Part shown: one piece after another, positions 1 through 64,000 of the stretch | Numbering within the stretch: the first letter of the stretch is position 1 | How the letters are laid out: the number at the start of each line of letters is the position of its first letter | NCBI GenBank assembly: GCA_903910445.1 | Contig: CAIVZR010000014.1 | Span: 48,432-112,431 of the forward strand | Reading direction: 5' to 3' | Length of the DNA stretch: 64,000 nucleotides | Origin: an uncultured Bacteroidota bacterium | GTDB taxonomy: Bacteria; Bacteroidota; Bacteroidia; UKL13-3 | Made by a program: the position numbers and the translations under genes | Notes under the pieces: model-generated | What the model saw: the letters and a program-made list of their open reading frames with translations, nothing else | What the model was told of the DNA's origin: nothing | Databases searched by the model: none

Positions 1-943
1 ACCACAAACAATACTAGCTCAAAAATTAGCCTCACTCCTACCCGATTCATTGAATTGTAGTTATTTTGTGAATAGTGGTGCAGAAGCCATTGAGGGAGCA
101 TTAAAATTAGCCAAAAGAATTACAGGCCGTACTGAATTAATTTCCTTTGAAGATGCTTACCATGGCAGTACACATGGTGCTTTGAGTATAATGGGCAATG
201 AAACATATAAGCAAGCTTATCGCCCCTTATTGCCAGATACCCGAATCATACGCTATCTTGACGAAAGTGATTTTGACAAGATAACTGATCGAACTGCAGC
301 GGTAATAGTTGAAACTGTTCGTGGAGAATCGGGTGCGCAAATACCAAATAAAAACTATTTGAATAATTTACAAGCACATTGTAAGGCAGTGGGTGCATTA
401 CTCATTTTTGATGAAATTCAATGCGGTATGGGACGCACAGGTAAGATGTTTGCCTTTGAGCACTATGATGTCATTCCTGATATTCTGGTGCTTGCCAAAG
501 GGCTTGGTGGAGGCATGCCAATTGGGGCATTCATTTCGAGTTATGCCAACATGCAGGTGTTCACAAATCAACCTATTTTGGGGCATATCACCACTTTTGG
601 CGGGCACCCAGTGAATTGTGCGGCTGCAATGGCTTGCATTGAAACGATTCAATCCGAAAATTTAATTGCCAAGGTAACTGAAAAGGAAGAAATCATAAAA
701 TCGATGATGAGACATCAGAAGATTCTTGGAATTAGTGGCAAGGGAATGATGTGGGCGATTGAGTTTAAAGACTTTGAACAGAACAAACGAATTATAGATC
801 GTTGTATTAGTATGGGTGTGATTACCGATTGGTTTTTATTCGCACCACATAAATTACGAATTGCACCACCGCTTACAATAAATAATCAAGAACTTAGTAA
901 AGCGCTTCAAATAATACTTGATTGTATTGATTTGGAAGCATAA
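1..943 (+). CDS. Class III (acetylornithine/ornithine-type) PLP-dependent aminotransferase, 5'-partial (continues upstream of window)
   Basis: The reading frame is open from position 2 (PQTILAQKLASLLPDSLNCSYFVNSGAEAIEGALKLAKR...). The motifs FVNSGAEA, LIFDEIQCGMGRTGK and TFGGHP match the class III aminotransferase fold. The ORF-track start at 50 is a TTG inside the gene. Confidence 0.8.
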   Translation, partial: PQTILAQKLASLLPDSLNCSYFVNSGAEAIEGALKLAKRITGRTELISFEDAYHGSTHGALSIMGNETYKQAYRPLLPDTRIIRYLDESDFDKITDRTAAVIVETVRGESGAQIPNKNYLNNLQAHCKAVGALLIFDEIQCGMGRTGKMFAFEHYDVIPDILVLAKGLGGGMPIGAFISSYANMQVFTNQPILGHITTFGGHPVNCAAAMACIETIQSENLIAKVTEKEEIIKSMMRHQKILGISGKGMMWAIEFKDFEQNKRIIDRCISMGVITDWFLFAPHKLRIAPPLTINNQELSKALQIILDCIDLEA

Positions 944-958
944 ACGAATATTCAAATT

Positions 959-1309
959 ATGAAAACAGATATCTTAAATGAAAATGACCTCAAAAATTTA
1001 GTCGATCTTTTTTATGGTCTTGTACTAAAAGATGAAGACTTAAAACCGTTTTTTCGGAAAATTAATTTTGAAACTCACATTCCAAAAATGGTACAATTTT
1101 GGAGTTTTGCCATTTTCGAAACCCCAGGATATACCACCAATCTTTTTCAAGTACATCAGCATATGCCACTAAGGAAAGAACAGTTTAGTGCTTGGCTGGC
1201 TCTTTTTAATCAAACAATTGATGAATTATTTGAGGGGCCGAATGCCCTCAAAGCGAAGCAGAGAGCCATGGTTATTGCGCTAGGGATGGAAAGTAAAATC
1301 GTAAGTTAA
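959..1309 (+). CDS. Globin-family protein, truncated-hemoglobin-like (group III-like)
   Basis: 116 aa, about the size of a truncated hemoglobin, with weak recognition of 2/2-globin-like helices (FFRKINFETHIPKMVQFWSFAIFETPGYT...VHQHMPL). It starts 15 bp after the aminotransferase stop and has an ATG start. Confidence 0.5.
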   Translation: MKTDILNENDLKNLVDLFYGLVLKDEDLKPFFRKINFETHIPKMVQFWSFAIFETPGYTTNLFQVHQHMPLRKEQFSAWLALFNQTIDELFEGPNALKAKQRAMVIALGMESKIVS

Positions 1310-1365
1310 AATATTTTTCTAATTAGGTGCTTTTGCTATCTTGCGACCTTTAACTCCGCGTCGAC

Positions 1366-3822
1366 ATGAGAAAGTACATCTACATTATTTGCATGCTATT
1401 GCTTGCAACCAACATTAAAGCTCAAAATTATTTAGGCTTAGTAAATAATAATTATGGCGCATTTAATAGTGTATTGTTTAACCCTGCAATGGGCAATAAA
1501 ACATTTATTGCAGTAAATCTCGCAACCTTTGATTTAAACGTTTACAACAACTATTTAGGGTTTAAAAATTTTCATGCAGTAAAAGCAATTCGTGATACAA
1601 ATTATTTTAACAGCCCGAATGGTTTTAACATCGATAGGGATGCCGTTGAATCAATAAATGGAAAAGATAAATATGCCACCATATCAGCGGATGTACGTGG
1701 ACCTAGCATTTTAGTTGGGATTGGTAAATTCCAAGTTGGATACATGTGGAATCGTACTCGCTTCGGCTTTCAATTCAGTGGTATTGACGAAAAACTAGCC
1801 CGAAATCTTTATTATATAGGCAAGTCAACGGTGATTGACGCCGCCAATTTACGTTTCACCGACAATCGATTCACTTTGAATATGAATGCATGGACTGAAT
1901 CAGGTATTACTGGTGCTTATGCCATAAAGGATGATAAAGAATCGATGTTGAGAGTTGGAATTACAGTTAAATCACTGAATGGATTAGGTGCAATGTATAT
2001 AAACAATAAAGGCACTACCTTCAAATTTTTCAAACACGCCTCTGATTTAGATAGTTCACTTTATGCCAATTTCGATTTAGAAGCTGGATTTACCAATGAA
2101 TTTAGCTATTCCGATAACCCACCTACTTCAAATCAGCTGGATACTTTCACAAGGGATAATTACAATGTGAACACGCAACTTGTAATTAATAACATGATAA
2201 AACAGCAAAAACGTTTAGGAAAAGGAGTGGGTATTGATTTGGGTTTTGTGTATGAAAAACGAATTGGCAAAAAAAATAGTTACAAGTATCGCGCGGCGAT
2301 TTCATTGGTTGATATTGGGGCTATTAAATACAACAACCTGCAATCGAGCTATGTAACACACTACAAGGGCGATCAAGAAGTGATTATTACTGAAGGACCA
2401 AGAGGGCATAATTCACGTCAATATGATACTGCAATCGCCAATCGATTGGGTGTTGCACCGGGGGCTTTCAAAGCCTTTAGCATGGCCTTACCTACTTCAC
2501 TTAATATTAGCTTTGATTATCGTGTAATACCTCACGTATTTGTGAATGCTACGTTGATTCAAAGTGTAAGAAGCAAGTATGCACAGGGAATTAGAACCTT
2601 TTCTTCTCTTAGTGTATCTCCACGCTTTGAATCAAGATGGTTTAGTGCTACCATGCCATTTGTATTGAACGATGGTTATTCTAAACCTAATATTGGAATC
2701 TGTGTTTCCGTTTTGAATTCAATTTATGTAGGAAGTGATAATTTAGGCGGTGCATTTGGAATTGGCACTATCAAAGGAATGGATGTATACGCTGGAGCAT
2801 CTGTAAATATCTACAAGCATAAGAAAAAGAAAAAAGTAAAAACTGAAAAAGCCACCAAGGTAAAAGATACTGATAAAGATGGGGTATATGATGATACTGA
2901 TGAATGTCCAGATGTAAAAGGATTGGCTAGTTTAAAAGGTTGCCCTGATAAGGATGGAGATGGCTTTGCAGACAAGGATGACGAGTGTGTTGATATACCG
3001 GGAACCTTGCGTGGATGCCCTGATACTGATGGTGACGGAGTTGCCGATAAAGATGATAAATGTCCAACGGAAGTTGGGACTAAAGCTACAAAAGGCTGCC
3101 CTGATACTGATGGTGATGGGTTTGCGAATATTGATGATGCATGTCCAGATATTAAGGGAAGCGTTGCATTGAAAGGATGCCCCGATACTGATGGAGATGG
3201 TGTAGCGGATAAGGACGATGCTTGCCCTACCATACCTGGTAAACTCAATGGCTGCCCTGATAAAGATGGAGATGGTGTTGCTGATAAGGACGACAAATGT
3301 CCAGATGTAGCTGGTACTCCAGAAATGAAAGGCTGTCCTGATACTGATGGTGACGGAGTGAATGACGCTGATGACCAATGCCCATTGGTGAAAGGATTGG
3401 CTGCAAATTTTGGATGCCCTGCAAAAGAAAAGGATGTTGTAAAAGTTGAAAAAGTTGATTTGAGTGCAGCGGATAAACAAACTTTGGAAGAGGCATTTAA
3501 AAATCTAGAATTTGCTAGCGCGAAAAGTGATATTAAAGAAGAAAGCAAGGCTGATTTGGATAAAATTATTGAAATCATGCAACGCAATCCAAGCTACCGA
3601 TTACTCATTGTGGGTCATACTGATAATGCAGGAAGTGCCGCTTTCAATAAATCGTTAAGTTTAAACCGAGCCAATGCTGTAAAGGCATACATGGTAAGTA
3701 AAGGAATTGCCGCTGATAAATTTATCACCAAAGGGTATGGGCCTGACAGACCCGTTGCGGATAATACTACTGATGAAGGCAAGCAAAAAAATCGTCGCGT
3801 GGAAATGACTATTGTAAAATAA
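1366..3822 (+). CDS. OmpA-family outer membrane protein with N-terminal beta-barrel-like domain, lysine-rich linker, about 8 thrombospondin type-3 (TSP3) Ca-binding repeats and C-terminal OmpA peptidoglycan-binding domain
   Basis: It has a signal peptide (MRKYIYIICMLLLATNIKAQ). The unit GCPDTDGDGVADKDDxCP is repeated, matching the TSP3 DxDxDGxxDxxDxC pattern. The C-terminus (RLLIVGHTDNAGSAAFNKSLSLNRANAVKAYMV...NRRVEMTIV) is an OmpA-like domain. Confidence 0.8.
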   Translation: MRKYIYIICMLLLATNIKAQNYLGLVNNNYGAFNSVLFNPAMGNKTFIAVNLATFDLNVYNNYLGFKNFHAVKAIRDTNYFNSPNGFNIDRDAVESINGKDKYATISADVRGPSILVGIGKFQVGYMWNRTRFGFQFSGIDEKLARNLYYIGKSTVIDAANLRFTDNRFTLNMNAWTESGITGAYAIKDDKESMLRVGITVKSLNGLGAMYINNKGTTFKFFKHASDLDSSLYANFDLEAGFTNEFSYSDNPPTSNQLDTFTRDNYNVNTQLVINNMIKQQKRLGKGVGIDLGFVYEKRIGKKNSYKYRAAISLVDIGAIKYNNLQSSYVTHYKGDQEVIITEGPRGHNSRQYDTAIANRLGVAPGAFKAFSMALPTSLNISFDYRVIPHVFVNATLIQSVRSKYAQGIRTFSSLSVSPRFESRWFSATMPFVLNDGYSKPNIGICVSVLNSIYVGSDNLGGAFGIGTIKGMDVYAGASVNIYKHKKKKKVKTEKATKVKDTDKDGVYDDTDECPDVKGLASLKGCPDKDGDGFADKDDECVDIPGTLRGCPDTDGDGVADKDDKCPTEVGTKATKGCPDTDGDGFANIDDACPDIKGSVALKGCPDTDGDGVADKDDACPTIPGKLNGCPDKDGDGVADKDDKCPDVAGTPEMKGCPDTDGDGVNDADDQCPLVKGLAANFGCPAKEKDVVKVEKVDLSAADKQTLEEAFKNLEFASAKSDIKEESKADLDKIIEIMQRNPSYRLLIVGHTDNAGSAAFNKSLSLNRANAVKAYMVSKGIAADKFITKGYGPDRPVADNTTDEGKQKNRRVEMTIVK
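2860..3410 (+). repeat. In-frame tandem DNA repeats encoding the TSP3 units of the OmpA-family protein
   Basis: Near-identical ~60-66 nt units (tgccctgatactgatggtgacgg...gataaagatga...tgtcc) recur about 8 times. They also create the spurious Ser/Pro-rich antisense ORFs in the ORF track. Confidence 0.7.
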
Positions 3823-3856
3823 GTCATTGCTTTTCGAAGGTTCAATTTTGTAAGAT

Positions 3857-4470
3857 ATGAACTCAAATAGCAGCGCAATTGATGCCGATATTTTGAAGGC
3901 CATTGATTTTGCGAAACCAATACTTGAATCGCTGCGGAAAAGTGTACATAGGTATACCCCGAGGTTGAAGAAACCTTAAAATAGGGTTTCCTTCATTTCT
4001 TATATCAAGGTCAAATACTTTGCAGTATGGTCTCTTTCAAAAATCACCGTGCGTTTACTTTTTGGAAAGCCTCGTTATTGCACGATCACGAAAATACCTT
4101 GCATATTGGAAAAGACAGAAGTGGGATTGGGCATCTGGGCAAAATAGAAAAACGTTCAGACTTGCCTTCACTAATGACCCTCTCGAATTATAGTAACCAG
4201 GTCAAATAGTTAATTGATGAGGAGGCTAAACTCGAAAGAAATAAGGCGGAAAGAAATCGTGTATTGGCAATTACAAATGAAATTTCTGTTGCCTTCAAAG
4301 GTTCTCCTCATGCCCCTAAGTATTTTATTAAACTTTCCTATTCACATCAAAAAGAATATATCAATTGGATAAAAGAAGTCAAAACAGAACAAACAAAACA
4401 GAAAAGACGGAAGCAATCAGTTGAATGGCATATCGAAGGAAAATCAAGGAACTGGAAATATAAAGGCTAA
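3857..4470 (+). pseudogene. Disrupted YdeI/OmpD-associated family gene (DUF1801-like N-terminal part plus OmpdA-like C-terminal part split over three frames/stops)
   Basis: Three fragments: (1) 3857-3982 MNSNSSAIDADILKAIDFAKPILESLRK... (2) 4027-4209 ...HRAFTFWKASLLHDHENTLHIGKD... resembles the central 'FFKGALLxDPxGxL' segment. (3) 4264-4470 ISVAFKGSPHAPKYFIKLSYSHQKEYINWIKEVKTEQTKQKRRKQSVEWHIEG matches the YdeI C-terminal 'yiewixxAKkeeTRqKRI' signature. Fragment (1) is in a different frame from the other two. Fragments (2) and (3) are in the same frame but separated by an in-frame TAG at 4207-4209, and fragment (3) begins at a TTG. Confidence 0.4.
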
Positions 4471-4584
4471 TGACCCAAGGGCAAAAGGCCCCAATTCGCA
4501 TTTTAATGGCTTTCAGGCCAATCAAATCACATTCCACCTACTGGCTTGCAGATTCTTCTCGAGTGGCTTTAAAGCAGCCTTATA

Positions 4585-4624
4585 ATAAAAAATGCCAGCA
4601 ATCAATATTACTGGCATTTTTTAT
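4585..4624. terminator. Bidirectional rho-independent terminator between convergent genes
   Basis: aaaaaATGCCAGcaatcaatattaCTGGCATtttttt: a 7-bp stem flanked by an A-run and a T-run, lying 15 bp beyond the stop of the 1922-aa minus-strand gene. Confidence 0.5.
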
Positions 4625-4638
4625 TATTAAGAATTAGA

Positions 4639-7600
4639 TTATTCCTTAATGATTTTTTGAGTTATTGTTCCTTGACTATTTGAAATATTGAGTAAGTAAA
4701 TTCCAGCAGCATAATCACTGAGATTAATCTGAAATTCCTTTGTCAAAATTTGATCATCAAGTGTTACAAGTGTTTTACCTTGAATATCAGTAAGTGTTAT
4801 CATTACCTTCGATAGTTCATTAAATTGTAGTTTTAGGTTAACTATATCATGAGTTGGATTTGGGGTGATGGAAAATGAATTTAGCCCTAAATTAGTTTGT
4901 ATTCCGGCTGGAGGATTTACATTCACTATTCGCTGAACGGTCACCGCTTTGTTGTTACTTCCATCAGTTACATCATAAAGCAAGGTGTATTGACCCAAAA
5001 CATTGGGAAGCACAGTACCTGTAATTATCGGAATAAGCCCCTTGTAATAATTGTCAGTAACGGTTGCTCCGGCTTCCGTATAAGTTCCTCCTCTAACAAT
5101 ATTTACGATGGCTGATCCCAATAAAGTAATAATTGGTTTAGTAGTATCTCTTACAATAACCTTTCTGAATTTGATTTGAATATTACCTGCAAGGTCGGTT
5201 ATTTGGTAGGTGATGGTATAACTGCCTACTGTTGCCGTGTCGACAAAACCAGCAATAATTATTTTATTTGTTACATTTCCATCAACCAAATCGCTGGCTG
5301 TGGCGCCCAATTCAATATAGGGGAAGTGAACTTCAACAAAAATTGTATCCGCACCAAGCAATGTAATTGTAGGCGCAGTTTTATCAACTGTAACTTTCAC
5401 TGCTCGTACCTTTTGAATTGCAGCATTTCCGCTACTATCTTTTACGTTATAAAACAAGGAATAAACGCCTAGCACATTGGTATTTACTGTCCCGGTTTTA
5501 ACAATATTAGCCGTGATATTACCATTTACATTATCTAATGCGGTAGCGCCCGGATCGGTATAGGTATGGCCAATTTCAACACTATCTGGATTATTACCAA
5601 GAAGGGTAATGACAGGAGGGGTTCGGTCGGTAATAATCATCACCCCATAATCTTCTACTTCTCCATTGGCCATGGCACTGCAACCATCGGCAACAGCAGT
5701 GGTTCCAAAATAGGCTGCGAAGCGAATTTTAGTATACCCTGGCAAAGCTGTATTCGGCACAGTGATATTGCCTGAGATCAAGTTTGCCGTTGAATTTAAA
5801 ACCTGTCCAACACGTTCGCTAGCAGAAAAAATTCCATCTTGATTTGCATCCAACCAGATACTCCATGATTGAGCAATGGCGGTAGCTAATCGTTCGGAAG
5901 CTATAAAGTTGCCACTTGAACCTTTTTCAAGTTGGGTGATATATGTTTGCGAGTAGTCGTGATATCCATAGGTTTGGGTAGAGGTATGATTCATCAATCC
6001 TACTTGAACACGATAGATTCCAATTCCGGTTTGACCCGAATTAAATGAAGGAGCACATAATGAATGGACATTGATAAATGCAGTCTTTGTAATTGCATCG
6101 GTGCCAAATGAATTCGTAGCAGAAAGTGAAACATTATAGCTACCTGTAGCATTAAATACCACGCGAACTAACCCATTAGAAAGCGAACTGTTTAACAAGG
6201 TATATGTTGCTGGACTTATACTCCAACTAAATGTAGATGCGCCATACTTCGACAAATCGAAAAGTATAACAGTATCGTTTGTTGCGGGGTTTCTAATATT
6301 AGCATCGAAATTGGCAACTGGTTTTTGCGTAGCATTTAGTATAATTACTTTCTTGGTAGCCGATTGTGTTCCACATGTTAAATCATAGAGAACTCCCGAA
6401 TAGGTTCCTGGGCTCGTAAATTTATGTGAAAATATTGTTCCGTTACTGATGGTATCAATCAATCCATTTCCGTCAAAATCATAAGAATAATAGGCATTAG
6501 GAAGTGCGTTGTTTCTAAACACATGGCTTGCATTGACGTATCCTGTATCGGCGGCACTCAATTCTAATTTTGTATTTGTAGAATCTTTATCATAAGCAAT
6601 CCAGTCGGCTTCAAAACCCGCAGCATTGAGCGAAGCATTGGTTCTTTCCAAAATATAGAAACTACCGCTATAAGAGGTAAGTACTCCAGGGCTATTGGCA
6701 CCTGAAAATCCAGCACCGCTAAACAATGGGATACCACTAATGGAGTCAATTCCATCATACACTCTTAGATAATCGCCATTGGCAAAATTGAATGACTTAA
6801 AACTCATTACAATTTTAGATACACAAGGAATACTAATTACGAAATCACAATTCTCACTTGCGCTATAATTGCCAATATTATCTCCACTATCAAAAATCTT
6901 CCCTTGCTTGGTATTGCTTGTATTGATTGGGAAGCACATGGTGGCACGGTCTTTCACGAAGATATACGCTGTCTTGCAATATTTAACACTACTTCCAATT
7001 ATATTAGTACTCGTTAGGCAGATGGTGTAATATCCTGGTTCGTAGAATAAAATATTTGGAGCCATCATGGTATCGTTTGTTCCATTAGAAAAAACAAATC
7101 CTTGAGCAAATCCTGTTGCATCCTGTGTTAACTCCCACTTCCATCTGGTGGCTCCATATTGAGAAAGATCGGTTAAAATAATTTCATCATTTAAGTCAAG
7201 AACAACTTTATTGGCAGCGAAATTCGCTTCGGGAACACGAGTAGGTGCCACTATTTTTATAAGGAAATATCCAGTATCGGCTCCAATACAATTCTTTGCA
7301 ATTAAACGAATCATAAAATTACCGGTGATGGTGAATCTAAACGATGCGTCTTTGGTTGTACTATCACTTACACCATCCCCATTTACATCCCAGCTATATA
7401 CATTTCCTGCACCAGTAGTTAAATTCTTATATCGCATAATGCTATTCACATATCCAATGGTATCAGTTAAAATACTAACCTTCGGTTTCACATTATCATC
7501 AGCAATCCATTGTGCAACAAAGCCACTATCAGTACCTGCTAAATTAGTTTGCATTTTAATAAAGATAGCACCACTGTATGCGAATAATGTATCAGGAATT

Positions 7601-10407
7601 GTTGAACCTGTAAAACCATTACCAGTATGAAGTGGAACTCCACTGATATCATTGAATCCGTCATAAACTAAGATATAATCATTCGCAGCCATTTTAAGTT
7701 GTTGGAATTTCAATCGAATGGTGCCACTACAACCCGGTCGTATTAAGAATCCACAGGTTTCATTATCTCCATAAGTTCCATCACGGGCTCCACTATCCAT
7801 GATTACACCACTCTTAAACGTGGTAGTCACTGCTGTATTGTCGCACATGGTAAACCCATCCGTAACAATAATATATTTGGTGATTTTAGCACTGTCGGTT
7901 CCAGCAGGGTTACTCACTTTTAACTTTACTGTAAACGTATCAGCACGATTGTAAAAGTGCTGGGGGTATTGCAATGTAGAAGTGGTTGAATCGCCAAAAT
8001 CCCATAACCAGGTTGTGGGGTCATTGGTACTTAAATCGAGATAGGATACAATTTGACCAACCCTAACTCCCAATGGTGATGCTGAAAATGAGGCTGCTGG
8101 TTTGGAATAATTTTTCGTGGTAAAAGTTTTTGTTATACTGTCACATCCTGACACATTACATACCACTAGCTTTGCACTATAGGTGCCTAATGCGTTGAAT
8201 GTCACTACCGGATTTTGAGAAGCGGCACTAGTTCCATTCACAAAACTAACTGTTGCAGGGCTAAACGACCAAAGCCAAGAGGTAGGACTATTTACTGAGA
8301 TATCGATGAGATTGGTAGGTGCACCAATATATGGATTAAATGAGTTACTTGTAAATTGAGCTATCGGCACAGCCAATTGAATTACTTTTGAACTAACAAT
8401 CGTATCTGTGCAACCGGCGCTACTAGTAACAATTAACTTAACACTATAAACCCCGGCACTAGCGAATACATGAATTGGGTTTTGGAAATTAGATGTATTG
8501 TTAACTCCTGAAGATGGATCACCAAAATTCCATTGCCATTGCACCATAGTGCCGCCAGTACTCGCATCAGAGAATTGAATTGGGGTATTCACTGAAGTGT
8601 TATTCATACTAAATTGAGCAACAGGTTTTTCTACTTCAACTGCTTTGGTAATAACTGAGGTAGGCGAGCCTGAAGCAGATGAGGTAACAGTGAGCTTTAC
8701 ATTAAATACACCTGAAGTACTGAATAAATGTTTTGGATTTTTAAGTGTTGAAGAATTAGCGCCTCCTGAGCCAGCATCGCCAAAGTCCCATTGCCAAGAA
8801 GTAATAGTTGCACTTCCAAAAGTAAAACTATAATCATTTAATTGAGTGGAGTCACCTTTACAAACGGTACCACTCTTAAAATCGGCAACAGGTTGACCAT
8901 CTTCTTTGATCATGATACTGTAATCTTCTACCTCACCAATGAGTGTAGGATTGGTACATGCGCTTGGGTAAGAGGCACTTTGTGTGGAGATACGCATTCG
9001 AGTTTTACCACATATAGCACTTGTTGGAATATTGAAGAATAATTTCTTTTCGAGCAGCATAGCATTGGCTGGGCTTCGAATAATGGTATCGAGTACAATA
9101 CGTTCATTTACATCATCAAAGAAACCATCTCTGTTAAAATCGATCCACGCAGCATAAGCAGTGCTATTTACACCATTACCTAAAGTGATATAAATTGAAT
9201 CTTTTGTAATACTTGAACTACTTTTCGTGATGGTATCCGACAAGTAAGTATAGTTGTCGTAATTGTTGGTATTGTAATAAGAAAAATTATTCAATGAACG
9301 CATACGAACCTGATTGATGTATACATAAAAACTCTGAGTTCCTTTACTGATGCAGTATCCTACTTGTCGATTTCCAAAAGGACTAATCACAGCAGGTACC
9401 CGCTGAATATTTGTTACTGTAATAAAATTACATCGTGCATCAATTTTATTATCCAATACGGCATTAGAAGTAATATTATAGCTTAACCAGAAATAATTTT
9501 TACCTGGCAATAATGATTGAGCTGGATTAATAGAAAACGAATTTGAGAAATTGGTAGTGATGCTACCAACTGGAGTTAGCGTATCGAAGGTTGGTTTTAG
9601 TCCAGTATAAAACAGGCGTGCTTTACTAATTTCATTAGGATTGGTGGTGCCAATAGAACTAAAATTAATATCTCCAACCGTGAGTGGATTAAGAGAACCA
9701 TTGCTATTGGTAACCACCTCGATTCCTATTACTTGGTTATTAACGCTTCCTTTTACAACATCATCGAGTATTGTTTGTGTTGTTGTGCTAGATAAAAATA
9801 TTTGTGGTTGCGCTGCCACTACATTGATAGCAAAATCTACAAATTGTTGAGACCAATTATTTCCTCCATTGGCTGTTGCCGGATCATTATTAACACAAGG
9901 GTCGAGGGTTGCATTTACACCAAACTTTGTTGCACAACGCATACGAATGATTCCTAAGGCAGCATTCGCAGGAAAATTAACTGTGGTGGAATAGGTATGA
10001 GTCCCAATATTGGCTGGATCATTTTGAAATATTATTTTTTCCGAGGTTTCAAAAGTCTTATTCCCATTAAAATCGACCCATACACTTAAAGTTTGTTGGT
10101 TGGCACCATTTCCAAGTTGAATAGTTATTGGGTAAGAATTCCCTCTAACACAAGCTGTTGGAGTGGTTGGAACGGTTGTTTGATTTTGGTAGGGGGGGAT
10201 TGTAGTATACCAAGATGGTTGAAAATTTGTAAAATTAATATCTCCAAATTGCACTTTGTATATATGGGTAAAGGACGTAGCATAAGCCATATGTCCAGCA
10301 CCAGCAATATCGATTCCATAGCCAGTATAGCTTGGGGTGCAATATACCTGAGCACGTGCCGATATGATTGATAAGGTTAGAAAAAGGATTAGTAAAAAAT
10401 TTTTCAT
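4639..10407 (-). CDS. Giant (1922 aa) T9SS-secreted mosaic cell-surface protein: signal peptide, at least 5 PKD-like repeats, 2 CUB-like domains, 2 GEVED motifs, 3 HYR/Ig-like (DUF5011-like) repeats, C-terminal Por/T9SS sorting domain
   Basis: Signal peptide MKNFLLILFLTLSIISARAQ. The WxWDFGD...NPxHxF...Y.VxLxVT motif recurs (PKD-like). CUB-like domains: CGF..PGCSG...YDG and CDF..IPCVS...VYDG. GEVEDYS/GEVEDYG. The VxDNVNGNIT...YNVKDSSGNA-type repeat occurs 3 times. The C-terminus ...NPTHDIVNLKLQF...AAGIYLLNISNSQGTITQKIIKE is typical of the TIGR04183-type CTD. Confidence 0.85.
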   Translation of the reverse strand: MKNFLLILFLTLSIISARAQVYCTPSYTGYGIDIAGAGHMAYATSFTHIYKVQFGDINFTNFQPSWYTTIPPYQNQTTVPTTPTACVRGNSYPITIQLGNGANQQTLSVWVDFNGNKTFETSEKIIFQNDPANIGTHTYSTTVNFPANAALGIIRMRCATKFGVNATLDPCVNNDPATANGGNNWSQQFVDFAINVVAAQPQIFLSSTTTQTILDDVVKGSVNNQVIGIEVVTNSNGSLNPLTVGDINFSSIGTTNPNEISKARLFYTGLKPTFDTLTPVGSITTNFSNSFSINPAQSLLPGKNYFWLSYNITSNAVLDNKIDARCNFITVTNIQRVPAVISPFGNRQVGYCISKGTQSFYVYINQVRMRSLNNFSYYNTNNYDNYTYLSDTITKSSSSITKDSIYITLGNGVNSTAYAAWIDFNRDGFFDDVNERIVLDTIIRSPANAMLLEKKLFFNIPTSAICGKTRMRISTQSASYPSACTNPTLIGEVEDYSIMIKEDGQPVADFKSGTVCKGDSTQLNDYSFTFGSATITSWQWDFGDAGSGGANSSTLKNPKHLFSTSGVFNVKLTVTSSASGSPTSVITKAVEVEKPVAQFSMNNTSVNTPIQFSDASTGGTMVQWQWNFGDPSSGVNNTSNFQNPIHVFASAGVYSVKLIVTSSAGCTDTIVSSKVIQLAVPIAQFTSNSFNPYIGAPTNLIDISVNSPTSWLWSFSPATVSFVNGTSAASQNPVVTFNALGTYSAKLVVCNVSGCDSITKTFTTKNYSKPAASFSASPLGVRVGQIVSYLDLSTNDPTTWLWDFGDSTTSTLQYPQHFYNRADTFTVKLKVSNPAGTDSAKITKYIIVTDGFTMCDNTAVTTTFKSGVIMDSGARDGTYGDNETCGFLIRPGCSGTIRLKFQQLKMAANDYILVYDGFNDISGVPLHTGNGFTGSTIPDTLFAYSGAIFIKMQTNLAGTDSGFVAQWIADDNVKPKVSILTDTIGYVNSIMRYKNLTTGAGNVYSWDVNGDGVSDSTTKDASFRFTITGNFMIRLIAKNCIGADTGYFLIKIVAPTRVPEANFAANKVVLDLNDEIILTDLSQYGATRWKWELTQDATGFAQGFVFSNGTNDTMMAPNILFYEPGYYTICLTSTNIIGSSVKYCKTAYIFVKDRATMCFPINTSNTKQGKIFDSGDNIGNYSASENCDFVISIPCVSKIVMSFKSFNFANGDYLRVYDGIDSISGIPLFSGAGFSGANSPGVLTSYSGSFYILERTNASLNAAGFEADWIAYDKDSTNTKLELSAADTGYVNASHVFRNNALPNAYYSYDFDGNGLIDTISNGTIFSHKFTSPGTYSGVLYDLTCGTQSATKKVIILNATQKPVANFDANIRNPATNDTVILFDLSKYGASTFSWSISPATYTLLNSSLSNGLVRVVFNATGSYNVSLSATNSFGTDAITKTAFINVHSLCAPSFNSGQTGIGIYRVQVGLMNHTSTQTYGYHDYSQTYITQLEKGSSGNFIASERLATAIAQSWSIWLDANQDGIFSASERVGQVLNSTANLISGNITVPNTALPGYTKIRFAAYFGTTAVADGCSAMANGEVEDYGVMIITDRTPPVITLLGNNPDSVEIGHTYTDPGATALDNVNGNITANIVKTGTVNTNVLGVYSLFYNVKDSSGNAAIQKVRAVKVTVDKTAPTITLLGADTIFVEVHFPYIELGATASDLVDGNVTNKIIIAGFVDTATVGSYTITYQITDLAGNIQIKFRKVIVRDTTKPIITLLGSAIVNIVRGGTYTEAGATVTDNYYKGLIPIITGTVLPNVLGQYTLLYDVTDGSNNKAVTVQRIVNVNPPAGIQTNLGLNSFSITPNPTHDIVNLKLQFNELSKVMITLTDIQGKTLVTLDDQILTKEFQINLSDYAAGIYLLNISNSQGTITQKIIKE

Positions 10408-10523
10408 GGGAAGAACATTTTGAATTTATGCAATTTGATAAAAAAACGTTGCAATACAAAATCTGAATTCAAAAATGACAGGAAGGTGTCAAAAAATATA
10501 TGTAATTGAATATCCCTAAATTA

Positions 10524-10553
10524 AAAAGCCACCGCAAATGCGGTGGCTTCGAA
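10524..10553 (-). terminator. Rho-independent terminator of the small lipoprotein gene
   Basis: Minus-strand sequence cgaaGCCACCGCatttGCGGTGGCttttt: a perfect 8-bp GC-rich stem followed by a T-tract, about 45 nt after the stop at 10594. Confidence 0.55.
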
Positions 10554-10593
10554 CATTATCACAAACTCATTCTCTTCTCTGATACATCGCAGA

Positions 10594-10941
10594 TTAGTTA
10601 TTGAGTCCGCCGGCATCAATCCAGCATATGATAGCGTTTTTTTGATCGGTGGTTAATACATTGCCTCTCGGCATTGAGCCACTTACTATTGATGAACGAA
10701 TAGCAGATTTACTTGCGGAAATTTGGGCATAGGTGGTTAAAGCTCCAGGGCCTTTTTTACTTCCCGAATCATGACACCCTGAAGTCGCACAGAATGAAAT
10801 TACCAAAGGTTTTACATCGATAGCAAACAACTTCGTTCCACTGCAGTTTGGAGTAAAGCTGGTGTTGTTTGGAAGCGTTGGTTTGGTACAGGAAATAAAC
10901 ACACACATAGCAGCATAAAACATAATCAGGAACTTTTTCAT
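10594..10941 (-). CDS. Small lipoprotein with PSCyt1-like (Planctomycete cytochrome-c-like) domain carrying a non-canonical CATSGCH motif
   Basis: Signal peptide plus lipobox (MKKFLIMFYAAMCVFISC). ...LVISFCATSGCHDSGSKKGPGALTTY...SGSMPRGNVLTTDQKNAIICWIDAGG resembles the PSCyt1 pattern (CxxCH...MPp...L...WI.aGA), but the cysteines are spaced CX4CH. The start was chosen at the second Met (MKKF). Confidence 0.5.
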   Translation of the reverse strand: MKKFLIMFYAAMCVFISCTKPTLPNNTSFTPNCSGTKLFAIDVKPLVISFCATSGCHDSGSKKGPGALTTYAQISASKSAIRSSIVSGSMPRGNVLTTDQKNAIICWIDAGGLNN

Positions 10942-10982
10942 AGGATACACAAAATTTAAAGATTAAACACTTAGAGAACTAT

Positions 10983-11163
10983 CACCCAACATTATTACAA
11001 TCAAATTTATTTAATAAATTTAAAGGTGGGTTGTGTAAATGGATCCGATATATATTCCTTTAAATACGGTTACGAGATTGGATGTAAATTGGTGGGGTTG
11101 AAAATTTATTTACCGAAAATAATTATAAAACATAAAAAAATGAACCCCATAACCCACCTTTAA
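10983..11163. promoter_or_regulatory. Divergent control region containing four copies of a GGTGGG(G)TT motif, including a 13-bp inverted repeat
   Basis: CACCCAA at 10983-10989 (minus sense), AGGTGGGTT at 11024-11032, GGTGGGGTT at 11091-11099, AACCCACCT at 11151-11159 (minus sense). TTTAAAGGTGGGTT (11019-11032) is the reverse complement of AACCCACCTTTAA (11151-11163). The region lies between the divergently transcribed lipoprotein gene and the ECF sigma gene. Confidence 0.4.
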
Positions 11164-11215
11164 CAGCAAATCTCCGTAAAGTAGGTTAGTTTTACCGATT
11201 ATAATAGGCTGAAGA

Positions 11216-11824
11216 TTGGCAATAACAAATGAAATAGATTACCAAGATGATGATACACATAGTATTATCAAGGCATGCTTGCAAGGTAATGGAAGTGCAG
11301 AACGATTGTTATTAAAGCAAAATTTAGGATTTGCAAAACTAGTAACGTCAAGATATGCCGCCAATGCTGAAGAAGGGGAAGAAATTGTTAATGATGGGTT
11401 TTTAAAAGTATTTCAGAATCTGGGTAAATACCAATTCGATCAACCTTTTAAAGCTTGGGTGAGAACTATCATGGTTAGAACAGCCATTGATTATTACCGG
11501 AAAAATTTAAAGCATCATGAATTGGTGCCGCTAGATGATGTTGATGTGGCGAATATTGGGGCTGATGTGATTAGTAAAATTTCAACTTCTGAGATTTTAA
11601 AGTTGATACAAAGATTAAGCCCTGCTTATCGAATGGTATTTACCATGTATGTTTTAGATGGATATACTCATAAAGAGATTGCTTCCATGTTAGAAATCAA
11701 GGAAGGCACCTCCAAATCAAATTTACAAGACGCACGTAAAAAATTACAAATTATGATCAAAAAATTCTACCCCAATCTTTATCTTGCACACGCACTAAAC
11801 TCAAGCAAAATCAATGAAAACTGA
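11216..11824 (+). CDS. ECF-type RNA polymerase sigma-70 factor
   Basis: Region 2 (EEGEEIVNDGFLKVFQNLGKYQFDQPFKAWVRTIMVRTAIDYYRK) and region 4 (LSPAYRMVFTMYVLDGYTHKEIASMLEIKEGTSKSNLQDARKKL) are recognisable. The first in-frame start after an upstream stop is the TTG at 11216, so the true start is uncertain. Confidence 0.75.
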   Translation: MAITNEIDYQDDDTHSIIKACLQGNGSAERLLLKQNLGFAKLVTSRYAANAEEGEEIVNDGFLKVFQNLGKYQFDQPFKAWVRTIMVRTAIDYYRKNLKHHELVPLDDVDVANIGADVISKISTSEILKLIQRLSPAYRMVFTMYVLDGYTHKEIASMLEIKEGTSKSNLQDARKKLQIMIKKFYPNLYLAHALNSSKINEN

Positions 11825-13028
11825 AGAATTTGATGATGCAATTCGGGACAAATTTAATGCTCCTGTGCCTCCTGTTTCTGAAACAGAGGTAGACGCTGTA
11901 TTTAGAAATATCAATAATCGCAGATTAGCAAATACGAATTTCCGCTGGCGTAGATATGCCTTATTTACATTTGCTGTAATGCTTTTGGGAGGACTTCTCT
12001 TTTGGAATATTCGATTAAACACCCATCAGCAAAATCTGGCAGCTGAGGTTAAGCAACTTAATGAACGACTTGATCAGACAAATGCAACTAAGGATGGAGG
12101 AAAAAGTAATATTGTACAAGAAGTTATAACACCACCAACTACTCCCCCTGCTTCGAGTATTGAACCTGAAACAAATAGAATAAACCCCGCTCAAAATTCT
12201 CAAAAACTAGCAACAAAAAGAACTGAGAGCGCGACGACGGTAGTGCCGTATAAGAAATCAGAAAATTCGGATAATAGTTTAGTTTCCGAAAATAGCGTGG
12301 TACCTATTAAGCAACCTGAAATGGTTGATAACAAAACCAGTTCTGACAGCGCTTTAGCTCCAGCCTCAGAAAGCACCAATAATATTGTTAAGGCCGAAGA
12401 ATCAGAGCAAAAGCCTGCAGTAAATAAAACAGCGAACAAAGTTAAATTCAATTTTTTGACTGGAATTTGTGCAGATTTAAGTATTCCATTTACAGGAATT
12501 AATTTACTTGAAGAAGTCCAAATTGGCAAGCATTGGAGTGTTACTAGCGGATTGCGCTATCTTTCCTTTGGAGATGAACAATTTGGAAATGAGGAAGAAT
12601 ACAATGCGAAAGCGCATGAAGAATTTAAAGAAAGATTCAATGCACATATTGCTGACTCCGATGAGATTGGCGAAATAGAAATTCATGACCAATTTCTGCA
12701 AATCCCATTATTGTTAAATTATCGTTTCCCATTAAAAAACGGGTTTGAAATGTTACTCTCAACAGGCAGTGATATTAATTTATATTTCAGAAAGAATGTT
12801 CAATTTATAAGCAAGACCCCAAGTAATTTTGAAACACCTGTTGCCCTTGTAGAGAAACCTGATTTTAAAACAGTGCATGATATTCGGTTAGGTTTTGGTA
12901 TTCAAAAGCATTGGAATCGATATTCAATACAAATAGTGCCAGAGGCTGTGTACTTATTCAACACTCCTAATCTATATGTCAAACCATTTAATCCTGGAAT
13001 AAAGCTAGGTGCATTTTACAGAATTTAG
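11814..13028 (+). CDS. Putative anti-sigma factor / membrane protein: cytoplasmic N-terminus, single TM helix, low-complexity periplasmic linker, C-terminal outer-membrane beta-barrel-like domain
   Basis: Its ATG at 11814 overlaps the sigma gene's TGA at 11822-11824 (ATGAAAACTGA), suggesting translational coupling. TM segment YALFTFAVMLLGGLLFW. The C-terminus has alternating hydrophobic residues and ends ...KLGAFYRI, which is porin-like. Confidence 0.5.
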   Translation: MKTEEFDDAIRDKFNAPVPPVSETEVDAVFRNINNRRLANTNFRWRRYALFTFAVMLLGGLLFWNIRLNTHQQNLAAEVKQLNERLDQTNATKDGGKSNIVQEVITPPTTPPASSIEPETNRINPAQNSQKLATKRTESATTVVPYKKSENSDNSLVSENSVVPIKQPEMVDNKTSSDSALAPASESTNNIVKAEESEQKPAVNKTANKVKFNFLTGICADLSIPFTGINLLEEVQIGKHWSVTSGLRYLSFGDEQFGNEEEYNAKAHEEFKERFNAHIADSDEIGEIEIHDQFLQIPLLLNYRFPLKNGFEMLLSTGSDINLYFRKNVQFISKTPSNFETPVALVEKPDFKTVHDIRLGFGIQKHWNRYSIQIVPEAVYLFNTPNLYVKPFNPGIKLGAFYRI

Positions 13029-13040
13029 CCCTGCATTTTT

Positions 13041-13676
13041 TCAAAGTGAGACGTATACAAATTTCCTTCTAAGGCTATCCGATTTGCAATTATTCCCTTT
13101 GGGTATATTGGCCATGTTTTTTGCCTCTTGAACCGAGACAACATTAAAGTTCAAATTCATTTTCTTTTCCGAAACGAATTTATTTGCATATTTCCTTTTG
13201 ACTCCTGATCCAGTATTAGAATTCACTTTCGAAAAAATCGAATCTTTGTATTCCGGCAAGGTTGAATTGAAGGCTTCGGACTCTTTGTGTACATATACTG
13301 TATCAACAACAGGCTGAAAAACCACCTGATTCGAGGTTGAAGGTTGTAGCCAAAACCGCAATTGATATCCCAACCCAATTGACAAAATTACAATCGCCGC
13401 ATATCGTAAAAAGCTAGAAGAAATAAACCGTTGCCTTGGTTTTGAGTAAACCTCATCAAAAGTTCTCATTATACGTTCTCTAGATTGTATCCTATTATTT
13501 TGAGTAGGATGCATGAGTTTATTTATTTCATAGGTTGTATGCGCCAATTCCTGATACTCTTCAAGTGTTATATATTGAAGCACAACTAATTTTTGCTGAG
13601 AATCCAATTGGTCGAATGATTTGGACGACAACCAATCGAATACCTCACTTGGAATATTTTCAATATTATTTTTCAT
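13041..13676 (-). CDS. Putative anti-sigma factor (single-pass membrane protein) partnered with the upstream ECF sigma
   Basis: It overlaps the 3' end of the sigma gene by 11 nt. A cytoplasmic N-terminal domain is followed by a TM helix (YAAIVILSIGLGYQL). It has no similarity to known enzymes. Its position is typical for an anti-sigma factor. Confidence 0.4.
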   Translation of the reverse strand: MKNNIENIPSEVFDWLSSKSFDQLDSQQKLVVLQYITLEEYQELAHTTYEINKLMHPTQNNRIQSRERIMRTFDEVYSKPRQRFISSSFLRYAAIVILSIGLGYQLRFWLQPSTSNQVVFQPVVDTVYVHKESEAFNSTLPEYKDSIFSKVNSNTGSGVKRKYANKFVSEKKMNLNFNVVSVQEAKNMANIPKGNNCKSDSLRRKFVYVSL

Positions 13677-14235
13677 ATCTGAATTCTTTTAATTGTAATG
13701 ACATTTTTTTGAGCATGTAATAAATCCCTGATTTAACTGACCCTTCAGGAATAGCCAGAATTTCCGCAATTTCTTTTATAGGTAAATCTTGCTCAAAACG
13801 CAGTTTAAAAATCATTTGTTCTTTTTCATTAAGTTGCATGAGAATATCCGCTATATGCTTTTTCAAAAAGAGTTTATCGTCATTCGGAACATTATCGTAA
13901 GCAGCCTCTTGAAATTTTTCGTTATGCAAACGCTCTTGATTTTTTTGATTTCTGAGCACGTTTTTACTGCTATTACCAACACTAGTATAAACCCATGTTG
14001 AGAATCTTTTCTCTGTATCAAAATGGGAAGGATTGGTGATTATTTTAATAAAAATTTCTTGAACTGTATCTTCAGCAAGCTGCTCATTATTTAAAAATGT
14101 TCGAGCAAACCAAACCAGCTTATCAAAATAACGTTCGTACAATAACTCAAAAGCCCTGCGGTTGCCCTTCCCAACGAGCAACATCAGTTGTTCATCAGAC
14201 GACATCCGATCAGGGCTATGTGAGATATTAAACAA
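13666..14235 (-). CDS. ECF-type RNA polymerase sigma-70 factor
   Basis: Region 2 (LAEDTVQEIFIKIITNPSHFDTEKRFSTWVYTSVGNSSKNVLR) and region 4 (EQMIFKLRFEQDLPIKEIAEILAIPEGSVKSGIYYMLKKM) are recognisable. Confidence 0.8.
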   Translation of the reverse strand: MFNISHSPDRMSSDEQLMLLVGKGNRRAFELLYERYFDKLVWFARTFLNNEQLAEDTVQEIFIKIITNPSHFDTEKRFSTWVYTSVGNSSKNVLRNQKNQERLHNEKFQEAAYDNVPNDDKLFLKKHIADILMQLNEKEQMIFKLRFEQDLPIKEIAEILAIPEGSVKSGIYYMLKKMSLQLKEFRYEK

Positions 14236-14241
14236 AATTTC

Positions 14242-15387
14242 TTAGTTCAGTTGTTTTATAATTTCCGTTTCATAGGTTGAATTCTTGGCAATAATCAATA
14301 TTTTTTCCTTCAGCAAAGAAGCATTTTTTGTATCACCCGAAAGTTTATAGTGCTCATACAATTTTAACATTGGAACAGCATAATTCATATTCATTTGTTT
14401 AGAAATTTCGGAAGAAATATCTTTATAAAATTCATGGCTTAAATAATCCAAAGCAAATACTTGTTCGAAATTTTTCTTTAAGACGGCCAGATTATCTATC
14501 GATTCTGTGTGGTATTCGTAAGCCAAGCCTATAAGGTACAGATGGTCATCAATACTGGAAATATAATCATCAGTGGCGGCTGTTAAAGCCACGTAAACAG
14601 AGTATTTTTTGGTATTTGTCAATGCTTTTTCAATCACTTTTTTTTCAAAATTTCTTTCTTCATCGGCATCCGAATCAGCTTTCCAATTGGTTATCCCCAA
14701 TTCATTAAAAATCTTTGCACGATACGCTGGAAGCCTTAATAAACTTAAATTCAATACCGTTACATCACGTCGAATTCCTTGAGCCTGAAGCATCCATAGC
14801 GGATAAGTATCATTATCTCCACAGGTAAATAAAATGGCATTTTGTTTTAAACTAGCAAGTACATTATAATTATAATACAAGATGCCAGGAGAACTCAATT
14901 TCGAATGATACCATATATCCGAGTATTTATCTCTTCGTTGAATATTACGTTCTAATTCACCCCAAACTATCATATCGGCAACGTGTTCAGTTCTATCGTT
15001 ACCTAGTTCTTCTGCTTTCTGAAGGTACTTGGTTGACTCCGGAGTATGGGGTGTTGAAATCCACATGCACAGATTATACTCGAAGCTATTAGGCACTTCC
15101 TTCCCCATCTCCGTAACTATTAATTTAAGACTGCTATCCTTCTCGGAGTAGGTGCGATGATCTGTGGTATCGACCGCTTTTAAGTTCCTCATAACACGAT
15201 AATAATTATACCATGCATAGGCATCATCAGGTTTCTTGACTAAAGCATTTTTCCAAGCAATAGCTTGCGCTTTATAATACGCTAGCGGCTTTTGAACTGT
15301 TACAAAACTATAAATTGTTTCAGGATTTTGAGCCTTCAAGCTCGTTGCAATACAGATTGCAAAAATTAATAAAAGGAAATGTTTCAT
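14242..15387 (-). CDS. Hypothetical exported protein (signal peptide, no recognisable catalytic motif)
   Basis: Signal peptide [20 protein letters not shown]. It sits 6 bp upstream of the ECF sigma gene and 90 bp downstream of the GT39 gene on the same strand. Confidence 0.5.
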
Positions 15388-15477
15388 AATTGGAATTTGA
15401 GAGTTATACCCGCCAAACCATATAAAGGTTCAAGCAAATAAATAAAATTCAAATAAATATATATATCGAACATTCAA

Positions 15478-17139
15478 CTATTGATACTTAAGTATCAAAG
15501 CCTTGTTCAAAGTTGAAGGTCGTGTGCTCTGCAGGAGGAAGTTGACTTTCAAGTTGGTAACATGATATGAAGGAAACTCCTTCAAAACCTGAAATCGAGG
15601 GCTCCTATTCATTAAATCTTTTGCACCGCCTTCATCGGTATAAACTAAAACACCAGATGGTAGTTCATTGATCTTTTCTTGATCGAGCGTTGCAGGAGCC
15701 TTGCCTGAATAGAAATCAAGAGCAAAACCGGTGGCATTAAATACCATTACCTGATTCGAAGGAATTTCCTGCTCCCGAAGCCATTGACCGGCGGCGCTGG
15801 TAGATTGATATTTTAAAATATTGGGGTAAAAGTTCAGACTTAATACTAAATTAAAAGCAATTGCCATTAAAAGTGTTGGAAAAATAAGCTGAGGAACTCC
15901 ATCTAATTTGCGATAGAAAAGCCAAATAGAACAAAGCATTAAAACACAAAATAGTGGAAGAGAAAAATTTGATGGCGAAAAAAAGAAAATAAAATTAATT
16001 CCCAATAAGATAAAGAACAAATGAATTATTACCATTTGAAATACAGCGAATCGGGCAACATTTCGGGTTGAAATAGACTGTAGAAAATGAGCAACCAAAA
16101 TAGAGGCGAAAGGGAAAATGACGAAAATATAATGCGGTAATTTATAATTCGACATCGACAGCATCAAGAATAATAATGCAAAAGTTGCAATTGATGTAAA
16201 TTCGGGTAATATCGACGATCTGAATCGATTGCGAAAAAAGTTGATTGCATAGTATCCAATAGCAGCAAAGAGTAAGAAAACCCATGGTTGATAATCCCAT
16301 AAAATTGTTTGAAGGAAAAAGGTAGCGGGTGCATGATTATTCCAATAAATTTCTCCAGTGATTCGTCCAAAACTTTGCGTCCAGAAGAAAAACCTCAATC
16401 CTGATGGGCCGTGTAAATCATAAACTATTTTTCCTGGGTGCAAATCGAACTGCGTATATAACCCATAACACATTGGCAATAACGCAATACCAATAACTAC
16501 TGCTAAAAGAACCCATTCCCATCGAAAAATATTTTTCCATTGCTTCTTTAAAAGAATGTCGGCTCCAAGTGCTATCCCAATCCCAATAAATGCAATGGGA
16601 CCTTTAGCCATCAATGCCAAGGCGGTTGCTAAAGCACCTAAAATTAAGTATTTGAGTTTTTGACGTTGAAGAAAATTGGATAATAACCAAACTGCGACAA
16701 TGACCCATGCAGTAAGCAATCCATCAGTTCGTACATCGTTTGTCATTAAAAAATAAGCTTGAGCAGAGCCTAGAATTAGAGCAGCATATCGGGCAGTTTC
16801 CTTAGAATAATAAAGACGCGCAAACTTATATGTACCAAATAAACCTAGGAATAAAGAAACAACCGCGAAAAATTTATAACTAAAATTACTAATTCCAAAT
16901 ATGGAAAAAGAGATACAATTCAACCAAAATAAGAGCGGTGGCTTATCAAGATAATCCTGCCCATGTTGAAATACTTGCAAATAGCTCTTCGATTGAAACA
17001 TCTCCATTGATATGGATGCATATTGTGCTGCATCCACTTCCATTACATCAATAAACATATTGGTAATATGTACACCAAGCAATGCAAATAATACCAAAGC
17101 ATATTTATTCTTTAATAGTATTTCAAACCAATTTTTCAT
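15478..17139 (-). CDS. Glycosyltransferase family 39/83 (ArnT/PMT-like) polytopic membrane protein
   Basis: It has about 12 predicted TM helices. The N-terminal pattern (DxxEVDAAQYASISMEM...DKPPLLFWL) resembles the ArnT / dolichyl-phosphate-mannose transferase fold. Confidence 0.7.
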   Translation of the reverse strand: MKNWFEILLKNKYALVLFALLGVHITNMFIDVMEVDAAQYASISMEMFQSKSYLQVFQHGQDYLDKPPLLFWLNCISFSIFGISNFSYKFFAVVSLFLGLFGTYKFARLYYSKETARYAALILGSAQAYFLMTNDVRTDGLLTAWVIVAVWLLSNFLQRQKLKYLILGALATALALMAKGPIAFIGIGIALGADILLKKQWKNIFRWEWVLLAVVIGIALLPMCYGLYTQFDLHPGKIVYDLHGPSGLRFFFWTQSFGRITGEIYWNNHAPATFFLQTILWDYQPWVFLLFAAIGYYAINFFRNRFRSSILPEFTSIATFALLFLMLSMSNYKLPHYIFVIFPFASILVAHFLQSISTRNVARFAVFQMVIIHLFFILLGINFIFFFSPSNFSLPLFCVLMLCSIWLFYRKLDGVPQLIFPTLLMAIAFNLVLSLNFYPNILKYQSTSAAGQWLREQEIPSNQVMVFNATGFALDFYSGKAPATLDQEKINELPSGVLVYTDEGGAKDLMNRSPRFQVLKEFPSYHVTNLKVNFLLQSTRPSTLNKALILKYQ

Positions 17140-17150
17140 TTTGATAAACC

Positions 17151-18101
17151 TTAAATATTTTTTATTTTTATTAGGAGATTATTTAGAATACCATGATACA
17201 TCTGATTATACACGGGTGTTGGAACACCGCACGCTCTCCCCGATTGAATCACAAATTCGGTGAGCACTTCTAATTCTATAGGTTTTTCTGACCTATAATC
17301 GCGAAGCATAGAAGTAAGACTTCCAATAGGCACCTGATCCATTTTATTTAGGGTGGCAACTTCCATATCATCTCCAAGATTAATATTTTTTGCCTTCGCA
17401 ATAGCCATCAACTCGTTAATCATTTTAATAACTAAAATACGATGCTCACTATTGCCTAGAACCTCTGAAATACTTAAATCGAGTTTTGTTGTTATCGTTG
17501 CTAAACTTGAAATGAAAACAAATTTCTTCCAAATTATTTCTTCTATATTTTCCGCATGCTCGAATACAATTCCTGCATCCTTAAGGAGCCTCGCAAATTG
17601 CTGATGCTTCTCATTACCGTTGGTTAGTGATCCAAAATACAATTTTTGATTTGAGCCTTTTACCAAGATTACACCTTTTGAAATGATACTTGCAACAATA
17701 TAAACACAACCTTCCCAAACCTCAGCCTGAGGATAAACACGGCGAATTATTTGAGAAGCATTTACCCCATTTAGCAAAGGAAGTATCACGGTGCTGGAAG
17801 TGATGGCATTTGATAAGGAATTTAATGCCGCTTCCAATTGATACCCCTTGGTGCAACAAATCAAATAATCGAGGGGCCTACAATTTGATTCATTAGTAAT
17901 AATTTCTGCAGGGTTAACAATCGTCTCGTGGTCATCTTCCACTATTTTCAACCCCGCCTTTTCAATCATTAGGCCTGTTTCAGGGCGAACTACAAACACA
18001 ATTTCCACCAACTCCGACTGATGGAATTGCTTTGCTAACATCCCTCCATAATAGCCTCCAACACCTCCAACACCTAAGATTCCTATGCGGATTTTTGCCA
18101 T
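17151..18101 (-). CDS. panE: 2-dehydropantoate 2-reductase (ketopantoate reductase, ApbA/PanE family)
   Basis: N-terminal Rossmann fold MAKIRIGILGVGGVGGYYGGMLA. Its length (316 aa) and C-terminal domain are typical of PanE. Confidence 0.75.
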   Translation of the reverse strand: MAKIRIGILGVGGVGGYYGGMLAKQFHQSELVEIVFVVRPETGLMIEKAGLKIVEDDHETIVNPAEIITNESNCRPLDYLICCTKGYQLEAALNSLSNAITSSTVILPLLNGVNASQIIRRVYPQAEVWEGCVYIVASIISKGVILVKGSNQKLYFGSLTNGNEKHQQFARLLKDAGIVFEHAENIEEIIWKKFVFISSLATITTKLDLSISEVLGNSEHRILVIKMINELMAIAKAKNINLGDDMEVATLNKMDQVPIGSLTSMLRDYRSEKPIELEVLTEFVIQSGRACGVPTPVYNQMYHGILNNLLIKIKNI

Positions 18102-18171
18102 AATTTAATTTGATTACTAACGTACAAACTTATTAGTTTTACTTTAATACTATGAATAAGTTTATGCCAAA

Positions 18172-18522
18172 CTAAAAGGCGTCTTTAAAATGACGTAATT
18201 CCTTTTCAAGAATACTAATTGAGATAACATCAAATCGAATAGGATAAGAAAGTTTTTGCTCTTGTTTAAAGGCATAACCGCCTTCACGAAGTAATTGTTC
18301 TTTTTGTTTTGATATAGAAACCTCTGGAAAACCAAATTGATTACTTTTCCTGCTTTTCACTTCAACTACAACCAATTCATTTTGATCTAAGGCAAGGATA
18401 TCGATTTCAGCCCTTCCCGAGCGATAATTCCTTTTAAGTATAGAATAGCCCAATGAAAGCAAATGAGAAACTGCAAGTTCTTCTGAGGCCTTCCCTTTTT
18501 GGGTATTCGTAAGTTTTTTCAT
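18172..18522 (-). CDS. yraN: YraN-family (UPF0102) predicted endonuclease
   Basis: GKASEELAVSHLLSLGYSILKRNYRSGRAEIDILALDQNELVVVEVKSRK matches the YraN signature. Confidence 0.75.
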   Translation of the reverse strand: MKKLTNTQKGKASEELAVSHLLSLGYSILKRNYRSGRAEIDILALDQNELVVVEVKSRKSNQFGFPEVSISKQKEQLLREGGYAFKQEQKLSYPIRFDVISISILEKELRHFKDAF

Positions 18523-18575
18523 AAAATAAAAAACCCTTCCGAATCGAAAGGGTTTTAAACAAATTGAAATTTATA

Positions 18576-18971
18576 TTATTTGTGAGCCGGAGCTTCAGGT
18601 TTCGTTTCTTCAGGTTTTGCAGTTTCTGGAGCGGTAGTTTCTGGCTTTGCTTCTTCAGCATTTGCACCTTCAACTTTTTTCTCTTCTACTTTCCCCTCTT
18701 CATTAGCAGTGGTGGCTTCCGATTTGTAAAACAAATTTTCATCACTGTCTTTCAAACCACGTTCATGTTTAATTCTCCATTCTTCTTGCTCTTCATTTTG
18801 AACAAAGCCTCCAGCATATTTAATTCCGGGAACCAATCCCAAAATGAGAACAGCAATGGTTAGCATCAATGGCCAAATTTTACCAATAGCTAGATTATGG
18901 TTATTGTCCTTTAATGGCATGAAGTTAACGCTATTATCGTCGTGTGAATCGTGTTCTGTGTGATGTGACAT
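18576..18971 (-). CDS. Small membrane protein with His-rich N-terminus, one TM helix and an acidic Glu/Lys/Pro-rich C-terminal tail
   Basis: MSHHTEHDSHDD... TM helix IWPLMLTIAVLILGLVPGI. The tail ...EEAKPETTAPETAKPEETKPEAPAHK is a repetitive PE(T/A)xKPE unit. The ORF-track N-extension (MWMFL...) was dropped in favour of the ATG at 18969-18971. Confidence 0.4.
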   Translation of the reverse strand: MSHHTEHDSHDDNSVNFMPLKDNNHNLAIGKIWPLMLTIAVLILGLVPGIKYAGGFVQNEEQEEWRIKHERGLKDSDENLFYKSEATTANEEGKVEEKKVEGANAEEAKPETTAPETAKPEETKPEAPAHK

Positions 18972-19074
18972 GATAGTAAATTTAAAAGTTCGGGGGCAAA
19001 GATAAAATTTTTTAGGTTTTAAAATAATGAATATTCCCAAAAACATCCACATTTTAAAAGTGCTGCGAAATGAG

Positions 19075-19767
19075 CTATAACGAATTCATTGAAATAAGAT
19101 GATCAACCAATTTAGGCAACCCAATTGATGCTGTACTTGCATCGTACTGAAAACCACTTAAATTTATCGAGGGTGGCATTCTAGGGTCGACAAGGAATTT
19201 CATTGCACTCGGTTGTGCATAATGTACCAAGCTTGCTGCTGGATATACCTCTAGTGATGTACCTGCTACAATTACAATATCGGCATCTTCACAATACGGA
19301 ATAGCTTCTTCGAGTTTTGGGACCGCTTCACCGAACCATACTATATTTGGCCGAAGCTGACTACCCAATGGACAATGGTCGCCTAAATTAAGTTCGTTAC
19401 CAAGAATATCGAATATTGCGCCATTTGCAATACTTCTAGATTGTCGGATACTCCCATGAAGATGGATAATATTTTTACTCCCTGCTCTTTCATGCAAATC
19501 ATCAATATTTTGAGTGATAATTATGGTATCCTTGAAATGTTTTTCAAGCGTAGCTAAAGCGATATGACCCGCATTAGGTTGCGCGTTGGCAATACCGATT
19601 CTACGCTGATTATAAAAATCGAGAACCAAAGATTTGTTTCTCTCCCATGCTTCCGGGGTTGCTACATCCGAAATCTTATATTGTTCCCACAATCCATTTT
19701 GATCACGAAAGGTGCTTAAGCCACTCTCTGCGCTCACACCCGCTCCAGTTAAAATGGCAATCATCAT
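19075..19767 (-). CDS. cobB: NAD-dependent protein deacylase (Sir2/CobB family)
   Basis: GAGVSAESG...FR...GLW, QNIDDLHERAGS, HLHGS, and a Cys-containing Zn module. Confidence 0.85.
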   Translation of the reverse strand: MMIAILTGAGVSAESGLSTFRDQNGLWEQYKISDVATPEAWERNKSLVLDFYNQRRIGIANAQPNAGHIALATLEKHFKDTIIITQNIDDLHERAGSKNIIHLHGSIRQSRSIANGAIFDILGNELNLGDHCPLGSQLRPNIVWFGEAVPKLEEAIPYCEDADIVIVAGTSLEVYPAASLVHYAQPSAMKFLVDPRMPPSINLSGFQYDASTASIGLPKLVDHLISMNSL

Positions 19768-19826
19768 GAAGTTGAGTTACAATTTTCAATAAGGAGTAAT
19801 AACGCTCCAATTAAAATCATCAGTTA

Positions 19827-20414
19827 TTAAATATTTTCCGAGGCAAACATGAGTTCTTCTACAAGCTGACAAATGATATGTCCGGCTAAAATATGGCTCT
19901 CCTGAATTCGTGGCGTATCGTTGCTTGGAACATTAATTAGAAAATCGCATAAGTCCTTCATCTTCCCACCAGTACTACCCGTAAAACCTACGGTAGTAAT
20001 TCCTTTCTCACGTGCAACTTCCAGTGCGTTCATCACATTTTTTGAGTTTCCAGAGGTGGAAATCCCAACGATAATATCACCTTTTCTTCCGCATCCTTGG
20101 AGCATGCGACTATAAATAACATCATATGAATAATCATTGGCAACAGCAGTAACAAAAGATGAATTAACATGCAATGCTTCAGAGTACAGCGGTGCTCTAT
20201 CTGTATAAAATCGACCTGAAAGTTCAGCGGCAAGATGTTGTGCATCGGCAGCACTACCACCATTTCCACACCATAACACTTTATTGCCGGCTCGCAAACA
20301 GGCAACCATCGACTCAGCAATCTTTGTCAGTTCGGATACAAGGCGCTCATTATTCAAGAACTCTTGTTTTACTGCAATGGAAGCAGCGATAATGTCTTTT
20401 ATTTTTTGACTCAT
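19827..20414 (-). CDS. gmhA: D-sedoheptulose-7-phosphate isomerase (SIS domain, GmhA)
   Basis: NKVLWCGNGGSAADAQHLAAEL, GISTSGNSKNV: GmhA SIS motifs. Confidence 0.85.
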   Translation of the reverse strand: MSQKIKDIIAASIAVKQEFLNNERLVSELTKIAESMVACLRAGNKVLWCGNGGSAADAQHLAAELSGRFYTDRAPLYSEALHVNSSFVTAVANDYSYDVIYSRMLQGCGRKGDIIVGISTSGNSKNVMNALEVAREKGITTVGFTGSTGGKMKDLCDFLINVPSNDTPRIQESHILAGHIICQLVEELMFASENI

Positions 20415-20423
20415 GATAAATTC

Positions 20424-21308
20424 CTATTTAAATTGAGAGGCAACAACAAGTTCTTTACCACCTCCGCTATAATCATAAAAACCACTGCCGCTCTTTACTC
20501 CCAAGCTACCACTGGTAACCATATTTACGAGCAATGGACATGGGGCATATTTTGGGTTTCCAAATCCTTCATGTAACACATTGCAAATAGCCAAACATAC
20601 ATCTAAGCCAATAAAATCGGCCAATTGTAATGGTCCCATTGGATGCGCCATTCCTAGTTTCATCACCGTATCAATTTCTTCAACACCTCCAATTCCTTGA
20701 AATAATGTTTCGATAGCTTCATTAATCATTGGCATTAAGATACGATTAGAAATAAATCCAGGCATATCGTTGGCCACCGCAGGTACTTTTCCTATTTTTT
20801 TTGATAATGCAACAATGGTATCTGCTACTTCTGCACTTGTTTTGAATCCCTTAATAATTTCAACCAATTTCATCACCGGCACTGGATTCATAAAATGCAT
20901 GCCAATAACTTTATCAGGGCGATTGGTTACTGATCCAATTTTAGTAATTGGAATCGATGATGTATTGCTTGCGAGGATACACGATGGCTTGCAAATAGAG
21001 TCTAAGCTTCTAAAAATATCAAGCTTGACATTCACATTTTCTGTCGCTGCTTCAATCACCAAATCGGCATCTGCGGCGCCAATCGAAAGATTATCAACGA
21101 AGGTCAAATTGGCAAGCGTACTTGCTTTGATTTCTTCGCTGATGCTTCCTTTCGCTACTTGACGATCGAGATTTTTGGAAATGGTGGCCTTCGCTTTTTC
21201 AAGAGCATCAGCCTTCACATCAACTACATTTACTTTGTAATTATTTTGTGCAAAAACATGGGCAATTCCATTACCCATCGTGCCTGATCCAATAACAGTG
21301 ATATTCAT
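20424..21308 (-). CDS. hbd: 3-hydroxybutyryl-CoA / 3-hydroxyacyl-CoA dehydrogenase
   Basis: MNITVIGSGTMGNGIAHV Rossmann fold. The C-terminal 3HCDH domain contains (GFISNRILMPMINEA). Confidence 0.85.
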   Translation of the reverse strand: MNITVIGSGTMGNGIAHVFAQNNYKVNVVDVKADALEKAKATISKNLDRQVAKGSISEEIKASTLANLTFVDNLSIGAADADLVIEAATENVNVKLDIFRSLDSICKPSCILASNTSSIPITKIGSVTNRPDKVIGMHFMNPVPVMKLVEIIKGFKTSAEVADTIVALSKKIGKVPAVANDMPGFISNRILMPMINEAIETLFQGIGGVEEIDTVMKLGMAHPMGPLQLADFIGLDVCLAICNVLHEGFGNPKYAPCPLLVNMVTSGSLGVKSGSGFYDYSGGGKELVVASQFK

Positions 21309-21381
21309 TGGGCGAAATTAATCAATAGAATTTAAAAATGAGCACCTAGTTACAAGGAAGAATTCAAAATTATTTGTTGTC

Positions 21382-21756
21382 CTATTTTGATACTCGCTGC
21401 CTAAGTTCCTTAATCATCATGGCCTCATGCAAATATTGGAATAGGATATCTTCATCCAAATCTGAGGGAGTTGAAAATTGAAGATGCCTAATATATTTTC
21501 CCTTCATTGGAATAAAAGCATCTGATTCATTACTCATCAGCCCCCCATCAACAAAGCCGATGACCACCTTTTTCTTTTGAACTGCGAGGAATAGTAACAT
21601 TCCGTAATAGTCATAAAATGGGCAATTGTAACGTATCCGTTCAGTGATTTTAGGATTCGATTGAAGAATATGAAATCGAAGCATTTCCAATAATTCAGAA
21701 TGCTCTGGAAAATAATCTAGGTAAGATTCGACTGAATAGAACTTAGGTAAGGACAC
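21382..21756 (-). CDS. DUF1801 (YdhG-like) domain protein
   Basis: 124 aa. The fold signature is ...ITERIRYNCPFYDYYGMLLFLAVQKKKVVIGFVDG. Confidence 0.55.
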   Translation of the reverse strand: MSLPKFYSVESYLDYFPEHSELLEMLRFHILQSNPKITERIRYNCPFYDYYGMLLFLAVQKKKVVIGFVDGGLMSNESDAFIPMKGKYIRHLQFSTPSDLDEDILFQYLHEAMMIKELRQRVSK

Positions 21757-21759
21757 GTA

Positions 21760-22026
21760 CTATTTTCTTTTTAGTTTTTCGTACTCCTTCTCGGCGCTCC
21801 ATCCCAAATCTGTATGATAGGCTTCGAAATATTGCAGAGCAATACCAATGCCCCATCCCATTAAAGGCCAAACAGGCCAAGGGAATATCATCAATTCATT
21901 GGAACCACTTGTGCAGTACCAAAGAATCCAAAAAAAAGTGTTCATCACAAGATATACGGCAAAATGCTTTTTGAACTTTGCGCGCTTTTGAGCTACTCGC
22001 CAAAGGTTTTCGTCTTTCTCTTCCAT
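21760..22026 (-). CDS. 2TM domain-containing small membrane protein
   Basis: 88 aa with a basic N-terminus and two TM helices (FAVYLVMNTFFWILWY / WPLMGWGIGIALQYF). It is 3 bp upstream of the DUF1801 gene. Confidence 0.55.
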   Translation of the reverse strand: MEEKDENLWRVAQKRAKFKKHFAVYLVMNTFFWILWYCTSGSNELMIFPWPVWPLMGWGIGIALQYFEAYHTDLGWSAEKEYEKLKRK

Positions 22027-22111
22027 GAAGCTTATAATTGTTTAATTTGCAAAACAAAGATAGGATATTTAAGGAATAAAAATATTCGTTCAAAAGCCCT
22101 TTTCAAAATTC

Positions 22112-23251
22112 ATGCAGCCTCCATTTACAATCATCATTTTGGCATTTAATCGCTTGTATAGCTTACAGAGATTAATGATTAGCTTGATTGAGTCTGCACG
22201 TTCCTTTAATGCATCCTCACCTATTCCAATAACGATTAGTTTAGATCAGGATGCTAGCTCCGATGTAATTCGTTTCTCAGAGAATTTCTATTCAAGGTTT
22301 TATAATATTTCTATTATAAAGCAATCTCAAAAAATGGGACCCGACCAGCATAATTTGTGGGCTATGCAACAATCCGAATCCTTAGAGAATGTTATGATCC
22401 TGGAAGATGATTCCATGGTGTCACCTTCCCTGTTTTTTTACAGTACTTCAATCTTATCAAAACTCGCTGAGGACCCCAAAATTGCAGGATTCAGCTTGTA
22501 TGATTATGAAAGAAATGAGGTTGCCAATTGCCCATTCATCAAGTTAGATGATGGGAATGATATTTACTTTTATCAACGCGCCTCTTCACGTGGAATGATA
22601 ATTTCAAAAGCCCAATGGCTCCGTTACAAATCTTGTAATATAGACTATATAAGTATTGACCTGCCGGCATTTTATCATCGTTGGGACAATTCAATTTGGG
22701 AGAAAAATTTCAATGCTTATTTAATTCAGGAAAATCTGTATTGGGTATTTCCTCGACTCTCTATTACTACCAACTTTGGTGAGCCTGGGGCACATATTAG
22801 CAAAAGTATCTATAGGCATGCTTTTCAAAGCAAGTTGTCAATTGCAGTAAAATCAGAATATAAACTTTGTAGTATGCTCGAAAGCAAGGCTGTATACGAT
22901 TCTTATGGTGAACCGCGATGCATCCAAGGATTTTCCACCGGTGAGATCACTGCTGATATCTTGGGAATAAGAAAGCTATCATTGATAAAAACTAAATATG
23001 TACTAACGGGCAGGCAATCTACCAAGCATATTGAAGGTTATTCGTTAGATTTAACCCCCCCGGAAATGAATGTCATCAAACATCTTAGAGGTGATGAATT
23101 AAAAGTTACTGAAACTAAATTCATATCGGAAAACTATCTATCCAGAATGAGATGGCAGTTAAAGCTGCACTACTATTTTTATCCTGACCAAGGATTATTA
23201 CATTTGCTACGAATAAAGCTAATGGAAATTGCACATCGAATATTGAAATAA
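22112..23251 (+). CDS. Hypothetical protein, possible GT-A fold glycosyltransferase
   Basis: The N-terminus [21 protein letters not shown] plus [10 protein letters not shown] (a DxD-like EDD) are reminiscent of GT2-like enzymes. This is a weak assignment. Confidence 0.35.
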
Positions 23252-23264
23252 ACCTAAGATTGAT

Positions 23265-23957
23265 ATGAGTAAAGTTGTTGAAAATGCCACTGCCGCAATC
23301 CGTGACATACAAGATGGAGCCACTATAATGCTGGGCGGCTTTGGATTGTGCGGAATCCCTGAAAACTGCATCACCGCTTTGGTTTCTCAGGGAACAAAAA
23401 ATTTAACGTGCATCAGCAATAATGCTGGAGTTGATAATTTTGGCATTGGACTATTACTGCAAACCAAGCAAGTTAAAAAAATGATTTCTTCCTATGTTGG
23501 CGAGAATGCTGAGTTTGAACGCCAGCTTTTGAGCGGAGAACTTGAGGTGGAACTCATACCTCAAGGCACCTTAGCTACACGTTGTATGGCTTCAGGATAT
23601 GGAATGCCCGTAATTTACACGCCGGCAGGAGTAGGTACCGAAGTCGCAATAGGAAAAGAAGTACGTAATTTCAATGGCAAGGAATATTTAATGGAATATG
23701 CATTTGATGCTGATTACGCCATTGTAAAAGCATGGAAAGGCGATACTGATGGTAACTTGATTTTCAAGGCTACGGCTCGAAATTTCAATCCATTGATGGC
23801 AATGGCAGGAAAAATTACCATTGCTGAAGTTGAAGAATTAGTTCCTGCAGGTGCACTCGATCCCAATTACATTCATACTCCTGGAATTTATGTACATCGC
23901 ATTTTTCAAGGCATTAATTATGAAAAGAGAATTGAGCAAAAAACTATTAGAAAGTGA
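23265..23957 (+). CDS. scoA: Succinyl-CoA:3-ketoacid CoA-transferase subunit A (ScoA/AtoD family)
   Basis: The match is strong and full-length ([16 protein letters not shown]...[16 protein letters not shown]-like). No subunit B follows. Confidence 0.85.
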
Positions 23958-24043
23958 GCATCAATAGAATAACAGATGGAATATTTATGTGGCTTGAATA
24001 TTAGCACAATACCAATCAATTGTATTTAAACATCAACAATATC

Positions 24044-26185
24044 ATGAAATATATCATTTTAACCCTTTCTGTATTTGCATTGTTCTCATGCAATAACCAA
24101 AATATGACTGCTTGGAAAAACCCAAACCCAACAATTCCGGTAAAATATCCTGAAACAAAAAAAGTTGAATCCACGGAGGATTTCCATGGAACCAAAATCA
24201 CGGAGAATTACCGTTGGTTAGAAAATGATACCGCCGAAGATACCAAAGAGTGGGTAAGTAAAGAAAATATTGTTACTTATAATTACCTTGATCAAATTCC
24301 TTTCAGAAAACAGTTTCATCAAGTGGTTGAAACGAATTTTAATTTCGAGAAATACTCTCAACCTTCAAAGGAAGGCGACTATTATTTCTTTTCAAAGAAT
24401 GATGGATTGCAAAACCAGAGTGTGGTATATATTCAAAACGGACTGACCGGAACTCCTGAGGTATTTATCAACCCCAATGAATTAAGTAAAGAAGGAACCA
24501 CTGCCTTGGCAGGAATGAGTTTTAGTAAGGACCATAAGTATTGCGCATATAACTTAGCTAAGGCAGGTAGCGATTGGAATGAAATTCATGTGATGGAAGT
24601 AGCAACGAAGAAAGAACTGACCGATGAAAAAATTGACTGGGTTAAATTTAGTGGTGCATCATGGTATCAAGATGGTTTTTATTATAGCTGCTATGATAAA
24701 CCTGATGCACATGCGCTAAGCTCACAGAATAATGGTCACAAAATTTATTATCATAAGCTAGCAACTAAACAATCATCCGACAAACTAATTTATTCGGATC
24801 CTGCAAACCCAAAAAGATATCATGGAGTAAGTTTAAGTGAAGATGAACGATTCTTGTTTTTATACATTAGTGATGGCGCCAGTGATGGAAACCGAGTAAT
24901 GTTTAAGGACCTTAGCAAGGGTGATAAAGAATGGAGGTTGCTTTGGGAAGACATGAAATATGAATTTGGCATTATCGATAATGATGGCGAAAATATTTTG
25001 GTGAATACCAATTACAAGGCCGACAACCGTCGTGTTGTGAGTATTGATGCAAATAAACCTGAAGAGGCCAATTGGAAGGTCATTATTCCGGAAGAAAAAG
25101 AGTTGCTAGAAGGAGCATCTACTGGTGGTGGCAAATTATTTGCAACCTATTTGAAAGATGCCTATACCAAAATTTATAGTTTAAATATTGATGGCACTAA
25201 TAAATCGGAAATCGTATTACCCGGAATTGGAACTGCAGGTGGACTAGGGGGTCGTAAGGAAGATCAAACTTTGTTTTATTCATACACCTCTTTCACTTAT
25301 GCTCCAACAATTTTTAAATATGATGTAGCCACTGGCAAATCGGAAGTCTTCAAACAACCTAAAACGAATTTCAAACCGGAAGATTATGAAGTAAAGCAAG
25401 TAAGATATAAGAGCACGGATGGAACAGAAGTACCGATGTTTATTATCTATAAAAAAGGATTGAAGCTTGATGGGAATAACCCATGCTATCAATATGGATA
25501 CGGAGGATTCAATATCAATATAACTCCAGGATTCAGCGTATCACGTTTATTATTTATCAATCAGGGAGGTGTCGTGGCCGTTCCAAATATTCGAGGTGGT
25601 GGTGAATACGGAAAATTATGGCATGAGAACGGAACCAAGGAAAAAAAGCAAAATGTATTTAATGATTTTATCAGCGCATCAGAGTATCTAATAAAAGAAA
25701 AATACACCAGCAATAAGCGCCTTGCCATTGAAGGACGCAGTAATGGAGGATTATTGGTTGGAGCCTGCATGACACAACGCCCCGACCTCTATGCATGTTG
25801 CATTCCAGGAGTAGGGGTTTTAGATATGTTACGCTTTCATCGATTTACTATTGGCTGGGGATGGTGCGGAGATTATGGATGTGCAGATAGCGCAGAGGAT
25901 TTCAAATACTTGGTAAAATATTCACCTGTTCATAATGTAAAAGATATAGCCTATCCGCCAACCATGGTAGTTACTGGCGACCACGACGACCGAGTAGTTC
26001 CCGCTCATAGTTTTAAATTTGGAGCTACCTTACAGCAGCATCAACAAGGCACCAACCCAATTTTGGTTCGTATCGACGTAAATGCAGGACATGGTGCAGG
26101 AAAACCTACAGGAAAAGTTATTGATGAAACAACAGACGTTTGGAGTTTCATTATGTATAATTTAGGCATGCAACCACAATTTTAA
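24044..26185 (+). CDS. Prolyl oligopeptidase (S9A family) lipoprotein
   Basis: Lipoprotein signal MKYIILTLSVFALFSCNN. An N-terminal beta-propeller is followed by a C-terminal catalytic domain with the GRSNGGLL nucleophile elbow and DDRV...H. The ORF-track start at 24020 is TTG, so the ATG at 24044 is used. Confidence 0.85.
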   Translation: MKYIILTLSVFALFSCNNQNMTAWKNPNPTIPVKYPETKKVESTEDFHGTKITENYRWLENDTAEDTKEWVSKENIVTYNYLDQIPFRKQFHQVVETNFNFEKYSQPSKEGDYYFFSKNDGLQNQSVVYIQNGLTGTPEVFINPNELSKEGTTALAGMSFSKDHKYCAYNLAKAGSDWNEIHVMEVATKKELTDEKIDWVKFSGASWYQDGFYYSCYDKPDAHALSSQNNGHKIYYHKLATKQSSDKLIYSDPANPKRYHGVSLSEDERFLFLYISDGASDGNRVMFKDLSKGDKEWRLLWEDMKYEFGIIDNDGENILVNTNYKADNRRVVSIDANKPEEANWKVIIPEEKELLEGASTGGGKLFATYLKDAYTKIYSLNIDGTNKSEIVLPGIGTAGGLGGRKEDQTLFYSYTSFTYAPTIFKYDVATGKSEVFKQPKTNFKPEDYEVKQVRYKSTDGTEVPMFIIYKKGLKLDGNNPCYQYGYGGFNINITPGFSVSRLLFINQGGVVAVPNIRGGGEYGKLWHENGTKEKKQNVFNDFISASEYLIKEKYTSNKRLAIEGRSNGGLLVGACMTQRPDLYACCIPGVGVLDMLRFHRFTIGWGWCGDYGCADSAEDFKYLVKYSPVHNVKDIAYPPTMVVTGDHDDRVVPAHSFKFGATLQQHQQGTNPILVRIDVNAGHGAGKPTGKVIDETTDVWSFIMYNLGMQPQF

Positions 26186-26221
26186 TTAAACCATATTATT
26201 CACCTTTATAAAAACCTTTCT

Positions 26222-27484
26222 GTGCAAGTATTTAAATTTGGAGGAGCATCGGTAAAAGATGCAGGAGCAGTAAGAAACGTAGGCGAAATCGTTAAACGTT
26301 TTCAAGATGAGAAATTACTTATCGTTATCTCTGCGATGGGAAAATCGACCAATGCCTTGGAGCAATTGACAGAGGCTTGTTATAAGCAAACTGGAAATGC
26401 AAAAAAGATATTTGATGAAATAAAATCCTACCACGATCAAATTATAAAGGAATTAATAAAGGACATTCATCCTCATGGCTTCGACGATATAGAAAACACC
26501 TTTATTGAACTCGAGTGTCTTATTAGCGGCATTCCTGAAGGAGAATATGCGTTTCTTTATGATCAGATTGTTTCATTTGGGGAATTACTTTCAACTAAAA
26601 TTGTAAGTATATATCTGAATCAAACAGGAATCCGAAATCGATGGCTTGATGCGAGGAATTTCATTCATACCGACAGTACTTACCGTGAAGGGAAGGTTGA
26701 TTGGACCAAAACAACACAAATTATACAATCAAAGTTAAAACCTTTGGTAGAAAAGCAAATCATCATTACACAAGGATTCATAGGCAACTCACCCAATAAT
26801 AATACTACAACACTTGGTAGAGAAGGAAGTGATTATAGTGCAGCAATTTTCGCCTATGCTCTAGATGCTGAAAGTCAAACAATATGGAAGGATGTAGCTG
26901 GGGTATTAAACGCCGATCCAAAGCGATTTAAGGACACCATCAAGATTGATGAACTAACTTACAACGAAGCGATAGAATTGGCCTACTATGGCGCTACAGT
27001 TATACATCCGAAAACAATTCAGCCACTGCAAAGCAAAAGCATCCCGCTCTATGTGAAATCTTTTGTTGATCCAAGTGCGAGTGGAACTACTGTGAGCAAT
27101 GCTCCCCACGATTTAATTCAGATGCCTGTTTATATAGTTAAAGGTGATCAAACACTGGTATCCATTTCAAGTAAGGATTTCTCTTTTATTGTTGAAGAGA
27201 ATTTGAGTAAAATATTTGAAGTGTTCGCATCTCACGGAATTAAAACCAATATGATGCAGAATTCGGCTATTAGTTTCAGCGCATGCGTTAACACCGAAGA
27301 TGATAATTTAAAAGCATTACAAGAAGCCCTTGCCAATCAATTTAATGTACGAATTAATAAAGGTTGTGAATTATTTACAGCTCGCAATGTTAGAAGTGTG
27401 CAACAAGTTGAGTATGTAAAAGACAAAACAATACTATTAGAACAGCGCACCAGAAGTAGCATTCAACTGGTAATTCAATCCTAA
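26222..27484 (+). CDS. lysC: Aspartate kinase
   Basis: VFKFGGASV... and the family motif TLGREGSDYSAAIFAYAL, followed by ACT-like C-terminal domains. It has a GTG start. Confidence 0.85.
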   Translation: MQVFKFGGASVKDAGAVRNVGEIVKRFQDEKLLIVISAMGKSTNALEQLTEACYKQTGNAKKIFDEIKSYHDQIIKELIKDIHPHGFDDIENTFIELECLISGIPEGEYAFLYDQIVSFGELLSTKIVSIYLNQTGIRNRWLDARNFIHTDSTYREGKVDWTKTTQIIQSKLKPLVEKQIIITQGFIGNSPNNNTTTLGREGSDYSAAIFAYALDAESQTIWKDVAGVLNADPKRFKDTIKIDELTYNEAIELAYYGATVIHPKTIQPLQSKSIPLYVKSFVDPSASGTTVSNAPHDLIQMPVYIVKGDQTLVSISSKDFSFIVEENLSKIFEVFASHGIKTNMMQNSAISFSACVNTEDDNLKALQEALANQFNVRINKGCELFTARNVRSVQQVEYVKDKTILLEQRTRSSIQLVIQS

Positions 27485-27489
27485 TAAAA

Positions 27490-28227
27490 CTATCCTCTTT
27501 CGATCACCTGATATTGATTGTCTTTAAGGATGGTATCAATGAAAGAGATGCCATCTAAATCGCTTTGAATTCCGAGCTTAGCGCATATTGAATCTTTTGT
27601 TTTTTCTGCAAAATAATTTGCATCTTCATAACTCTTGCGATATATCTGACGCCGTACTTGCTTAATTAAAGTAAGATCTCGATCGGTTAAGTTAATAGCT
27701 TCAGGAAATTGCACTACATAATCAGGATTTATCTTAGGTGCGAACACCGCTTCTTGAATATTTGTTTTTGGCTTTAAGCGAATTACGGTGGTCCCCGCAG
27801 CCATATCGGCTAGTCGTTGCCCCTTTCCATTGGCAGCAACTGATATTAATGCTACCACACCAGCGCCACCAAAACTAAATTCGACAGGAGTGATAATCCA
27901 GCGCAGAAAGTAATTTACGAATGCGGGCCGTCCTGCATCCATCATTACTACCCGTATCTGCATTATTTTTTTTCCAAAACTTTGCCCTTCTAAAAACATT
28001 TCACAAATCAAGTGGTATAGAAATACTGGAAGGTAAATTAACAGTTGGATCATAAAACTCAATCCATATTTAAGTGAAGGATTGGAGTTGATTATACGAA
28101 AGCAAATAAAAAAATAGGCGAACATTATCACCCAATCGATAAGAGTAGCAATGGCTCTATCGCCAATACCAGCTACTTCGTATTCAATCTCTACATTATT
28201 TGCTGTAATAACCTTTACAATGGCCAT
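27490..28227 (-). CDS. RDD-family membrane protein
   Basis: The RDD pattern (IGDRAIATLIDWVIM...) with 3 TM helices. Confidence 0.65.
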   Translation of the reverse strand: MAIVKVITANNVEIEYEVAGIGDRAIATLIDWVIMFAYFFICFRIINSNPSLKYGLSFMIQLLIYLPVFLYHLICEMFLEGQSFGKKIMQIRVVMMDAGRPAFVNYFLRWIITPVEFSFGGAGVVALISVAANGKGQRLADMAAGTTVIRLKPKTNIQEAVFAPKINPDYVVQFPEAINLTDRDLTLIKQVRRQIYRKSYEDANYFAEKTKDSICAKLGIQSDLDGISFIDTILKDNQYQVIERG

Positions 28228-28242
28228 AATTTTCCTGTTCGT

Positions 28243-29502
28243 TTATTGTTTTATAAATATTTTTCGATCTGATGATATTCCATCACTATGCACTATAACT
28301 GTATAAGTCCCATTCGAAAGATTAGAGATATTAAATTTTTGAGAAACCTCTCCCCCATTTGTTTTTGAGCGCATGCATAATACCAATTTCCCATCGGTGT
28401 TATAAATACAATAAGAAACCGATGCTGGTTTATTGAGAAGAAAATGAACAGTTAGCTCATTTATACTTGGACTAGGGTAAACGCTCAATTCAAGAATCTG
28501 TTGTTTTTTATAATTAATACCTGCCGATTTCGGATTCATCCATTGACCAATATTAGCAGCATAAAGCTTATTAGTTATGATATTTTTCTCATTGGTGATA
28601 TATACATTACTACTATCCTTGAAACAAATACCTTCTATTTGTCCGGTATTGGTAAAAAATCCGAAATCAATTTTGCGCTTATTTCCACTAAATATTTTAC
28701 TGCCATTAAAATCCCAAAGTAACCACAAATAGCAAAAACCATTCTTGTTATAGCTTGTGAGTGCGATTCGCTTTGATTGAGGATCGAAGCTTGCTCCAGT
28801 AATTAAACAACCAGGATCAAATGAATCGATGGGCTGAATACTATAGGTGCCGGGAATCGTTGAGAGGGTATAATGTTTTGAATGTCCATTGACCCAATCT
28901 TTACTAAACAAATGCAAGGTGTCATTCCAAACAAACATCGATTCACAATCAAAACTATTTGCATTACTTTTAGAAGAAAAATCAGTTTGATCGGAATAAC
29001 TAAAATGGATTTTTTGTGCTGTTATACTATCAACCATCTTCGATGAAAGTTGCGATAAGGCAATTTTGTAAACTATTAAATCTTTTCGATTTCCATTATT
29101 ATTCCCAAAATCTCCGATATAAAGATTATTAGCATCAACAGTCATATCCTCCCAATCATTATTGGATGAGTTACTAATAAATATTGTTTGAAGAATCATT
29201 CCAGTTGTTTTATCAAAATGATAAATAGCATGCGGATTGCCACTATCGCCAAGAGTCCATAGTTCGCCCTTAATATAAACAAGCGCGGAGGTTTCAATGA
29301 TAGTATCTGATAGCTTGTCAATTAGCTTTATTGGGCTATAGGAGGTGCTGTTATAGGTGCAACTGCCATCATTATAAATTGCACTGGGATTGTAGTTGTT
29401 TGCCTGAAAATCAGTACAACCGTTTGTTTGTGCAATTGTTACATTTGCAATCCAGGATATGAAACAGCTTACAAAAAAAAATTTCTTTAGAATCATTTTC
29501 AT
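28243..29502 (-). CDS. T9SS C-terminal-sorting-domain protein with beta-propeller-like (SdiA-regulated/phytase-like) central domain
   Basis: Signal peptide MKMILKKFFFVSCFISWIANVTIAQ. The C-terminal CTD is ...LSVYPSPSINELTVHFLL...GTYTVIVHSDGISSDRKIFIKQ. The start is ambiguous between 29502, 29526 and 29595. Confidence 0.7.
   Translation of the reverse strand: MKMILKKFFFVSCFISWIANVTIAQTNGCTDFQANNYNPSAIYNDGSCTYNSTSYSPIKLIDKLSDTIIETSALVYIKGELWTLGDSGNPHAIYHFDKTTGMILQTIFISNSSNNDWEDMTVDANNLYIGDFGNNNGNRKDLIVYKIALSQLSSKMVDSITAQKIHFSYSDQTDFSSKSNANSFDCESMFVWNDTLHLFSKDWVNGHSKHYTLSTIPGTYSIQPIDSFDPGCLITGASFDPQSKRIALTSYNKNGFCYLWLLWDFNGSKIFSGNKRKIDFGFFTNTGQIEGICFKDSSNVYITNEKNIITNKLYAANIGQWMNPKSAGINYKKQQILELSVYPSPSINELTVHFLLNKPASVSYCIYNTDGKLVLCMRSKTNGGEVSQKFNISNLSNGTYTVIVHSDGISSDRKIFIKQ
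29473..29481. repeat. A9/T9 homopolymer tract at the junction of two divergent, overlapping genes
   Basis: acAAAAAAAAAtttc. It lies inside the signal-peptide codons (KKFFF) of the minus-strand T9SS gene and about 20 nt upstream of the CATG shared-start palindrome. Confidence 0.6.
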
Positions 29503-31234
29503 GCGCAAGATAATATTTTTCTTCATTGGGTTTGCTACAGTGATGCAAGCGCAACAAATAACCCCATTTGAAATTAGTAAAGGTGTGTCAACCACAACAT
29601 TAAGTGAATGCTTGAGCTTTTACGAAAAATTGGCTAGTTCAAACAAGAGATTTGTAAAAATCACGGATGCGAATCTAAGTCCTGAGAATTTGAAGTACCA
29701 TGCTGCAGGTCAAATAAAATTAATTAGCATCACTAATTTCTCAGTGAAAAAAGAAAAAATAAAAATCTTTATCAATAATGGCATCCATCCAGGAGAACCC
29801 GATGGTATAGATGCTTCAATGATGCTTGCTCGTGATTTCCTTCAAAAACCAGCGTTGCGTAAAATGCTTGATGAAATTGAACTATTTATTATTCCTATTT
29901 TCAATACCGGAGGTGCGCAACAAAGAGGTTGCTGTAGCCGGGCCAACCAAGATGGGCCTATTGAATATGGTTTCAGAGGCAATCCTTTAAACCTGGATTT
30001 GAATCGCGATTTCATCAAATGTGATGCTTTAGAAACCATTGTTCTTCAAGATTTTTTCCAACAAACAAAACCACATTTTTTTATTGATACCCATGTTAGC
30101 GATGGTGCCGATTATCAATATACAATGACCCTAATTGCATCACAACATAACAAGTTACAGAATGAAGCACTAGATCAGTTTCAACAAAAAAAGTTACTAC
30201 CTGTATTATATCAAAGTATGAAATCGGCAAATGAGGAAATGTGCCCTTATGTTGATTTTGACAAGGAAGTTCCCGATTCGGGAATCACCTCATTCTTTGA
30301 TAGCCCCAGATATAGCACTGGATATACTTCAATGTTTAACTGTTTTAGTTTTGTATCCGAAACACATATGCTAAAACCATTTAACAAAAGGGTGAATGCA
30401 ACATATACTTTATTAAATGAAATTATAAAATTTGCTTACAATCAAAAACCTGCGATTCTTGAGGTAATGCGTCGTGCAGATAGCTTAACACAAAATCAAA
30501 AATCAATCGCATTGAAATGGGCTTTAGATACCAATCAATTTGAAGATTTGGATTTCCGAGGCTACACTGCTTTTTATGCCACAAGCCCTGTTACCAAACA
30601 ATCACAGCTATATTATAATCAAGGAGCTCCGTATCAAAAAACAATAAAATATTTCAATACATTTAATATCACCAAAAGCATCGATTATCCAAAAGCATAT
30701 GTGATGCCTTATGAGTGGTATGAAAAACTCAATTTACAGAGATACCATTTGAACATCATCATTTCAAAGGATACGAATGTTTTTGTAAAGGCATATACCC
30801 GCGTACAATTCACTGCGCGCAAAAACCCTTACGAAGGAAATATCCCGGCAGTGCTTGAATATTATATAAAAGACTCGTCGCATCAAGATTTAAAAGGAAA
30901 TTGGGTTATCATCCCATTGGAAAACAATATTCGATATCGCCGGTTTCTAACGGAAGCCATTGAACCAGAGAGCCCCGATGGTTTTTTTGCTTGGGGTAAG
31001 ATGTATAGTTTTGTACAACAAAAAGAAGGATTCAGTGATTATGTATGGGATAAACGGGCATGGGAGATTTTAGTAAATGACCACTCCTTGAATGAGAACT
31101 TTGTATTGATGAGAGATCAAGGCAAAAGTAATTTTGCAAAAAACAAGCAGCTGCAGCTTGACTTTATCTACCGTCATAGCAAATATTACGAACCTACTCA
31201 TGTGAGATTTCCCATTTTTAGAATTGATTATTAA
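29501..31234 (+). CDS. M14-family zinc carboxypeptidase, secreted
   Basis: Signal peptide MRKIIFFFIGFATVMQAQ. Zn-binding HPGEPDG (HxxE), plus NLDLNRDF. The ORF-track start at 29459 is also possible. Confidence 0.75.
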   Translation: MRKIIFFFIGFATVMQAQQITPFEISKGVSTTTLSECLSFYEKLASSNKRFVKITDANLSPENLKYHAAGQIKLISITNFSVKKEKIKIFINNGIHPGEPDGIDASMMLARDFLQKPALRKMLDEIELFIIPIFNTGGAQQRGCCSRANQDGPIEYGFRGNPLNLDLNRDFIKCDALETIVLQDFFQQTKPHFFIDTHVSDGADYQYTMTLIASQHNKLQNEALDQFQQKKLLPVLYQSMKSANEEMCPYVDFDKEVPDSGITSFFDSPRYSTGYTSMFNCFSFVSETHMLKPFNKRVNATYTLLNEIIKFAYNQKPAILEVMRRADSLTQNQKSIALKWALDTNQFEDLDFRGYTAFYATSPVTKQSQLYYNQGAPYQKTIKYFNTFNITKSIDYPKAYVMPYEWYEKLNLQRYHLNIIISKDTNVFVKAYTRVQFTARKNPYEGNIPAVLEYYIKDSSHQDLKGNWVIIPLENNIRYRRFLTEAIEPESPDGFFAWGKMYSFVQQKEGFSDYVWDKRAWEILVNDHSLNENFVLMRDQGKSNFAKNKQLQLDFIYRHSKYYEPTHVRFPIFRIDY

Positions 31235-31253
31235 GCGTAATTTCGCGGCCTAC

Positions 31254-32267
31254 ATGTATAAGATTCTACTCCGCCTTCTCTTTTTTTTATCTCCTGAAAA
31301 TGCCCATTATTTTACGATGAATTTCATACGCCTGGTATGTTATATTCCTGGGGTAAAAGTAATTTTAAGAAGCATTTATAAAAATGACAAGCCGGTCGAT
31401 TTCTTGGGAATAAAATTCAAGAACAAAGTAGGCATGGCCGCTGGATTTGATAAGAATGCCAATTATTTGGAAGAACTTGAGACACTTGGATTTGGCTCAA
31501 TCGAAATTGGTACCGTAACGCCAAAAGCCCAGCCAGGGAACGACAAACCTCGCCTATTCAGGCTTGTAAAAGACAAGGCATTAATAAACCGAATGGGGTT
31601 TAATAATGAAGGGATGGATAAGGTGTATGAACGATTGAGAAACAGAAAACCGGGGCTTGTCATCGGTGGTAATATTGGCAAAAACAAAGTCACTCCCAAT
31701 GAAGAAGCGGCCAACGATTATGCTTTATGTTTCGAAAAACTATATGATGTTTGCGATTATTTTGTGATTAATGTAAGTTCTCCTAACACTCCAGGATTAA
31801 GGGCGTTACAAGATAAAGATGAGCTTCAAAAAATCATTACAAGATTACATTCTTTGCGCGAAGATTTTATTCATCAAGGAAAAGACCGCAAACCAGTGTT
31901 ATTGAAAATTGCCCCTGATTTAACAACACAACAATTCGATGAAGTAATTGAAGTGGTTCATTCTACTCATCTAGATGGTATCATTGCCACAAATACAACT
32001 ATCGGCCGAGAGAATCTAATTACGCCAGAATCAACTATTGAGTCAATAGGAGCTGGAGGTTTAAGTGGGGCTCCGTTAACAAAACGATCTACGGAAGTAA
32101 TTCAGTATTTAAGAAGTAAAACTGCGGTTCCAATGATTGCCACTGGTGGTATCATGACACAAGAAGATGCTGAAGAAAAATTAAATGCGGGTGCAAATCT
32201 AGTTCAACTCTATACAGGCTTTGTGTATGGAGGCCCTGCACTCGTTAAGAGCATCGCCAAACTTTAG
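31254..32267 (+). CDS. pyrD: Dihydroorotate dehydrogenase (quinone), class 2
   Basis: N-terminal membrane-association helix MYKILLRLLFFLSPENAHYF. NRMGFNNEG, and TVTPKAQPGN. Confidence 0.85.
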   Translation: MYKILLRLLFFLSPENAHYFTMNFIRLVCYIPGVKVILRSIYKNDKPVDFLGIKFKNKVGMAAGFDKNANYLEELETLGFGSIEIGTVTPKAQPGNDKPRLFRLVKDKALINRMGFNNEGMDKVYERLRNRKPGLVIGGNIGKNKVTPNEEAANDYALCFEKLYDVCDYFVINVSSPNTPGLRALQDKDELQKIITRLHSLREDFIHQGKDRKPVLLKIAPDLTTQQFDEVIEVVHSTHLDGIIATNTTIGRENLITPESTIESIGAGGLSGAPLTKRSTEVIQYLRSKTAVPMIATGGIMTQEDAEEKLNAGANLVQLYTGFVYGGPALVKSIAKL

Positions 32268-32273
32268 ATTCTA

Positions 32274-34220
32274 TTATGCTCTATTTCCGAGCTGTGATAA
32301 GTTTTTCAGGATAATTATTACGTCCTTTAATGAAGTATAGCTCCTTGCATATTCATTATCTGCATTTAATATCTGTTCTGGGCTATTTTCACAGGTGGTT
32401 TTTAAAACACAGGTCTTAAGTTTTGGCATAATCTGATTGGAGGCATCGGCAAATCCAACCCAAGTGCGAGTTCCACTTATAACACTTATGATATTGCGCA
32501 AAAAACCCATTTTCTTATGCATCCAAAGAAATAATAATGGACTCAGAAATAAGATCACCAAGGCTATCACCAAATCGGTAAAACGCTTATTATAGCGTGT
32601 TTCTTGGGTATTAAGTGCATAATTCACCGCTAGCGTAAATACTTCTCCAGCAGCATTTTTTGAATTACTTCCTAAAGCAAAAAACGACTGGCTATTAAAA
32701 AACTTGTATGTATAGTGATGGCGGTTATGATCCATTATCCCTATCACCTCTTTCCAGGATATTTTGTCGGTAGTAAAAACCAGTTCTTCTGTTTCATATA
32801 ATTTTAGAATTTTAGAAAGGTTATTTAAATGACCAAGAAAGCTGGGTGTAAGTTCTTCGTTTTGATTCGTGCCCGCGAAACCGTTCATCGAGAAAGCATC
32901 AGTATTACGATGTAGCAATCGGCTCAACGCTTCCATATCGGCCGCATTTCCGATGGTAATAATTCGATGTGAATTTCGATTATAAATCCCAATCCTGCGA
33001 TTTCTTACCATTTGCATCATCCATCTTGTAAGAAGTAAAACTACAAAATTCAAGAATCCTCCTATGAGTATTATTGCTCGTGAAGCCCGAAGATCCTCGC
33101 TTAGGAAGGCATAAAATACGCTAATTGATAAAGTCCCAAGCAACATTCCATAAAACATAGAAGTCACTTTCGGGAATGGTTTGGAGTAGTTATTGGTAAA
33201 AAACAAGCCCGCCAGCCATAAGAAAATATAAATTGGCAGGTTCACAGAATAGAGGCTATCTGGAAATTTACCAAGGCCATTAAACTTTACCGCTTCATAC
33301 CATGGTATAATCAATAACATTACAACCAGCATTAAAATAGCATCAACTACGGGTCGGGTAAAAAGTTTCAAGAAACGGAATACAAGTGCCAATCCAGCCC
33401 TGATATAAACCGCAGAATTAATTAGTAATGAAAATAAGGCTGCTTTTTGTGATGCAAAATGCTTTTTCGCGAAGATGATCATTGCCTTATAAAAAACGAA
33501 TACATAATTCAGGCTGCCCTTCTTTGTACTCTCTCCTTTATAATGGATGATGGTGGTTCCAGGATAATAATAGTTTTTATATCCAGCTTCAGAAATACGA
33601 AACGACAAATCAATATCCTCTCCATACATAAAAAACTGTTCGTCGAAGGCGCCAATTTTATCAATCACTGATTTTCGCATAAGCATGAATGCACCGCTCA
33701 AAACATCCACCTGATGAATTTCACGATTATCAAGGAAGCCCAAATGGTATTTACCAAATATCCTCGATTTAGGAAAGAGAACACTCAATCCGAAAATTTT
33801 ATAGAAGGCAACTTCGGGAGTTGGCAATCCTCGTTTCGATTCGGGAAGAAATTTCCCAACACCATCAATCATTTTCACGCCCAATCCACCAGCTTCTGGT
33901 TTTAAATCCATGAAATCGATAATTCGGGTATAAGTGTCTTCGGCGACTACGGTATCAGGGTTTTGTAATAAAATATATTGTCCTTCAGCAATATCAATAG
34001 CTTGGTTGTTGGCCACACCAAAGCCAACATTAACGGAGTTTGCAATTATTTTCACCCAAGGAAATTGGTTCCTTACCATTTCCACCGAACCGTCGGTAGA
34101 GTTATTGTCGACAACAAATACCTCTGCTTGAATAGGTTTTATAGCGGCAGCAACCGATTGCAAACAAATTTGCAAGAAGAATTTTACATTGTAATTAACA
34201 ATAATGATGGAAAGTTGCAT
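32274..34220 (-). CDS. Multidomain glycosyltransferase: N-terminal GT2 domain, polytopic membrane region, C-terminal sugar-transferase-like domain
   Basis: QLSIIIVNYNVKFFLQICLQSV...VVDNNSTDGS...DTVVAED is a GT2 signature. About 6 TM helices span residues 270-400. The C-terminus has a hydrophobic helix (LVIALVILFLSPLLFLW). Confidence 0.65.
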   Translation of the reverse strand: MQLSIIIVNYNVKFFLQICLQSVAAAIKPIQAEVFVVDNNSTDGSVEMVRNQFPWVKIIANSVNVGFGVANNQAIDIAEGQYILLQNPDTVVAEDTYTRIIDFMDLKPEAGGLGVKMIDGVGKFLPESKRGLPTPEVAFYKIFGLSVLFPKSRIFGKYHLGFLDNREIHQVDVLSGAFMLMRKSVIDKIGAFDEQFFMYGEDIDLSFRISEAGYKNYYYPGTTIIHYKGESTKKGSLNYVFVFYKAMIIFAKKHFASQKAALFSLLINSAVYIRAGLALVFRFLKLFTRPVVDAILMLVVMLLIIPWYEAVKFNGLGKFPDSLYSVNLPIYIFLWLAGLFFTNNYSKPFPKVTSMFYGMLLGTLSISVFYAFLSEDLRASRAIILIGGFLNFVVLLLTRWMMQMVRNRRIGIYNRNSHRIITIGNAADMEALSRLLHRNTDAFSMNGFAGTNQNEELTPSFLGHLNNLSKILKLYETEELVFTTDKISWKEVIGIMDHNRHHYTYKFFNSQSFFALGSNSKNAAGEVFTLAVNYALNTQETRYNKRFTDLVIALVILFLSPLLFLWMHKKMGFLRNIISVISGTRTWVGFADASNQIMPKLKTCVLKTTCENSPEQILNADNEYARSYTSLKDVIIILKNLSQLGNRA

Positions 34221-34358
34221 GTAACCGAATAACGGATGTGGCTTAAAAAAGTCGTAAAAATAAGGTATTTATTTAATCTATCGAATTCAATCCGTTACGT
34301 GCATCAACGAAAAAGAATTCCATTTTGTATCCATCACAAAAAGAATTTAATTTGCGCC

Positions 34359-34895
34359 ATGATCTTAAGCGATAAGAAAATTCTAGAAGAAATTGATAAA
34401 GGAACAATTCTAATTGAACCCTTTCGTCCGAATTGCCTTGGCACCAATAGTTATGATGTGCATTTAGGAAAATATTTGGCAGTATATACCAGCCGAGTAC
34501 TTGATGCGAAGGCTCACAATAAAATTGAGGAAATCATCATTCCTGAGGAAGGAATCATTTTACATCCTGGAACTTTATATCTTGGGGTCACCGAAGAATA
34601 TACCGAAACGCACCGTCACATTCCTTTTCTAGAAGGAAAATCGTCGACTGGCCGATTGGGCATTGATATTCATGCCACCGCTGGTAAAGGCGATGTGGGG
34701 TTTTGCAATACCTGGACACTTGAAATTTCGGTGAGTATGCCAGTACGCGTATATGCCGGAATGCCAATTGGGCAGCTCATATATTTTGTTGTTGATGGTG
34801 AGGTAAATGTGCTTTATAACAAAAAACGTGATGCCAAATACAGCAAAAGAAGCATCAAGCCTGTAGAAAGCATGATGTGGAAGAATAAATTCTAG
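34359..34895 (+). CDS. dcd: dCTP deaminase
   Basis: MILSDKKILEEIDKGTILIEPF..., and HPGTLYLGVTEEY-like motifs. The ORF-track N-extension from 34236 was rejected; the ATG is at 34359. Confidence 0.85.
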   Translation: MILSDKKILEEIDKGTILIEPFRPNCLGTNSYDVHLGKYLAVYTSRVLDAKAHNKIEEIIIPEEGIILHPGTLYLGVTEEYTETHRHIPFLEGKSSTGRLGIDIHATAGKGDVGFCNTWTLEISVSMPVRVYAGMPIGQLIYFVVDGEVNVLYNKKRDAKYSKRSIKPVESMMWKNKF

Positions 34896-34992
34896 GATTC
34901 CATACTTTGCCCCTGTTCATATACCTTTCCCGAGGTTAAATACCTTTTTTTTAAACTGTTTCTTTGTCCTTTTTAGGCTCGATTTTGTCAAA

Positions 34993-35016
34993 TAAGGAGG
35001 TTTGCCTCCTTTTTAA
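34993..35016 (+). terminator. Candidate rho-independent terminator after dcd
   Basis: aaAGGAGGtttgCCTCCTtttt: a 6-bp stem followed by a T4 tract. Confidence 0.35.
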
Positions 35017-35092
35017 AAGAGGGATATGAAAAAAACTCTTTTCCACATCTCAAAAAAATCCGAAATCAGTTTTTTTCTTACCTAAAAAAAAT

Positions 35093-35100
35093 TACCTTTG
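35093..35100 (+). promoter_or_regulatory. Bacteroidota-type -7 promoter box (TAnnTTTG) upstream of atpD
   Basis: TACCTTTG lies 38 nt before the atpD ATG. The -33 region is T-rich but has no exact TTTG. Confidence 0.3.
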
Positions 35101-35123
35101 CACACCCAAAAATCAAGATTTAG

Positions 35124-36644
<1,521 letters not shown>

Positions 36645-36671
36645 TCACTTACGATTTAAAAGCACATAATC

Positions 36672-36902
36672 ATGCAACTAGAAATTATAACTCCTGATAA
36701 GAAATTATTTGAAGGAGAAGCAACAGGAGTATCATTACCGGGTACCGATGGTTCATTTAAAATATTAAATCATCACGCTCCCATGGTGGCCTCTTTAAAG
36801 CAAGGTATAGTTAAGGTAGATACTGCTGCCGGTACCGAGCAATTCACCATCAAAGGAGGAATTGTAGAGTGTGGCGATAACAAAGTAGTAGTGTTGGCTT
36901 AA
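36672..36902 (+). CDS. atpC: F0F1 ATP synthase subunit epsilon (short form, beta-sandwich domain only)
   Basis: MQLEIITPDKKLFEGEATGVSLPGTDGSFKILNHHAPMVASL.. It lies immediately downstream of atpD. Confidence 0.85.
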   Translation: MQLEIITPDKKLFEGEATGVSLPGTDGSFKILNHHAPMVASLKQGIVKVDTAAGTEQFTIKGGIVECGDNKVVVLA

Positions 36903-36930
36903 TTATTTAATAGTTTAGACAACTAAAACA

Positions 36931-36962
36931 AAACCGGCTCAGTTTTACTGAGTCGGTTTTTT
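36931..36962 (+). terminator. Rho-independent terminator of atpDC
   Basis: aaaCCGGCTCAGttttaCTGAGTCGGtttttt: a 9-bp stem with one mismatch, followed by a T6 tract. Confidence 0.6.
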
Positions 36963-37296
36963 AATGACCAAATAATCCCAAGACGAAGTAAATTATCGGT
37001 TCCTCTATTAATTTTTGAAGTATTAAAAATTAATTTAGATTTGCCATGTTGAACTTCTAAATAAATCTTTGAAATAAAGGTTTAATGATATTCAGCCAAA
37101 AATTAATGTTATCTGTTCCGGAGTGGTATTTTATACTGCCTTGGATTTATTGTATTTAGAACCCATTTTAAAACCAATTAGCTAAGATCTATTACCATGA
37201 AATCATTCATTAAAAACCCCTTGTTCTTATTTTTGCATCCTGCTCTTGTTAGATGAATTTCAATCATTCATTTAGATTAACCAAAACAAAAATATA

Positions 37297-38094
37297 ATGA
37301 AGATTGCTCCACTTCTACCTGCCGATTTATCAGCCGTTAAATCATTACAGCCACCCGATTGGAATAATATTCTTCCAATGCATGAGTTCTATCTCAATTC
37401 GGATTTTTGCAAGACGTTTAAATGTGTGGAAAATGATCAAGTGATTGCAATTGGTACTGCAATTTTACACCTTGAAGTTGCATGGATTGCACATATTATA
37501 GTTAACCCTGAACACCGAAACAAAGGAATTGGATTAATTCTTACCGACTATTTGGTAAAGCATATTCAAAGCTACCAACTCCAAACTATTTACCTACTTG
37601 CAACATCCTTAGGCGAGCCAGTGTATAAGAAATTAGGATTCACTAAAGAAGGTTATTATACCTTTTATCGAGAAGGAATAAAACCAACAAAACCATCTCT
37701 TAATAGCATCCATGGCTATCATTCATCATACTTATCCGATATTTTGGAATTGGATTACCTTGCTTATGGAGAGCCCCGCGAGATAAGACTCGAACCCTTT
37801 TTAGACAATGCCTTACTATATATTGAAAATAAAAAATTAACAGGATTCTATGCCCCTGATTTTGGTGAAGGACTAATAATTAGCAAGTCAAAAGAAGCTG
37901 GAATAACGTTACAATCCTTAAGATTGCAAACACAACAAGTAGCAGTAGTTCCGAACGATAATATTGCGATGAATGAGTTCTTGATTCACCATCAATACGA
38001 AGTATTTAGAAGCGCTACACGCATGCGACTTGGAATTGAAAGGCCTTTAAATTTAGGGTTAATTTATCAGCGGGTGAGCGGGCAAATTGGTTAA
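37297..38094 (+). CDS. GNAT-family N-acetyltransferase with about 120-aa C-terminal extension
   Basis: Acetyl-CoA-binding motif ...IIVNPEHRNKGIGLILTDYLVKHIQ. Confidence 0.7.
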   Translation: MKIAPLLPADLSAVKSLQPPDWNNILPMHEFYLNSDFCKTFKCVENDQVIAIGTAILHLEVAWIAHIIVNPEHRNKGIGLILTDYLVKHIQSYQLQTIYLLATSLGEPVYKKLGFTKEGYYTFYREGIKPTKPSLNSIHGYHSSYLSDILELDYLAYGEPREIRLEPFLDNALLYIENKKLTGFYAPDFGEGLIISKSKEAGITLQSLRLQTQQVAVVPNDNIAMNEFLIHHQYEVFRSATRMRLGIERPLNLGLIYQRVSGQIG

Positions 38095-38552
38095 TCCTTA
38101 CTTTCCGCTTTAATTTCTTCTGCTTCAATATCACCCTTTTGTAAGATATCCCAAGTATGATCGCCCAATAATTTCACCGTAGCTACAAAGTGCTTGAATG
38201 GAAACGACTGCCCCCATTCTTCGGGTGAAACCAAAGATAAAATAACTTCTCCATCATGGCGTTTATAGAGATGATAGGTCATCATCATCGATGGTGAAAA
38301 CCGCATCGTTGCTTCATAAATTTGCTGTGAAATAAGTACCCTATCTTCTAATTCACGTGCTTGCTCCATAATCAATGCAGCCTGACGCTTCAATAAATCA
38401 ATCTGTTGTTGCGCCTTCAAATGCATGGCCTCAACGGCTTGTGCTTTAATGAGCTTGCGGTCTTCAGGCTTGATAGATGGTGAGGATACACTAAGTGGAA
38501 TTGGTGCAAACGCGGCGAGTCCAGTATAGCTCTCTTCTATTTTATCTTCCAT
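38091..38552 (-). CDS. Conserved hypothetical protein (coiled-coil N-terminal half)
   Basis: 153-aa ORF. Its stop codon overlaps the GNAT stop in a TTAA palindrome (38091-38094). Confidence 0.45.
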   Translation of the reverse strand: MEDKIEESYTGLAAFAPIPLSVSSPSIKPEDRKLIKAQAVEAMHLKAQQQIDLLKRQAALIMEQARELEDRVLISQQIYEATMRFSPSMMMTYHLYKRHDGEVILSLVSPEEWGQSFPFKHFVATVKLLGDHTWDILQKGDIEAEEIKAESKD

Positions 38553-38611
38553 ATTCAGGCTGCAAAATTAATACATTTACCTATACTAATTAGAATAGAA
38601 AAGGCACTAAT

Positions 38612-40720
38612 TTACTTCAACTTAAATATTGCTGCACCGAGCGGAGGGATTGTAATTTCTATCGACTGAGCACGGCCATGATGCACCACTGCTTTCGTCT
38701 TTACACTATTGTTTAAATTATCAACTCCCCAATATTTCATACTATCGCTATTGAAAATTTCTTGGTAAGTTCCAGCTTTGGGAACGCCAATAGCGTAATT
38801 GGTTCGAATTGCCGGGGTAAAATTCAACGCAACAATCAAGGTGTCCTTGGCTTTTTTCCCCTTTCGAGCATAGATTAAAACACAATTCTCTATATCATCT
38901 CCAGCAATCCATTCAAAGCCCTCGTGGTTAAATGAATTCTCATACATTGCTGGCTCATTTCGATATATTGCATTTAAATCAGTAATCAATTTTTGAACAC
39001 CCAAATGTGGTTCAAATTGCAATAAATGCCACGACAAACTACTTTCAAAATTCCACTCATTGGATTGAGCGAATTCATTTCCCATAAACAATAATTTTGT
39101 TCCTGGATGCGTCCACATATAGGTATATAATAATCTCAAATTTGCAAATCGCTGCCACTCGTCACCTGGCATTTTTCCAATCATAGAAGATTTCCCGTGA
39201 ACCACTTCATCATGGCTTAATGGCAACATGAAGTTCTCACTAAAAGCATATACCATACTAAATGTAAGGTCGCTCTGGTGCCATTTACGATACATCGGAT
39301 CGCGTTTGAAATATTGAAGTGTATCATTCATCCACCCCATCATCCATTTCATTCCGAAGCCTAAACCACCATCATAGGTTGGTTTCGACACCCCTGGCCA
39401 AGATGTACTTTCCTCAGCTATCATTTGAATATCGGGATACGCGCTATAGATTTCTTCATTCAATTCCTTTAAGAATGCTTCATTTTCGAGGTTTTCTCTA
39501 CCACCTAAAATATTAGGCTCCCATTCCCCTTCTTTGCGGCTATAATCGAGGTGCAACATGCTTGCAACAGCGTCTACTCGCAATCCATCAATATGAAATT
39601 TATCCATCCAGTAAAGCGCATTGCTAATTAAAAAACACTTCACTTCATTTCTGCCAGAATTGAAAATATAACTCTTCCAATCGGGATGATATCCCTTTCT
39701 TGGATCATCATGCTCGTATAAATGCGACCCATCAAATCGAAATAAGCCATGTTCGTCGTAAGGAAAATGAGACGGCACCCAATCGAGAATAATACCAATA
39801 TTATGTTGATGCAAGGCATCAACCAAATGCATGAAATCCTGCGGTGTTCCAAATCGAGAAGTGGGTGCATAATAGCCCGTTTGCTGATACCCCCAACTTC
39901 CATCAAAAGGATGCTCCATTATGGGCATCAATTCAATATGTGTGAATCCTAATGAATCGCAATAAGCAGGGAGTAATTCGGCCAATTCCAGGTAAGTTAG
40001 CATCGTATCAGGCGCCTCTGGATTCCTTTTCCAACTACCTAAATGCACTTCATACACACTCATTGGTTTATTCAATGCATTATTATTCTTGCGTTTCTTC
40101 ATCCATGATTTGTCGTTCCATGAATAATTTAAATCCCAAACAATAGAAGCTGTTTTAGGCCTAAGCTCCCAATGATAAGCATACGGGTCGCCTTTCTCTA
40201 ACCGCGCCCCTTGATAACTTTCAATAAAATATTTATAAACTTCACCCTTATGTATGCCAGGAATAAAACCTTCCATAATTCCACTTCCATCCCATCGTCC
40301 AAAGAGAAGGTGACTGGTGCGATTCCATCCATTAAAATTTCCAATGACTCCAATTTGCATGGCATTGGGCGCCCATACCGCAAAGTAAACTCCATGCATT
40401 CCTTCGTGCTGCACCTGATGGGCTCCAAGCTTCTCATAAATTCTGAAGTGTTTGCCTTCCTTAAAAAGTGTAATATCCTCTGCTGTAAAAAGGGAATATG
40501 GTATAACTGATTGCTGAGTCATGAGTTCACTATTCGATACGATTTCTACCTCTTTGTTTTCTATCTTTTGTTTCAACATGCTCTTAATCGCTGTTGCCGA
40601 AGGTTTTTGGGTTTTGGGTTTCAATACTTGAATAGGCACTCCTAAACCATTTGATAACTTACCTTCTTTCTTTTTAACGACTTTAGGTTTTGCTTCTTGT
40701 TCAGATACTTTCTTTGCCAT
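38612..40720 (-). CDS. glgB: 1,4-alpha-glucan branching enzyme (GH13)
   Basis: GH13 regions: ...GIILDWVPSHF, GLRVDAVASM, EESTSWPGV, and HDEVVHGK. Confidence 0.9.
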   Translation of the reverse strand: MAKKVSEQEAKPKVVKKKEGKLSNGLGVPIQVLKPKTQKPSATAIKSMLKQKIENKEVEIVSNSELMTQQSVIPYSLFTAEDITLFKEGKHFRIYEKLGAHQVQHEGMHGVYFAVWAPNAMQIGVIGNFNGWNRTSHLLFGRWDGSGIMEGFIPGIHKGEVYKYFIESYQGARLEKGDPYAYHWELRPKTASIVWDLNYSWNDKSWMKKRKNNNALNKPMSVYEVHLGSWKRNPEAPDTMLTYLELAELLPAYCDSLGFTHIELMPIMEHPFDGSWGYQQTGYYAPTSRFGTPQDFMHLVDALHQHNIGIILDWVPSHFPYDEHGLFRFDGSHLYEHDDPRKGYHPDWKSYIFNSGRNEVKCFLISNALYWMDKFHIDGLRVDAVASMLHLDYSRKEGEWEPNILGGRENLENEAFLKELNEEIYSAYPDIQMIAEESTSWPGVSKPTYDGGLGFGMKWMMGWMNDTLQYFKRDPMYRKWHQSDLTFSMVYAFSENFMLPLSHDEVVHGKSSMIGKMPGDEWQRFANLRLLYTYMWTHPGTKLLFMGNEFAQSNEWNFESSLSWHLLQFEPHLGVQKLITDLNAIYRNEPAMYENSFNHEGFEWIAGDDIENCVLIYARKGKKAKDTLIVALNFTPAIRTNYAIGVPKAGTYQEIFNSDSMKYWGVDNLNNSVKTKAVVHHGRAQSIEITIPPLGAAIFKLK

Positions 40721-40859
40721 ACCATTTATATTGATTCTCGCAAAAATAGGAGTTTAATATTACCCTGAATGGTTTTAGAAATGTTATTTTCTTAAATATT
40801 GGGGTACTTCCATTCACAAAGAAATGCTTAAATTTGCTTTTCTAAATTTTATTTCAATT

Positions 40860-41273
40860 ATGTATCCCGAAATGTTAGCAGCACCTATGCGCGAAGAATT
40901 AACTAGCGTAGGTTTTACTCAATTACTCAATGCCGATGAAGTAACATCGGTTTTAAATAAAAAACAAGGTACCCAACTACTCGTTATCAATTCTGTATGT
41001 GGCTGTGCTGCTGGTTCAGCTCGCCCTGGCATTCGAAAATCACTTGAAAATGGCAAAAAACCATCTGAGTTAATTACAGTGTTTGCAGGTATGGAAGCAG
41101 AAGCAGTAACTAAAGCACGTGAGTTTTTATTGCCATATCCTCCTTCATCACCAGCAATTGCTTTATTTAAAGATGGTGAGCTAGTTCATATGATCGAACG
41201 TCATAATATCGAAGGCCGCAGTGCTCAAATGATTGCCGACAATTTACAAGCGGCGTACAATGAATATTGCTAA
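40860..41273 (+). CDS. Bacilliredoxin (BrxA/BrxB, YphP/YqiW family)
   Basis: CGC active-site motif (LLVINSVCGCAAGSARPG). The start is at the internal Met (MYPEMLAAPMREELTSVGF). Confidence 0.7.
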   Translation: MYPEMLAAPMREELTSVGFTQLLNADEVTSVLNKKQGTQLLVINSVCGCAAGSARPGIRKSLENGKKPSELITVFAGMEAEAVTKAREFLLPYPPSSPAIALFKDGELVHMIERHNIEGRSAQMIADNLQAAYNEYC

Positions 41274-41300
41274 TCACCTTATTTCCCAACTTTAATAAAA

Positions 41301-41332
41301 AGCCTGTATCTTCTTTGGATACAGGCTTTTTA
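41301..41332 (+). terminator. Rho-independent terminator after the bacilliredoxin gene
   Basis: aaaAGCCTGTATCttctttgGATACAGGCTttttt: a perfect 10-bp stem. Confidence 0.6.
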
Positions 41333-41376
41333 ATGTATTTGAGATATTTTTTTTGTATTTTTGTAATTCATCCTAC

Positions 41377-44187
41377 ATGAGCCAAATTCCAATGAGAGTA
41401 ATAATTTCAGCAATTTTTATTATCCTATTTGCCGCTTCGATTCAAGCACAAATTGTGACCACTTCACCGGCATTCCCTACCGAAACCGATTCGGTGACAA
41501 TTACATTCGATGCAAGTAAAGGGGCTGGCGGACTTAATAACTGCAATTGTGATGTATACCTTCATACAGGAGTTATTACTTCTCTAAGTACTGGCAACAG
41601 CGACTGGAAACATGTTTTTACTACCTGGGGAGTTGCTAACCCTGCTTGGAAGCTGACTGCTCTAGGGAATAATCTATTCACCTACAAATTCGCGCCTAGC
41701 CTTCGTTCAGCATATAGTGTCATTGGAAGTGAAACCATTCAAAAAATAGCATTGGTATTCAGAAATGGTGATGGAAGTAAAGAAGGGAAAGACAATGGGA
41801 ATACAGATATTTTCGTTAATGTGTATCCTGCGAATACCTTTAATGTCTCATTTAACTCTCCATCAAAGGGTGCTATAAAGAATGTGAATGATACGGTAGT
41901 TATTAATGCAGCTTCTTCCAGAAGATCAGCTTTAGCTTTGTATGAAAATGGCACCCTGGTTTCGAGTTTACCTAACGATTCGGTTATAACCTTCAAAACA
42001 GTAAGCGTTGCTCCTGGAAATCAGAAATATGTTATTAGTGCAACCTATAATGGCAACACAAAATATGATACTTTAAATTATACAATTTATGGAGGAACAC
42101 CAATCGCAACACTACCTTCGGGAGTTCGCCCAGGAATCAATTATACAGGTGCCTCATCGGTTACACTATGTTTAACTGCACCTTTTAAAAACTATATTTA
42201 TGTTATCGGCGATTTCACACAATGGAATCCCGATGCCGCTACCTTAATGAATAAAACCCCCGATGGTAAGTATTTTTGGGTAACTATTAATGGGTTGCAA
42301 AACAATACGGAATACGCATATCAGTATTTAATTGATGGGAATTTGAAAGTTGCCGATCCGTTATGTGATAAAATTTCTGACCCTTGGAACGATGGATATA
42401 TTCCGGCTTCAATCTATCCCAATCTCAAACCTTACCCTGCTGGAAAGACTTCAGGAATTGCTTCTGTATTTCAACTAGGCCAAACGCCATTTAATTGGCA
42501 ATACTCAAGTAGCTTTCAAAAACCCGCTAAAGAAAATTTAAATATCTATGAATTACTCATTCGCGATTTTCATAGTGGTCATAGCTATAAAAGTGTAATG
42601 GATTCATTAGAATATTTAAAACGCATGGGCATCAACGCCATTGAATTAATGCCTTTCAGTGAGTTTGAAGGCAATGAAAGTTGGGGGTATAATGTTGATT
42701 TTCATATGGCCATTGACAAAGCCTATGGCCCTAAATACGACTTGAAGCAACTCATCGATAAATGCCATCAACAAGGAATAGCGGTAATCATGGATATGGT
42801 ATTAAACCATGCATTTGGATTAAATCCAATGGTACAAATGTATTTCAACACATCGGCGAATACAGTATCCACACAAAACCCTTGGTTCAATACTGCGGCT
42901 ACGCACCCATTTAGCGTTGGCTACGATTTTAATCATGAGAGTGTTTATACGCGCGATTATGTTGACACCGTTTTATCTTATTGGTTGCAAGAATATCATT
43001 TAGATGGCTTCCGATTTGACTTATCAAAAGGCTTCACTCAAAAAAATACAGGAACCGATGTTAATACTTGGGGGCAATATGATGCAAGTCGTATCAATAA
43101 TTTACAACGTTTGTATGATAAGGTTAAAACCTATTCCCCTGCTGCATATATGATTCTAGAACATTTTGCAGATAATGCCGAAGACAAAGAATTGGCTAGT
43201 CGTGGATTTTTACTTTGGGGCAATTTAAACTATGCATACAACCAAAGCAGCATGGGCTATTCAAGCGGATCTGATTTGAGTTGGGGTAGCTCCAAAGCGA
43301 GAAGTTTTACCGATAATAATTTGGTGGTTTATATTGAAAGTCATGATGAAGAAAGATTAATGTATAAAAATATTCAATATGGTAATTCGAACACCGATTA
43401 TAATGTAAAGGCGTTATCTACTAGTTTAAAAAGGCAAGCAGCAGTGGCTGCAATCTTCTATTCGCAACCTGGCCCTAAAATGATATGGCAGTTTGGAGAA
43501 CTTGGATATGACTTTAGCATTAATCGTTGTGTAGATGGTACGGTGAATAATAATTGCAGATTGGATTCAAAACCCATTCGCTGGAATTATCTCCTAGAAC
43601 CCGATAGATACCGACTCTATCAGGTGTTTGGCGCAATGCAATTGTTACATAACAATACTGAATTCATTACAAATAACTACGAGTGGTATACCAATGGAGT
43701 GGTAAAAAATGCCAAAGTAAATGGGACCAATTTAAAAGTAAATACCATTGTAAATTTCGACATTGCGCCTCAAATAGGAACTCCTAATTTTCAGAATACT
43801 GGTTGGTGGTATGATTATTTAAGTGGAGATAGCATACAAGTTACTAATACGGCAATGACGTTCAATTTGCAGCCTGGAGAGTATCATGTATATACCTCAA
43901 AGAAAGTAACACTCCCATCATGGATTACCACGAAAGTTGGACCCAGCGGTATTGAGCAAGGTAATAACATGGATGAATTGCAACTATATCCGAATCCCGC
44001 AAAAAACGAAATCACTATTTCAATTTCGAGTGATGTTACCAAATATCAAGTTGTGGATGTATTAGGCCAAATTCTTTTGAAAGGCAATTCGCATAACCAT
44101 AAAACAACACTTGATATTAGCACACTTTCTCCAGGAGTTTATTTTGTAGTTGTTGGTGTCAGTCAATTGAAATTTATTAAGAACTAA
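41377..44187 (+). CDS. T9SS-secreted alpha-amylase-family (GH13) enzyme with N-terminal Ig/CBM-like domains and C-terminal Por sorting domain
   Basis: Signal peptide MRVIISAIFIILFAASIQAQ. GH13 regions: GINAIELMPF, VIMDMVLNHA, GFRFDLSKG, and YIESHDE. The CTD ends ...LQLYPNPAKNEITISISS...LSPGVYFVVVGVSQLKFIKN. The ORF-track start at 41353 is TTG. Confidence 0.8.
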   Translation: MSQIPMRVIISAIFIILFAASIQAQIVTTSPAFPTETDSVTITFDASKGAGGLNNCNCDVYLHTGVITSLSTGNSDWKHVFTTWGVANPAWKLTALGNNLFTYKFAPSLRSAYSVIGSETIQKIALVFRNGDGSKEGKDNGNTDIFVNVYPANTFNVSFNSPSKGAIKNVNDTVVINAASSRRSALALYENGTLVSSLPNDSVITFKTVSVAPGNQKYVISATYNGNTKYDTLNYTIYGGTPIATLPSGVRPGINYTGASSVTLCLTAPFKNYIYVIGDFTQWNPDAATLMNKTPDGKYFWVTINGLQNNTEYAYQYLIDGNLKVADPLCDKISDPWNDGYIPASIYPNLKPYPAGKTSGIASVFQLGQTPFNWQYSSSFQKPAKENLNIYELLIRDFHSGHSYKSVMDSLEYLKRMGINAIELMPFSEFEGNESWGYNVDFHMAIDKAYGPKYDLKQLIDKCHQQGIAVIMDMVLNHAFGLNPMVQMYFNTSANTVSTQNPWFNTAATHPFSVGYDFNHESVYTRDYVDTVLSYWLQEYHLDGFRFDLSKGFTQKNTGTDVNTWGQYDASRINNLQRLYDKVKTYSPAAYMILEHFADNAEDKELASRGFLLWGNLNYAYNQSSMGYSSGSDLSWGSSKARSFTDNNLVVYIESHDEERLMYKNIQYGNSNTDYNVKALSTSLKRQAAVAAIFYSQPGPKMIWQFGELGYDFSINRCVDGTVNNNCRLDSKPIRWNYLLEPDRYRLYQVFGAMQLLHNNTEFITNNYEWYTNGVVKNAKVNGTNLKVNTIVNFDIAPQIGTPNFQNTGWWYDYLSGDSIQVTNTAMTFNLQPGEYHVYTSKKVTLPSWITTKVGPSGIEQGNNMDELQLYPNPAKNEITISISSDVTKYQVVDVLGQILLKGNSHNHKTTLDISTLSPGVYFVVVGVSQLKFIKN

Positions 44188-44253
44188 TAATCTTTAATTC
44201 GTCTGTATCTTTTTTTAACTTTCTTCATTATGCATCTATAAACGGTATGCATC

Positions 44254-45267
44254 ATGAATAAATCATTACTCTTTCTATTTCTGTTCGGGTTTATACAAAA
44301 TAGTATTGCCCAACAAGATGGGTATCAAACACATTTTCAATTTAACGAAATATCATTCAACCCTTCGTATGCTGGAAAGACTCCTAATGCCATTTGTGTA
44401 AGTTCCTTGTTTCATCAACAATATTTAGGATTCGAATCGGATGAAGTTCGTGATGCTAGACAGGACGCTATAATTAAACCCTATAATATTGCACCCCAAA
44501 CCCAATTCTATACGGTGTCGGCGAGGCTCCAAAACAATTTAGGTATGGCAATTCAATTGATGAATGATCGGATTGGTCCGCAATCAATAACGCTTCCCAA
44601 AGTTCAGATGGCCTATTATTTTAATTGGTCAACCTCACATTTAGCTATTGGATTTTATGCAGGCGCATTGCAGAAAAGTTTAGATGGTTCGAAATTAATT
44701 CCATTATCCATGATGCAAGCTCCTTATCAACCCGACCCATTAGTGCCTGCTAATTTGGTGACGGACACAAAACTCGATTTTGGCATCGGAATTCATTACC
44801 AAAAGGCTACCTTTTATAATTTAAAATTAGGAGCATCTTTAAATCATTTAAGAAATCAGAAATATCACTTTACAAACTACCAATCACAACTTATTGTTTT
44901 CTCAAGCACGCTTCCTCACCTGTATTTCAATGGTTCCATGGAGTTCCCATTACAAAACAAGCTAATTATTCAACCCAATATTTTAATTAAATATGGCGGA
45001 AAATGGCAATATGATCTGAATGTGCTAGCAATTTATAACCAATCTTATTATACCGGATTTTCCTATCGGCAAGGCGACAATTTAAATTGGATGTTGGGTT
45101 ATATGATTGGAAGTTTTAAGGCTGGCTATGCTTTTGATTGGGTATTAAGCCAGCTTCGACCAGGAAGTAAAACAACCCACGAAATATTTATTCAATATTG
45201 CTTTATGATTACCAAACGAACCTCCTATTTAATTAATCCTCGTCACTTGAAGGATTACTCATTCTAA
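44254..45267 (+). CDS. T9SS membrane protein PorP/SprF family (copy 1)
   Basis: Signal peptide, then the hallmark N-terminus QQDGYQTHFQFNEISFNPSYAGK (compare qqdpqfsqymfn...NPAyAG). The length is that of an OM beta-barrel. The C-terminus reads ...SKTTHEIFIQYCF...LINPRHLKDYSF. Confidence 0.8.
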   Translation: MNKSLLFLFLFGFIQNSIAQQDGYQTHFQFNEISFNPSYAGKTPNAICVSSLFHQQYLGFESDEVRDARQDAIIKPYNIAPQTQFYTVSARLQNNLGMAIQLMNDRIGPQSITLPKVQMAYYFNWSTSHLAIGFYAGALQKSLDGSKLIPLSMMQAPYQPDPLVPANLVTDTKLDFGIGIHYQKATFYNLKLGASLNHLRNQKYHFTNYQSQLIVFSSTLPHLYFNGSMEFPLQNKLIIQPNILIKYGGKWQYDLNVLAIYNQSYYTGFSYRQGDNLNWMLGYMIGSFKAGYAFDWVLSQLRPGSKTTHEIFIQYCFMITKRTSYLINPRHLKDYSF

Positions 45268-45355
45268 ATCGCCCATAACTAATTGTAATATTTTTTTGTT
45301 ATATTTGAATTAATCTACATATTTGCATACTTACACCTTTAATCGAAAAGGAGAC

Positions 45356-46381
45356 ATGATTAAAAAAATTACCCTATTATTCCTCGTTGCTGTTTCATTT
45401 AGTGCTTGGTCACAACAAGATGGTTATCAAACACATTTTCAATTCAATGAAATGTCATTCAACCCATCTTATGCAGGAAAAGTAAAAGACAAAATGTGCG
45501 TGAGCCTTTTGATGCATCAGCAATATGCCGGTTTCAAAAGTGAATTAATCAAGGCAGCCGATGGAACCCCTGCGGTAGAGCCTTATAATATTGGTGCTTC
45601 AACTCAATTTTTGAATCTTTCGGCCCGTTTGTTTGGAAAGTTTGGAATCGCAGTGAATGTAATTAATGATAAGATTGGCCCACAAACCTATATTTTGCCA
45701 AAGCTAAGCTTGTCGTATTACAATGTATTTAAAAATACAAGCGAAATTTCTGTAGGTTTATACTATGGGAAAATGCAAAAAACCTTGGATGGCACCAAAC
45801 TTAAGGCCCTATCATTATTACAAAACAATATTGCCGATCCGGCAGTACCATCAACATTGGTTACTAGTAATATGATGAATGACTTAGGATTTGGAATTCA
45901 TTACCTAAATCCAATCATGAACAATTTGAATATTGGAGTTTCTGCTACTCACTTATTAGAATCTAATATCGTTGATAAATCTAAATCACTTTTAACTCCT
46001 TTCTCTTCTATAAAAAGACATTTCTATGCTAATGCTGCAATGGATTTCCCTGTTGGAGCTGGAGATTTAGTTATACAGCCTAACTTATTAGTTAAGTATG
46101 GTGGTAAACTTCAAATAGATTTAAATGCACTTGCAATCTTCAATGAGCAATATTATGGTGGCTTGTCTTATCGTCAAGGCGACAATATTAACTTGATGGT
46201 TGGATTTATGCAAGGCGACTTTAAAGTTGGATATGCATTCGACTTTATTGTAAATGGGTTGAAACCAGGTAGCAAAACTACCCATGAAATATTTGTTCAG
46301 TATTGTAAGGGCATTAAATTCAAGACCAAGGTAAATAAATATATGTTGAACCCTCGCCACTTGAAGGATTCTCAATATTAA
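45356..46381 (+). CDS. T9SS membrane protein PorP/SprF family (copy 2, tandem paralog)
   Basis: QQDGYQTHFQFNEMSFNPSYAGK... and C-terminal SKTTHEIFVQYC...MLNPRHLKDSQY. These parallel copy 1 but are diverged elsewhere. Confidence 0.8.
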   Translation: MIKKITLLFLVAVSFSAWSQQDGYQTHFQFNEMSFNPSYAGKVKDKMCVSLLMHQQYAGFKSELIKAADGTPAVEPYNIGASTQFLNLSARLFGKFGIAVNVINDKIGPQTYILPKLSLSYYNVFKNTSEISVGLYYGKMQKTLDGTKLKALSLLQNNIADPAVPSTLVTSNMMNDLGFGIHYLNPIMNNLNIGVSATHLLESNIVDKSKSLLTPFSSIKRHFYANAAMDFPVGAGDLVIQPNLLVKYGGKLQIDLNALAIFNEQYYGGLSYRQGDNINLMVGFMQGDFKVGYAFDFIVNGLKPGSKTTHEIFVQYCKGIKFKTKVNKYMLNPRHLKDSQY

Positions 46382-46590
46382 TTTTTTAACAAGCTGTCAC
46401 AATAAATTTACAATTGCAGCGTTATTGATATAATTCGACAAAAAAACACTATACTTGTCAAACAATAAAAACGAAAAATTTACGTTATTGATAAAAAGAC
46501 ACCGGAAATTGAAAAAAACAAAAACTATTGAGGGGAGGATTGAATTATAAAGTTTTTTAATACGAAACTTGTTTAATTCAGTAAAATTTT

Positions 46591-46598
46591 TAAATTTG
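46591..46598 (+). promoter_or_regulatory. Bacteroidota-type -7 box (TAAATTTG) upstream of gldK
   Basis: The box is 21 nt before the gldK ATG (46620), with cTTGttta about 20 nt further upstream. It lies in a 238-bp AT-rich intergenic region. Confidence 0.3.
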
Positions 46599-46619
46599 CA
46601 ATCTATAATTAGTATAACT

Positions 46620-47942
46620 ATGCGTAAAAGTTTTCAATTTCTGTATGTTTTGGTAATGGCAATCGTCATTTTGGCAGGCTGTACAGGTGGTGATAATGGT
46701 CAGATGTACGGTGTACCAAACCGTCCAATATGGACTCATCCTCAACCTTTTGGGATGATTTACGTACCTACTGGAACTTACCATATGGGGCAAAGTGATC
46801 AGGAAGTGGGTTCACATCAAATTCATCGCAACAAACAAGTTTCAATTCCAGCATTCTACATGGATGATTCTGAGATTTCTAACAATGAATATCGTCAGTT
46901 TGTTTACTATGTTTCTGATTCAATTTTCAGAGAAAATCTTTCTCAAAGCATTGAAACTGTTAAGACTCAGATTGGTGAGGAAAGTGATGATCCATATTCT
47001 GTAATTAATTATAAAGAAAAATTTGATCCTGAATCTCAGGAGGCTACTGATGCTGCCCAATTAATGCAATACAAACCTGGGGAGCGTTTTATGCATCGCC
47101 GTCAGTTAGATGTACGTAACTTAATATACAAATACGAAATATTCGATTTTCAAGCTGCTGCTCGTTCTGCTAAGGTTCAAAGCAATGAAGACTTAAAATC
47201 AGCCCATAGTAACGAAGATCATTCACACTTTATTAAAAAATACAAGGTGCAAATCTATCCTGATACTTTGGTATTCGTTAGAGACTTCGCTTATTCATAT
47301 AATGAGCCAATGGCAGAAAATTATTTCTGGCATCCAAATTATGACGATTATCCAGTAGTTGGTGTGAATTGGAATCAAGCCAATGCATTTTGCTGGTGGA
47401 GGACACGTCATATGAATGATTGGGCAATGTCGGTAGGTGATTTTGAAAGAACTCAATTCTTATTGCCAACCGAATCACAATGGGAATATGCGGCACGTGG
47501 TGGTCGCGATGAAAACATGTTTCCTTGGGGGGGGCCTTATATCCGCAATACCAAAGGATGTTATTTAGCGAACTTTAAACCCGGACGTGGTAATTATATC
47601 GCAGATGGTGGCTTTTATCCTGTAAAAGTATATTCTTATTTCCCGAACGATTACGGCTTATATAATATGGCTGGTAACGTTTCTGAGTGGACTTCTTCTG
47701 CTTACTTGGAATCATCCGTTTCGGTAGTTGATGACTTGAGTCCTGATTATAAATATCAGGCTAAAGATGATGAACCAGAGACCTTTAAGCGTAAAGTAAT
47801 ACGTGGTGGTAGCTGGAAAGACGTTGGGTACTATTTGGAATGCGGTAGTAGATTGTACGAGTATCAAGATACTTGTAAATCATTCGTCGGTTTCCGTTGT
47901 GTTCAACCTTACATGGGTCGTTCTAATAAAGACAAGAAATAA
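46620..47942 (+). CDS. gldK: Gliding motility / T9SS lipoprotein GldK (PorK ortholog; FGE-sulfatase fold)
   Basis: Lipoprotein signal MRKSFQFLYVLVMAIVILAGC. FGE-like motifs WNQANAFCWW, LPTESQWEYAARGG, RGGSW and GFRCV. Confidence 0.85.
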   Translation: MRKSFQFLYVLVMAIVILAGCTGGDNGQMYGVPNRPIWTHPQPFGMIYVPTGTYHMGQSDQEVGSHQIHRNKQVSIPAFYMDDSEISNNEYRQFVYYVSDSIFRENLSQSIETVKTQIGEESDDPYSVINYKEKFDPESQEATDAAQLMQYKPGERFMHRRQLDVRNLIYKYEIFDFQAAARSAKVQSNEDLKSAHSNEDHSHFIKKYKVQIYPDTLVFVRDFAYSYNEPMAENYFWHPNYDDYPVVGVNWNQANAFCWWRTRHMNDWAMSVGDFERTQFLLPTESQWEYAARGGRDENMFPWGGPYIRNTKGCYLANFKPGRGNYIADGGFYPVKVYSYFPNDYGLYNMAGNVSEWTSSAYLESSVSVVDDLSPDYKYQAKDDEPETFKRKVIRGGSWKDVGYYLECGSRLYEYQDTCKSFVGFRCVQPYMGRSNKDKK

Positions 47943-48028
47943 TAAAAGCCTGTCCTCTTCTCTTTGATTTTATTTTTTTTAACCATATTCTTAACCTAAA
48001 TTTTTTAATTTTTTAAACCTTCACACAC

Positions 48029-48826
48029 ATGAAAAAGAGTTTTTTTGAAAGCAAAGGTGCTAAACGTTTTTTGTCAATGGCTTACGGATTAGGAGCCGCA
48101 GTTGTAATTTTGGGAGCCATGTTTAAAATCTTGCACTTGAAATTTGCGAACGAAATGCTAACCATTGGTATGACTGTAGAGGCAATTATCTTTGCAATTT
48201 CTGCTTTCGAACCACCTCATCAAGATATCGACTGGAGTTTAGTTTATCCAGAATTGGCAGGAGAAGAAGGAGGAAATGCGGGAAAAAAGAACACAGGTTC
48301 AGTTTCAGCTCAACTTGACAAAATGCTAATTGATGCGAAAGTAACCCCTGATTTGATTGGTACTTTAGGTACAGGATTGAAATCTTTGAGCGAAAATGTA
48401 AATAACATGTCAAATCTTTCAAATGCAGCTGCTAATACTTCTGCATATGCTGAAAACGTTCAAAAAGCGTCTAAAAATATTGAAGGATTGAGTACATCTT
48501 ATGTTAAAGCTACAGAAGCAATGAATGCAATGTCAGCTTCTTCTGAGAATTCAAAACAATATGCGGAACAAGTAAGTAAGGTAACTAAAAACCTTTCTGC
48601 ATTGAATACACTTTATGAAGTAGAATTACAAAACACTGATTCTCATATTAAGAACATGAGTACATTCTATAACAAATTAGGAAATGTATTAGGTAACTTG
48701 TCTAGCGCAGAAGCTAATTCGGCTGGAGTAAAAGAAGAAATTGGCAAATTGGCTAAAAACTTAACCAATTTGAATAACGTTTATGGCAATATGTTGAACG
48801 CAATGTCAGCAGGCCGTCAATCATAA
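48029..48826 (+). CDS. gldL: Gliding motility / T9SS protein GldL (PorL ortholog)
   Basis: YGLGAAVVILGAMFKILHL...AIIFAISAFEPPHQDIDWSLVYPELAG matches the GldL N-terminal two-TM signature. The C-terminal region is coiled-coil. Confidence 0.85.
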   Translation: MKKSFFESKGAKRFLSMAYGLGAAVVILGAMFKILHLKFANEMLTIGMTVEAIIFAISAFEPPHQDIDWSLVYPELAGEEGGNAGKKNTGSVSAQLDKMLIDAKVTPDLIGTLGTGLKSLSENVNNMSNLSNAAANTSAYAENVQKASKNIEGLSTSYVKATEAMNAMSASSENSKQYAEQVSKVTKNLSALNTLYEVELQNTDSHIKNMSTFYNKLGNVLGNLSSAEANSAGVKEEIGKLAKNLTNLNNVYGNMLNAMSAGRQS

Positions 48827-48919
48827 TTTTGATTGCAAACGAATTCAATTTCATTAACTTAATAAAGATACCTAATTGGTAAATTTTTAATCATAACAAT
48901 CGAATAATTAAAATATAAA

Positions 48920-50497
48920 ATGGCATCAGGTAAAATATCACCACGTCAGAAGATGATCAATATGATGTACCTCGTATTGACAGCGATGTTGGCGTTGAAC
49001 GTATCTTCCGAAATCTTAAAAGCCTTCTATAAGTTTGAAGTATCAATGCAAAGTGCGGGAAGCAATCTCGATGCAGCGAACGTAAAGCTTTTAGGTGCAA
49101 TGGATAAGGAAGTTGATAAGCAAGGAGAAAAGGCTAAACCTTTTAGAGATAAAGCTTACGAAGCGAAAAAAATCGCAGACGAATTTGTAAAATATATTGA
49201 GGACACAAAATCAATCCTTTTGGAAAAAGATTCAAAAGATGGTGCTAGTCCACGTGAAGAAGATGGTCAATTGAAAAGCTCAAAAGACATGGAAAGAGCC
49301 GTTCAGTATTTCTTAGAAAACAAGGATGCTGAAGGAGGAAAAGATGCAAAAGGAAAAGAATTGATGGCTAAAATCACGGAAACTCATGAGAAATTATTAG
49401 CTTTAATTGAAGATCCGAATGATAGAGCTGGCATAAAATCCGATTTAGTATGTACAGATCCAGAACCTAATAAAGAAGGGGAAAAACTAACTTGGTTAGA
49501 AGAAACTTTCCACTCTTTACCACTCGCTGCAGCATTTGCGAATTTAACGAAGTATCAAAATGATGCTAAGAAAACTGAAACAGATGTAATCAGCTACCTT
49601 TCTACTAAAATCAATGCAACTGACTTTAAATTTGATGGCTTATCGCTTTCAATTAATGCAGCTTCCGCTTCAGTGTCTTCAGGTGGAAAATACACAGCAG
49701 AAATCTTCTTAACGGCCTATAATACCAAACAAAAAAACGATGTTTATGTTAATGGTGCAGTGCTTCCGTTAAAGGATGGTAAAGGAATTTATGAAATAAC
49801 TGCTAGTGGAGAAGGAATTCATAAATATCAAGCTAAAATTTCATTGGTTGATCCTATTACTGGCCAACCAAAAGATTATACCGCTGAAGGTGAATATCAA
49901 GTATTCTCACCTGTGGCTACGATCTCGGCCTCGAAAATGAGTATCTTCTATGCTGGTATTGATAATCCAGTTGATATTTCTGTACCAGGATATCGTGGAA
50001 ATCAAATTAGCGCAAGTTGCGATAATGGAACACTAACAGGTACTAATGGTTCATATAATGTGAAAGTACAAATGGGCCCTACTCGTGTTGCTAAAATTAA
50101 TGTTGTAGCAAAAGGCGACGATGGAACAGCTAAATCATTTGTAAAAGAATTTAAAATCCGCCCACTTCCTCCATTGGCTGTAACTGTAAATGGAAAAGAA
50201 GGTGGAGGTATCACTGGTTCTGAAATTCAAGTTTGGAACTTTGTAAATGCTTCTTTCGGTCCTTCATTCGCTTATGATGGTTTAACATACGCTGTTACTA
50301 GCTACCAATGTATTGTTCAAACTAAAAACGGAGCACAACCATTTAGTGTTACAGGACCCGCAGTAAGCCCCGATTTAAAAGCCGCAGCAGCTCGTTGCAG
50401 AAAAGGCGATTTGATCATTTTCTATAATATCAAAGCCGCTAGTGCAACCGCTCCAGCTAAAAATATTGATAGCGGTCCAGTATTCAGAGTACAATAA
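48920..50497 (+). CDS. gldM: Gliding motility / T9SS protein GldM (PorM ortholog)
   Basis: The N-terminus MASGKISPRQKMINMMYLVLTAMLALNVSSEILKAF is the GldM hallmark. The protein is 525 aa and periplasmic. Confidence 0.85.
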   Translation: MASGKISPRQKMINMMYLVLTAMLALNVSSEILKAFYKFEVSMQSAGSNLDAANVKLLGAMDKEVDKQGEKAKPFRDKAYEAKKIADEFVKYIEDTKSILLEKDSKDGASPREEDGQLKSSKDMERAVQYFLENKDAEGGKDAKGKELMAKITETHEKLLALIEDPNDRAGIKSDLVCTDPEPNKEGEKLTWLEETFHSLPLAAAFANLTKYQNDAKKTETDVISYLSTKINATDFKFDGLSLSINAASASVSSGGKYTAEIFLTAYNTKQKNDVYVNGAVLPLKDGKGIYEITASGEGIHKYQAKISLVDPITGQPKDYTAEGEYQVFSPVATISASKMSIFYAGIDNPVDISVPGYRGNQISASCDNGTLTGTNGSYNVKVQMGPTRVAKINVVAKGDDGTAKSFVKEFKIRPLPPLAVTVNGKEGGGITGSEIQVWNFVNASFGPSFAYDGLTYAVTSYQCIVQTKNGAQPFSVTGPAVSPDLKAAAARCRKGDLIIFYNIKAASATAPAKNIDSGPVFRVQ

Positions 50498-50515
50498 TCT
50501 ATTGAACGTTTTAAT

Positions 50516-51358
50516 ATGAAAAAGGTAATAATTATATTCATTGTTTTGTTTGCTTTAGCATCACAAATCAATATTCAGGCTCAAACACCAGCTTATGAAA
50601 CGCCTGGTGCTTTTCCTAAGCAAGCAGTTGCCGAACGTAAAATAGTGCCTTGGCCTTATTTACGTGAAGCAGATGTAATGTATTCACGCCGTATTGAGCG
50701 TGTTGTTGATACTCGTGAAAAGATTAATCTTTGTATGAAATGGCCTAAAAACCCTTTGTATGATATCATCTATAAAGCAGTTACAGAGAAAGCTACCTTG
50801 GTGGCTTACAAGTCAGATTCACTATCATCCTTTTATACTGCTGAAGAAGTATTAAAACTTGGTTCATATGATAAAAACATTCAGGTTTATCCAGATCCGA
50901 ATGACCCTTACTATGCAATTGATTCTGTGATTCCGGTTCGTTTCAAGCCAGAAGAAATCAGAAAATACAAAATCATTGAAGAGTGGATTTTTGATCGTAA
51001 TACATCTGAAATGTATGTTCGTATTTTGGCCATTGCTCCAATGTACCGCCCTGTAGCTGGTAGTACTGGTATTGAACTTCCTGAACAAGAGATGTTCTAT
51101 ATCAAATATAACGACGCTCGTAATATCTTTGTTAATGAAGAATTGTTTAACCGTTTCAATGATGCAGGTCGCTTAACAGTAGACGACTTCTTTGAACAAC
51201 GCTTATTCAATAGCTATATCACCAAAGAAAGTAATGATTATGACCTCGCTATTCGTCAGTTTGAAGAATTTAAAGTAGATCCGTATGAAGCGCTATTAAA
51301 AGGCGAAGAAGTGAAGAACAAACTTTTTGAATTCGAACACGATTTGTGGGAATTTTAA
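50516..51358 (+). CDS. gldN: Gliding motility / T9SS protein GldN (PorN ortholog)
   Basis: It has a signal peptide and is about 280 aa. It is the last gene of the gldKLMN cluster, 18 bp after gldM. Confidence 0.8.
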   Translation: MKKVIIIFIVLFALASQINIQAQTPAYETPGAFPKQAVAERKIVPWPYLREADVMYSRRIERVVDTREKINLCMKWPKNPLYDIIYKAVTEKATLVAYKSDSLSSFYTAEEVLKLGSYDKNIQVYPDPNDPYYAIDSVIPVRFKPEEIRKYKIIEEWIFDRNTSEMYVRILAIAPMYRPVAGSTGIELPEQEMFYIKYNDARNIFVNEELFNRFNDAGRLTVDDFFEQRLFNSYITKESNDYDLAIRQFEEFKVDPYEALLKGEEVKNKLFEFEHDLWEF

Positions 51359-51380
51359 TCCTACCCTAAATATTATTTTA

Positions 51381-51412
51381 AAACCCCATTGTTTACGCAA
51401 TGGGGTTTTTTT
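51381..51412 (+). terminator. Rho-independent terminator of the gldKLMN operon
   Basis: aaaaCCCCATTGtttacgCAATGGGGttttttt. Confidence 0.6.
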
Positions 51413-51588
51413 ATTGCCCAAAATGGTTAAACAATCAACATATAAACCAAAGTCGAGTTCAAAATATTTATTGAAATTCAATAAACAGAAGTATTACAAT
51501 GATCTCTATCATATCATCACAATGTCAAACAATTTAAAATTTAGTCATATTTGAATATGTTTGCAATGCTTAAGAATAAAATGAAATC

Positions 51589-52863
51589 ATGATTTATTTT
51601 GTGTTTCTACGAATGTTGAGAGTAACCGTGAGAATCTTTTTTCGACATATCCATGTGTCGAATGTAGATAAAGTACCTTACGATAAACCACTCGTAATTG
51701 CGGCCAACCATCCAGGCGCCTTCCTCGATCCTATTATCATTGCATGTTTTATTAAAAAACCGATATATTTCTTAGTTCGAGGCGATGTGTTTAAGAATAA
51801 ACTGGTTCGATTAATATTCGAACAGTTTCATATGATTCCGGTATACAGAAAGGATGAAGGGTTTGAAAATATTGAAAAGAACCATGATACCAATGCGAAA
51901 GTGGCCAATATCCTTAAACAAAATGGGATTGTAGTAATCTTCAGTGAAGGCTACAGTGCCATTGATAGAAGACTACGAACTATATTGAAAGGCACTGCAC
52001 GAATATGTATGCAGACCGCCATGAGCGAAAATCTGGATGTTCAAATTCTCCCGGCTGGAATTACCTATACACATAAAACAAACTATAGAAGAGAAGTGAT
52101 ACTCGATTTCTCAGCACCGATAGCAATGCGTGATTTCCAAGAATCATTTGAAACTCACCCTCAAAAGAGCTTTGTTAGTATCACCAACGAATTAAAAAAT
52201 CGTTTACATCATAATTTTGTTGAAATCCGCAACCCTGAATGCGATGTGCTCACCGAATTACATTTGAATTATTTAAGAAATGAGCAACGGGCTCCTACCA
52301 TTCCTGTAGTAACACGGAATGGAAAAGTCTTGGAACATGAACGTAAGATTAGCGATGCAATTAATTTATTGTATGAAAATGACCTCCCAGCCTACGAACA
52401 ATTAGAGAAGCTTACTATGACCTATCAAAAAAAACTCGTAGAGGCACATTGCACCGATTCGGGGGTAGTCTCTAAATTGCCTTGGCTTTTAAGCTTTTTC
52501 GGATTGGTACTTGGATTTCCTATCATGGTTTTAGGCGCAATCTGCTGGGGAATTCCGTATCATTTATCATGTATGGTGGCCAATAAAAAAGTAACAAGAA
52601 TAGATTTTTATGATTCTGTCACTGTGAATTTCACAAATGTGTTTTTCTTTATCCTAATCTCGATTATAACGATAATAGGGACCTGTTATTTCGGATATTA
52701 TGCCTTGTTGTTGGTTATAATAATACCGGCAATGAGCACCGTTGGCATCTGGTATTTGGATGTATTAAAACGAATCATGGAAGTGTTTCAAGCCGCTCCG
52801 GTGAAAGACAGCTTGCTAGATCGACGCAAGCATTTAGTTCAGTTGATTGATACTCGCGAATAA
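51589..52863 (+). CDS. Lysophospholipid (1-acyl-sn-glycerol-3-phosphate) acyltransferase-family protein with C-terminal membrane domain
   Basis: HxxxxD acyltransferase motif (IAANHPGAFLDP) and PVYRK; FSEGY; two C-terminal TM helices. A TATGTTTG box at 51556-51563 could be its -7 element. Confidence 0.65.
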   Translation: MIYFVFLRMLRVTVRIFFRHIHVSNVDKVPYDKPLVIAANHPGAFLDPIIIACFIKKPIYFLVRGDVFKNKLVRLIFEQFHMIPVYRKDEGFENIEKNHDTNAKVANILKQNGIVVIFSEGYSAIDRRLRTILKGTARICMQTAMSENLDVQILPAGITYTHKTNYRREVILDFSAPIAMRDFQESFETHPQKSFVSITNELKNRLHHNFVEIRNPECDVLTELHLNYLRNEQRAPTIPVVTRNGKVLEHERKISDAINLLYENDLPAYEQLEKLTMTYQKKLVEAHCTDSGVVSKLPWLLSFFGLVLGFPIMVLGAICWGIPYHLSCMVANKKVTRIDFYDSVTVNFTNVFFFILISIITIIGTCYFGYYALLLVIIIPAMSTVGIWYLDVLKRIMEVFQAAPVKDSLLDRRKHLVQLIDTRE

Positions 52864-52897
52864 CCCGTCCTCTACCCTACTCTCGTTCTCAAGGTAT

Positions 52898-53365
52898 TTA
52901 AACCTTGCATTGAGGCACATATTTTATTGGAAAATTACATGAATTGGCAATAAAACATTTTTTACCTGCTGCTTCATGTAAGCTATTAGCTAATTCGGTT
53001 TTGTTGGACTCAAGTATTGTAACCATGGGATTTAGTAGGACTTCTGAGAAATGCCCTCCACCAGCTTCTAATTCATTCATTATGCCATTGGCGTGGTCTA
53101 TATATTCAATTACTGTTATGCCCGCATCCGCACATAAATGCAAGAACCAAAGCATATGGCATGAAGAGATTGCATTAAGAAATAACTCCTCAGGGTTCCA
53201 TCGCGTGGCATCGCCCCTGAAAGCAGGATCGGCTGAGCCTTCAAGCGACGCTTTTCCAGTTGCTTCGAAAATATGGTCACGTAAATAATCGGCATACGAA
53301 CTGGTACCAGTTCCTTGATTGCCAATCCATATTGTGGTGGTTTGATATTGATGTAACCTTTTCAT
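52898..53365 (-). CDS. OsmC/Ohr-family peroxiredoxin-like protein
   Basis: OsmC fold pattern (...WNPEELFLNAISSCHMLWFLHLCA...CFIANS). Confidence 0.7.
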   Translation of the reverse strand: MKRLHQYQTTTIWIGNQGTGTSSYADYLRDHIFEATGKASLEGSADPAFRGDATRWNPEELFLNAISSCHMLWFLHLCADAGITVIEYIDHANGIMNELEAGGGHFSEVLLNPMVTILESNKTELANSLHEAAGKKCFIANSCNFPIKYVPQCKV

Positions 53366-53556
53366 AAATTGGATATATTTGTGTTAATAATACGTCGAGG
53401 TCGAGGCAATAATTCTCCATTGCAATTCGGGCATTGGTGTATTAATTCTTCAGAGCATTTTTCACAAAAGGTACATTCATAGCTGCATATATATGCGCTA
53501 GAATCCATCGAAAGCAATTCATTGCAGCGTTCACAAATGGGTCGCATTTCCAACAT
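53362..53556 (-). CDS. DUF1272 zinc-ribbon protein
   Basis: MLEMRPICERCNELLSMDSSAYICSYECTFCEKCSEELIHQCPNCNGELLPRPRR: four Cys pairs in the DUF1272 arrangement. Its stop overlaps the OsmC start (ATGA at 53362-53365). The ORF-track N-extension was not used. Confidence 0.6.
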   Translation of the reverse strand: MLEMRPICERCNELLSMDSSAYICSYECTFCEKCSEELIHQCPNCNGELLPRPRRIINTNISNL

Positions 53557-53653
53557 ATAATTTATTTTTTTGAGGAAAGATAAGCGTTTCAATTAATATT
53601 AGTATGCCCAAACTTGAAAATCATATAAACCTGCACTTCCTTTTTCAGATCAA

Positions 53654-55207
53654 CTATTTCAATAAGTCTTCTTTACTCCTAGGGCGTATTGATTGATACC
53701 AAACAAATTTTTTGAGTCGTTGTTCGGCAGGAGGAAGTTCCGTAATTGGATGGAGTATTCCATCAGGCATTCCTTTGTAATTAACGCCTTGAACCTGGTT
53801 ACTATCTAAGTAGATATCTAAATTAATGCTGGTGATTTTATTGACTCCGATAAAGGCTTTGGCATCATCTTTAATATAATAAATACATTCTGCATCATTG
53901 AGTACCTTCATTAGTTGAAGATTATTGTTTTTAAAAAAGCCATCGATATCACGTCCTTTTATTTGATTAAATCGAACGCTGTCTTCTACCGATATAACAA
54001 AAGAATTTTGCCTCATAATAAGCATATCGGCCTTTTGGTTTTTGAATTTCACACTAATGGTATCTGCGGTAATTTGCGTGCTATCTAACCATAAAATTGG
54101 GTGATTATAAAAGGTCATGATAGAATCCTTAAAAAGGTACCATAAGCTATCGGCGATTGCCTGCATATCCTTCTTGTAAATCTTTACATGATTGTAGGCT
54201 AGTATTCTTTTTCCTGCCTTCGCCGTATCCGAAAAATAGAATATGGTATCGGCATGAAGATGCATGCTGTCTTTATCTACGAACTGGGTGGCGATTGCTT
54301 TATTCGACACCTTAGTGAGTTGTGCTTTACGATTATAGTAACCATAATTGCCTGTTACCTGCATTTTATTGGCCGAATCAATCAACAGAATATTTCTATA
54401 GGCATCGCCAATTTCCTGTTCGTTTCGCCAATTCATACTATCGCAAAATAGGGTTTGCTCAGGTTGTTTGATTTTAACTTTTTTACTGAATTGCGAATTG
54501 CCTTTCGCCTTATCATACCAACCATTATTACATGTTATGGTGGTGCTATCGGCGATTTTGGTAATAGTGGTGAAACCCTGAAAATAAGCCACAGAAGTAG
54601 CATTATTATATTTCAAAGTATCGCAAGTAATGTGATAGTCCTTATTCTTTAAATCAACATCCTTCTTAAAATAAGATACTTTTTCGGTCGAATAGTAATA
54701 GCCAGTGCTACTAGTTAAAGTATTGTCTTTATTGATAATCTTGCCAAAAACAGGATAATACCCAATCTTTGTCTTGGTATCATAAATTAGTTGTTGGGTG
54801 GTGAGTATAAAATCGGTTTGGGTAAGAACCACATTATTCGTGATCGTTGCTACCCTTGTATTCGCATCATAGTGCAAAACATCACCTGTAACGGTAAGTG
54901 AGTCGGCTTGCACCAAACGTACATGTCCATAGGCATCCATTACATTGCGGGTATCGTTTTTCAAGGCACTATCACAATAGAGGGTAATATTATCTTGTTT
55001 CACAATCACGCCATTGGTTAATTGCTGAAACTTCTCTCCATTTTGCTCAAAGCCAAATAAATCGGCATGAATAATCTCTATTCCTCCTTGAGCTTTCGAC
55101 AATATTGGGAGCAACAATATCAGGCAAACCCATAAAAATGGGTGAATAGATAATATTTTATGATAAATACGGCTGTGCATTGTTAGTTTTGCAAAGAAAC
55201 ACAACAT
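53654..55207 (-). CDS. OstA-like (LptA/LptD N-terminal-like) periplasmic protein
   Basis: Signal peptide. The N-terminal region (GVIVKQDNITLYCDSALKNDTRNVMDAYGHVRLVQADSLTVTGDVLHYDANTRVATITNNVVLT) matches the OstA-like beta-jellyroll pattern. It is divergent from tilS. Confidence 0.5.
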   Translation of the reverse strand: MLCFFAKLTMHSRIYHKILSIHPFLWVCLILLLPILSKAQGGIEIIHADLFGFEQNGEKFQQLTNGVIVKQDNITLYCDSALKNDTRNVMDAYGHVRLVQADSLTVTGDVLHYDANTRVATITNNVVLTQTDFILTTQQLIYDTKTKIGYYPVFGKIINKDNTLTSSTGYYYSTEKVSYFKKDVDLKNKDYHITCDTLKYNNATSVAYFQGFTTITKIADSTTITCNNGWYDKAKGNSQFSKKVKIKQPEQTLFCDSMNWRNEQEIGDAYRNILLIDSANKMQVTGNYGYYNRKAQLTKVSNKAIATQFVDKDSMHLHADTIFYFSDTAKAGKRILAYNHVKIYKKDMQAIADSLWYLFKDSIMTFYNHPILWLDSTQITADTISVKFKNQKADMLIMRQNSFVISVEDSVRFNQIKGRDIDGFFKNNNLQLMKVLNDAECIYYIKDDAKAFIGVNKITSINLDIYLDSNQVQGVNYKGMPDGILHPITELPPAEQRLKKFVWYQSIRPRSKEDLLK

Positions 55208-55229
55208 AACGCACTTTAGAATCTAAAAA

Positions 55230-56558
55230 ATGTTACCATCCAAGCTTATCTCATTTCTATCAGAATATGTTCCCGAATATCATTCGAAGAAATATCTGTT
55301 GGCTGTGAGTGGGGGCATGGATAGCATGCTGATGCTTCATCTTTTTCATGGCCTAAAATTGCATTTTAACGTTGCTCATTGCAATTTCAATTTGAGAGGA
55401 AATGATAGTCTTGCGGATGAGGCATTGGTATATGATACTTGCAAAAAGTTATCAATCCCTTGCTTTGTAAAGCATTTTGATACGCTCAAAGAGAAAGAAA
55501 TTCAAAATGAAGGTACCCAACTCGTTGCAAGAAGGTTGCGATATGAATGGTTCGAATCGGTTCGTTTAGAGGCTGGGCTCGATTTTATTTGCACCGCGCA
55601 TCATCAAAGAGACAATATTGAAACGATTGTATACCGTTTTATGAATGGGGCATTTCCAGAGAGTATGCAAGGCATTAAGCCAGTTAATGAAAAGGTAATT
55701 CGCCCACTTCTTTTTGTTCCATATAATGAACTAAGGCAGTTCAGCCTCACGATTTCATTAGCCTATCGTGAAGATCAAAGCAACCAAACGAATGATTATT
55801 CGCGAAACAAAATAAGGCACGAATTGTTGCCCGCCATTGAAACCGTATTTGGTGCACATGCATTTCATAAAATAGAATCGGTAACTGGCCACTATAAGGC
55901 TTATTTCGACTTATTAAAACACCAATCGGCTCAGCTATTGAAGCCGCACAGAACCTGGTTTGAAATTTCAATTCAACAATTAAGAAGTACTCCTGGAAAC
56001 ACGGCACTACTCTATGAAGCAATAAAAAATTACGGATTTCATTGGAAAGCTTGTGAAGAAATATGTTCCGACTTAAATCGGGAGGTAGGAAGTATAATTG
56101 AAAGTAATGACCGATTGTATCGCATTTATTTTGCAAATGAGACACTCCAATTATTGCCTTCTTCTCGTACACCTTTCTATGAAACAATTTCGCTTAACGA
56201 TCACGAACAATGTATTCGAACTATAAATGGTGGGGATATTTATATCTCTGTTATCACTCGTCAATCGCTAAAAGCTTTTGAAAACAATATTTTATATTTC
56301 GATTACGACAAACTTTCGTCCTCAATAAATTTGCGTGAATATCAATCAGAGGATTACTTTCATCCAATGGGATTAAATGGCAGCAAACGAGTACACGATT
56401 TTTTAAAGGATTTAAAACTCTCTCCAGCTGAGAAGCAATATCAGTTAGTATTGGAATCTAACAATAAGGTGGTAGGTATTGTCGGACATCGAATCGATGA
56501 ATCAATGAAAGTTACTGATCAAACAAAGCGTGTTATGACTTTAAAAGTAGTTTACTAA
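55230..56558 (+). CDS. tilS: tRNA(Ile)-lysidine synthetase
   Basis: PP-loop LLAVSGGMDSMLMLHLF, the HxNxxLRG region (AHCNFNLRGNDS), and a C-terminal TilS domain. Confidence 0.85.
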   Translation: MLPSKLISFLSEYVPEYHSKKYLLAVSGGMDSMLMLHLFHGLKLHFNVAHCNFNLRGNDSLADEALVYDTCKKLSIPCFVKHFDTLKEKEIQNEGTQLVARRLRYEWFESVRLEAGLDFICTAHHQRDNIETIVYRFMNGAFPESMQGIKPVNEKVIRPLLFVPYNELRQFSLTISLAYREDQSNQTNDYSRNKIRHELLPAIETVFGAHAFHKIESVTGHYKAYFDLLKHQSAQLLKPHRTWFEISIQQLRSTPGNTALLYEAIKNYGFHWKACEEICSDLNREVGSIIESNDRLYRIYFANETLQLLPSSRTPFYETISLNDHEQCIRTINGGDIYISVITRQSLKAFENNILYFDYDKLSSSINLREYQSEDYFHPMGLNGSKRVHDFLKDLKLSPAEKQYQLVLESNNKVVGIVGHRIDESMKVTDQTKRVMTLKVVY

Positions 56559-56559
56559 G

Positions 56560-57345
56560 CTAAAGGCTACCTGTTCGGCCTCCATCAACGGGCACATTGA
56601 TACCATTGATATACGCTGCAAAATCGCTCGCTAAGAAGGCAGCAGCATAAGCTGGTTCTTCTGGATTGGCGAATCTACCGGCAGGGATTTCATGTAGCAT
56701 TTCTTCACGAGCAATTTCTTCACTTATATTCTTCCGCTTTGCATTATTCATGATAATCGTTTGCAATCGCTCGGTATTGGTAGCTCCTGGCAGAATATTA
56801 TTCACCGTGATACCATAAACGCCTAACTCGTTGGCCATGGTTTTACTCCAGCTTGCCACGGCGCCACGAATGGTATTGCTTACACCTAAATTTTTTAAAG
56901 GTATTTTAACTGAGGTAGAAATGATATTAATAATTCGCCCCCACTGTTTGATTTTCATTTGAGGAATTAACCCTTGAACAAGAATTTGATTGCAAATCAA
57001 ATGTTGCTGAAATGCCATTAAAAACTGCTCGGGTTTGGCCTCCTCTATTGGGCCAGAGGCTGGACCTCCAGTATTGTTAATTAGTATATCAATATGATGT
57101 TTGGACGTAATGTCGGCCACAACGGCTTTCAATGATTCGGGCTGGCTAAAATCGGCCAACGTATAGAAATGTTTTTGTTGATTTGGTGCAGGAAGGGCAT
57201 TCAATGCCACTTGTAATGTAGCTTCATTGCGTGCTAGCAAGCATACAGTGGCTCCACTTGCCGCTAGCTGTGTTGCAATTGCATTTCCAATACCTTGTGT
57301 ACTTCCGCATACCAGGGCAGTTTTTCCAGAGAGGTCGATAATCAT
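56560..57345 (-). CDS. SDR-family short-chain dehydrogenase/reductase
   Basis: GKTALVCGSTQGIGNAIA (TGxxxGIG) and the NNTG motif; 261 aa. Confidence 0.8.
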   Translation of the reverse strand: MIIDLSGKTALVCGSTQGIGNAIATQLAASGATVCLLARNEATLQVALNALPAPNQQKHFYTLADFSQPESLKAVVADITSKHHIDILINNTGGPASGPIEEAKPEQFLMAFQQHLICNQILVQGLIPQMKIKQWGRIINIISTSVKIPLKNLGVSNTIRGAVASWSKTMANELGVYGITVNNILPGATNTERLQTIIMNNAKRKNISEEIAREEMLHEIPAGRFANPEEPAYAAAFLASDFAAYINGINVPVDGGRTGSL

Positions 57346-57465
57346 GTTTACTTTAATTTACAACCCGCTTTTAATCGCGGATATGGTGTGAAAATAAATA
57401 AAAAAAGCACAATACATATTTTACTTTTGCAAAGATATTTGGTTATCTTTAAGGATTGTTTCAAT

Positions 57466-59520
57466 ATGAAAAAGTTTATCACATTATTTCTAATTTCACT
57501 AAGTCTTACGCTTAGTGCTCAAAATCAAACTTTACTTACTCCTGAATTTCTCTGGAAATTAGGTAGAGTATCCGACCCTCAAATAAGTGAAGATGGGAAG
57601 AATATTCTTTACAATGTGCGATACTATGATGTTGCTGAAAACAAAGGCCAATCGGATATTTACCGAGTGAGTGCCGATGGTAAAACTATTGTTAGAATTA
57701 CAAGCACACAAAACGCTAGTGAGAGCAGCGCCCGTTGGATGTCTGATGGGAAAATTGCCTATTTAAGTGATGCTCTCGGTGCTGTTAATCTATATATTAC
57801 CGATATGAATGGAGCTAGCCCTAAAAAAGCCAATGGAGTTCCTGCAAACATTACCAACTTTGGATTTAGTAAACGTAATGACATGCTTTACTATACTTTA
57901 GATGTTAAAGTAGGTAAGACTACAGCCGATCTGTATCCTGACCTTCCAAAAGCAACAGGGAAAATTATTGATGGATTGATGTATCGTCACTGGAATGCTT
58001 GGGAAGATGAATATTATTCGCATTTATTTGTGGTGAAATTCAAGAATGGCAGCACTATCGATGAGCCCATCGATATTATGAAAAACGAGCCCTATGAAAC
58101 GCCATTACAACCTTTTGGTGGTGATGAGCAAATAGGCTGGAGCCCTGATGGTTCACGTATTGCCTATACCAGTAAGAAGTTAGAGGGTACCTTATCAGCC
58201 ATAAGCACCAATAGTGAGATTTATGTTTATAATCTCTTCAGTCAGAAGACCGAGAATAAAAGCTTAGGTAATTATGGGTATGATATCAACCCGCAATTCT
58301 CTTCCGATGGAATACAATTGATGTGGTTGAGCATGGATAAAAACGGGTATGAAGCTGACAAAAGCAATATCACTGTTTATGATTTTGGAATGCTAACTCG
58401 TCAAAATATCACTGAGAAATTTAAGTATAGTATTGAGAAAGCACAATGGAGCAGTGATGGCAAAATGATTTATTTTAACGCCGCTGTTGAAGGGGCAGTT
58501 CAAATGTTCTCTACAACCAATTTAGAATCAGGTAATAAGGTAGTTCAACTTACGGATGCCGATCAAGATGTTTCTGAATTCACCGTAGGTCAAACTGGAA
58601 GAACACCATTCATTATTGGAAGTATTATGAGTTTAAGCTATCCAAATGAATTGTATATATTTAATCCTGGAAGCAAACCACGCAAACTCACCAATGTAAA
58701 CACTGAATTACTCTCCCATATAAAGATGGGAAGAGTGGAAAAAAGGGAGATTCGTGCAAAAGATGGAAAAGAGATTCTTACTTGGGTGGTATATCCGCCT
58801 GATTTCAATGCTAAGTCAAAGAAAAAATACCCAGCATTATTATATTGCCAAGGTGGCCCACAAAGCCCAGTGAGTCAGTTTTTTAGCTACCGTTGGAACC
58901 TTCAGTTGATGGCGGCGAATGGATATATTGTGGTGGCTCCTAATCGAAGAGGTTTGCCAGGATTCGGTCAAGAATGGACCGATGAGATCGCTGGTGATTG
59001 GGGCGGATTAGCGATGTCGGATCTGTTAAGCGCTATTGACGATGTTGCGAGTGAGTCTTATGTAAACAAAGATAAATTAGGATGTGTGGGCGCAAGCTAC
59101 GGCGGATATAGTGTGTATTGGATGGCCGGTAATCATGATAAACGTTTTAAATGTTTCATCGCACATTGTGGCGTATTTGATATGAATAGCATGTATGGGA
59201 CCACTGAAGAAATGTTTTTTGTGAATCATGATTTTAAAGGACCTTATTGGCAAAAAGAAAATGCCAATCAATACAACCAATTTTCTCCAGATAGATTTGT
59301 GAAAAATTGGGATGCACCGATACTTATTGTTCATAACGAAAAGGATTTTAGAGTACCCTTAGGGCAAGGTATGGAAGCCTTCACTGCAGCTCAAATCAGA
59401 GGTGTTCCATCACGATTCTTATATTTCCCTGATGAAGGCCACTGGGTAACCAAACCACAAAATAGTATTCTATGGCAAAGAGTTTTCTTTGAATGGTTAG
59501 ATAAATACCTGAAAAATTAA
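57466..59520 (+). CDS. S9-family serine peptidase with N-terminal TolB/WD40-like beta-propeller
   Basis: Signal peptide MKKFITLFLISLSLTLSAQ. Catalytic-domain nucleophile elbow GASYGGY, with the D and H triad residues downstream. The ORF-track N-extension was rejected. Confidence 0.8.
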   Translation: MKKFITLFLISLSLTLSAQNQTLLTPEFLWKLGRVSDPQISEDGKNILYNVRYYDVAENKGQSDIYRVSADGKTIVRITSTQNASESSARWMSDGKIAYLSDALGAVNLYITDMNGASPKKANGVPANITNFGFSKRNDMLYYTLDVKVGKTTADLYPDLPKATGKIIDGLMYRHWNAWEDEYYSHLFVVKFKNGSTIDEPIDIMKNEPYETPLQPFGGDEQIGWSPDGSRIAYTSKKLEGTLSAISTNSEIYVYNLFSQKTENKSLGNYGYDINPQFSSDGIQLMWLSMDKNGYEADKSNITVYDFGMLTRQNITEKFKYSIEKAQWSSDGKMIYFNAAVEGAVQMFSTTNLESGNKVVQLTDADQDVSEFTVGQTGRTPFIIGSIMSLSYPNELYIFNPGSKPRKLTNVNTELLSHIKMGRVEKREIRAKDGKEILTWVVYPPDFNAKSKKKYPALLYCQGGPQSPVSQFFSYRWNLQLMAANGYIVVAPNRRGLPGFGQEWTDEIAGDWGGLAMSDLLSAIDDVASESYVNKDKLGCVGASYGGYSVYWMAGNHDKRFKCFIAHCGVFDMNSMYGTTEEMFFVNHDFKGPYWQKENANQYNQFSPDRFVKNWDAPILIVHNEKDFRVPLGQGMEAFTAAQIRGVPSRFLYFPDEGHWVTKPQNSILWQRVFFEWLDKYLKN

Positions 59521-59532
59521 AATGTAATAAGC

Positions 59533-59564
59533 GAACCGGAACGTAATTTTCGGTTCTTTTTTTT
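59533..59564 (+). terminator. Candidate terminator after the S9 peptidase gene
   Basis: GAACCGgaacgtaattttCGGTTCtttttttt; the T-tract overlaps the stop codon of the convergent minus-strand gene. Confidence 0.45.
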
Positions 59565-60201
59565 AGAAATCTACTCCTGAAATATCTCTCAAATTATCTA
59601 CAGAATTTTTACTTGTATTAATTCCTTTTTGAACTTTTGAAGGCAATACGAAAAGATATTGTGCCAATGTTCGAGTAAATTCAATTGCTTGCTTTGCGTC
59701 ATCAACGGTAGGGAGGCTTGAAGAGAAATCGGAAGGACGTTGATCCTTAGCATAAAGTCGAACTTCATGAGCCCATTCTTCCATTTCCTTGGGCATTAAA
59801 CCATCGGTAATAGCGTAGCTTATACGTGAGTAGATACCACCTTCCATATAGCCCTTTTCTTTAAACATGGCATCGATAGCGCTGGCGCATAACATTACAG
59901 CGCCTGCAGGAGCAAAAGTACTATCAATAGCTTGTTGAAGGAAAGTTCTAACTTTGGGAGGCAAAGCCTCATCTACCGTTTCCATTTCTGGATAATACTT
60001 GACCACCATTCGAATCGTTTCATTACAATAGGCGGTGACCACACCTCCACAGCGTGCACAGATATAAACCCTCCAGAATCTTAAATTAGTAGCATTATCT
60101 TCTTTTGTTGTAAACTCTGGAATTAAGCCTGAAAGATTCGGATTGCTGATATGACAGTGCGGACACCTACTGATTTTTAAATGATTATCTAGATTTGGCA
60201 T
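59563..60201 (-). CDS. Zinc-ribbon + DUF4145 domain protein
   Basis: N-terminal Cys/His pairs CPHCH...CARCGG. The C-terminal 150 aa (AVMLCASAIDAMFKEKGY...LMPKEMEEWAHEVRLYAKDQRP...VDDAKQAIEFTRTLAQYLFVLP) matches the helical DUF4145 pattern seen at the C-termini of type I restriction R subunits and Abi-related proteins. Confidence 0.5.
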   Translation of the reverse strand: MPNLDNHLKISRCPHCHISNPNLSGLIPEFTTKEDNATNLRFWRVYICARCGGVVTAYCNETIRMVVKYYPEMETVDEALPPKVRTFLQQAIDSTFAPAGAVMLCASAIDAMFKEKGYMEGGIYSRISYAITDGLMPKEMEEWAHEVRLYAKDQRPSDFSSSLPTVDDAKQAIEFTRTLAQYLFVLPSKVQKGINTSKNSVDNLRDISGVDF

Positions 60202-60465
60202 TCTTCTTTGTCCTACTTGGTAACTAATTCTGCGAAGGAATGTAATCGATTAAACACGAATTATATTCTCACAGATTTTGTTGCAAGTTAATATTTTTTG
60301 ATGCGATGCACAAAATGAAAACTCAATTATTTTACACCGTTCGGTTGTAATGCCTATTATAATTGACTTCTAAATTTAGTCTGCCTTCTCAGTTATTATC
60401 CTTTGAGCCGATTTTTGGCATGGTAAAAGAATACAACAACCCAATAAGCCTTGAATATAATAGGC

Positions 60466-60496
60466 ATAAAAAACGCACCCTGGTGGAGGGTGCGTT
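60466..60496 (-). terminator. Rho-independent terminator of nrdJ
   Basis: Minus-strand sequence aaCGCACCCTccaccAGGGTGCGttttt, 30 nt after the stop at 60527. Confidence 0.55.
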
Positions 60497-60526
60497 AATT
60501 TTAATCTAAACTACCTGATCTCTATC

Positions 60527-63500
60527 TTAGCTACAGCCAAGACTGTTACCGCAATTGAGGCATTTATAACATACTCCGCTACGAACAGTTGTATGGAAGC
60601 ATACATTACAAATAGGTGCGTCGCTTTGTTGGTTTTTGTTATGTTCATTCATCTGACTCAAACCGGAATCGTCGCTGTTTACTACTTTGCTTGCAACCAT
60701 CGGCGTTACTTCACTTACCTGCTCGCTCATAGTTTTAGAAACCGGTACTGGTTTCACCTCAACATCGCTGAAGTTATTGATATTGCTTGCATCAAAGGAG
60801 CGATTCGGCTTCACTTGAACCAAGTCGTCGTTACTTAAGTATTCGAACCCTAAAAGGCGGAATACGAAATCAACTATTGAATTACAATTTTTGATATTAT
60901 CATGACCTTCAACAAACCCAGCAGGTTCAAAGCGGGTGAAGGCAAATTTCTCAACGTATTCTTCCAATGGAACACCATATTGCAAACCGATAGATACTGC
61001 GATTGCAAAGCAGTTCATTAAACTACGAACGGTGGTCCCTTCTTTGTGAAGATCGATGAAGATTTCTCCCAAGGTATCATCTTCATAATTACCTGTACGA
61101 ACGAATACTGTTTGTCCGCCGATTTTCACTTTTTGAGTAAAGCCAGCACGCTTATTAGGTAGACGTTTTTTCTCAACGATATTAGAGAGTTTGCGTTTGA
61201 AAATAGTATCAGTACTTGAGTTGATAATACGTATCGCTGCATTTAATACTTCATCTGGAGTTAATTCAGCAACTTTCTTATCAGCATTTTCAGCGAGAAT
61301 TTTTTCAACCATTTCAAGACTAGGCTCCATGGTTTCTTCTTCATCTTTCACCTCGCTCTTGGTACTTAGTGGCTGTGATAATTTACATCCATCACGATAT
61401 AATGCATTCGCTTTCAATCCAAGGCTCCAGCTCATTTCGTAGCATGCAGCAATTTCGTCGATGGTTGCTTCATTAGGCAAGTTGATGGTTTTGCTAATCG
61501 CTCCACTCATGAAAGGTTGAGCCGCTGCCATCATCCGAATATGTGAATGTGCATGTAAGAAACGCTCTCCGTGATTTCCATTGCGGTTGGCGGTATCAAA
61601 TACTGGAAGATGTTCTTCTTTTAAGTTGGGAGCACCTTCAATCATCATACTTCCGCATACCCATGTATTGGCTTGTTCAATTTCTTTGCGGCTGAAACCT
61701 AGTGAACGTAGCATATTGAAGTTAGGTGCTTCATATTGTTCACGGGTAAAGCCAAGACGTTCCATGGTATCTTCTCCCAAAGAGAATTTATTGAAAACAA
61801 ATTCTATTTGGAATGCTGTTTTTAATTGTGCTTCTACTTTAGCAATATCTTCTTTGGTAAAACCATGCGTTTGTAATGCATAGTGGCTAACGCTTTCGCT
61901 CCCTACCAAAGTACCATGACCGATGATATATTTTTCAATAGCATCCATATCCGATTGCACATAACCTAAGTTTTTCAATGCTGCAGGAACGGCTTGATTC
62001 ACAATCTTGAAATAACCTCCACCACTTAATTTTTTGTATTTTACTAATGAGAAATCGGGCTCAATACCTGTAGTATCGCAATCCATTAATAATCCAATTG
62101 TTCCAGTAGGAGCGATAACGGTTGTTTGGGCATTTCTGTAACCAAACTTCTCTCCCATTTCTAAAGCCGCATCCCATGCATTGCAAGCAGCTGTAAGCAA
62201 TTCGCTTGGGCAATATTTAGGATCGATTCCCACTGGCTTCACTGATAATCCCTCACAATTAGCAACAGTATTATAAGCAGCGTAGCGGTGATTTCGCATT
62301 ACACGTAACATGTGATTTTTATTTTCAGTATACTTAGGGAATGCACCCAACACTTCGGCCATTTCAGCTGAAGTAGCATAAGAACGACCTGTTAAAATAG
62401 CTGATACAGCACCACAGATTGCGGTAGCTTCTGGGCTATCGTAAGGAATACCTGAAACCATCAATACGGTTCCTAAATTAGCATATCCCAAACCTAGAGT
62501 ACGGTAGTCATAACTCAATTGTGCCACTTCAGGGCTAGGGAATTGAGCCATCAATACCGAAATTTCCAATACCATCGTCCATAAACGGGTGGCATGTTCA
62601 ATGGCTTTAACATTAAGTTCGCGGGTATCGGCATTATAAAACTTCATTAAGTTTAAAGAAGCCAAGTTACAAGCGGTATTATCGAGGAACATATACTCGC
62701 TGCAAGGGTTACTTGCATTGATTCGTCCTCCTTCAGGGCAAGTATGCCATTCATTGATTGTTGTGTCGAATTGAACACCTGGATCGGCACATGCCCAAGC
62801 GGCTTCGTTAATTAGATTCCACATGTCGCGTGCTTTCACCGATTCCATAATACGGCCATCAGTACGAGCAATTAAATTCCAGTCTCCATCAGCATGCAAT
62901 GCTTCGAAGAATGAATTTGGAATACGAACAGAGTTATTGCTGTTTTGTCCGGCAACGGTAGCATATGCTTCACCTTCGTAACCACTATCATAACCGGCAG
63001 CGATTAAGGCAGCGACTTTTTTCTCTTCGCCCATTTTCCATTTAATGAATTCCATTACTTCTGGATGGTCGAGGTCGAGACAAACCATTTTTGCGGCACG
63101 TCGTGTAGTTCCACCACTTTTGATTGCACCAGCAGCGCGGTCACCAATTTTCAAGAAGCTCATCAAACCACTAGAAGTACCACCTCCACTTAATCTTTCG
63201 CCACCACCACGAATACGGCTAAAGTTGGTACCAACACCACTACCATATTTAAAGATACGTGCTTCACGTACCCATAAATCCATGATTCCACCTTCGTTAA
63301 CCAAGTCGTCATCTACACTTAAAATAAAGCAAGCATGAGGCTGTGGGCGCTCGTAAGCAGATGTTGATTTTTCCAGCTGACCAGTTATAGGATTCACGAA
63401 ATAGTGTCCTTGTGGCTTTCCTGTAATTCCATATTCGCTATGTAATCCAGTATTGAACCATTGAGGAGAGTTGGGTGCAGTATATTGACCTACAATAGTG

Positions 63501-63874
63501 AATGCGATTTCATCATAAAATTTTTGAGCATCGGCAGGCGTTGCGAAATATCCATACTCTTCACCCCATTTCTTCCAGCAATTAGCCAAACGGTGAGCTA
63601 CTTGTTTAATACTACGCTCGCCTCCTGTAGTTCCGTCGGGTTGAGGAACCCCCGCTCTTCTAAAATATTTCTGTGCTAAAATATCTGTGGCCGTCTGCGA
63701 CCAGGTTGTCGGGACCTCTACATTTTTAAGTTCGAATATTGTTTTACCTGAGGGATCTTTAATTACACTTGTACGCAGATCATAATTGAATAAGTCGTAT
63801 ACGTTGGTGCTGTCCTTTGTAAAAAATCGGTCAATCTTAAGACCCTTGTTTGGTGTAGTAGATTTTTTTGCCAT
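60527..63874 (-). CDS. nrdJ: Adenosylcobalamin-dependent (class II) ribonucleoside-diphosphate reductase with C-terminal Cys-rich zinc ribbon
   Basis: 1115 aa. Class II RNR regions include the active-site PCSEY-like NPCSEYMF, and the thiyl-radical Cys loop. The C-terminus reads CNVCFHTTVRSGVCYKCLNCGNSLGCS. Confidence 0.9.
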   Translation of the reverse strand: MAKKSTTPNKGLKIDRFFTKDSTNVYDLFNYDLRTSVIKDPSGKTIFELKNVEVPTTWSQTATDILAQKYFRRAGVPQPDGTTGGERSIKQVAHRLANCWKKWGEEYGYFATPADAQKFYDEIAFTIVGQYTAPNSPQWFNTGLHSEYGITGKPQGHYFVNPITGQLEKSTSAYERPQPHACFILSVDDDLVNEGGIMDLWVREARIFKYGSGVGTNFSRIRGGGERLSGGGTSSGLMSFLKIGDRAAGAIKSGGTTRRAAKMVCLDLDHPEVMEFIKWKMGEEKKVAALIAAGYDSGYEGEAYATVAGQNSNNSVRIPNSFFEALHADGDWNLIARTDGRIMESVKARDMWNLINEAAWACADPGVQFDTTINEWHTCPEGGRINASNPCSEYMFLDNTACNLASLNLMKFYNADTRELNVKAIEHATRLWTMVLEISVLMAQFPSPEVAQLSYDYRTLGLGYANLGTVLMVSGIPYDSPEATAICGAVSAILTGRSYATSAEMAEVLGAFPKYTENKNHMLRVMRNHRYAAYNTVANCEGLSVKPVGIDPKYCPSELLTAACNAWDAALEMGEKFGYRNAQTTVIAPTGTIGLLMDCDTTGIEPDFSLVKYKKLSGGGYFKIVNQAVPAALKNLGYVQSDMDAIEKYIIGHGTLVGSESVSHYALQTHGFTKEDIAKVEAQLKTAFQIEFVFNKFSLGEDTMERLGFTREQYEAPNFNMLRSLGFSRKEIEQANTWVCGSMMIEGAPNLKEEHLPVFDTANRNGNHGERFLHAHSHIRMMAAAQPFMSGAISKTINLPNEATIDEIAACYEMSWSLGLKANALYRDGCKLSQPLSTKSEVKDEEETMEPSLEMVEKILAENADKKVAELTPDEVLNAAIRIINSSTDTIFKRKLSNIVEKKRLPNKRAGFTQKVKIGGQTVFVRTGNYEDDTLGEIFIDLHKEGTTVRSLMNCFAIAVSIGLQYGVPLEEYVEKFAFTRFEPAGFVEGHDNIKNCNSIVDFVFRLLGFEYLSNDDLVQVKPNRSFDASNINNFSDVEVKPVPVSKTMSEQVSEVTPMVASKVVNSDDSGLSQMNEHNKNQQSDAPICNVCFHTTVRSGVCYKCLNCGNSLGCS

Positions 63875-64000
63875 TGATATCGTGTGAATTTATACTTATA
63901 ATACTTGAATTGTCATTTTTGGGTCACCGAAAATATCTAGGGGAAACGATTCCCTTCTCACTTTTTAAAGTTCTTAATTTTAGAAAAGAAATAAGATATT

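Follow-up and report, generated by a model that had tools for sequence, protein, structure and literature searches.

Face-to-face promoters have been described at the scbA-scbR locus of Streptomyces coelicolor, where the two transcripts overlap by 53 bp (PMC3134472). Closely spaced convergent promoters are also reported for coliphage 186 pR-pL and the Ecl18kI/SsoII R-M systems in PMC2760811, according to which the Ecl18kI R transcript begins at the start codon of the M gene, with promoter and TSS inside the 5' end of the partner. A survey of gene overlaps in prokaryotic genomes traced every divergent overlap above 60 bp, 75 in all, to a misannotated start (PMC2478687). In Bacteroidota, sigma-A promoters carry a -7 box of the form TAnnTTTG (PMC6847099, PMC9723704), and the SM5 class of F. 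psychrophilum carries TAnnTTGY and drives gliding-motility genes among others, in a promoter table that lists the T9SS gene porU too (PMC9723704). Leaders average 33 nt in Bacteroidia (PMC6847099); in Flavobacterium, a minority class is 10 nt or shorter (13%) or leaderless (5.5%) (PMC6847099, PMC9723704). Finally, poly(A) tracts at the 5' end make some genes phase variable, such as inlA of L. monocytogenes (A7/A6) and p78 of M. fermentans (PMC2831843).

The locus described here is a variant of these known architectures, and its unusual feature is its divergent geometry. It lies in a 64,000-nt stretch of DNA from an uncultured Bacteroidota bacterium (the window), where an M14 metallopeptidase gene on the plus strand is divergent from a gene for a T9SS-sorted protein on the minus strand. 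Unusual as this geometry is, the window has two further divergent pairs with only 15 and 22 nt between their genes. As at scbA-scbR, the TSSs would cross and the promoters would face each other over about 50 bp, which predicts interference of the sitting-duck or collision type and mRNAs with complementary 5' ends. Unlike scbA-scbR, a regulator/synthase switch with mapped TSSs, the TSSs here are predicted, the genes encode two secreted proteins, and the coding sequences themselves, within two signal peptides, would overlap. The locus shares closely spaced convergent promoters with 186 and Ecl18kI/SsoII; those systems have sigma-70 promoters and a dedicated DNA-binding regulator, whereas here neither a regulator nor an operator-like element was found, only an imperfect coding palindrome. 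The M14 box is an exact TAHHTTTG and the T9SS box a TAnnTTGY, but unlike in usual sigma-A or SM5 promoters both lie inside coding sequence, and the predicted leaders are 3-7 nt against the mean of 33 nt. The pair resembles the surveyed head-to-head overlaps in being divergent with overlapping 5' coding ends; it differs from the misannotated ones in that the overlaps are shorter (20-41 nt) and, in several lineages, forced for want of an alternative start that keeps the signal peptide. As in inlA and p78, a poly(A/T) tract falls in the first 10 codons of a gene whose product is secreted or at the cell surface, where a change of one nucleotide would truncate the product after a few residues. Unlike those strain-polymorphic tracts, this A9 is the same in 11 of 11 sequences, is absent from sister lineages and is read on both strands.

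The features of the locus, in window coordinates, are as follows.

27490..28227, minus strand: RDD-family gene; 15 nt separate it from the T9SS gene upstream.
28243..29496, minus strand: gene for a T9SS-sorted secreted protein (PF18962, TIGR04183) whose N-terminal domain has no known function.
29440..29447, plus strand: predicted M14 -7 box TACATTTG (TAHHTTTG), inside T9SS codons A17-N18-V19.
29452..29453, plus strand: predicted M14 TSS, from the box spacing rule.
29456..29532, both strands: invariant junction; comparisons of the window with strains L001 and L009 give no longer run of perfect identity.
29459..31234, plus strand: M14 metallopeptidase open reading frame (PF00246), long form from the upstream ATG.
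29459..29496, both strands: head-to-head overlap of 38 nt if the starts are ATG 29459 and ATG 29496.
29473..29481, both strands: A9/T9 homopolymer, covering the last base of T5, K6, K7 and the first two bases of N8 on the plus strand (from 29459) and F6-F7-F8 on the minus strand (from 29496).
29499..29500, minus strand: predicted T9SS TSS, by the same spacing rule applied to the box from 29512 to 29505.
29502 and 29526, minus strand: in-frame alternative T9SS starts beside ATG 29496.
29505..29512, minus strand: tentative T9SS -7-like box TATCTTGC (TAnnTTGY, SM5 type), inside M14 codons R-K-I.

The reading that we prefer, with a probability of roughly 0.58, is that of a compact head-to-head pair with no intergenic promoter region, in which each promoter would be embedded in the codons of the partner. 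Judged by profiles and homologues (more than 8000 for the M14 protein, 1272 for the T9SS protein), both open reading frames are real, conserved genes. The assignments made in the original prediction from the letters alone agree with the profile matches on both strands. PF00246 scores 31.3 bits against a cut-off of 21.6 over profile positions 5-134 of 286, and the translation contains the HxxE zinc motif in 'GIHPGEPDG'. By profile and zinc motif, the plus-strand product thus belongs to the M14 metallocarboxypeptidase family, with catalysis only predicted. On the minus strand, PF18962 (45.1 bits, residues 372-448) and TIGR04183 (36.5 bits) both exceed their cut-offs; the protein has an N-terminal Sec signal peptide, ending in ...IAQ like its homologues, and a C-terminal type A sorting domain. 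A PDB sequence search matched neither protein, and an Rfam search of the junction (E up to 1) gave no match. The RDD gene is co-directional with and adjacent to the T9SS gene in every T9SS-bearing lineage but L002-L005, which makes it a probable operon partner under the same promoter. In L099, a lineage without the T9SS gene, the RDD gene lies upstream of M14 and divergent from it.

In protein-guided scans of genome and metagenome collections, the matches listed were mostly relatives at 47% identity or less. None of these listed relatives has M14 upstream of the T9SS homologue, and they served as background controls for the box and antisense-frame tests.

The M14 promoter probably corresponds to TACATTTG at 29440-29447, as its distribution across lineages suggests. 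This type of box, TAHHTTTG, precedes 9 of 48 genes in the window against 1.4 expected and is 2.3-fold enriched in non-coding DNA. At the junction it keeps an identical offset in five of the six M14-bearing lineages (the window clade, L006, L094, L098 and L099), the sixth, L015, lacking a perfect box. The L098 box, TATTTTTG, is kept despite a change from NV to KI in the T9SS protein. In L099, the box TACTTTTG is kept after T9SS loss, with an in-frame ATG 5 nt after it and the MRK ATG 53 nt after it, and a 6-nt in-frame length difference leaves the M14 frame intact. The box is degraded or absent in both M14-less lineages (L002 and L096), and it was found in 0 of 110 unrelated T9SS homologues among the matches listed. 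Box and M14 presence are associated at Fisher p = 3e-8, a value calculated over related lineages. Under the Bacteroidia spacing rule, a box spans -12 to -5 and is followed by 4-5 nt to the TSS (PMC6847099). No good -33 TTTG stands at canonical spacing, TTTG copies being found at 29423-29430, 9-13 nt before the box; the -33 element is weak in F. johnsoniae also (PMC6847099). A sigma-70 promoter scan, the wrong model for Bacteroidota, returned one weak match, under shuffle expectation, and was set aside.

We then consider the start codons. According to the original prediction, both genes appear to start within the palindrome CATG at 29500-29503, which provides ATG 29501-29503 on the plus strand and the complement of 29500-29502 on the minus strand. 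The palindrome, the A9 tract and the quoted signal peptides, with translations MRKIIFFFIGFATVMQAQ (plus) and MKMILKKFFFVSCFISW (minus), were all confirmed in the sequence. The palindrome itself is trivial by chance, with 217 CATG in the window and 17% of plus-strand ATGs preceded by C. Its role as a shared start did not hold across lineages: its ATG is replaced by AGG in L006 and L094, by CCG in L098 and by ACG in L015, and is found only in the window clade, in L099 and in the L002 remnant, and the conserved starts are 29459 and 29496. On the T9SS side, ATG 29496 is the sole ATG common to all lineages, and it has A at -3 and -6, which fits the Bacteroidia initiation context (PMC6847099). The T9SS gene therefore probably starts there; a TSS at 29499/29500 would leave ATG 29502 off the mRNA and a leader of 3-4 nt before ATG 29496.

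On the M14 side, the ATG common to all lineages is 29459, 11 nt past the -7 box. The upstream ATG follows the box by 5-11 nt and precedes TPFE by 35-37 residues in the window, L006, L094, L098 and L099. Downstream of the upstream ATG cluster, L094 has no usable M14 start, and the downstream starts in L006, L098 and L015 are TTG or GTG only, with presequences of 11-14 aa that have no charged n-region. In these four lineages, the head-to-head overlap of 20-41 nt is irremovable by any downstream start that keeps the signal peptide. In the window clade, the extent of overlap depends on the start, 38 nt from ATG 29459 and none from ATG 29501, both in frame and clade-conserved; we lean slightly towards initiation at 29459. 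ATG 29501, together with CATG and the T9SS 'MKM', may be a clade-specific extra start that is used as well.

Within the overlap, the two signal peptides are antisense with coinciding third codon positions, so that each K-K lies opposite the other's F-F, and the DNA forms an imperfect palindrome (29459-29479 / 29482-29502; P about 3e-4 per centre). The tract had been said to encode KKFFF of the T9SS protein; the F-F-F are indeed encoded by the nine A's, but the K-K come from the adjacent 29482-29487. Among controls, 61% have an open frame on the strand opposite a hydrophobic signal peptide and 13% also an ATG there, and we dropped such a frame as stand-alone support for the long M14 form.

As the junction offers no intergenic promoter space, the promoters must sit inside the partner gene. 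For the T9SS gene, the box at 29505-29512 is a possible promoter that we put at slightly below even odds. A TAnnTTGC box stands 8 nt before the conserved T9SS ATG in all eight lineages (11 nt in L015), including the M14-less L002 and L096. M14 coding confounds this conservation in every lineage but L002 and L096, where about 110 nt and about 37 nt of the former M14 5' DNA, respectively, are kept after M14 loss. The call is tentative because gene starts in the window show no enrichment of TAnnTTGY (5 against 2.8 expected). No perfect TAnnTTTG box is conserved on the T9SS side, the one about 181 nt upstream being inconsistent among strains. Comparative evidence that the promoter is embedded in the partner's 5' coding sequence is thus strong for M14 and suggestive for T9SS. 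An inverted-repeat search for an operator recovered the coding palindrome and the self-complementarity of A/T runs only, with no separate operator-like site.

Taken as a mechanism, the compact head-to-head pair would oppose M14 on the plus strand to a T9SS-RDD unit on the minus strand, the T9SS gene probably being co-transcribed with RDD. The M14 promoter would be a canonical Bacteroidota -7 box within T9SS signal-peptide codons. Starts at 29459 and 29496 would give the 38-nt overlap, with A9 as its Lys/Phe dual-coding core. The TSSs predicted at about 29452/3 (M14) and 29500/29499 (T9SS) would set the two promoters face to face about 48 bp apart, with A9/T9 at the exact centre of this predicted interval. 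The leaders would be 3-7 nt long and the mRNA 5' ends complementary, and mutual transcriptional interference or antisense pairing would make expression reciprocal rather than coupled. If A9 gained or lost one nucleotide, both the T9SS gene and the long form of M14 would shift frame, although a useful rate of slippage finds no support.

The strongest alternative, which we consider unlikely, is that the annotation is right for this clade: M14 would start at 29501 and the T9SS gene at 29496, 4 nt apart, with 29459 a disused ancestral start in a 5' UTR of ~49 nt that holds A9. The promoters would still be embedded. This is how the genes are called in the source genome and its sister genomes, with 4 nt between the divergent pair; the record P0001 is 100% identical to the M14 protein with its start at 29501, and the source-genome record of the T9SS protein is a 417-aa form. 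ATG 29501, the second in-frame M14 start and the one chosen by gene callers, is conserved throughout the 11 clade sequences and also in L099. From this start the signal peptide is a canonical 18 residues, the modal length in the family, with the T of TPFE at residue 21 (median 22.5), whereas from 29459 it has 32 residues and an atypically long n-region. A 49-nt leader would also be more typical of Bacteroidia (mean 33 nt; PMC6847099), and the open antisense frame may partly be a passive by-product. Nevertheless, the U at -3 of ATG 29501 is a negative determinant (PMC6847099), four lineages lack an ATG at the 29501 position, and all M14-bearing lineages, T9SS-less L099 among them, retain the upstream ATG together with its frame and its spacing to the box.

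We also considered whether the pair acts as an either/or switch between the peptidase and the T9SS cargo operon, with slippage at A9, in DNA or by RNA polymerase, as a further layer at the inter-TSS centre that would knock out T9SS and the long M14 form while ATG 29501 rescues M14. This elaboration is very improbable. The switch originally proposed, in which both starts lie in CATG and a change in A9 length frameshifts the T9SS gene and retunes the M14 promoter spacing as a coupled ON/OFF device, is very improbable too. In its favour, A9 is the longest A/T run in DNA where long runs are depleted: it is the sole run of at least nine in the window, against a first-order Markov expectation of 7.3 +/- 2.9, and because of this expectation it is no enrichment but a survivor. 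Its position, at the 5' start of a gene whose product is secreted or at the surface, is where poly(A) phase variation is typically found (PMC2831843), and the clade that has the tract also has the downstream rescue ATG 29501. In addition, three interruptions synonymous in both frames are available, A to G at 29473, 29476 and 29479, but none was seen.

Against the switch, the tract has exactly nine nucleotides in 11 of 11 consensus sequences from different samples, all in frame, at a DNA divergence of 11-17%; minority lengths would not show in such consensus assemblies. No frameshift-type variants were seen in the 90% protein cluster. The 409-aa T9SS call P0242, which starts right after the tract, was rejected as a frameshift allele; its DNA has A9 and a change from GTA to GTG, and the start is a gene-caller choice. 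The original prediction had named orthologues lacking the homopolymer as a refuting outcome, and its proposed comparison of tract length across strains returned a constant nine within the clade and no homopolymer outside it: no run of at least seven occurs at the site in DNA of L002, L006, L094, L098 or L099, L015 and L096 are also without a homopolymer there, and relatives' proteins read KNLLL, KRLII, RILII and similar. The palindrome on which the model relies is unconserved as well. The tract had further been placed in a -7/-33 spacer, but there is no box with at most one mismatch between it and ATG 29501; since the only M14 box lies upstream, the tract would be transcribed, downstream of the predicted TSS and outside the promoter spacer. 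A metagenome pattern scan for the junction with A6-A12 gave 0 matches in a collection from which the clade is absent, and a literature search found no documented homopolymer phase variation in Bacteroidota.

Moreover, constancy is a property of the whole 77-nt junction, not of the tract specifically. Identical runs at the junction reach 77 and 83 nt, compared with 83-89% identity over the locus (L001 and L009), and 25 of 25 shared wobble sites are identical there against 64-76% elsewhere. A9 is thus very likely not a phase-variation switch, and a stable Lys/Phe dual-coding stretch is its best reading.

That one of the open reading frames is not a gene, or that the assembly is chimeric, has a negligible probability even though divergent overlaps are usually artefacts (PMC2478687), as both proteins have curated domain matches and hundreds to thousands of homologues and more than 10 independent assemblies, as well as four further lineages, show the same M14/T9SS junction.

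If confirmed, the compact head-to-head pair would be a documented, conserved case of true head-to-head coding overlap in bacteria, a class that surveys attribute almost entirely to misannotation, and one in which two signal peptides share DNA through Lys(AAA)/Phe(TTT) complementarity. Another implication would be that compact Bacteroidia genomes can place promoters in a neighbour's signal-peptide codons and use near-leaderless mRNAs. Start calls at tight divergent junctions need comparative checks. Natural reciprocal gene losses can serve as promoter-deletion experiments, and a solitary 5' homopolymer calls for polymorphism data before phase variation is concluded.

The M14 peptidase gene (plus strand, PF00246 match) and the gene for the T9SS-sorted secreted protein (minus strand, with the C-terminal sorting domain PF18962, TIGR04183) diverge without any intergenic space between them. 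The gene calls lie only 4 nt apart in the source genome, an uncultured Bacteroidia lineage of 37% GC, and equally in a relative with 86% identity in the T9SS protein. Plus-strand ATG 29501 opens MRKIIFFFIGFATVMQAQ and minus-strand ATG 29502 opens MKMILKKFFFVSCFISW. The A9 tract and the CATG palindrome described in the original prediction are both present. Neither is statistically special, the window holding 217 CATG sites; it is the geometry of the locus that is unusual.

Elements of the M14/T9SS junction
29440-29447, plus strand: M14 -7 box TACATTTG, a perfect match, within the T9SS codons A-N-V
29473-29481: A9 tract
29500-29503: CATG palindrome
29512 to 29505, minus strand: T9SS-side box TATCTTGC, 8 nt before ATG 29496

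We compared start codons across lineages. Both genes had been proposed to start in the palindrome, an arrangement that is not conserved across lineages: on the M14 side its ATG is replaced by AGG (L006 and L094), CCG (L098) or ACG (L015), and the only T9SS ATG common to every lineage is 29496, the codon two positions upstream being ATG only where the palindrome is present. In these four lineages the M14 frame stays open further upstream and contains an in-frame ATG, 33-36 residues ahead of the conserved TPFE; this ATG corresponds to 29459 in the window. Downstream of this ATG cluster L094 has no M14 start at all, and L006, L098 and L015 offer only TTG or GTG, giving presequences of 11-14 residues without a charged n-region. 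L099, which has no T9SS gene, keeps the upstream in-frame ATG and the open frame, with an in-frame length difference of 6 nt. An open frame alone is no proof of a long M14 ORF: hydrophobic codons leave this antisense frame open passively, as in 61% of the 110 unrelated T9SS genes used as controls (13% have an ATG too). Both -3 and -6 are A for ATG 29496, and A at these positions is a positive determinant in Bacteroidia (PMC6847099); the -3 base is G for ATG 29502 and U for ATG 29501. Judged by these codons, the two CDSs overlap head-to-head in the conserved arrangement, by 38-41 nt (20-29 nt in L015). Most divergent overlaps in databases come from misannotated starts (PMC2478687), a test that the M14/T9SS overlap survives in four lineages. 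From ATG 29501, the additional start of the window clade, the signal peptide has canonical length (the T of TPFE falls at residue 21, which is the family mode), and this ATG could be used instead of, or besides, ATG 29459.

The M14 promoter appears to lie inside the partner gene. The -7 box of sigma-A promoters in F. johnsoniae, TAHHTTTG, occupies -12 to -5 (PMC6847099), and this element is a valid promoter marker in the source genome as well, lying upstream of 9 of 48 genes in the window against 1.4 expected. The M14 box has the same offset in the window clade, L006 and L094. It is kept in L098 (TATTTTTG) despite a residue change from NV to KI, and in L099 (TACTTTTG) despite loss of the T9SS gene; in lineages without M14 it is degraded (L002, TGATTTTG) or missing (L096), and none of the 110 unrelated T9SS genes has it. 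Box and M14 presence are associated (Fisher p = 3e-8), with the reservation that these lineages are related by descent. The TSS predicted from the box is 29452/3, so the A9 tract would be transcribed (about +21 to +30). The tract had been placed in the -7/-33 spacer of M14; the sole box lies upstream of it, with none between the tract and ATG 29501.

On the T9SS side the box is conserved as TAnnTTGC in 8 of 8 lineages, including L002 and L096, which lack M14. It matches the TAnnTTGY consensus of the F. psychrophilum SM5 promoter class, which drives LPS, amino-acid scavenging and gliding-motility genes (PMC9723704), but this class is not enriched at gene starts in the window and the assignment is therefore tentative. 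Hence, of the idea that each gene's promoter lies inside the other's 5' coding region, the M14 half is borne out and the T9SS half is provisional. The predicted T9SS TSS, 29500/29499, would leave a leader of 3-4 nt and put ATG 29502 outside the mRNA.

The two promoters would be face-to-face with about 48 bp between them (53 bp in scbA-scbR; PMC3134472), the mRNA leaders would be very short, and the 5' ends of the two mRNAs would be complementary. The scbA-scbR and phage 186 pR-pL systems suggest by analogy that the two genes should interfere with each other's transcription, giving reciprocal rather than coupled expression. Face-to-face promoters and overlapping genes are kinds already known, on which this locus varies. 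The 44 nt from ATG 29459 to ATG 29502 form an imperfect palindrome: each signal peptide has Lys codons (AAA/AAG) followed by Phe codons (TTT/TTC), which are complementary to Phe and Lys codons of the partner, hence the long A/T run at the junction.

Strain-level relatives of the window include the MAGs GCA_947492885.1 and GCA_964201955.1 and several Logan and ENA assemblies. Among the matches listed, divergent M14-T9SS pairing is restricted to a small clade (the window group, L006/L014, L015, L094 and L098; the contig of protein record P0006 is also counted, from gene calls only), and M14 is upstream in 0 of about 160 more distant T9SS homologue loci. M14 has been lost in L002-L005 and L096/L097, and the T9SS gene in L099; these sister lineages can be read as natural deletion experiments with reciprocal losses. 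Each retains, beside the surviving partner, a 5' remnant of the lost gene, about 37-115 nt long. About 110 nt of former M14 DNA survives in L002, still reading MCKIIYLFLAITSVLQVP...*, and about 37 nt in L096.

The A9 tract had been proposed as a slippage-driven ON/OFF switch. It is exactly A9 in 11 of 11 sequences, from eleven samples or assemblies, among strains whose DNA diverges over the locus by 11-17%, and by 24-36% at the third positions of codons. The 90%-identity cluster of the T9SS protein contains no frameshift-type variant. The short 409-aa call P0242, considered as a frameshift allele, was ruled out: it stems from a GTA-to-GTG substitution, with A9 intact. By a refuting outcome that the original prediction itself named, orthologues without the homopolymer, the switch does not hold up: outside the clade there is none at the site (AAAATAAAA in L099, unrelated codons elsewhere). 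A-to-G changes at 29473, 29476 and 29479 are synonymous on both strands, those at 29476 and 29479 together giving a doubly synonymous AAGAAGAAA-type version, and none is seen among strains. However, no base varies in the whole junction (29456-29532, 77 nt), and the 25 shared wobble sites are identical without exception (P about 7.5e-4 for the strain-level relative L009), so constraint acts on the junction and not demonstrably on the repeat. Taken together, these observations provide no positive evidence for phase variation, which we consider improbable from the sequences compared. Runs of at least nine A or T can also provoke RNA-polymerase slippage, by which the in-frame yield of both products could drop.

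Long A/T homopolymers are rarer in the window than expected from a first-order Markov model (1 observed against 7.3 expected for runs of at least 9; 13 against 20.8 for at least 8), which suggests selection against slippage-prone runs, A9 being the survivor. The twelve A8/T8 tracts lie at 2269, 14638, 20795, 21930, 27966, 31281, 34945, 35084, 41347, 47973, 52427 and 59557. A slippage-prone tract less expected than A9 by composition is a G8 run (47527-47534), the sole G/C run of at least 8 in a window of 37% GC, where composition predicts about 0.19; it falls in the middle of ORF 46569-47942 (plus strand) and codes for W-G-G-P in an FGE/GldJ-like FPWGGPY motif. L015, a distant lineage, has another A8/T8 run (ACT GCA AAA AAA ATG, ...TAKKM) in the signal peptide, about 50-60 nt into the T9SS CDS, at a position not homologous to A9.

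Tight divergent junctions recur in the window, which is 92% coding, so embedded promoters may be a genome-wide habit of this organism.

Other tight divergent pairs
34220/34236: GT2/DCD pair, gap 15 nt
55207/55230: second pair, gap 22 nt
57345/57295: third pair, which may overlap, by longest ORFs

A TAnnTTGY box lies 43 nt upstream of DCD, within the GT2 CDS.

The T9SS cargo belongs to a family of unknown function that is widespread in Bacteroidota (1272 hits). Its sorting tail is the sole Pfam domain, it has no sequence homologue in the PDB, and its invariant motifs are GCTD...NDGSC near the N-terminus, DWE and GDFGNNxGxR (residues about 24-50 and 100-140). The T9SS gene (28243-29496, minus strand) and an RDD-family membrane protein gene (27490-28227, minus strand) probably form an operon, since they are co-directional, 15 nt apart, and neighbours in all lineages with the T9SS gene other than L002-L005. 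In L099 the RDD gene lies 225 nt from M14 and may depend on a retained remnant of the T9SS promoter.

Follow-up and report, generated by a model that had tools for sequence, protein, structure and literature searches.

Two tandem PorP/SprF genes, PorP_A and PorP_B, precede gldK-gldL-gldM-gldN in the 64,000-nucleotide stretch of DNA analysed here (the window), which comes from a lineage of uncultured freshwater Bacteroidota so far seen only in metagenomes and MAGs. Our preferred reading, to which we give a probability of roughly 0.55, is that PorP_B is the core PorP of this system and PorP_A a second carrier, its surface loops different and its periplasmic interface loosened. Tree placement and substitution patterns identify PorP_A as an old tandem paralogue rather than the product of a recent event.

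A complete T9SS core module preceded by two PorP/SprF genes

The order porP-gldK-gldL-gldM-gldN, all on the + strand, is the canonical complete T9SS/gliding core module, and all four gld products score above their NCBI equivalog cut-offs, in agreement with the initial annotation, which had read the module as complete. GldK/PorK (46620..47942), the outer-membrane lipoprotein of the ring or track, reaches 550 bits with TIGR03525 (cut-off 350). The motor stator subunit GldL/PorL (48029..48826) reaches 251 bits with TIGR03513 (cut-off 68; PF22827 E 3.4e-31), and the motor rotor subunit GldM/PorM (48920..50497), in which domains 1 to 4 are all present (PF12081, PF21601, PF21602, PF12080), 335 bits with TIGR03517 (cut-off 180). 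The ring subunit GldN/PorN (50516..51358) scores 179 bits with TIGR03523 (cut-off 86; PF19841 E 5.7e-61). The listed GldK start, TTG 46569, is probably too early, and ATG 46620 (MRKSFQFLYVLVMAIVILAGC) fits the homologues. GldK has an FGE-like fold and a LAGC lipobox with Cys21, matches PorK in the PDB (9mzu, E 2.7e-93) and is 99% identical to its counterparts in three related loci (L001, L006 and L019; dN/dS 0.013-0.025). Its Cys314, the invariant partner-binding cysteine, aligns with Cys356 of Porphyromonas gingivalis PorK (KGCYLANFKPG versus RGCFLGNFKPG), which forms a disulfide with PorG (PMC12365241).

Family profiles and coordinates likewise agree with the earlier placement of two PorP/SprF genes directly upstream of gldK, and the refuting outcomes named there, another outer-membrane barrel family for the two ORFs or downstream genes that fail as GldK/L/M/N, did not arise. 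PorP_A (44254..45267, + strand, 337 aa), a lineage-specific paralogue, scores 143 bits with PF11751 PorP_SprF (E 1.4e-41) and 160 bits with TIGR03519; PorP_B (45356..46381, + strand), the gldK-proximal PorP and PorP/SprP orthologue, scores 146 bits (E 2.5e-42) and 166 bits, against curated cut-offs of 22.3 and 90.55 bits. For PorP_B, the listed start at TTG 45323 is probably too early, and ATG 45356 (MIKKITLLF...) fits the homologues. As read from the sequence, signal peptide cleavage is predicted between SIA and QQ in PorP_A and between AWS and QQ in PorP_B. The pairwise alignment that had been called for spans both proteins in full, at 51% identity (BLASTP E 2e-121).

AF2 models (pLDDT 79.5 for PorP_B and 78.4 for PorP_A) contain 14 strands each, and both proteins are predicted to be 14-stranded FadL-like outer-membrane barrels; P. 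gingivalis PorP is likewise a FadL-like barrel. A sequence search of the PDB found no PorP/SprF structure. The top Foldseek matches of the PorP_B model are FadL (2r88, E 1.7e-8) and PorV (8gl6_F and 6h3i_F, TM-score 0.52), which share with the model the 14 strands and an N-terminal segment before strand 1, but only ~11% sequence identity; PorV serves type A cargo in general. The N-terminal motif QQDGYQTHFQFNE[I/M]SFNPSYAGK occurs in both copies, as does SKTTHEIF[I/V]QYC near the C terminus; the tail LNPRHLKD, which had been ascribed to both, holds for the second copy, and the first reads INPRHLKD. What the termini have in common is a plug motif at the N terminus, a Cys pair that links strand 1 to strand 14, and a PR[FH]L tail at the C terminus. 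These motifs do not vary among the 22 subfamily members, and the Cys pair and PR[FH]L tail are also found in many of the nearest PorP-like cluster representatives outside the subfamily.

The spacer upstream of gldK (46382..46619, + strand) is 76.5% A+T and, counted from ATG 46620, exactly 238 bp long, with TAAATTTG at 46591-46598, as described in the initial annotation. The Bacteroidota promoter consensus comprises TTG at -33 and TAnnTTTG at -7, separated by a 19-nt spacer. Upstream of gldK, a promoter-like block (CTTG at ~46568-46571, 19 nt, then TAAATTTG) is followed by a conserved 21-nt leader that runs to the ATG. The last ~55 nt before the ATG are nearly invariant across the nine loci compared, a set that takes in one-copy genomes with saturated synonymous sites in coding regions, and the block itself is invariant in all nine. 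This conservation supports the suggestion that gldKLMN is transcribed independently; since no + strand terminator was found between the paralogues and gldK, read-through into gldKLMN may also occur. The region upstream of PorP_B (45268..45355, + strand) carries its own promoter-like block (TTTG, 19 nt, cATATTTG) and conserved leader; this block is conserved in 12/12 aligned loci, one-copy and two-copy alike, and differs from that upstream of PorP_A. The three units, PorP_A, PorP_B and gldKLMN, could be expressed separately. A strong terminator closes the unit after gldN (51380..51409, + strand; 13-bp stem with 5 G-C pairs, 4-nt loop, T run), as had been noted. A scan for sigma-70-type promoters, whose consensus differs from that of Bacteroidota, returned 44 sites against 43.8 expected. 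Nowhere in the window did an Rfam family reach its gathering score, and folding energy in the 238-bp gap was no better than that of shuffles (z = +0.87), so a riboswitch or other structured RNA there was rejected.

An old tandem duplication

Related loci with one copy and with two copies before gldK both exist, as emerged from the synteny comparison that the initial annotation had proposed. Two copies are found in seven loci (the window, L001/L002, L006+L011, L010, L019, L020 and L021); the upstream copy of L010 is cut by the contig end and is not placed in clade A (see below), which leaves five complete two-copy loci besides the window. The scan of genome contigs yielded seven loci, all in MAGs, and that of metagenome contigs one additional close locus and some distant ones. 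A profile search with outgroups, whose output was dominated by Cyclobacteriaceae PorPs, returned no new subfamily members.

A PorP_B-type gene lies immediately upstream of gldK, on the same strand, in the window, in all 13 distinct related loci and in Algoriphagus, while PorP_A sits one gene farther from gldK and is found in only one sub-lineage. One-copy relatives share the order disulfide isomerase, amylase or acyltransferase, PorP, gldKLMN, acyltransferase, OstA and TilS, and those with window-like synteny hold only the B-type gene; in Algoriphagus, one PorP alone precedes gldKLMN. Because these relatives and Algoriphagus carry only the B-type gene, and the upstream block is common to all, the comparison places PorP_B in the ancestral porP slot, with the ancestral promoter block retained. 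In Cytophaga hutchinsonii, a gliding free-living species, the gene for the single-function PorP orthologue SprP (CHU_0170) adjoins gldK. SprP is needed for secretion and gliding (PMC11611037) and is present as a single copy, in contrast to the two of the window. The gene order of the window is also that of P. gingivalis (porP-porK-porL-porM-porN, with PorP as PGN_1677), where the one PorP is the only PorP-like protein (PMC9143113); the window differs in having two in tandem and in the conserved promoter-like block of its gldKLMN behind the 238-bp spacer.

NJ trees resolve two clades, A and B, in which the window, L019, L020 and L021 branch in mirrored fashion. Each copy has its own orthologues in the five other complete two-copy loci, those of PorP_B being 75-97% identical to the window protein. 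Between PorP_A and PorP_B, dS is saturated and the longest exact DNA word in common is 20 nt. Identity between A and B is the same within genomes as between them (0.54 versus 0.53 overall, 0.85 versus 0.84 in the N-terminal plug), which argues against gene conversion behind the similar termini. The separate clades with their own orthologues, the saturated dS and the lack of any within-genome excess of identity thus indicate that the duplication is old.

How old depends on placement by NJ trees and three shared derived sites only. The duplication may predate the whole sampled lineage, PorP_A having been lost several times so that the one-copy state is derived, and we regard this reading as tentative but serious. 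Outgroup rooting puts clade A sister to all B-type sequences, and the three sites are shared-derived in all B sequences with A matching the outgroup, none uniting A with the two-copy B sequences; Tajima tests with distant outgroups are symmetric (30:23, 25:24, 29:33 and 20:25), with no overall A/B rate asymmetry. Such an early origin, however, needs at least three independent clean losses that left no remnant, in one-copy genomes with a gap of only ~200 bp before PorP_B, and a single porP is present in the more distant Algoriphagus, P. gingivalis and C. hutchinsonii (the latter two by literature). The two-copy genomes also group in a single subclade within the B tree, a pattern compatible with one gain and with long-branch attraction then acting on the faster A copy. 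A recent tandem duplication now undergoing subfunctionalisation, as suggested in the initial annotation, can practically be dismissed: the two neighbours share strand, approximate length and highly similar termini, but their 51% identity, saturated dS, separate clades and B orthologues down to 75% identity speak against it, and the near-identical termini are no trace of it but family-wide motifs found across the whole subfamily and beyond.

Divergence and proposed roles of the two copies

The dN/dS values of PorP_A (0.087, 0.080 and 0.100 against L001, L019 and L006, respectively) and of PorP_B (0.006-0.034) mark both copies as functional genes under purifying selection. Overall, PorP_A has changed about twice as fast as PorP_B. 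In matched genome pairs, differences amount to 0.35 in A versus 0.18 in B for strands, 0.40 versus 0.28 for extracellular loops, 0.59 versus 0.15 for periplasmic turns and 0.46 versus 0.14 for the C-tail. The predicted periplasmic turns of PorP_A have changed about four to five times as fast as those of PorP_B (permutation p = 5e-5 for the excess), where loops and turns are assigned from moderately confident AF2 models (pLDDT 78-80) and the turns comprise only 23-25 residues. Loops L1, L3 and L4 are conserved inside each clade and only 0.21-0.53 identical between clades; the predicted extracellular loops of PorP_A are clade-specific. Because the Tajima tests are symmetric, the faster evolution of PorP_A may be limited to less conserved positions or to recent lineage history.

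PorP-like proteins are dedicated carriers or anchors of type B CTD cargo (PMC9143113, PMC12618676). In P. gingivalis, PorP and PorE bind each other in a complex that PorK and PorN join (PMC9143113, PMC12618676); the physical interaction with PorK/PorN and PorE is accompanied by a requirement of PorP for secretion (PMC9143113). Flavobacterium johnsoniae has SprF and nine other PorP/SprF-like carriers, which match PF11751/TIGR03519 like the PorPs of the window; its several paralogous carriers each serve their own cargo (PMC9143113, PMC12618676), and SprF is tethered to GldK (PMC12635249). That the two copies are cargo-specific adaptors is plausible, as it fits both this carrier biology and the divergence pattern; the window yielded no cognate cargo for them. 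PorP_B would do the core PorP job as a carrier or anchor docking both on the ring or track of GldK/GldN and on PorE-like partners, interactions that we infer from its strongly conserved periplasmic turns and tail. PorP_A would be a second carrier for a different surface cargo, for which a type B CTD protein encoded at another site is the likeliest candidate, and its periplasmic docking may be relaxed or changed.

It is improbable that the paralogues are instead redundant or add gene dosage, with both doing the core PorP job. The plug motif, Cys pair, PRHL tail and predicted fold persist in both, and both are under purifying selection; yet redundancy is seldom maintained across such divergence, each clade conserves extracellular loops that differ from those of the other, constraint on the periplasmic turns and C-tail is 3-4 times weaker in A than in B, and the upstream blocks of the two genes differ.

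Contact with GldK could take a covalent form. In SprF, a Cys-X-Cys in the periplasmic C-tail bonds Cys343 of GldK (PMC12635249), whereas C-x-C is absent from the tails of PorP_A and PorP_B and from all 149 related cluster representatives. The window PorPs have, unlike SprF, one Cys at the periplasmic end of strand 14 (the invariant Cys316 in A, Cys317 in B), which covaries with Cys48 at the periplasmic start of strand 1. Beyond stapling the barrel seam, this pair could conceivably act as a "donor" disulfide attacked by GldK Cys314, an idea that we regard as doubtful. If it were true, gldK-adjacent PorP proteins would be covalently tethered to the GldK/GldN ring or track, as SprF and PorG are by another arrangement of Cys residues, two different carriers would ride one track in this lineage, and PorP_A would have traded non-covalent periplasmic contacts for a new surface cargo.

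Doubtful, too, is the proposal that PorP_A is the dedicated partner of the adjacent amylase, a cargo and carrier pair like sprB-sprF. This secreted alpha-amylase-family enzyme (41353..44187, + strand; PF00128 E 3e-23) has a type A T9SS C-terminal sorting domain (PF18962 E 1.2e-12; TIGR04183 E 5e-12). PorP_A begins 66 bp downstream with no terminator between; one lies upstream of the amylase, at 41296-41332, and the next downstream only at 51380. Carrier genes are typically directly downstream of their cargo (PMC12618676). Type A cargo, however, uses PorV (PMC12618676, PMC12635249), the amylase adjoins PorP_B in one-copy relatives (L003, L007 and L012), and the two-copy locus L021 has none, its order being disulfide isomerase, PorP_A, PorP_B. 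Amylase presence does not track porP copy number; its membership of the unit is not demonstrable, and it is an upstream neighbour of PorP_A. The three CTD cargo proteins reported earlier are present (41353-44187, and on the - strand 4639-10407 and 28243-29595) and are all type A (TIGR04183); no type B CTD was found among the window ORFs scanned. The F. johnsoniae carriers lie directly downstream of type B CTD cargo genes, often with a PorE-like gene, but neither a type B CTD cargo gene nor a PorE-like gene adjoins PorP_A or PorP_B; porP of P. gingivalis, like the window copies, is not downstream of a type B CTD cargo gene, a position that is usual for SprF-like carriers but does not define the family.

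Significance of the paired copies

At its core the locus is unremarkable, a textbook porP-gldKLMN module, and the second porP adds another example to a PorP/SprF paralogy known to reach further elsewhere, with ten copies in F. johnsoniae. The locus nevertheless amounts to a natural experiment, with two paralogues at one slot that have a common fold and common terminal motifs. In PorP_B the periplasmic rim and tail are strongly conserved, whereas in PorP_A both drift. This contrast points to the core-PorP surface that likely contacts the GldK/GldN ring or PorE, and to candidate residues for mutation in model organisms. From the conserved promoter blocks, transcription start sites of porP and gldKLMN can be predicted and put to the test in a lineage without a cultured representative.

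Gene content of the porP-gldKLMN unit

Six genes on the + strand (44254-51412) form a standard, complete T9SS/gliding core module. What sets it apart is an additional porP paralogue that arose long ago, was kept and evolves asymmetrically, within one uncultured lineage. Two PorP/SprF genes lie upstream of gldK, as the initial annotation had proposed: PorP_A (44254-45267, + strand, 337 aa; PF11751 E 1.4e-41, TIGR03519 160 bits) and the gldK-proximal PorP_B (45323/45356-46381, + strand; PF11751 E 2.5e-42, TIGR03519 166 bits), both above the TIGR03519 cut-off of 90.55 and 51% identical to each other across their full length. The claimed complete gldKLMN set follows, and all four genes pass the NCBI equivalog cut-offs (GldK/PorK 550 bits against 350, GldL/PorL 251 against 68, GldM/PorM 335 against 180, GldN/PorN 179 against 86), with all four GldM domains detected by Pfam. 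The profiles thus agree in placing the barrels in PorP/SprF, not in another barrel family, and the downstream genes in GldK/L/M/N. The likely gldK start is ATG 46620, from which the product begins with the lipoprotein signal MRKSFQFLYVLVMAIVILAGC, and the AT-rich, box-containing gap described ahead of gldK measures exactly 238 bp from this ATG. The unit is closed by the strong terminator expected at its end, a hairpin with a 13-bp, G+C-containing stem and a T run behind it (51380-51409). Because the profile scores, spacer and terminator all match, the earlier observation is confirmed.

Close homologues of these PorP proteins are rare. Among 5.8 billion proteins searched, only 20 clusters matched at >=47% identity, with the next matches at 29%; in an exhaustive HMMER run against 1.84 billion representatives, the subfamily fell into a single 50% cluster (553 bits) and some fragments, after which scores dropped to 222 bits. 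All genomic matches are metagenome contigs or MAGs labeled 'Bacteroidetes/Bacteroidia bacterium'. Synteny extends across all related loci, from ATP synthase, DUF2452, GlgB, disulfide isomerase and either amylase or acyltransferase, through PorP and gldKLMN, to acyltransferase, OstA-like and TilS genes. In some relatives, gldN is directly followed by another GldN-like gene, a gldO-type duplicate (L010 7306-8016 and the contig of P0014, a homologous PorP protein); the window is free of this duplicate and has the acyltransferase after the terminator. In locus L003 (GCA_026390915.1, 8577-9897), gldK is interrupted and reads as separate ORFs of 118 and 293 aa, owing to an assembly frameshift or because the gene is a pseudogene; gldK is intact in the near-identical L012.

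History of the second porP

Two PorP genes are found in seven loci (the window, L001/L002, L006+L011, L019, L020, L021 and L010, where the contig end cuts the upstream PorP and leaves the copy without clade placement) and one in six or seven (L003, L012, L004/L009, L007, L008 and the contigs of P0014 and P0015). In Algoriphagus, the closest to the profile among named relatives, gldKLMN is immediately preceded by one PorP gene only. In ZH-15may19-286, the MAG closest to the window, two contigs break off within PorP_A (L006 1-609 and L011 10001-10375), one at residue 125 and the other at residue 135; strain variation in this faster-evolving gene may have caused the break during assembly.

Neighbor-joining trees resolve a clade A, containing the first PorP of the window and P0001-P0008, and a clade B, containing the second together with every PorP from one-copy genomes. 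The two sub-trees mirror each other in two-copy genomes (the window pairs with L019, L020 comes next and L021 is the most distant), so the copies were already diverging side by side before these genomes separated. Together with orthologue identities that fall to 75% for B and 56% for A across two-copy genomes, and saturated dS between PorP_A and PorP_B, this pattern gives no support to the recent duplication suggested as one option. Gene conversion was rejected, as A-B identity is the same within genomes as between them (0.54 vs 0.53; 0.85 vs 0.84 in the N-terminal motif) and the longest DNA word common to both copies is 20 nt. The near-identical termini noted in the initial annotation are real motifs, but they are family signatures and not the sign of a recent event: QQDGYQTHFQFNE.S.NPSY.GK, Cys48, Cys316/317 and the tail proline are invariant in 22/22 subfamily sequences, the PRHL Arg and His beside that proline are near-invariant, and many of the 149 nearest cluster representatives likewise have the cysteine pair and a (T/N/S)PR(F/H/Y/W)L tail at the C-terminus.

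The duplication may be older than the base of the two-copy subclade and have been followed by losses of PorP_A, since A falls outside all B both by outgroup rooting and by three shared-derived sites, and Tajima tests run with distant outgroups show symmetry. PorP_A may instead have been gained once, late, at the base of that subclade; this requires fewer events, the two-copy genomes form a monophyletic group of the B tree, and A, known to evolve faster, is prone to long-branch attraction. PorP_B is the copy in the ancestral porP slot, because a gene of its type is the sole PorP in one-copy genomes, always adjoins gldK and keeps its upstream block. This block, TTTTTTTG-19 nt-cATATTTG with its leader, is retained in 12/12 aligned loci, one-copy and two-copy.

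A different block precedes PorP_A (44188-44253, TGTATC(T)TTTT...CATTAT), conserved in 6/6 aligned two-copy loci, even in L021, where the preceding gene differs. It departs from the Bacteroidota -33/-7 pattern and could be either an operator or a promoter read by a different sigma factor. The 238-bp porP_B-gldK spacer is 76.5% A+T and carries TAAATTTG at 46591-46598. Its last ~55 nt ahead of the gldK ATG, CTTGTTTAATTCAGTAAAATTTTTAAATTTGCAATCTATAATTAGTATAACT, are near-invariant in nine loci, unlike the coding synonymous sites of the same loci, which are saturated. The Bacteroidota promoter consensus is -33 TTG / -7 TAnnTTTG, and the TTG, 19-nt spacer and TAAATTTG of this block match it. The conserved promoter-like block thus supports the proposal of a separate, putative promoter for gldKLMN. 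No + strand terminator was found from 41332 to 51380, so upstream read-through into gldKLMN is also possible. The spacer matched no Rfam family and showed no excess RNA structure. Well upstream of the promoter-like block, at 46440-46545, lie further conserved blocks (AATAAAA...CGTT...GAAAAAAACAAAAACTATT), common to one-copy genomes as well, which may be regulator binding sites.

Asymmetric constraint on the two barrels

Against three close relatives, dN/dS is 0.087, 0.080 and 0.100 for PorP_A and 0.006, 0.022 and 0.034 for PorP_B, with GldK, L, M and N at 0 to 0.05; both porP copies are therefore functional, with A less constrained. AF2 models (pLDDT 78.4 for PorP_A, 79.5 for PorP_B) predict the same 14-strand barrel, and in structure the PorP_B model comes closest to FadL and PorV. 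When substitutions from identical genome pairs were mapped onto this predicted topology, differences in A and B were 0.35 and 0.18 in strands, 0.40 and 0.28 in extracellular loops, 0.59 and 0.15 in periplasmic turns, and 0.46 and 0.14 in the C-tail. The turn excess in A persists on gap-free columns (0.59 vs 0.12; permutation p = 5e-5). Conservation of the long extracellular loops L1, L3 and L4 is about the same within A as within B; between clades their identity is just 0.21-0.53. The simplest reading of the modeled topology is that the periplasmic face of PorP_B is strongly constrained and that of PorP_A is not, each copy having its own conserved surface face.

Cysteines, cargo and putative roles

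Both barrels carry a cysteine pair: in the AF2 topology, Cys48 opens strand 1 and Cys316/317 closes strand 14 (PorP_A, 44395-44397 and 45199-45201; PorP_B, 45497-45499 and 46304-46306). The pair faces across the antiparallel seam (48+317 = 46+319, the sum for both strand ends). Among 141 full-length representatives, 114 have both cysteines, two Cys48 only, none Cys317 only and 25 neither. Because Cys48 and Cys317 covary (Fisher's exact p = 1e-25), the alignment and models suggest an intramolecular seam disulfide at the periplasmic rim. SprF has a Cys-X-Cys tail, whereas the window PorPs have the strand 1 and 14 pair instead, and the SprF-type C-x-C tail motif was found in none of the representatives. 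That the pair also donates a bond to GldK, beyond any structural role, is speculation. Window GldK has three extra C-terminal cysteines (Cys408, Cys419 and Cys427; 47841-47899, YLECGSRLYEYQDTCKSFVGFRC), where the aligned stretch of P. gingivalis PorK contains a single one.

The three CTD cargo proteins announced for the window are present and all are type A, among them a 1922-aa PKD/GEVED/CUB/Ig-like surface protein (4639-10407, - strand) and a 450-aa protein with no assigned family (28243-29595, - strand); the window ORFs scanned included no type B CTD protein. The amylase beside PorP_A does not follow PorP copy number, as it adjoins PorP_B in one-copy genomes and is missing from the two-copy locus L021. 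An 818-aa protein (1366-3822, + strand) combines thrombospondin type 3 repeats with a C-terminal OmpA-like peptidoglycan-binding domain; it was rejected as PorE (NF052230 68 bits vs a cut-off of 600), the resemblance being confined to the OmpA part.

Carriers of the PorP-like type sit in the outer membrane, where they pick up type B CTD cargo and anchor it at the surface (PMC9143113, PMC12618676). In P. gingivalis, PorE is a binding partner of PorP, and their complex is joined by PorK and PorN (PMC9143113). The PorP-like SprF, and also PorG, are disulfide-bonded to an invariant GldK/PorK cysteine (PMC12635249, PMC12365241). By analogy with this carrier and GldK-bond work, and because GldK Cys314 (KGCYLANFKPG), which aligns with PorK Cys356, is conserved in the window, we infer that PorP_B would be the core PorP, docking on the GldK/GldN assembly, and PorP_A a second carrier with a different surface partner and relaxed or altered periplasmic docking. 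The main value of the locus, a modest one, is that it points to the periplasmic face of the core PorP, the one under functional constraint.
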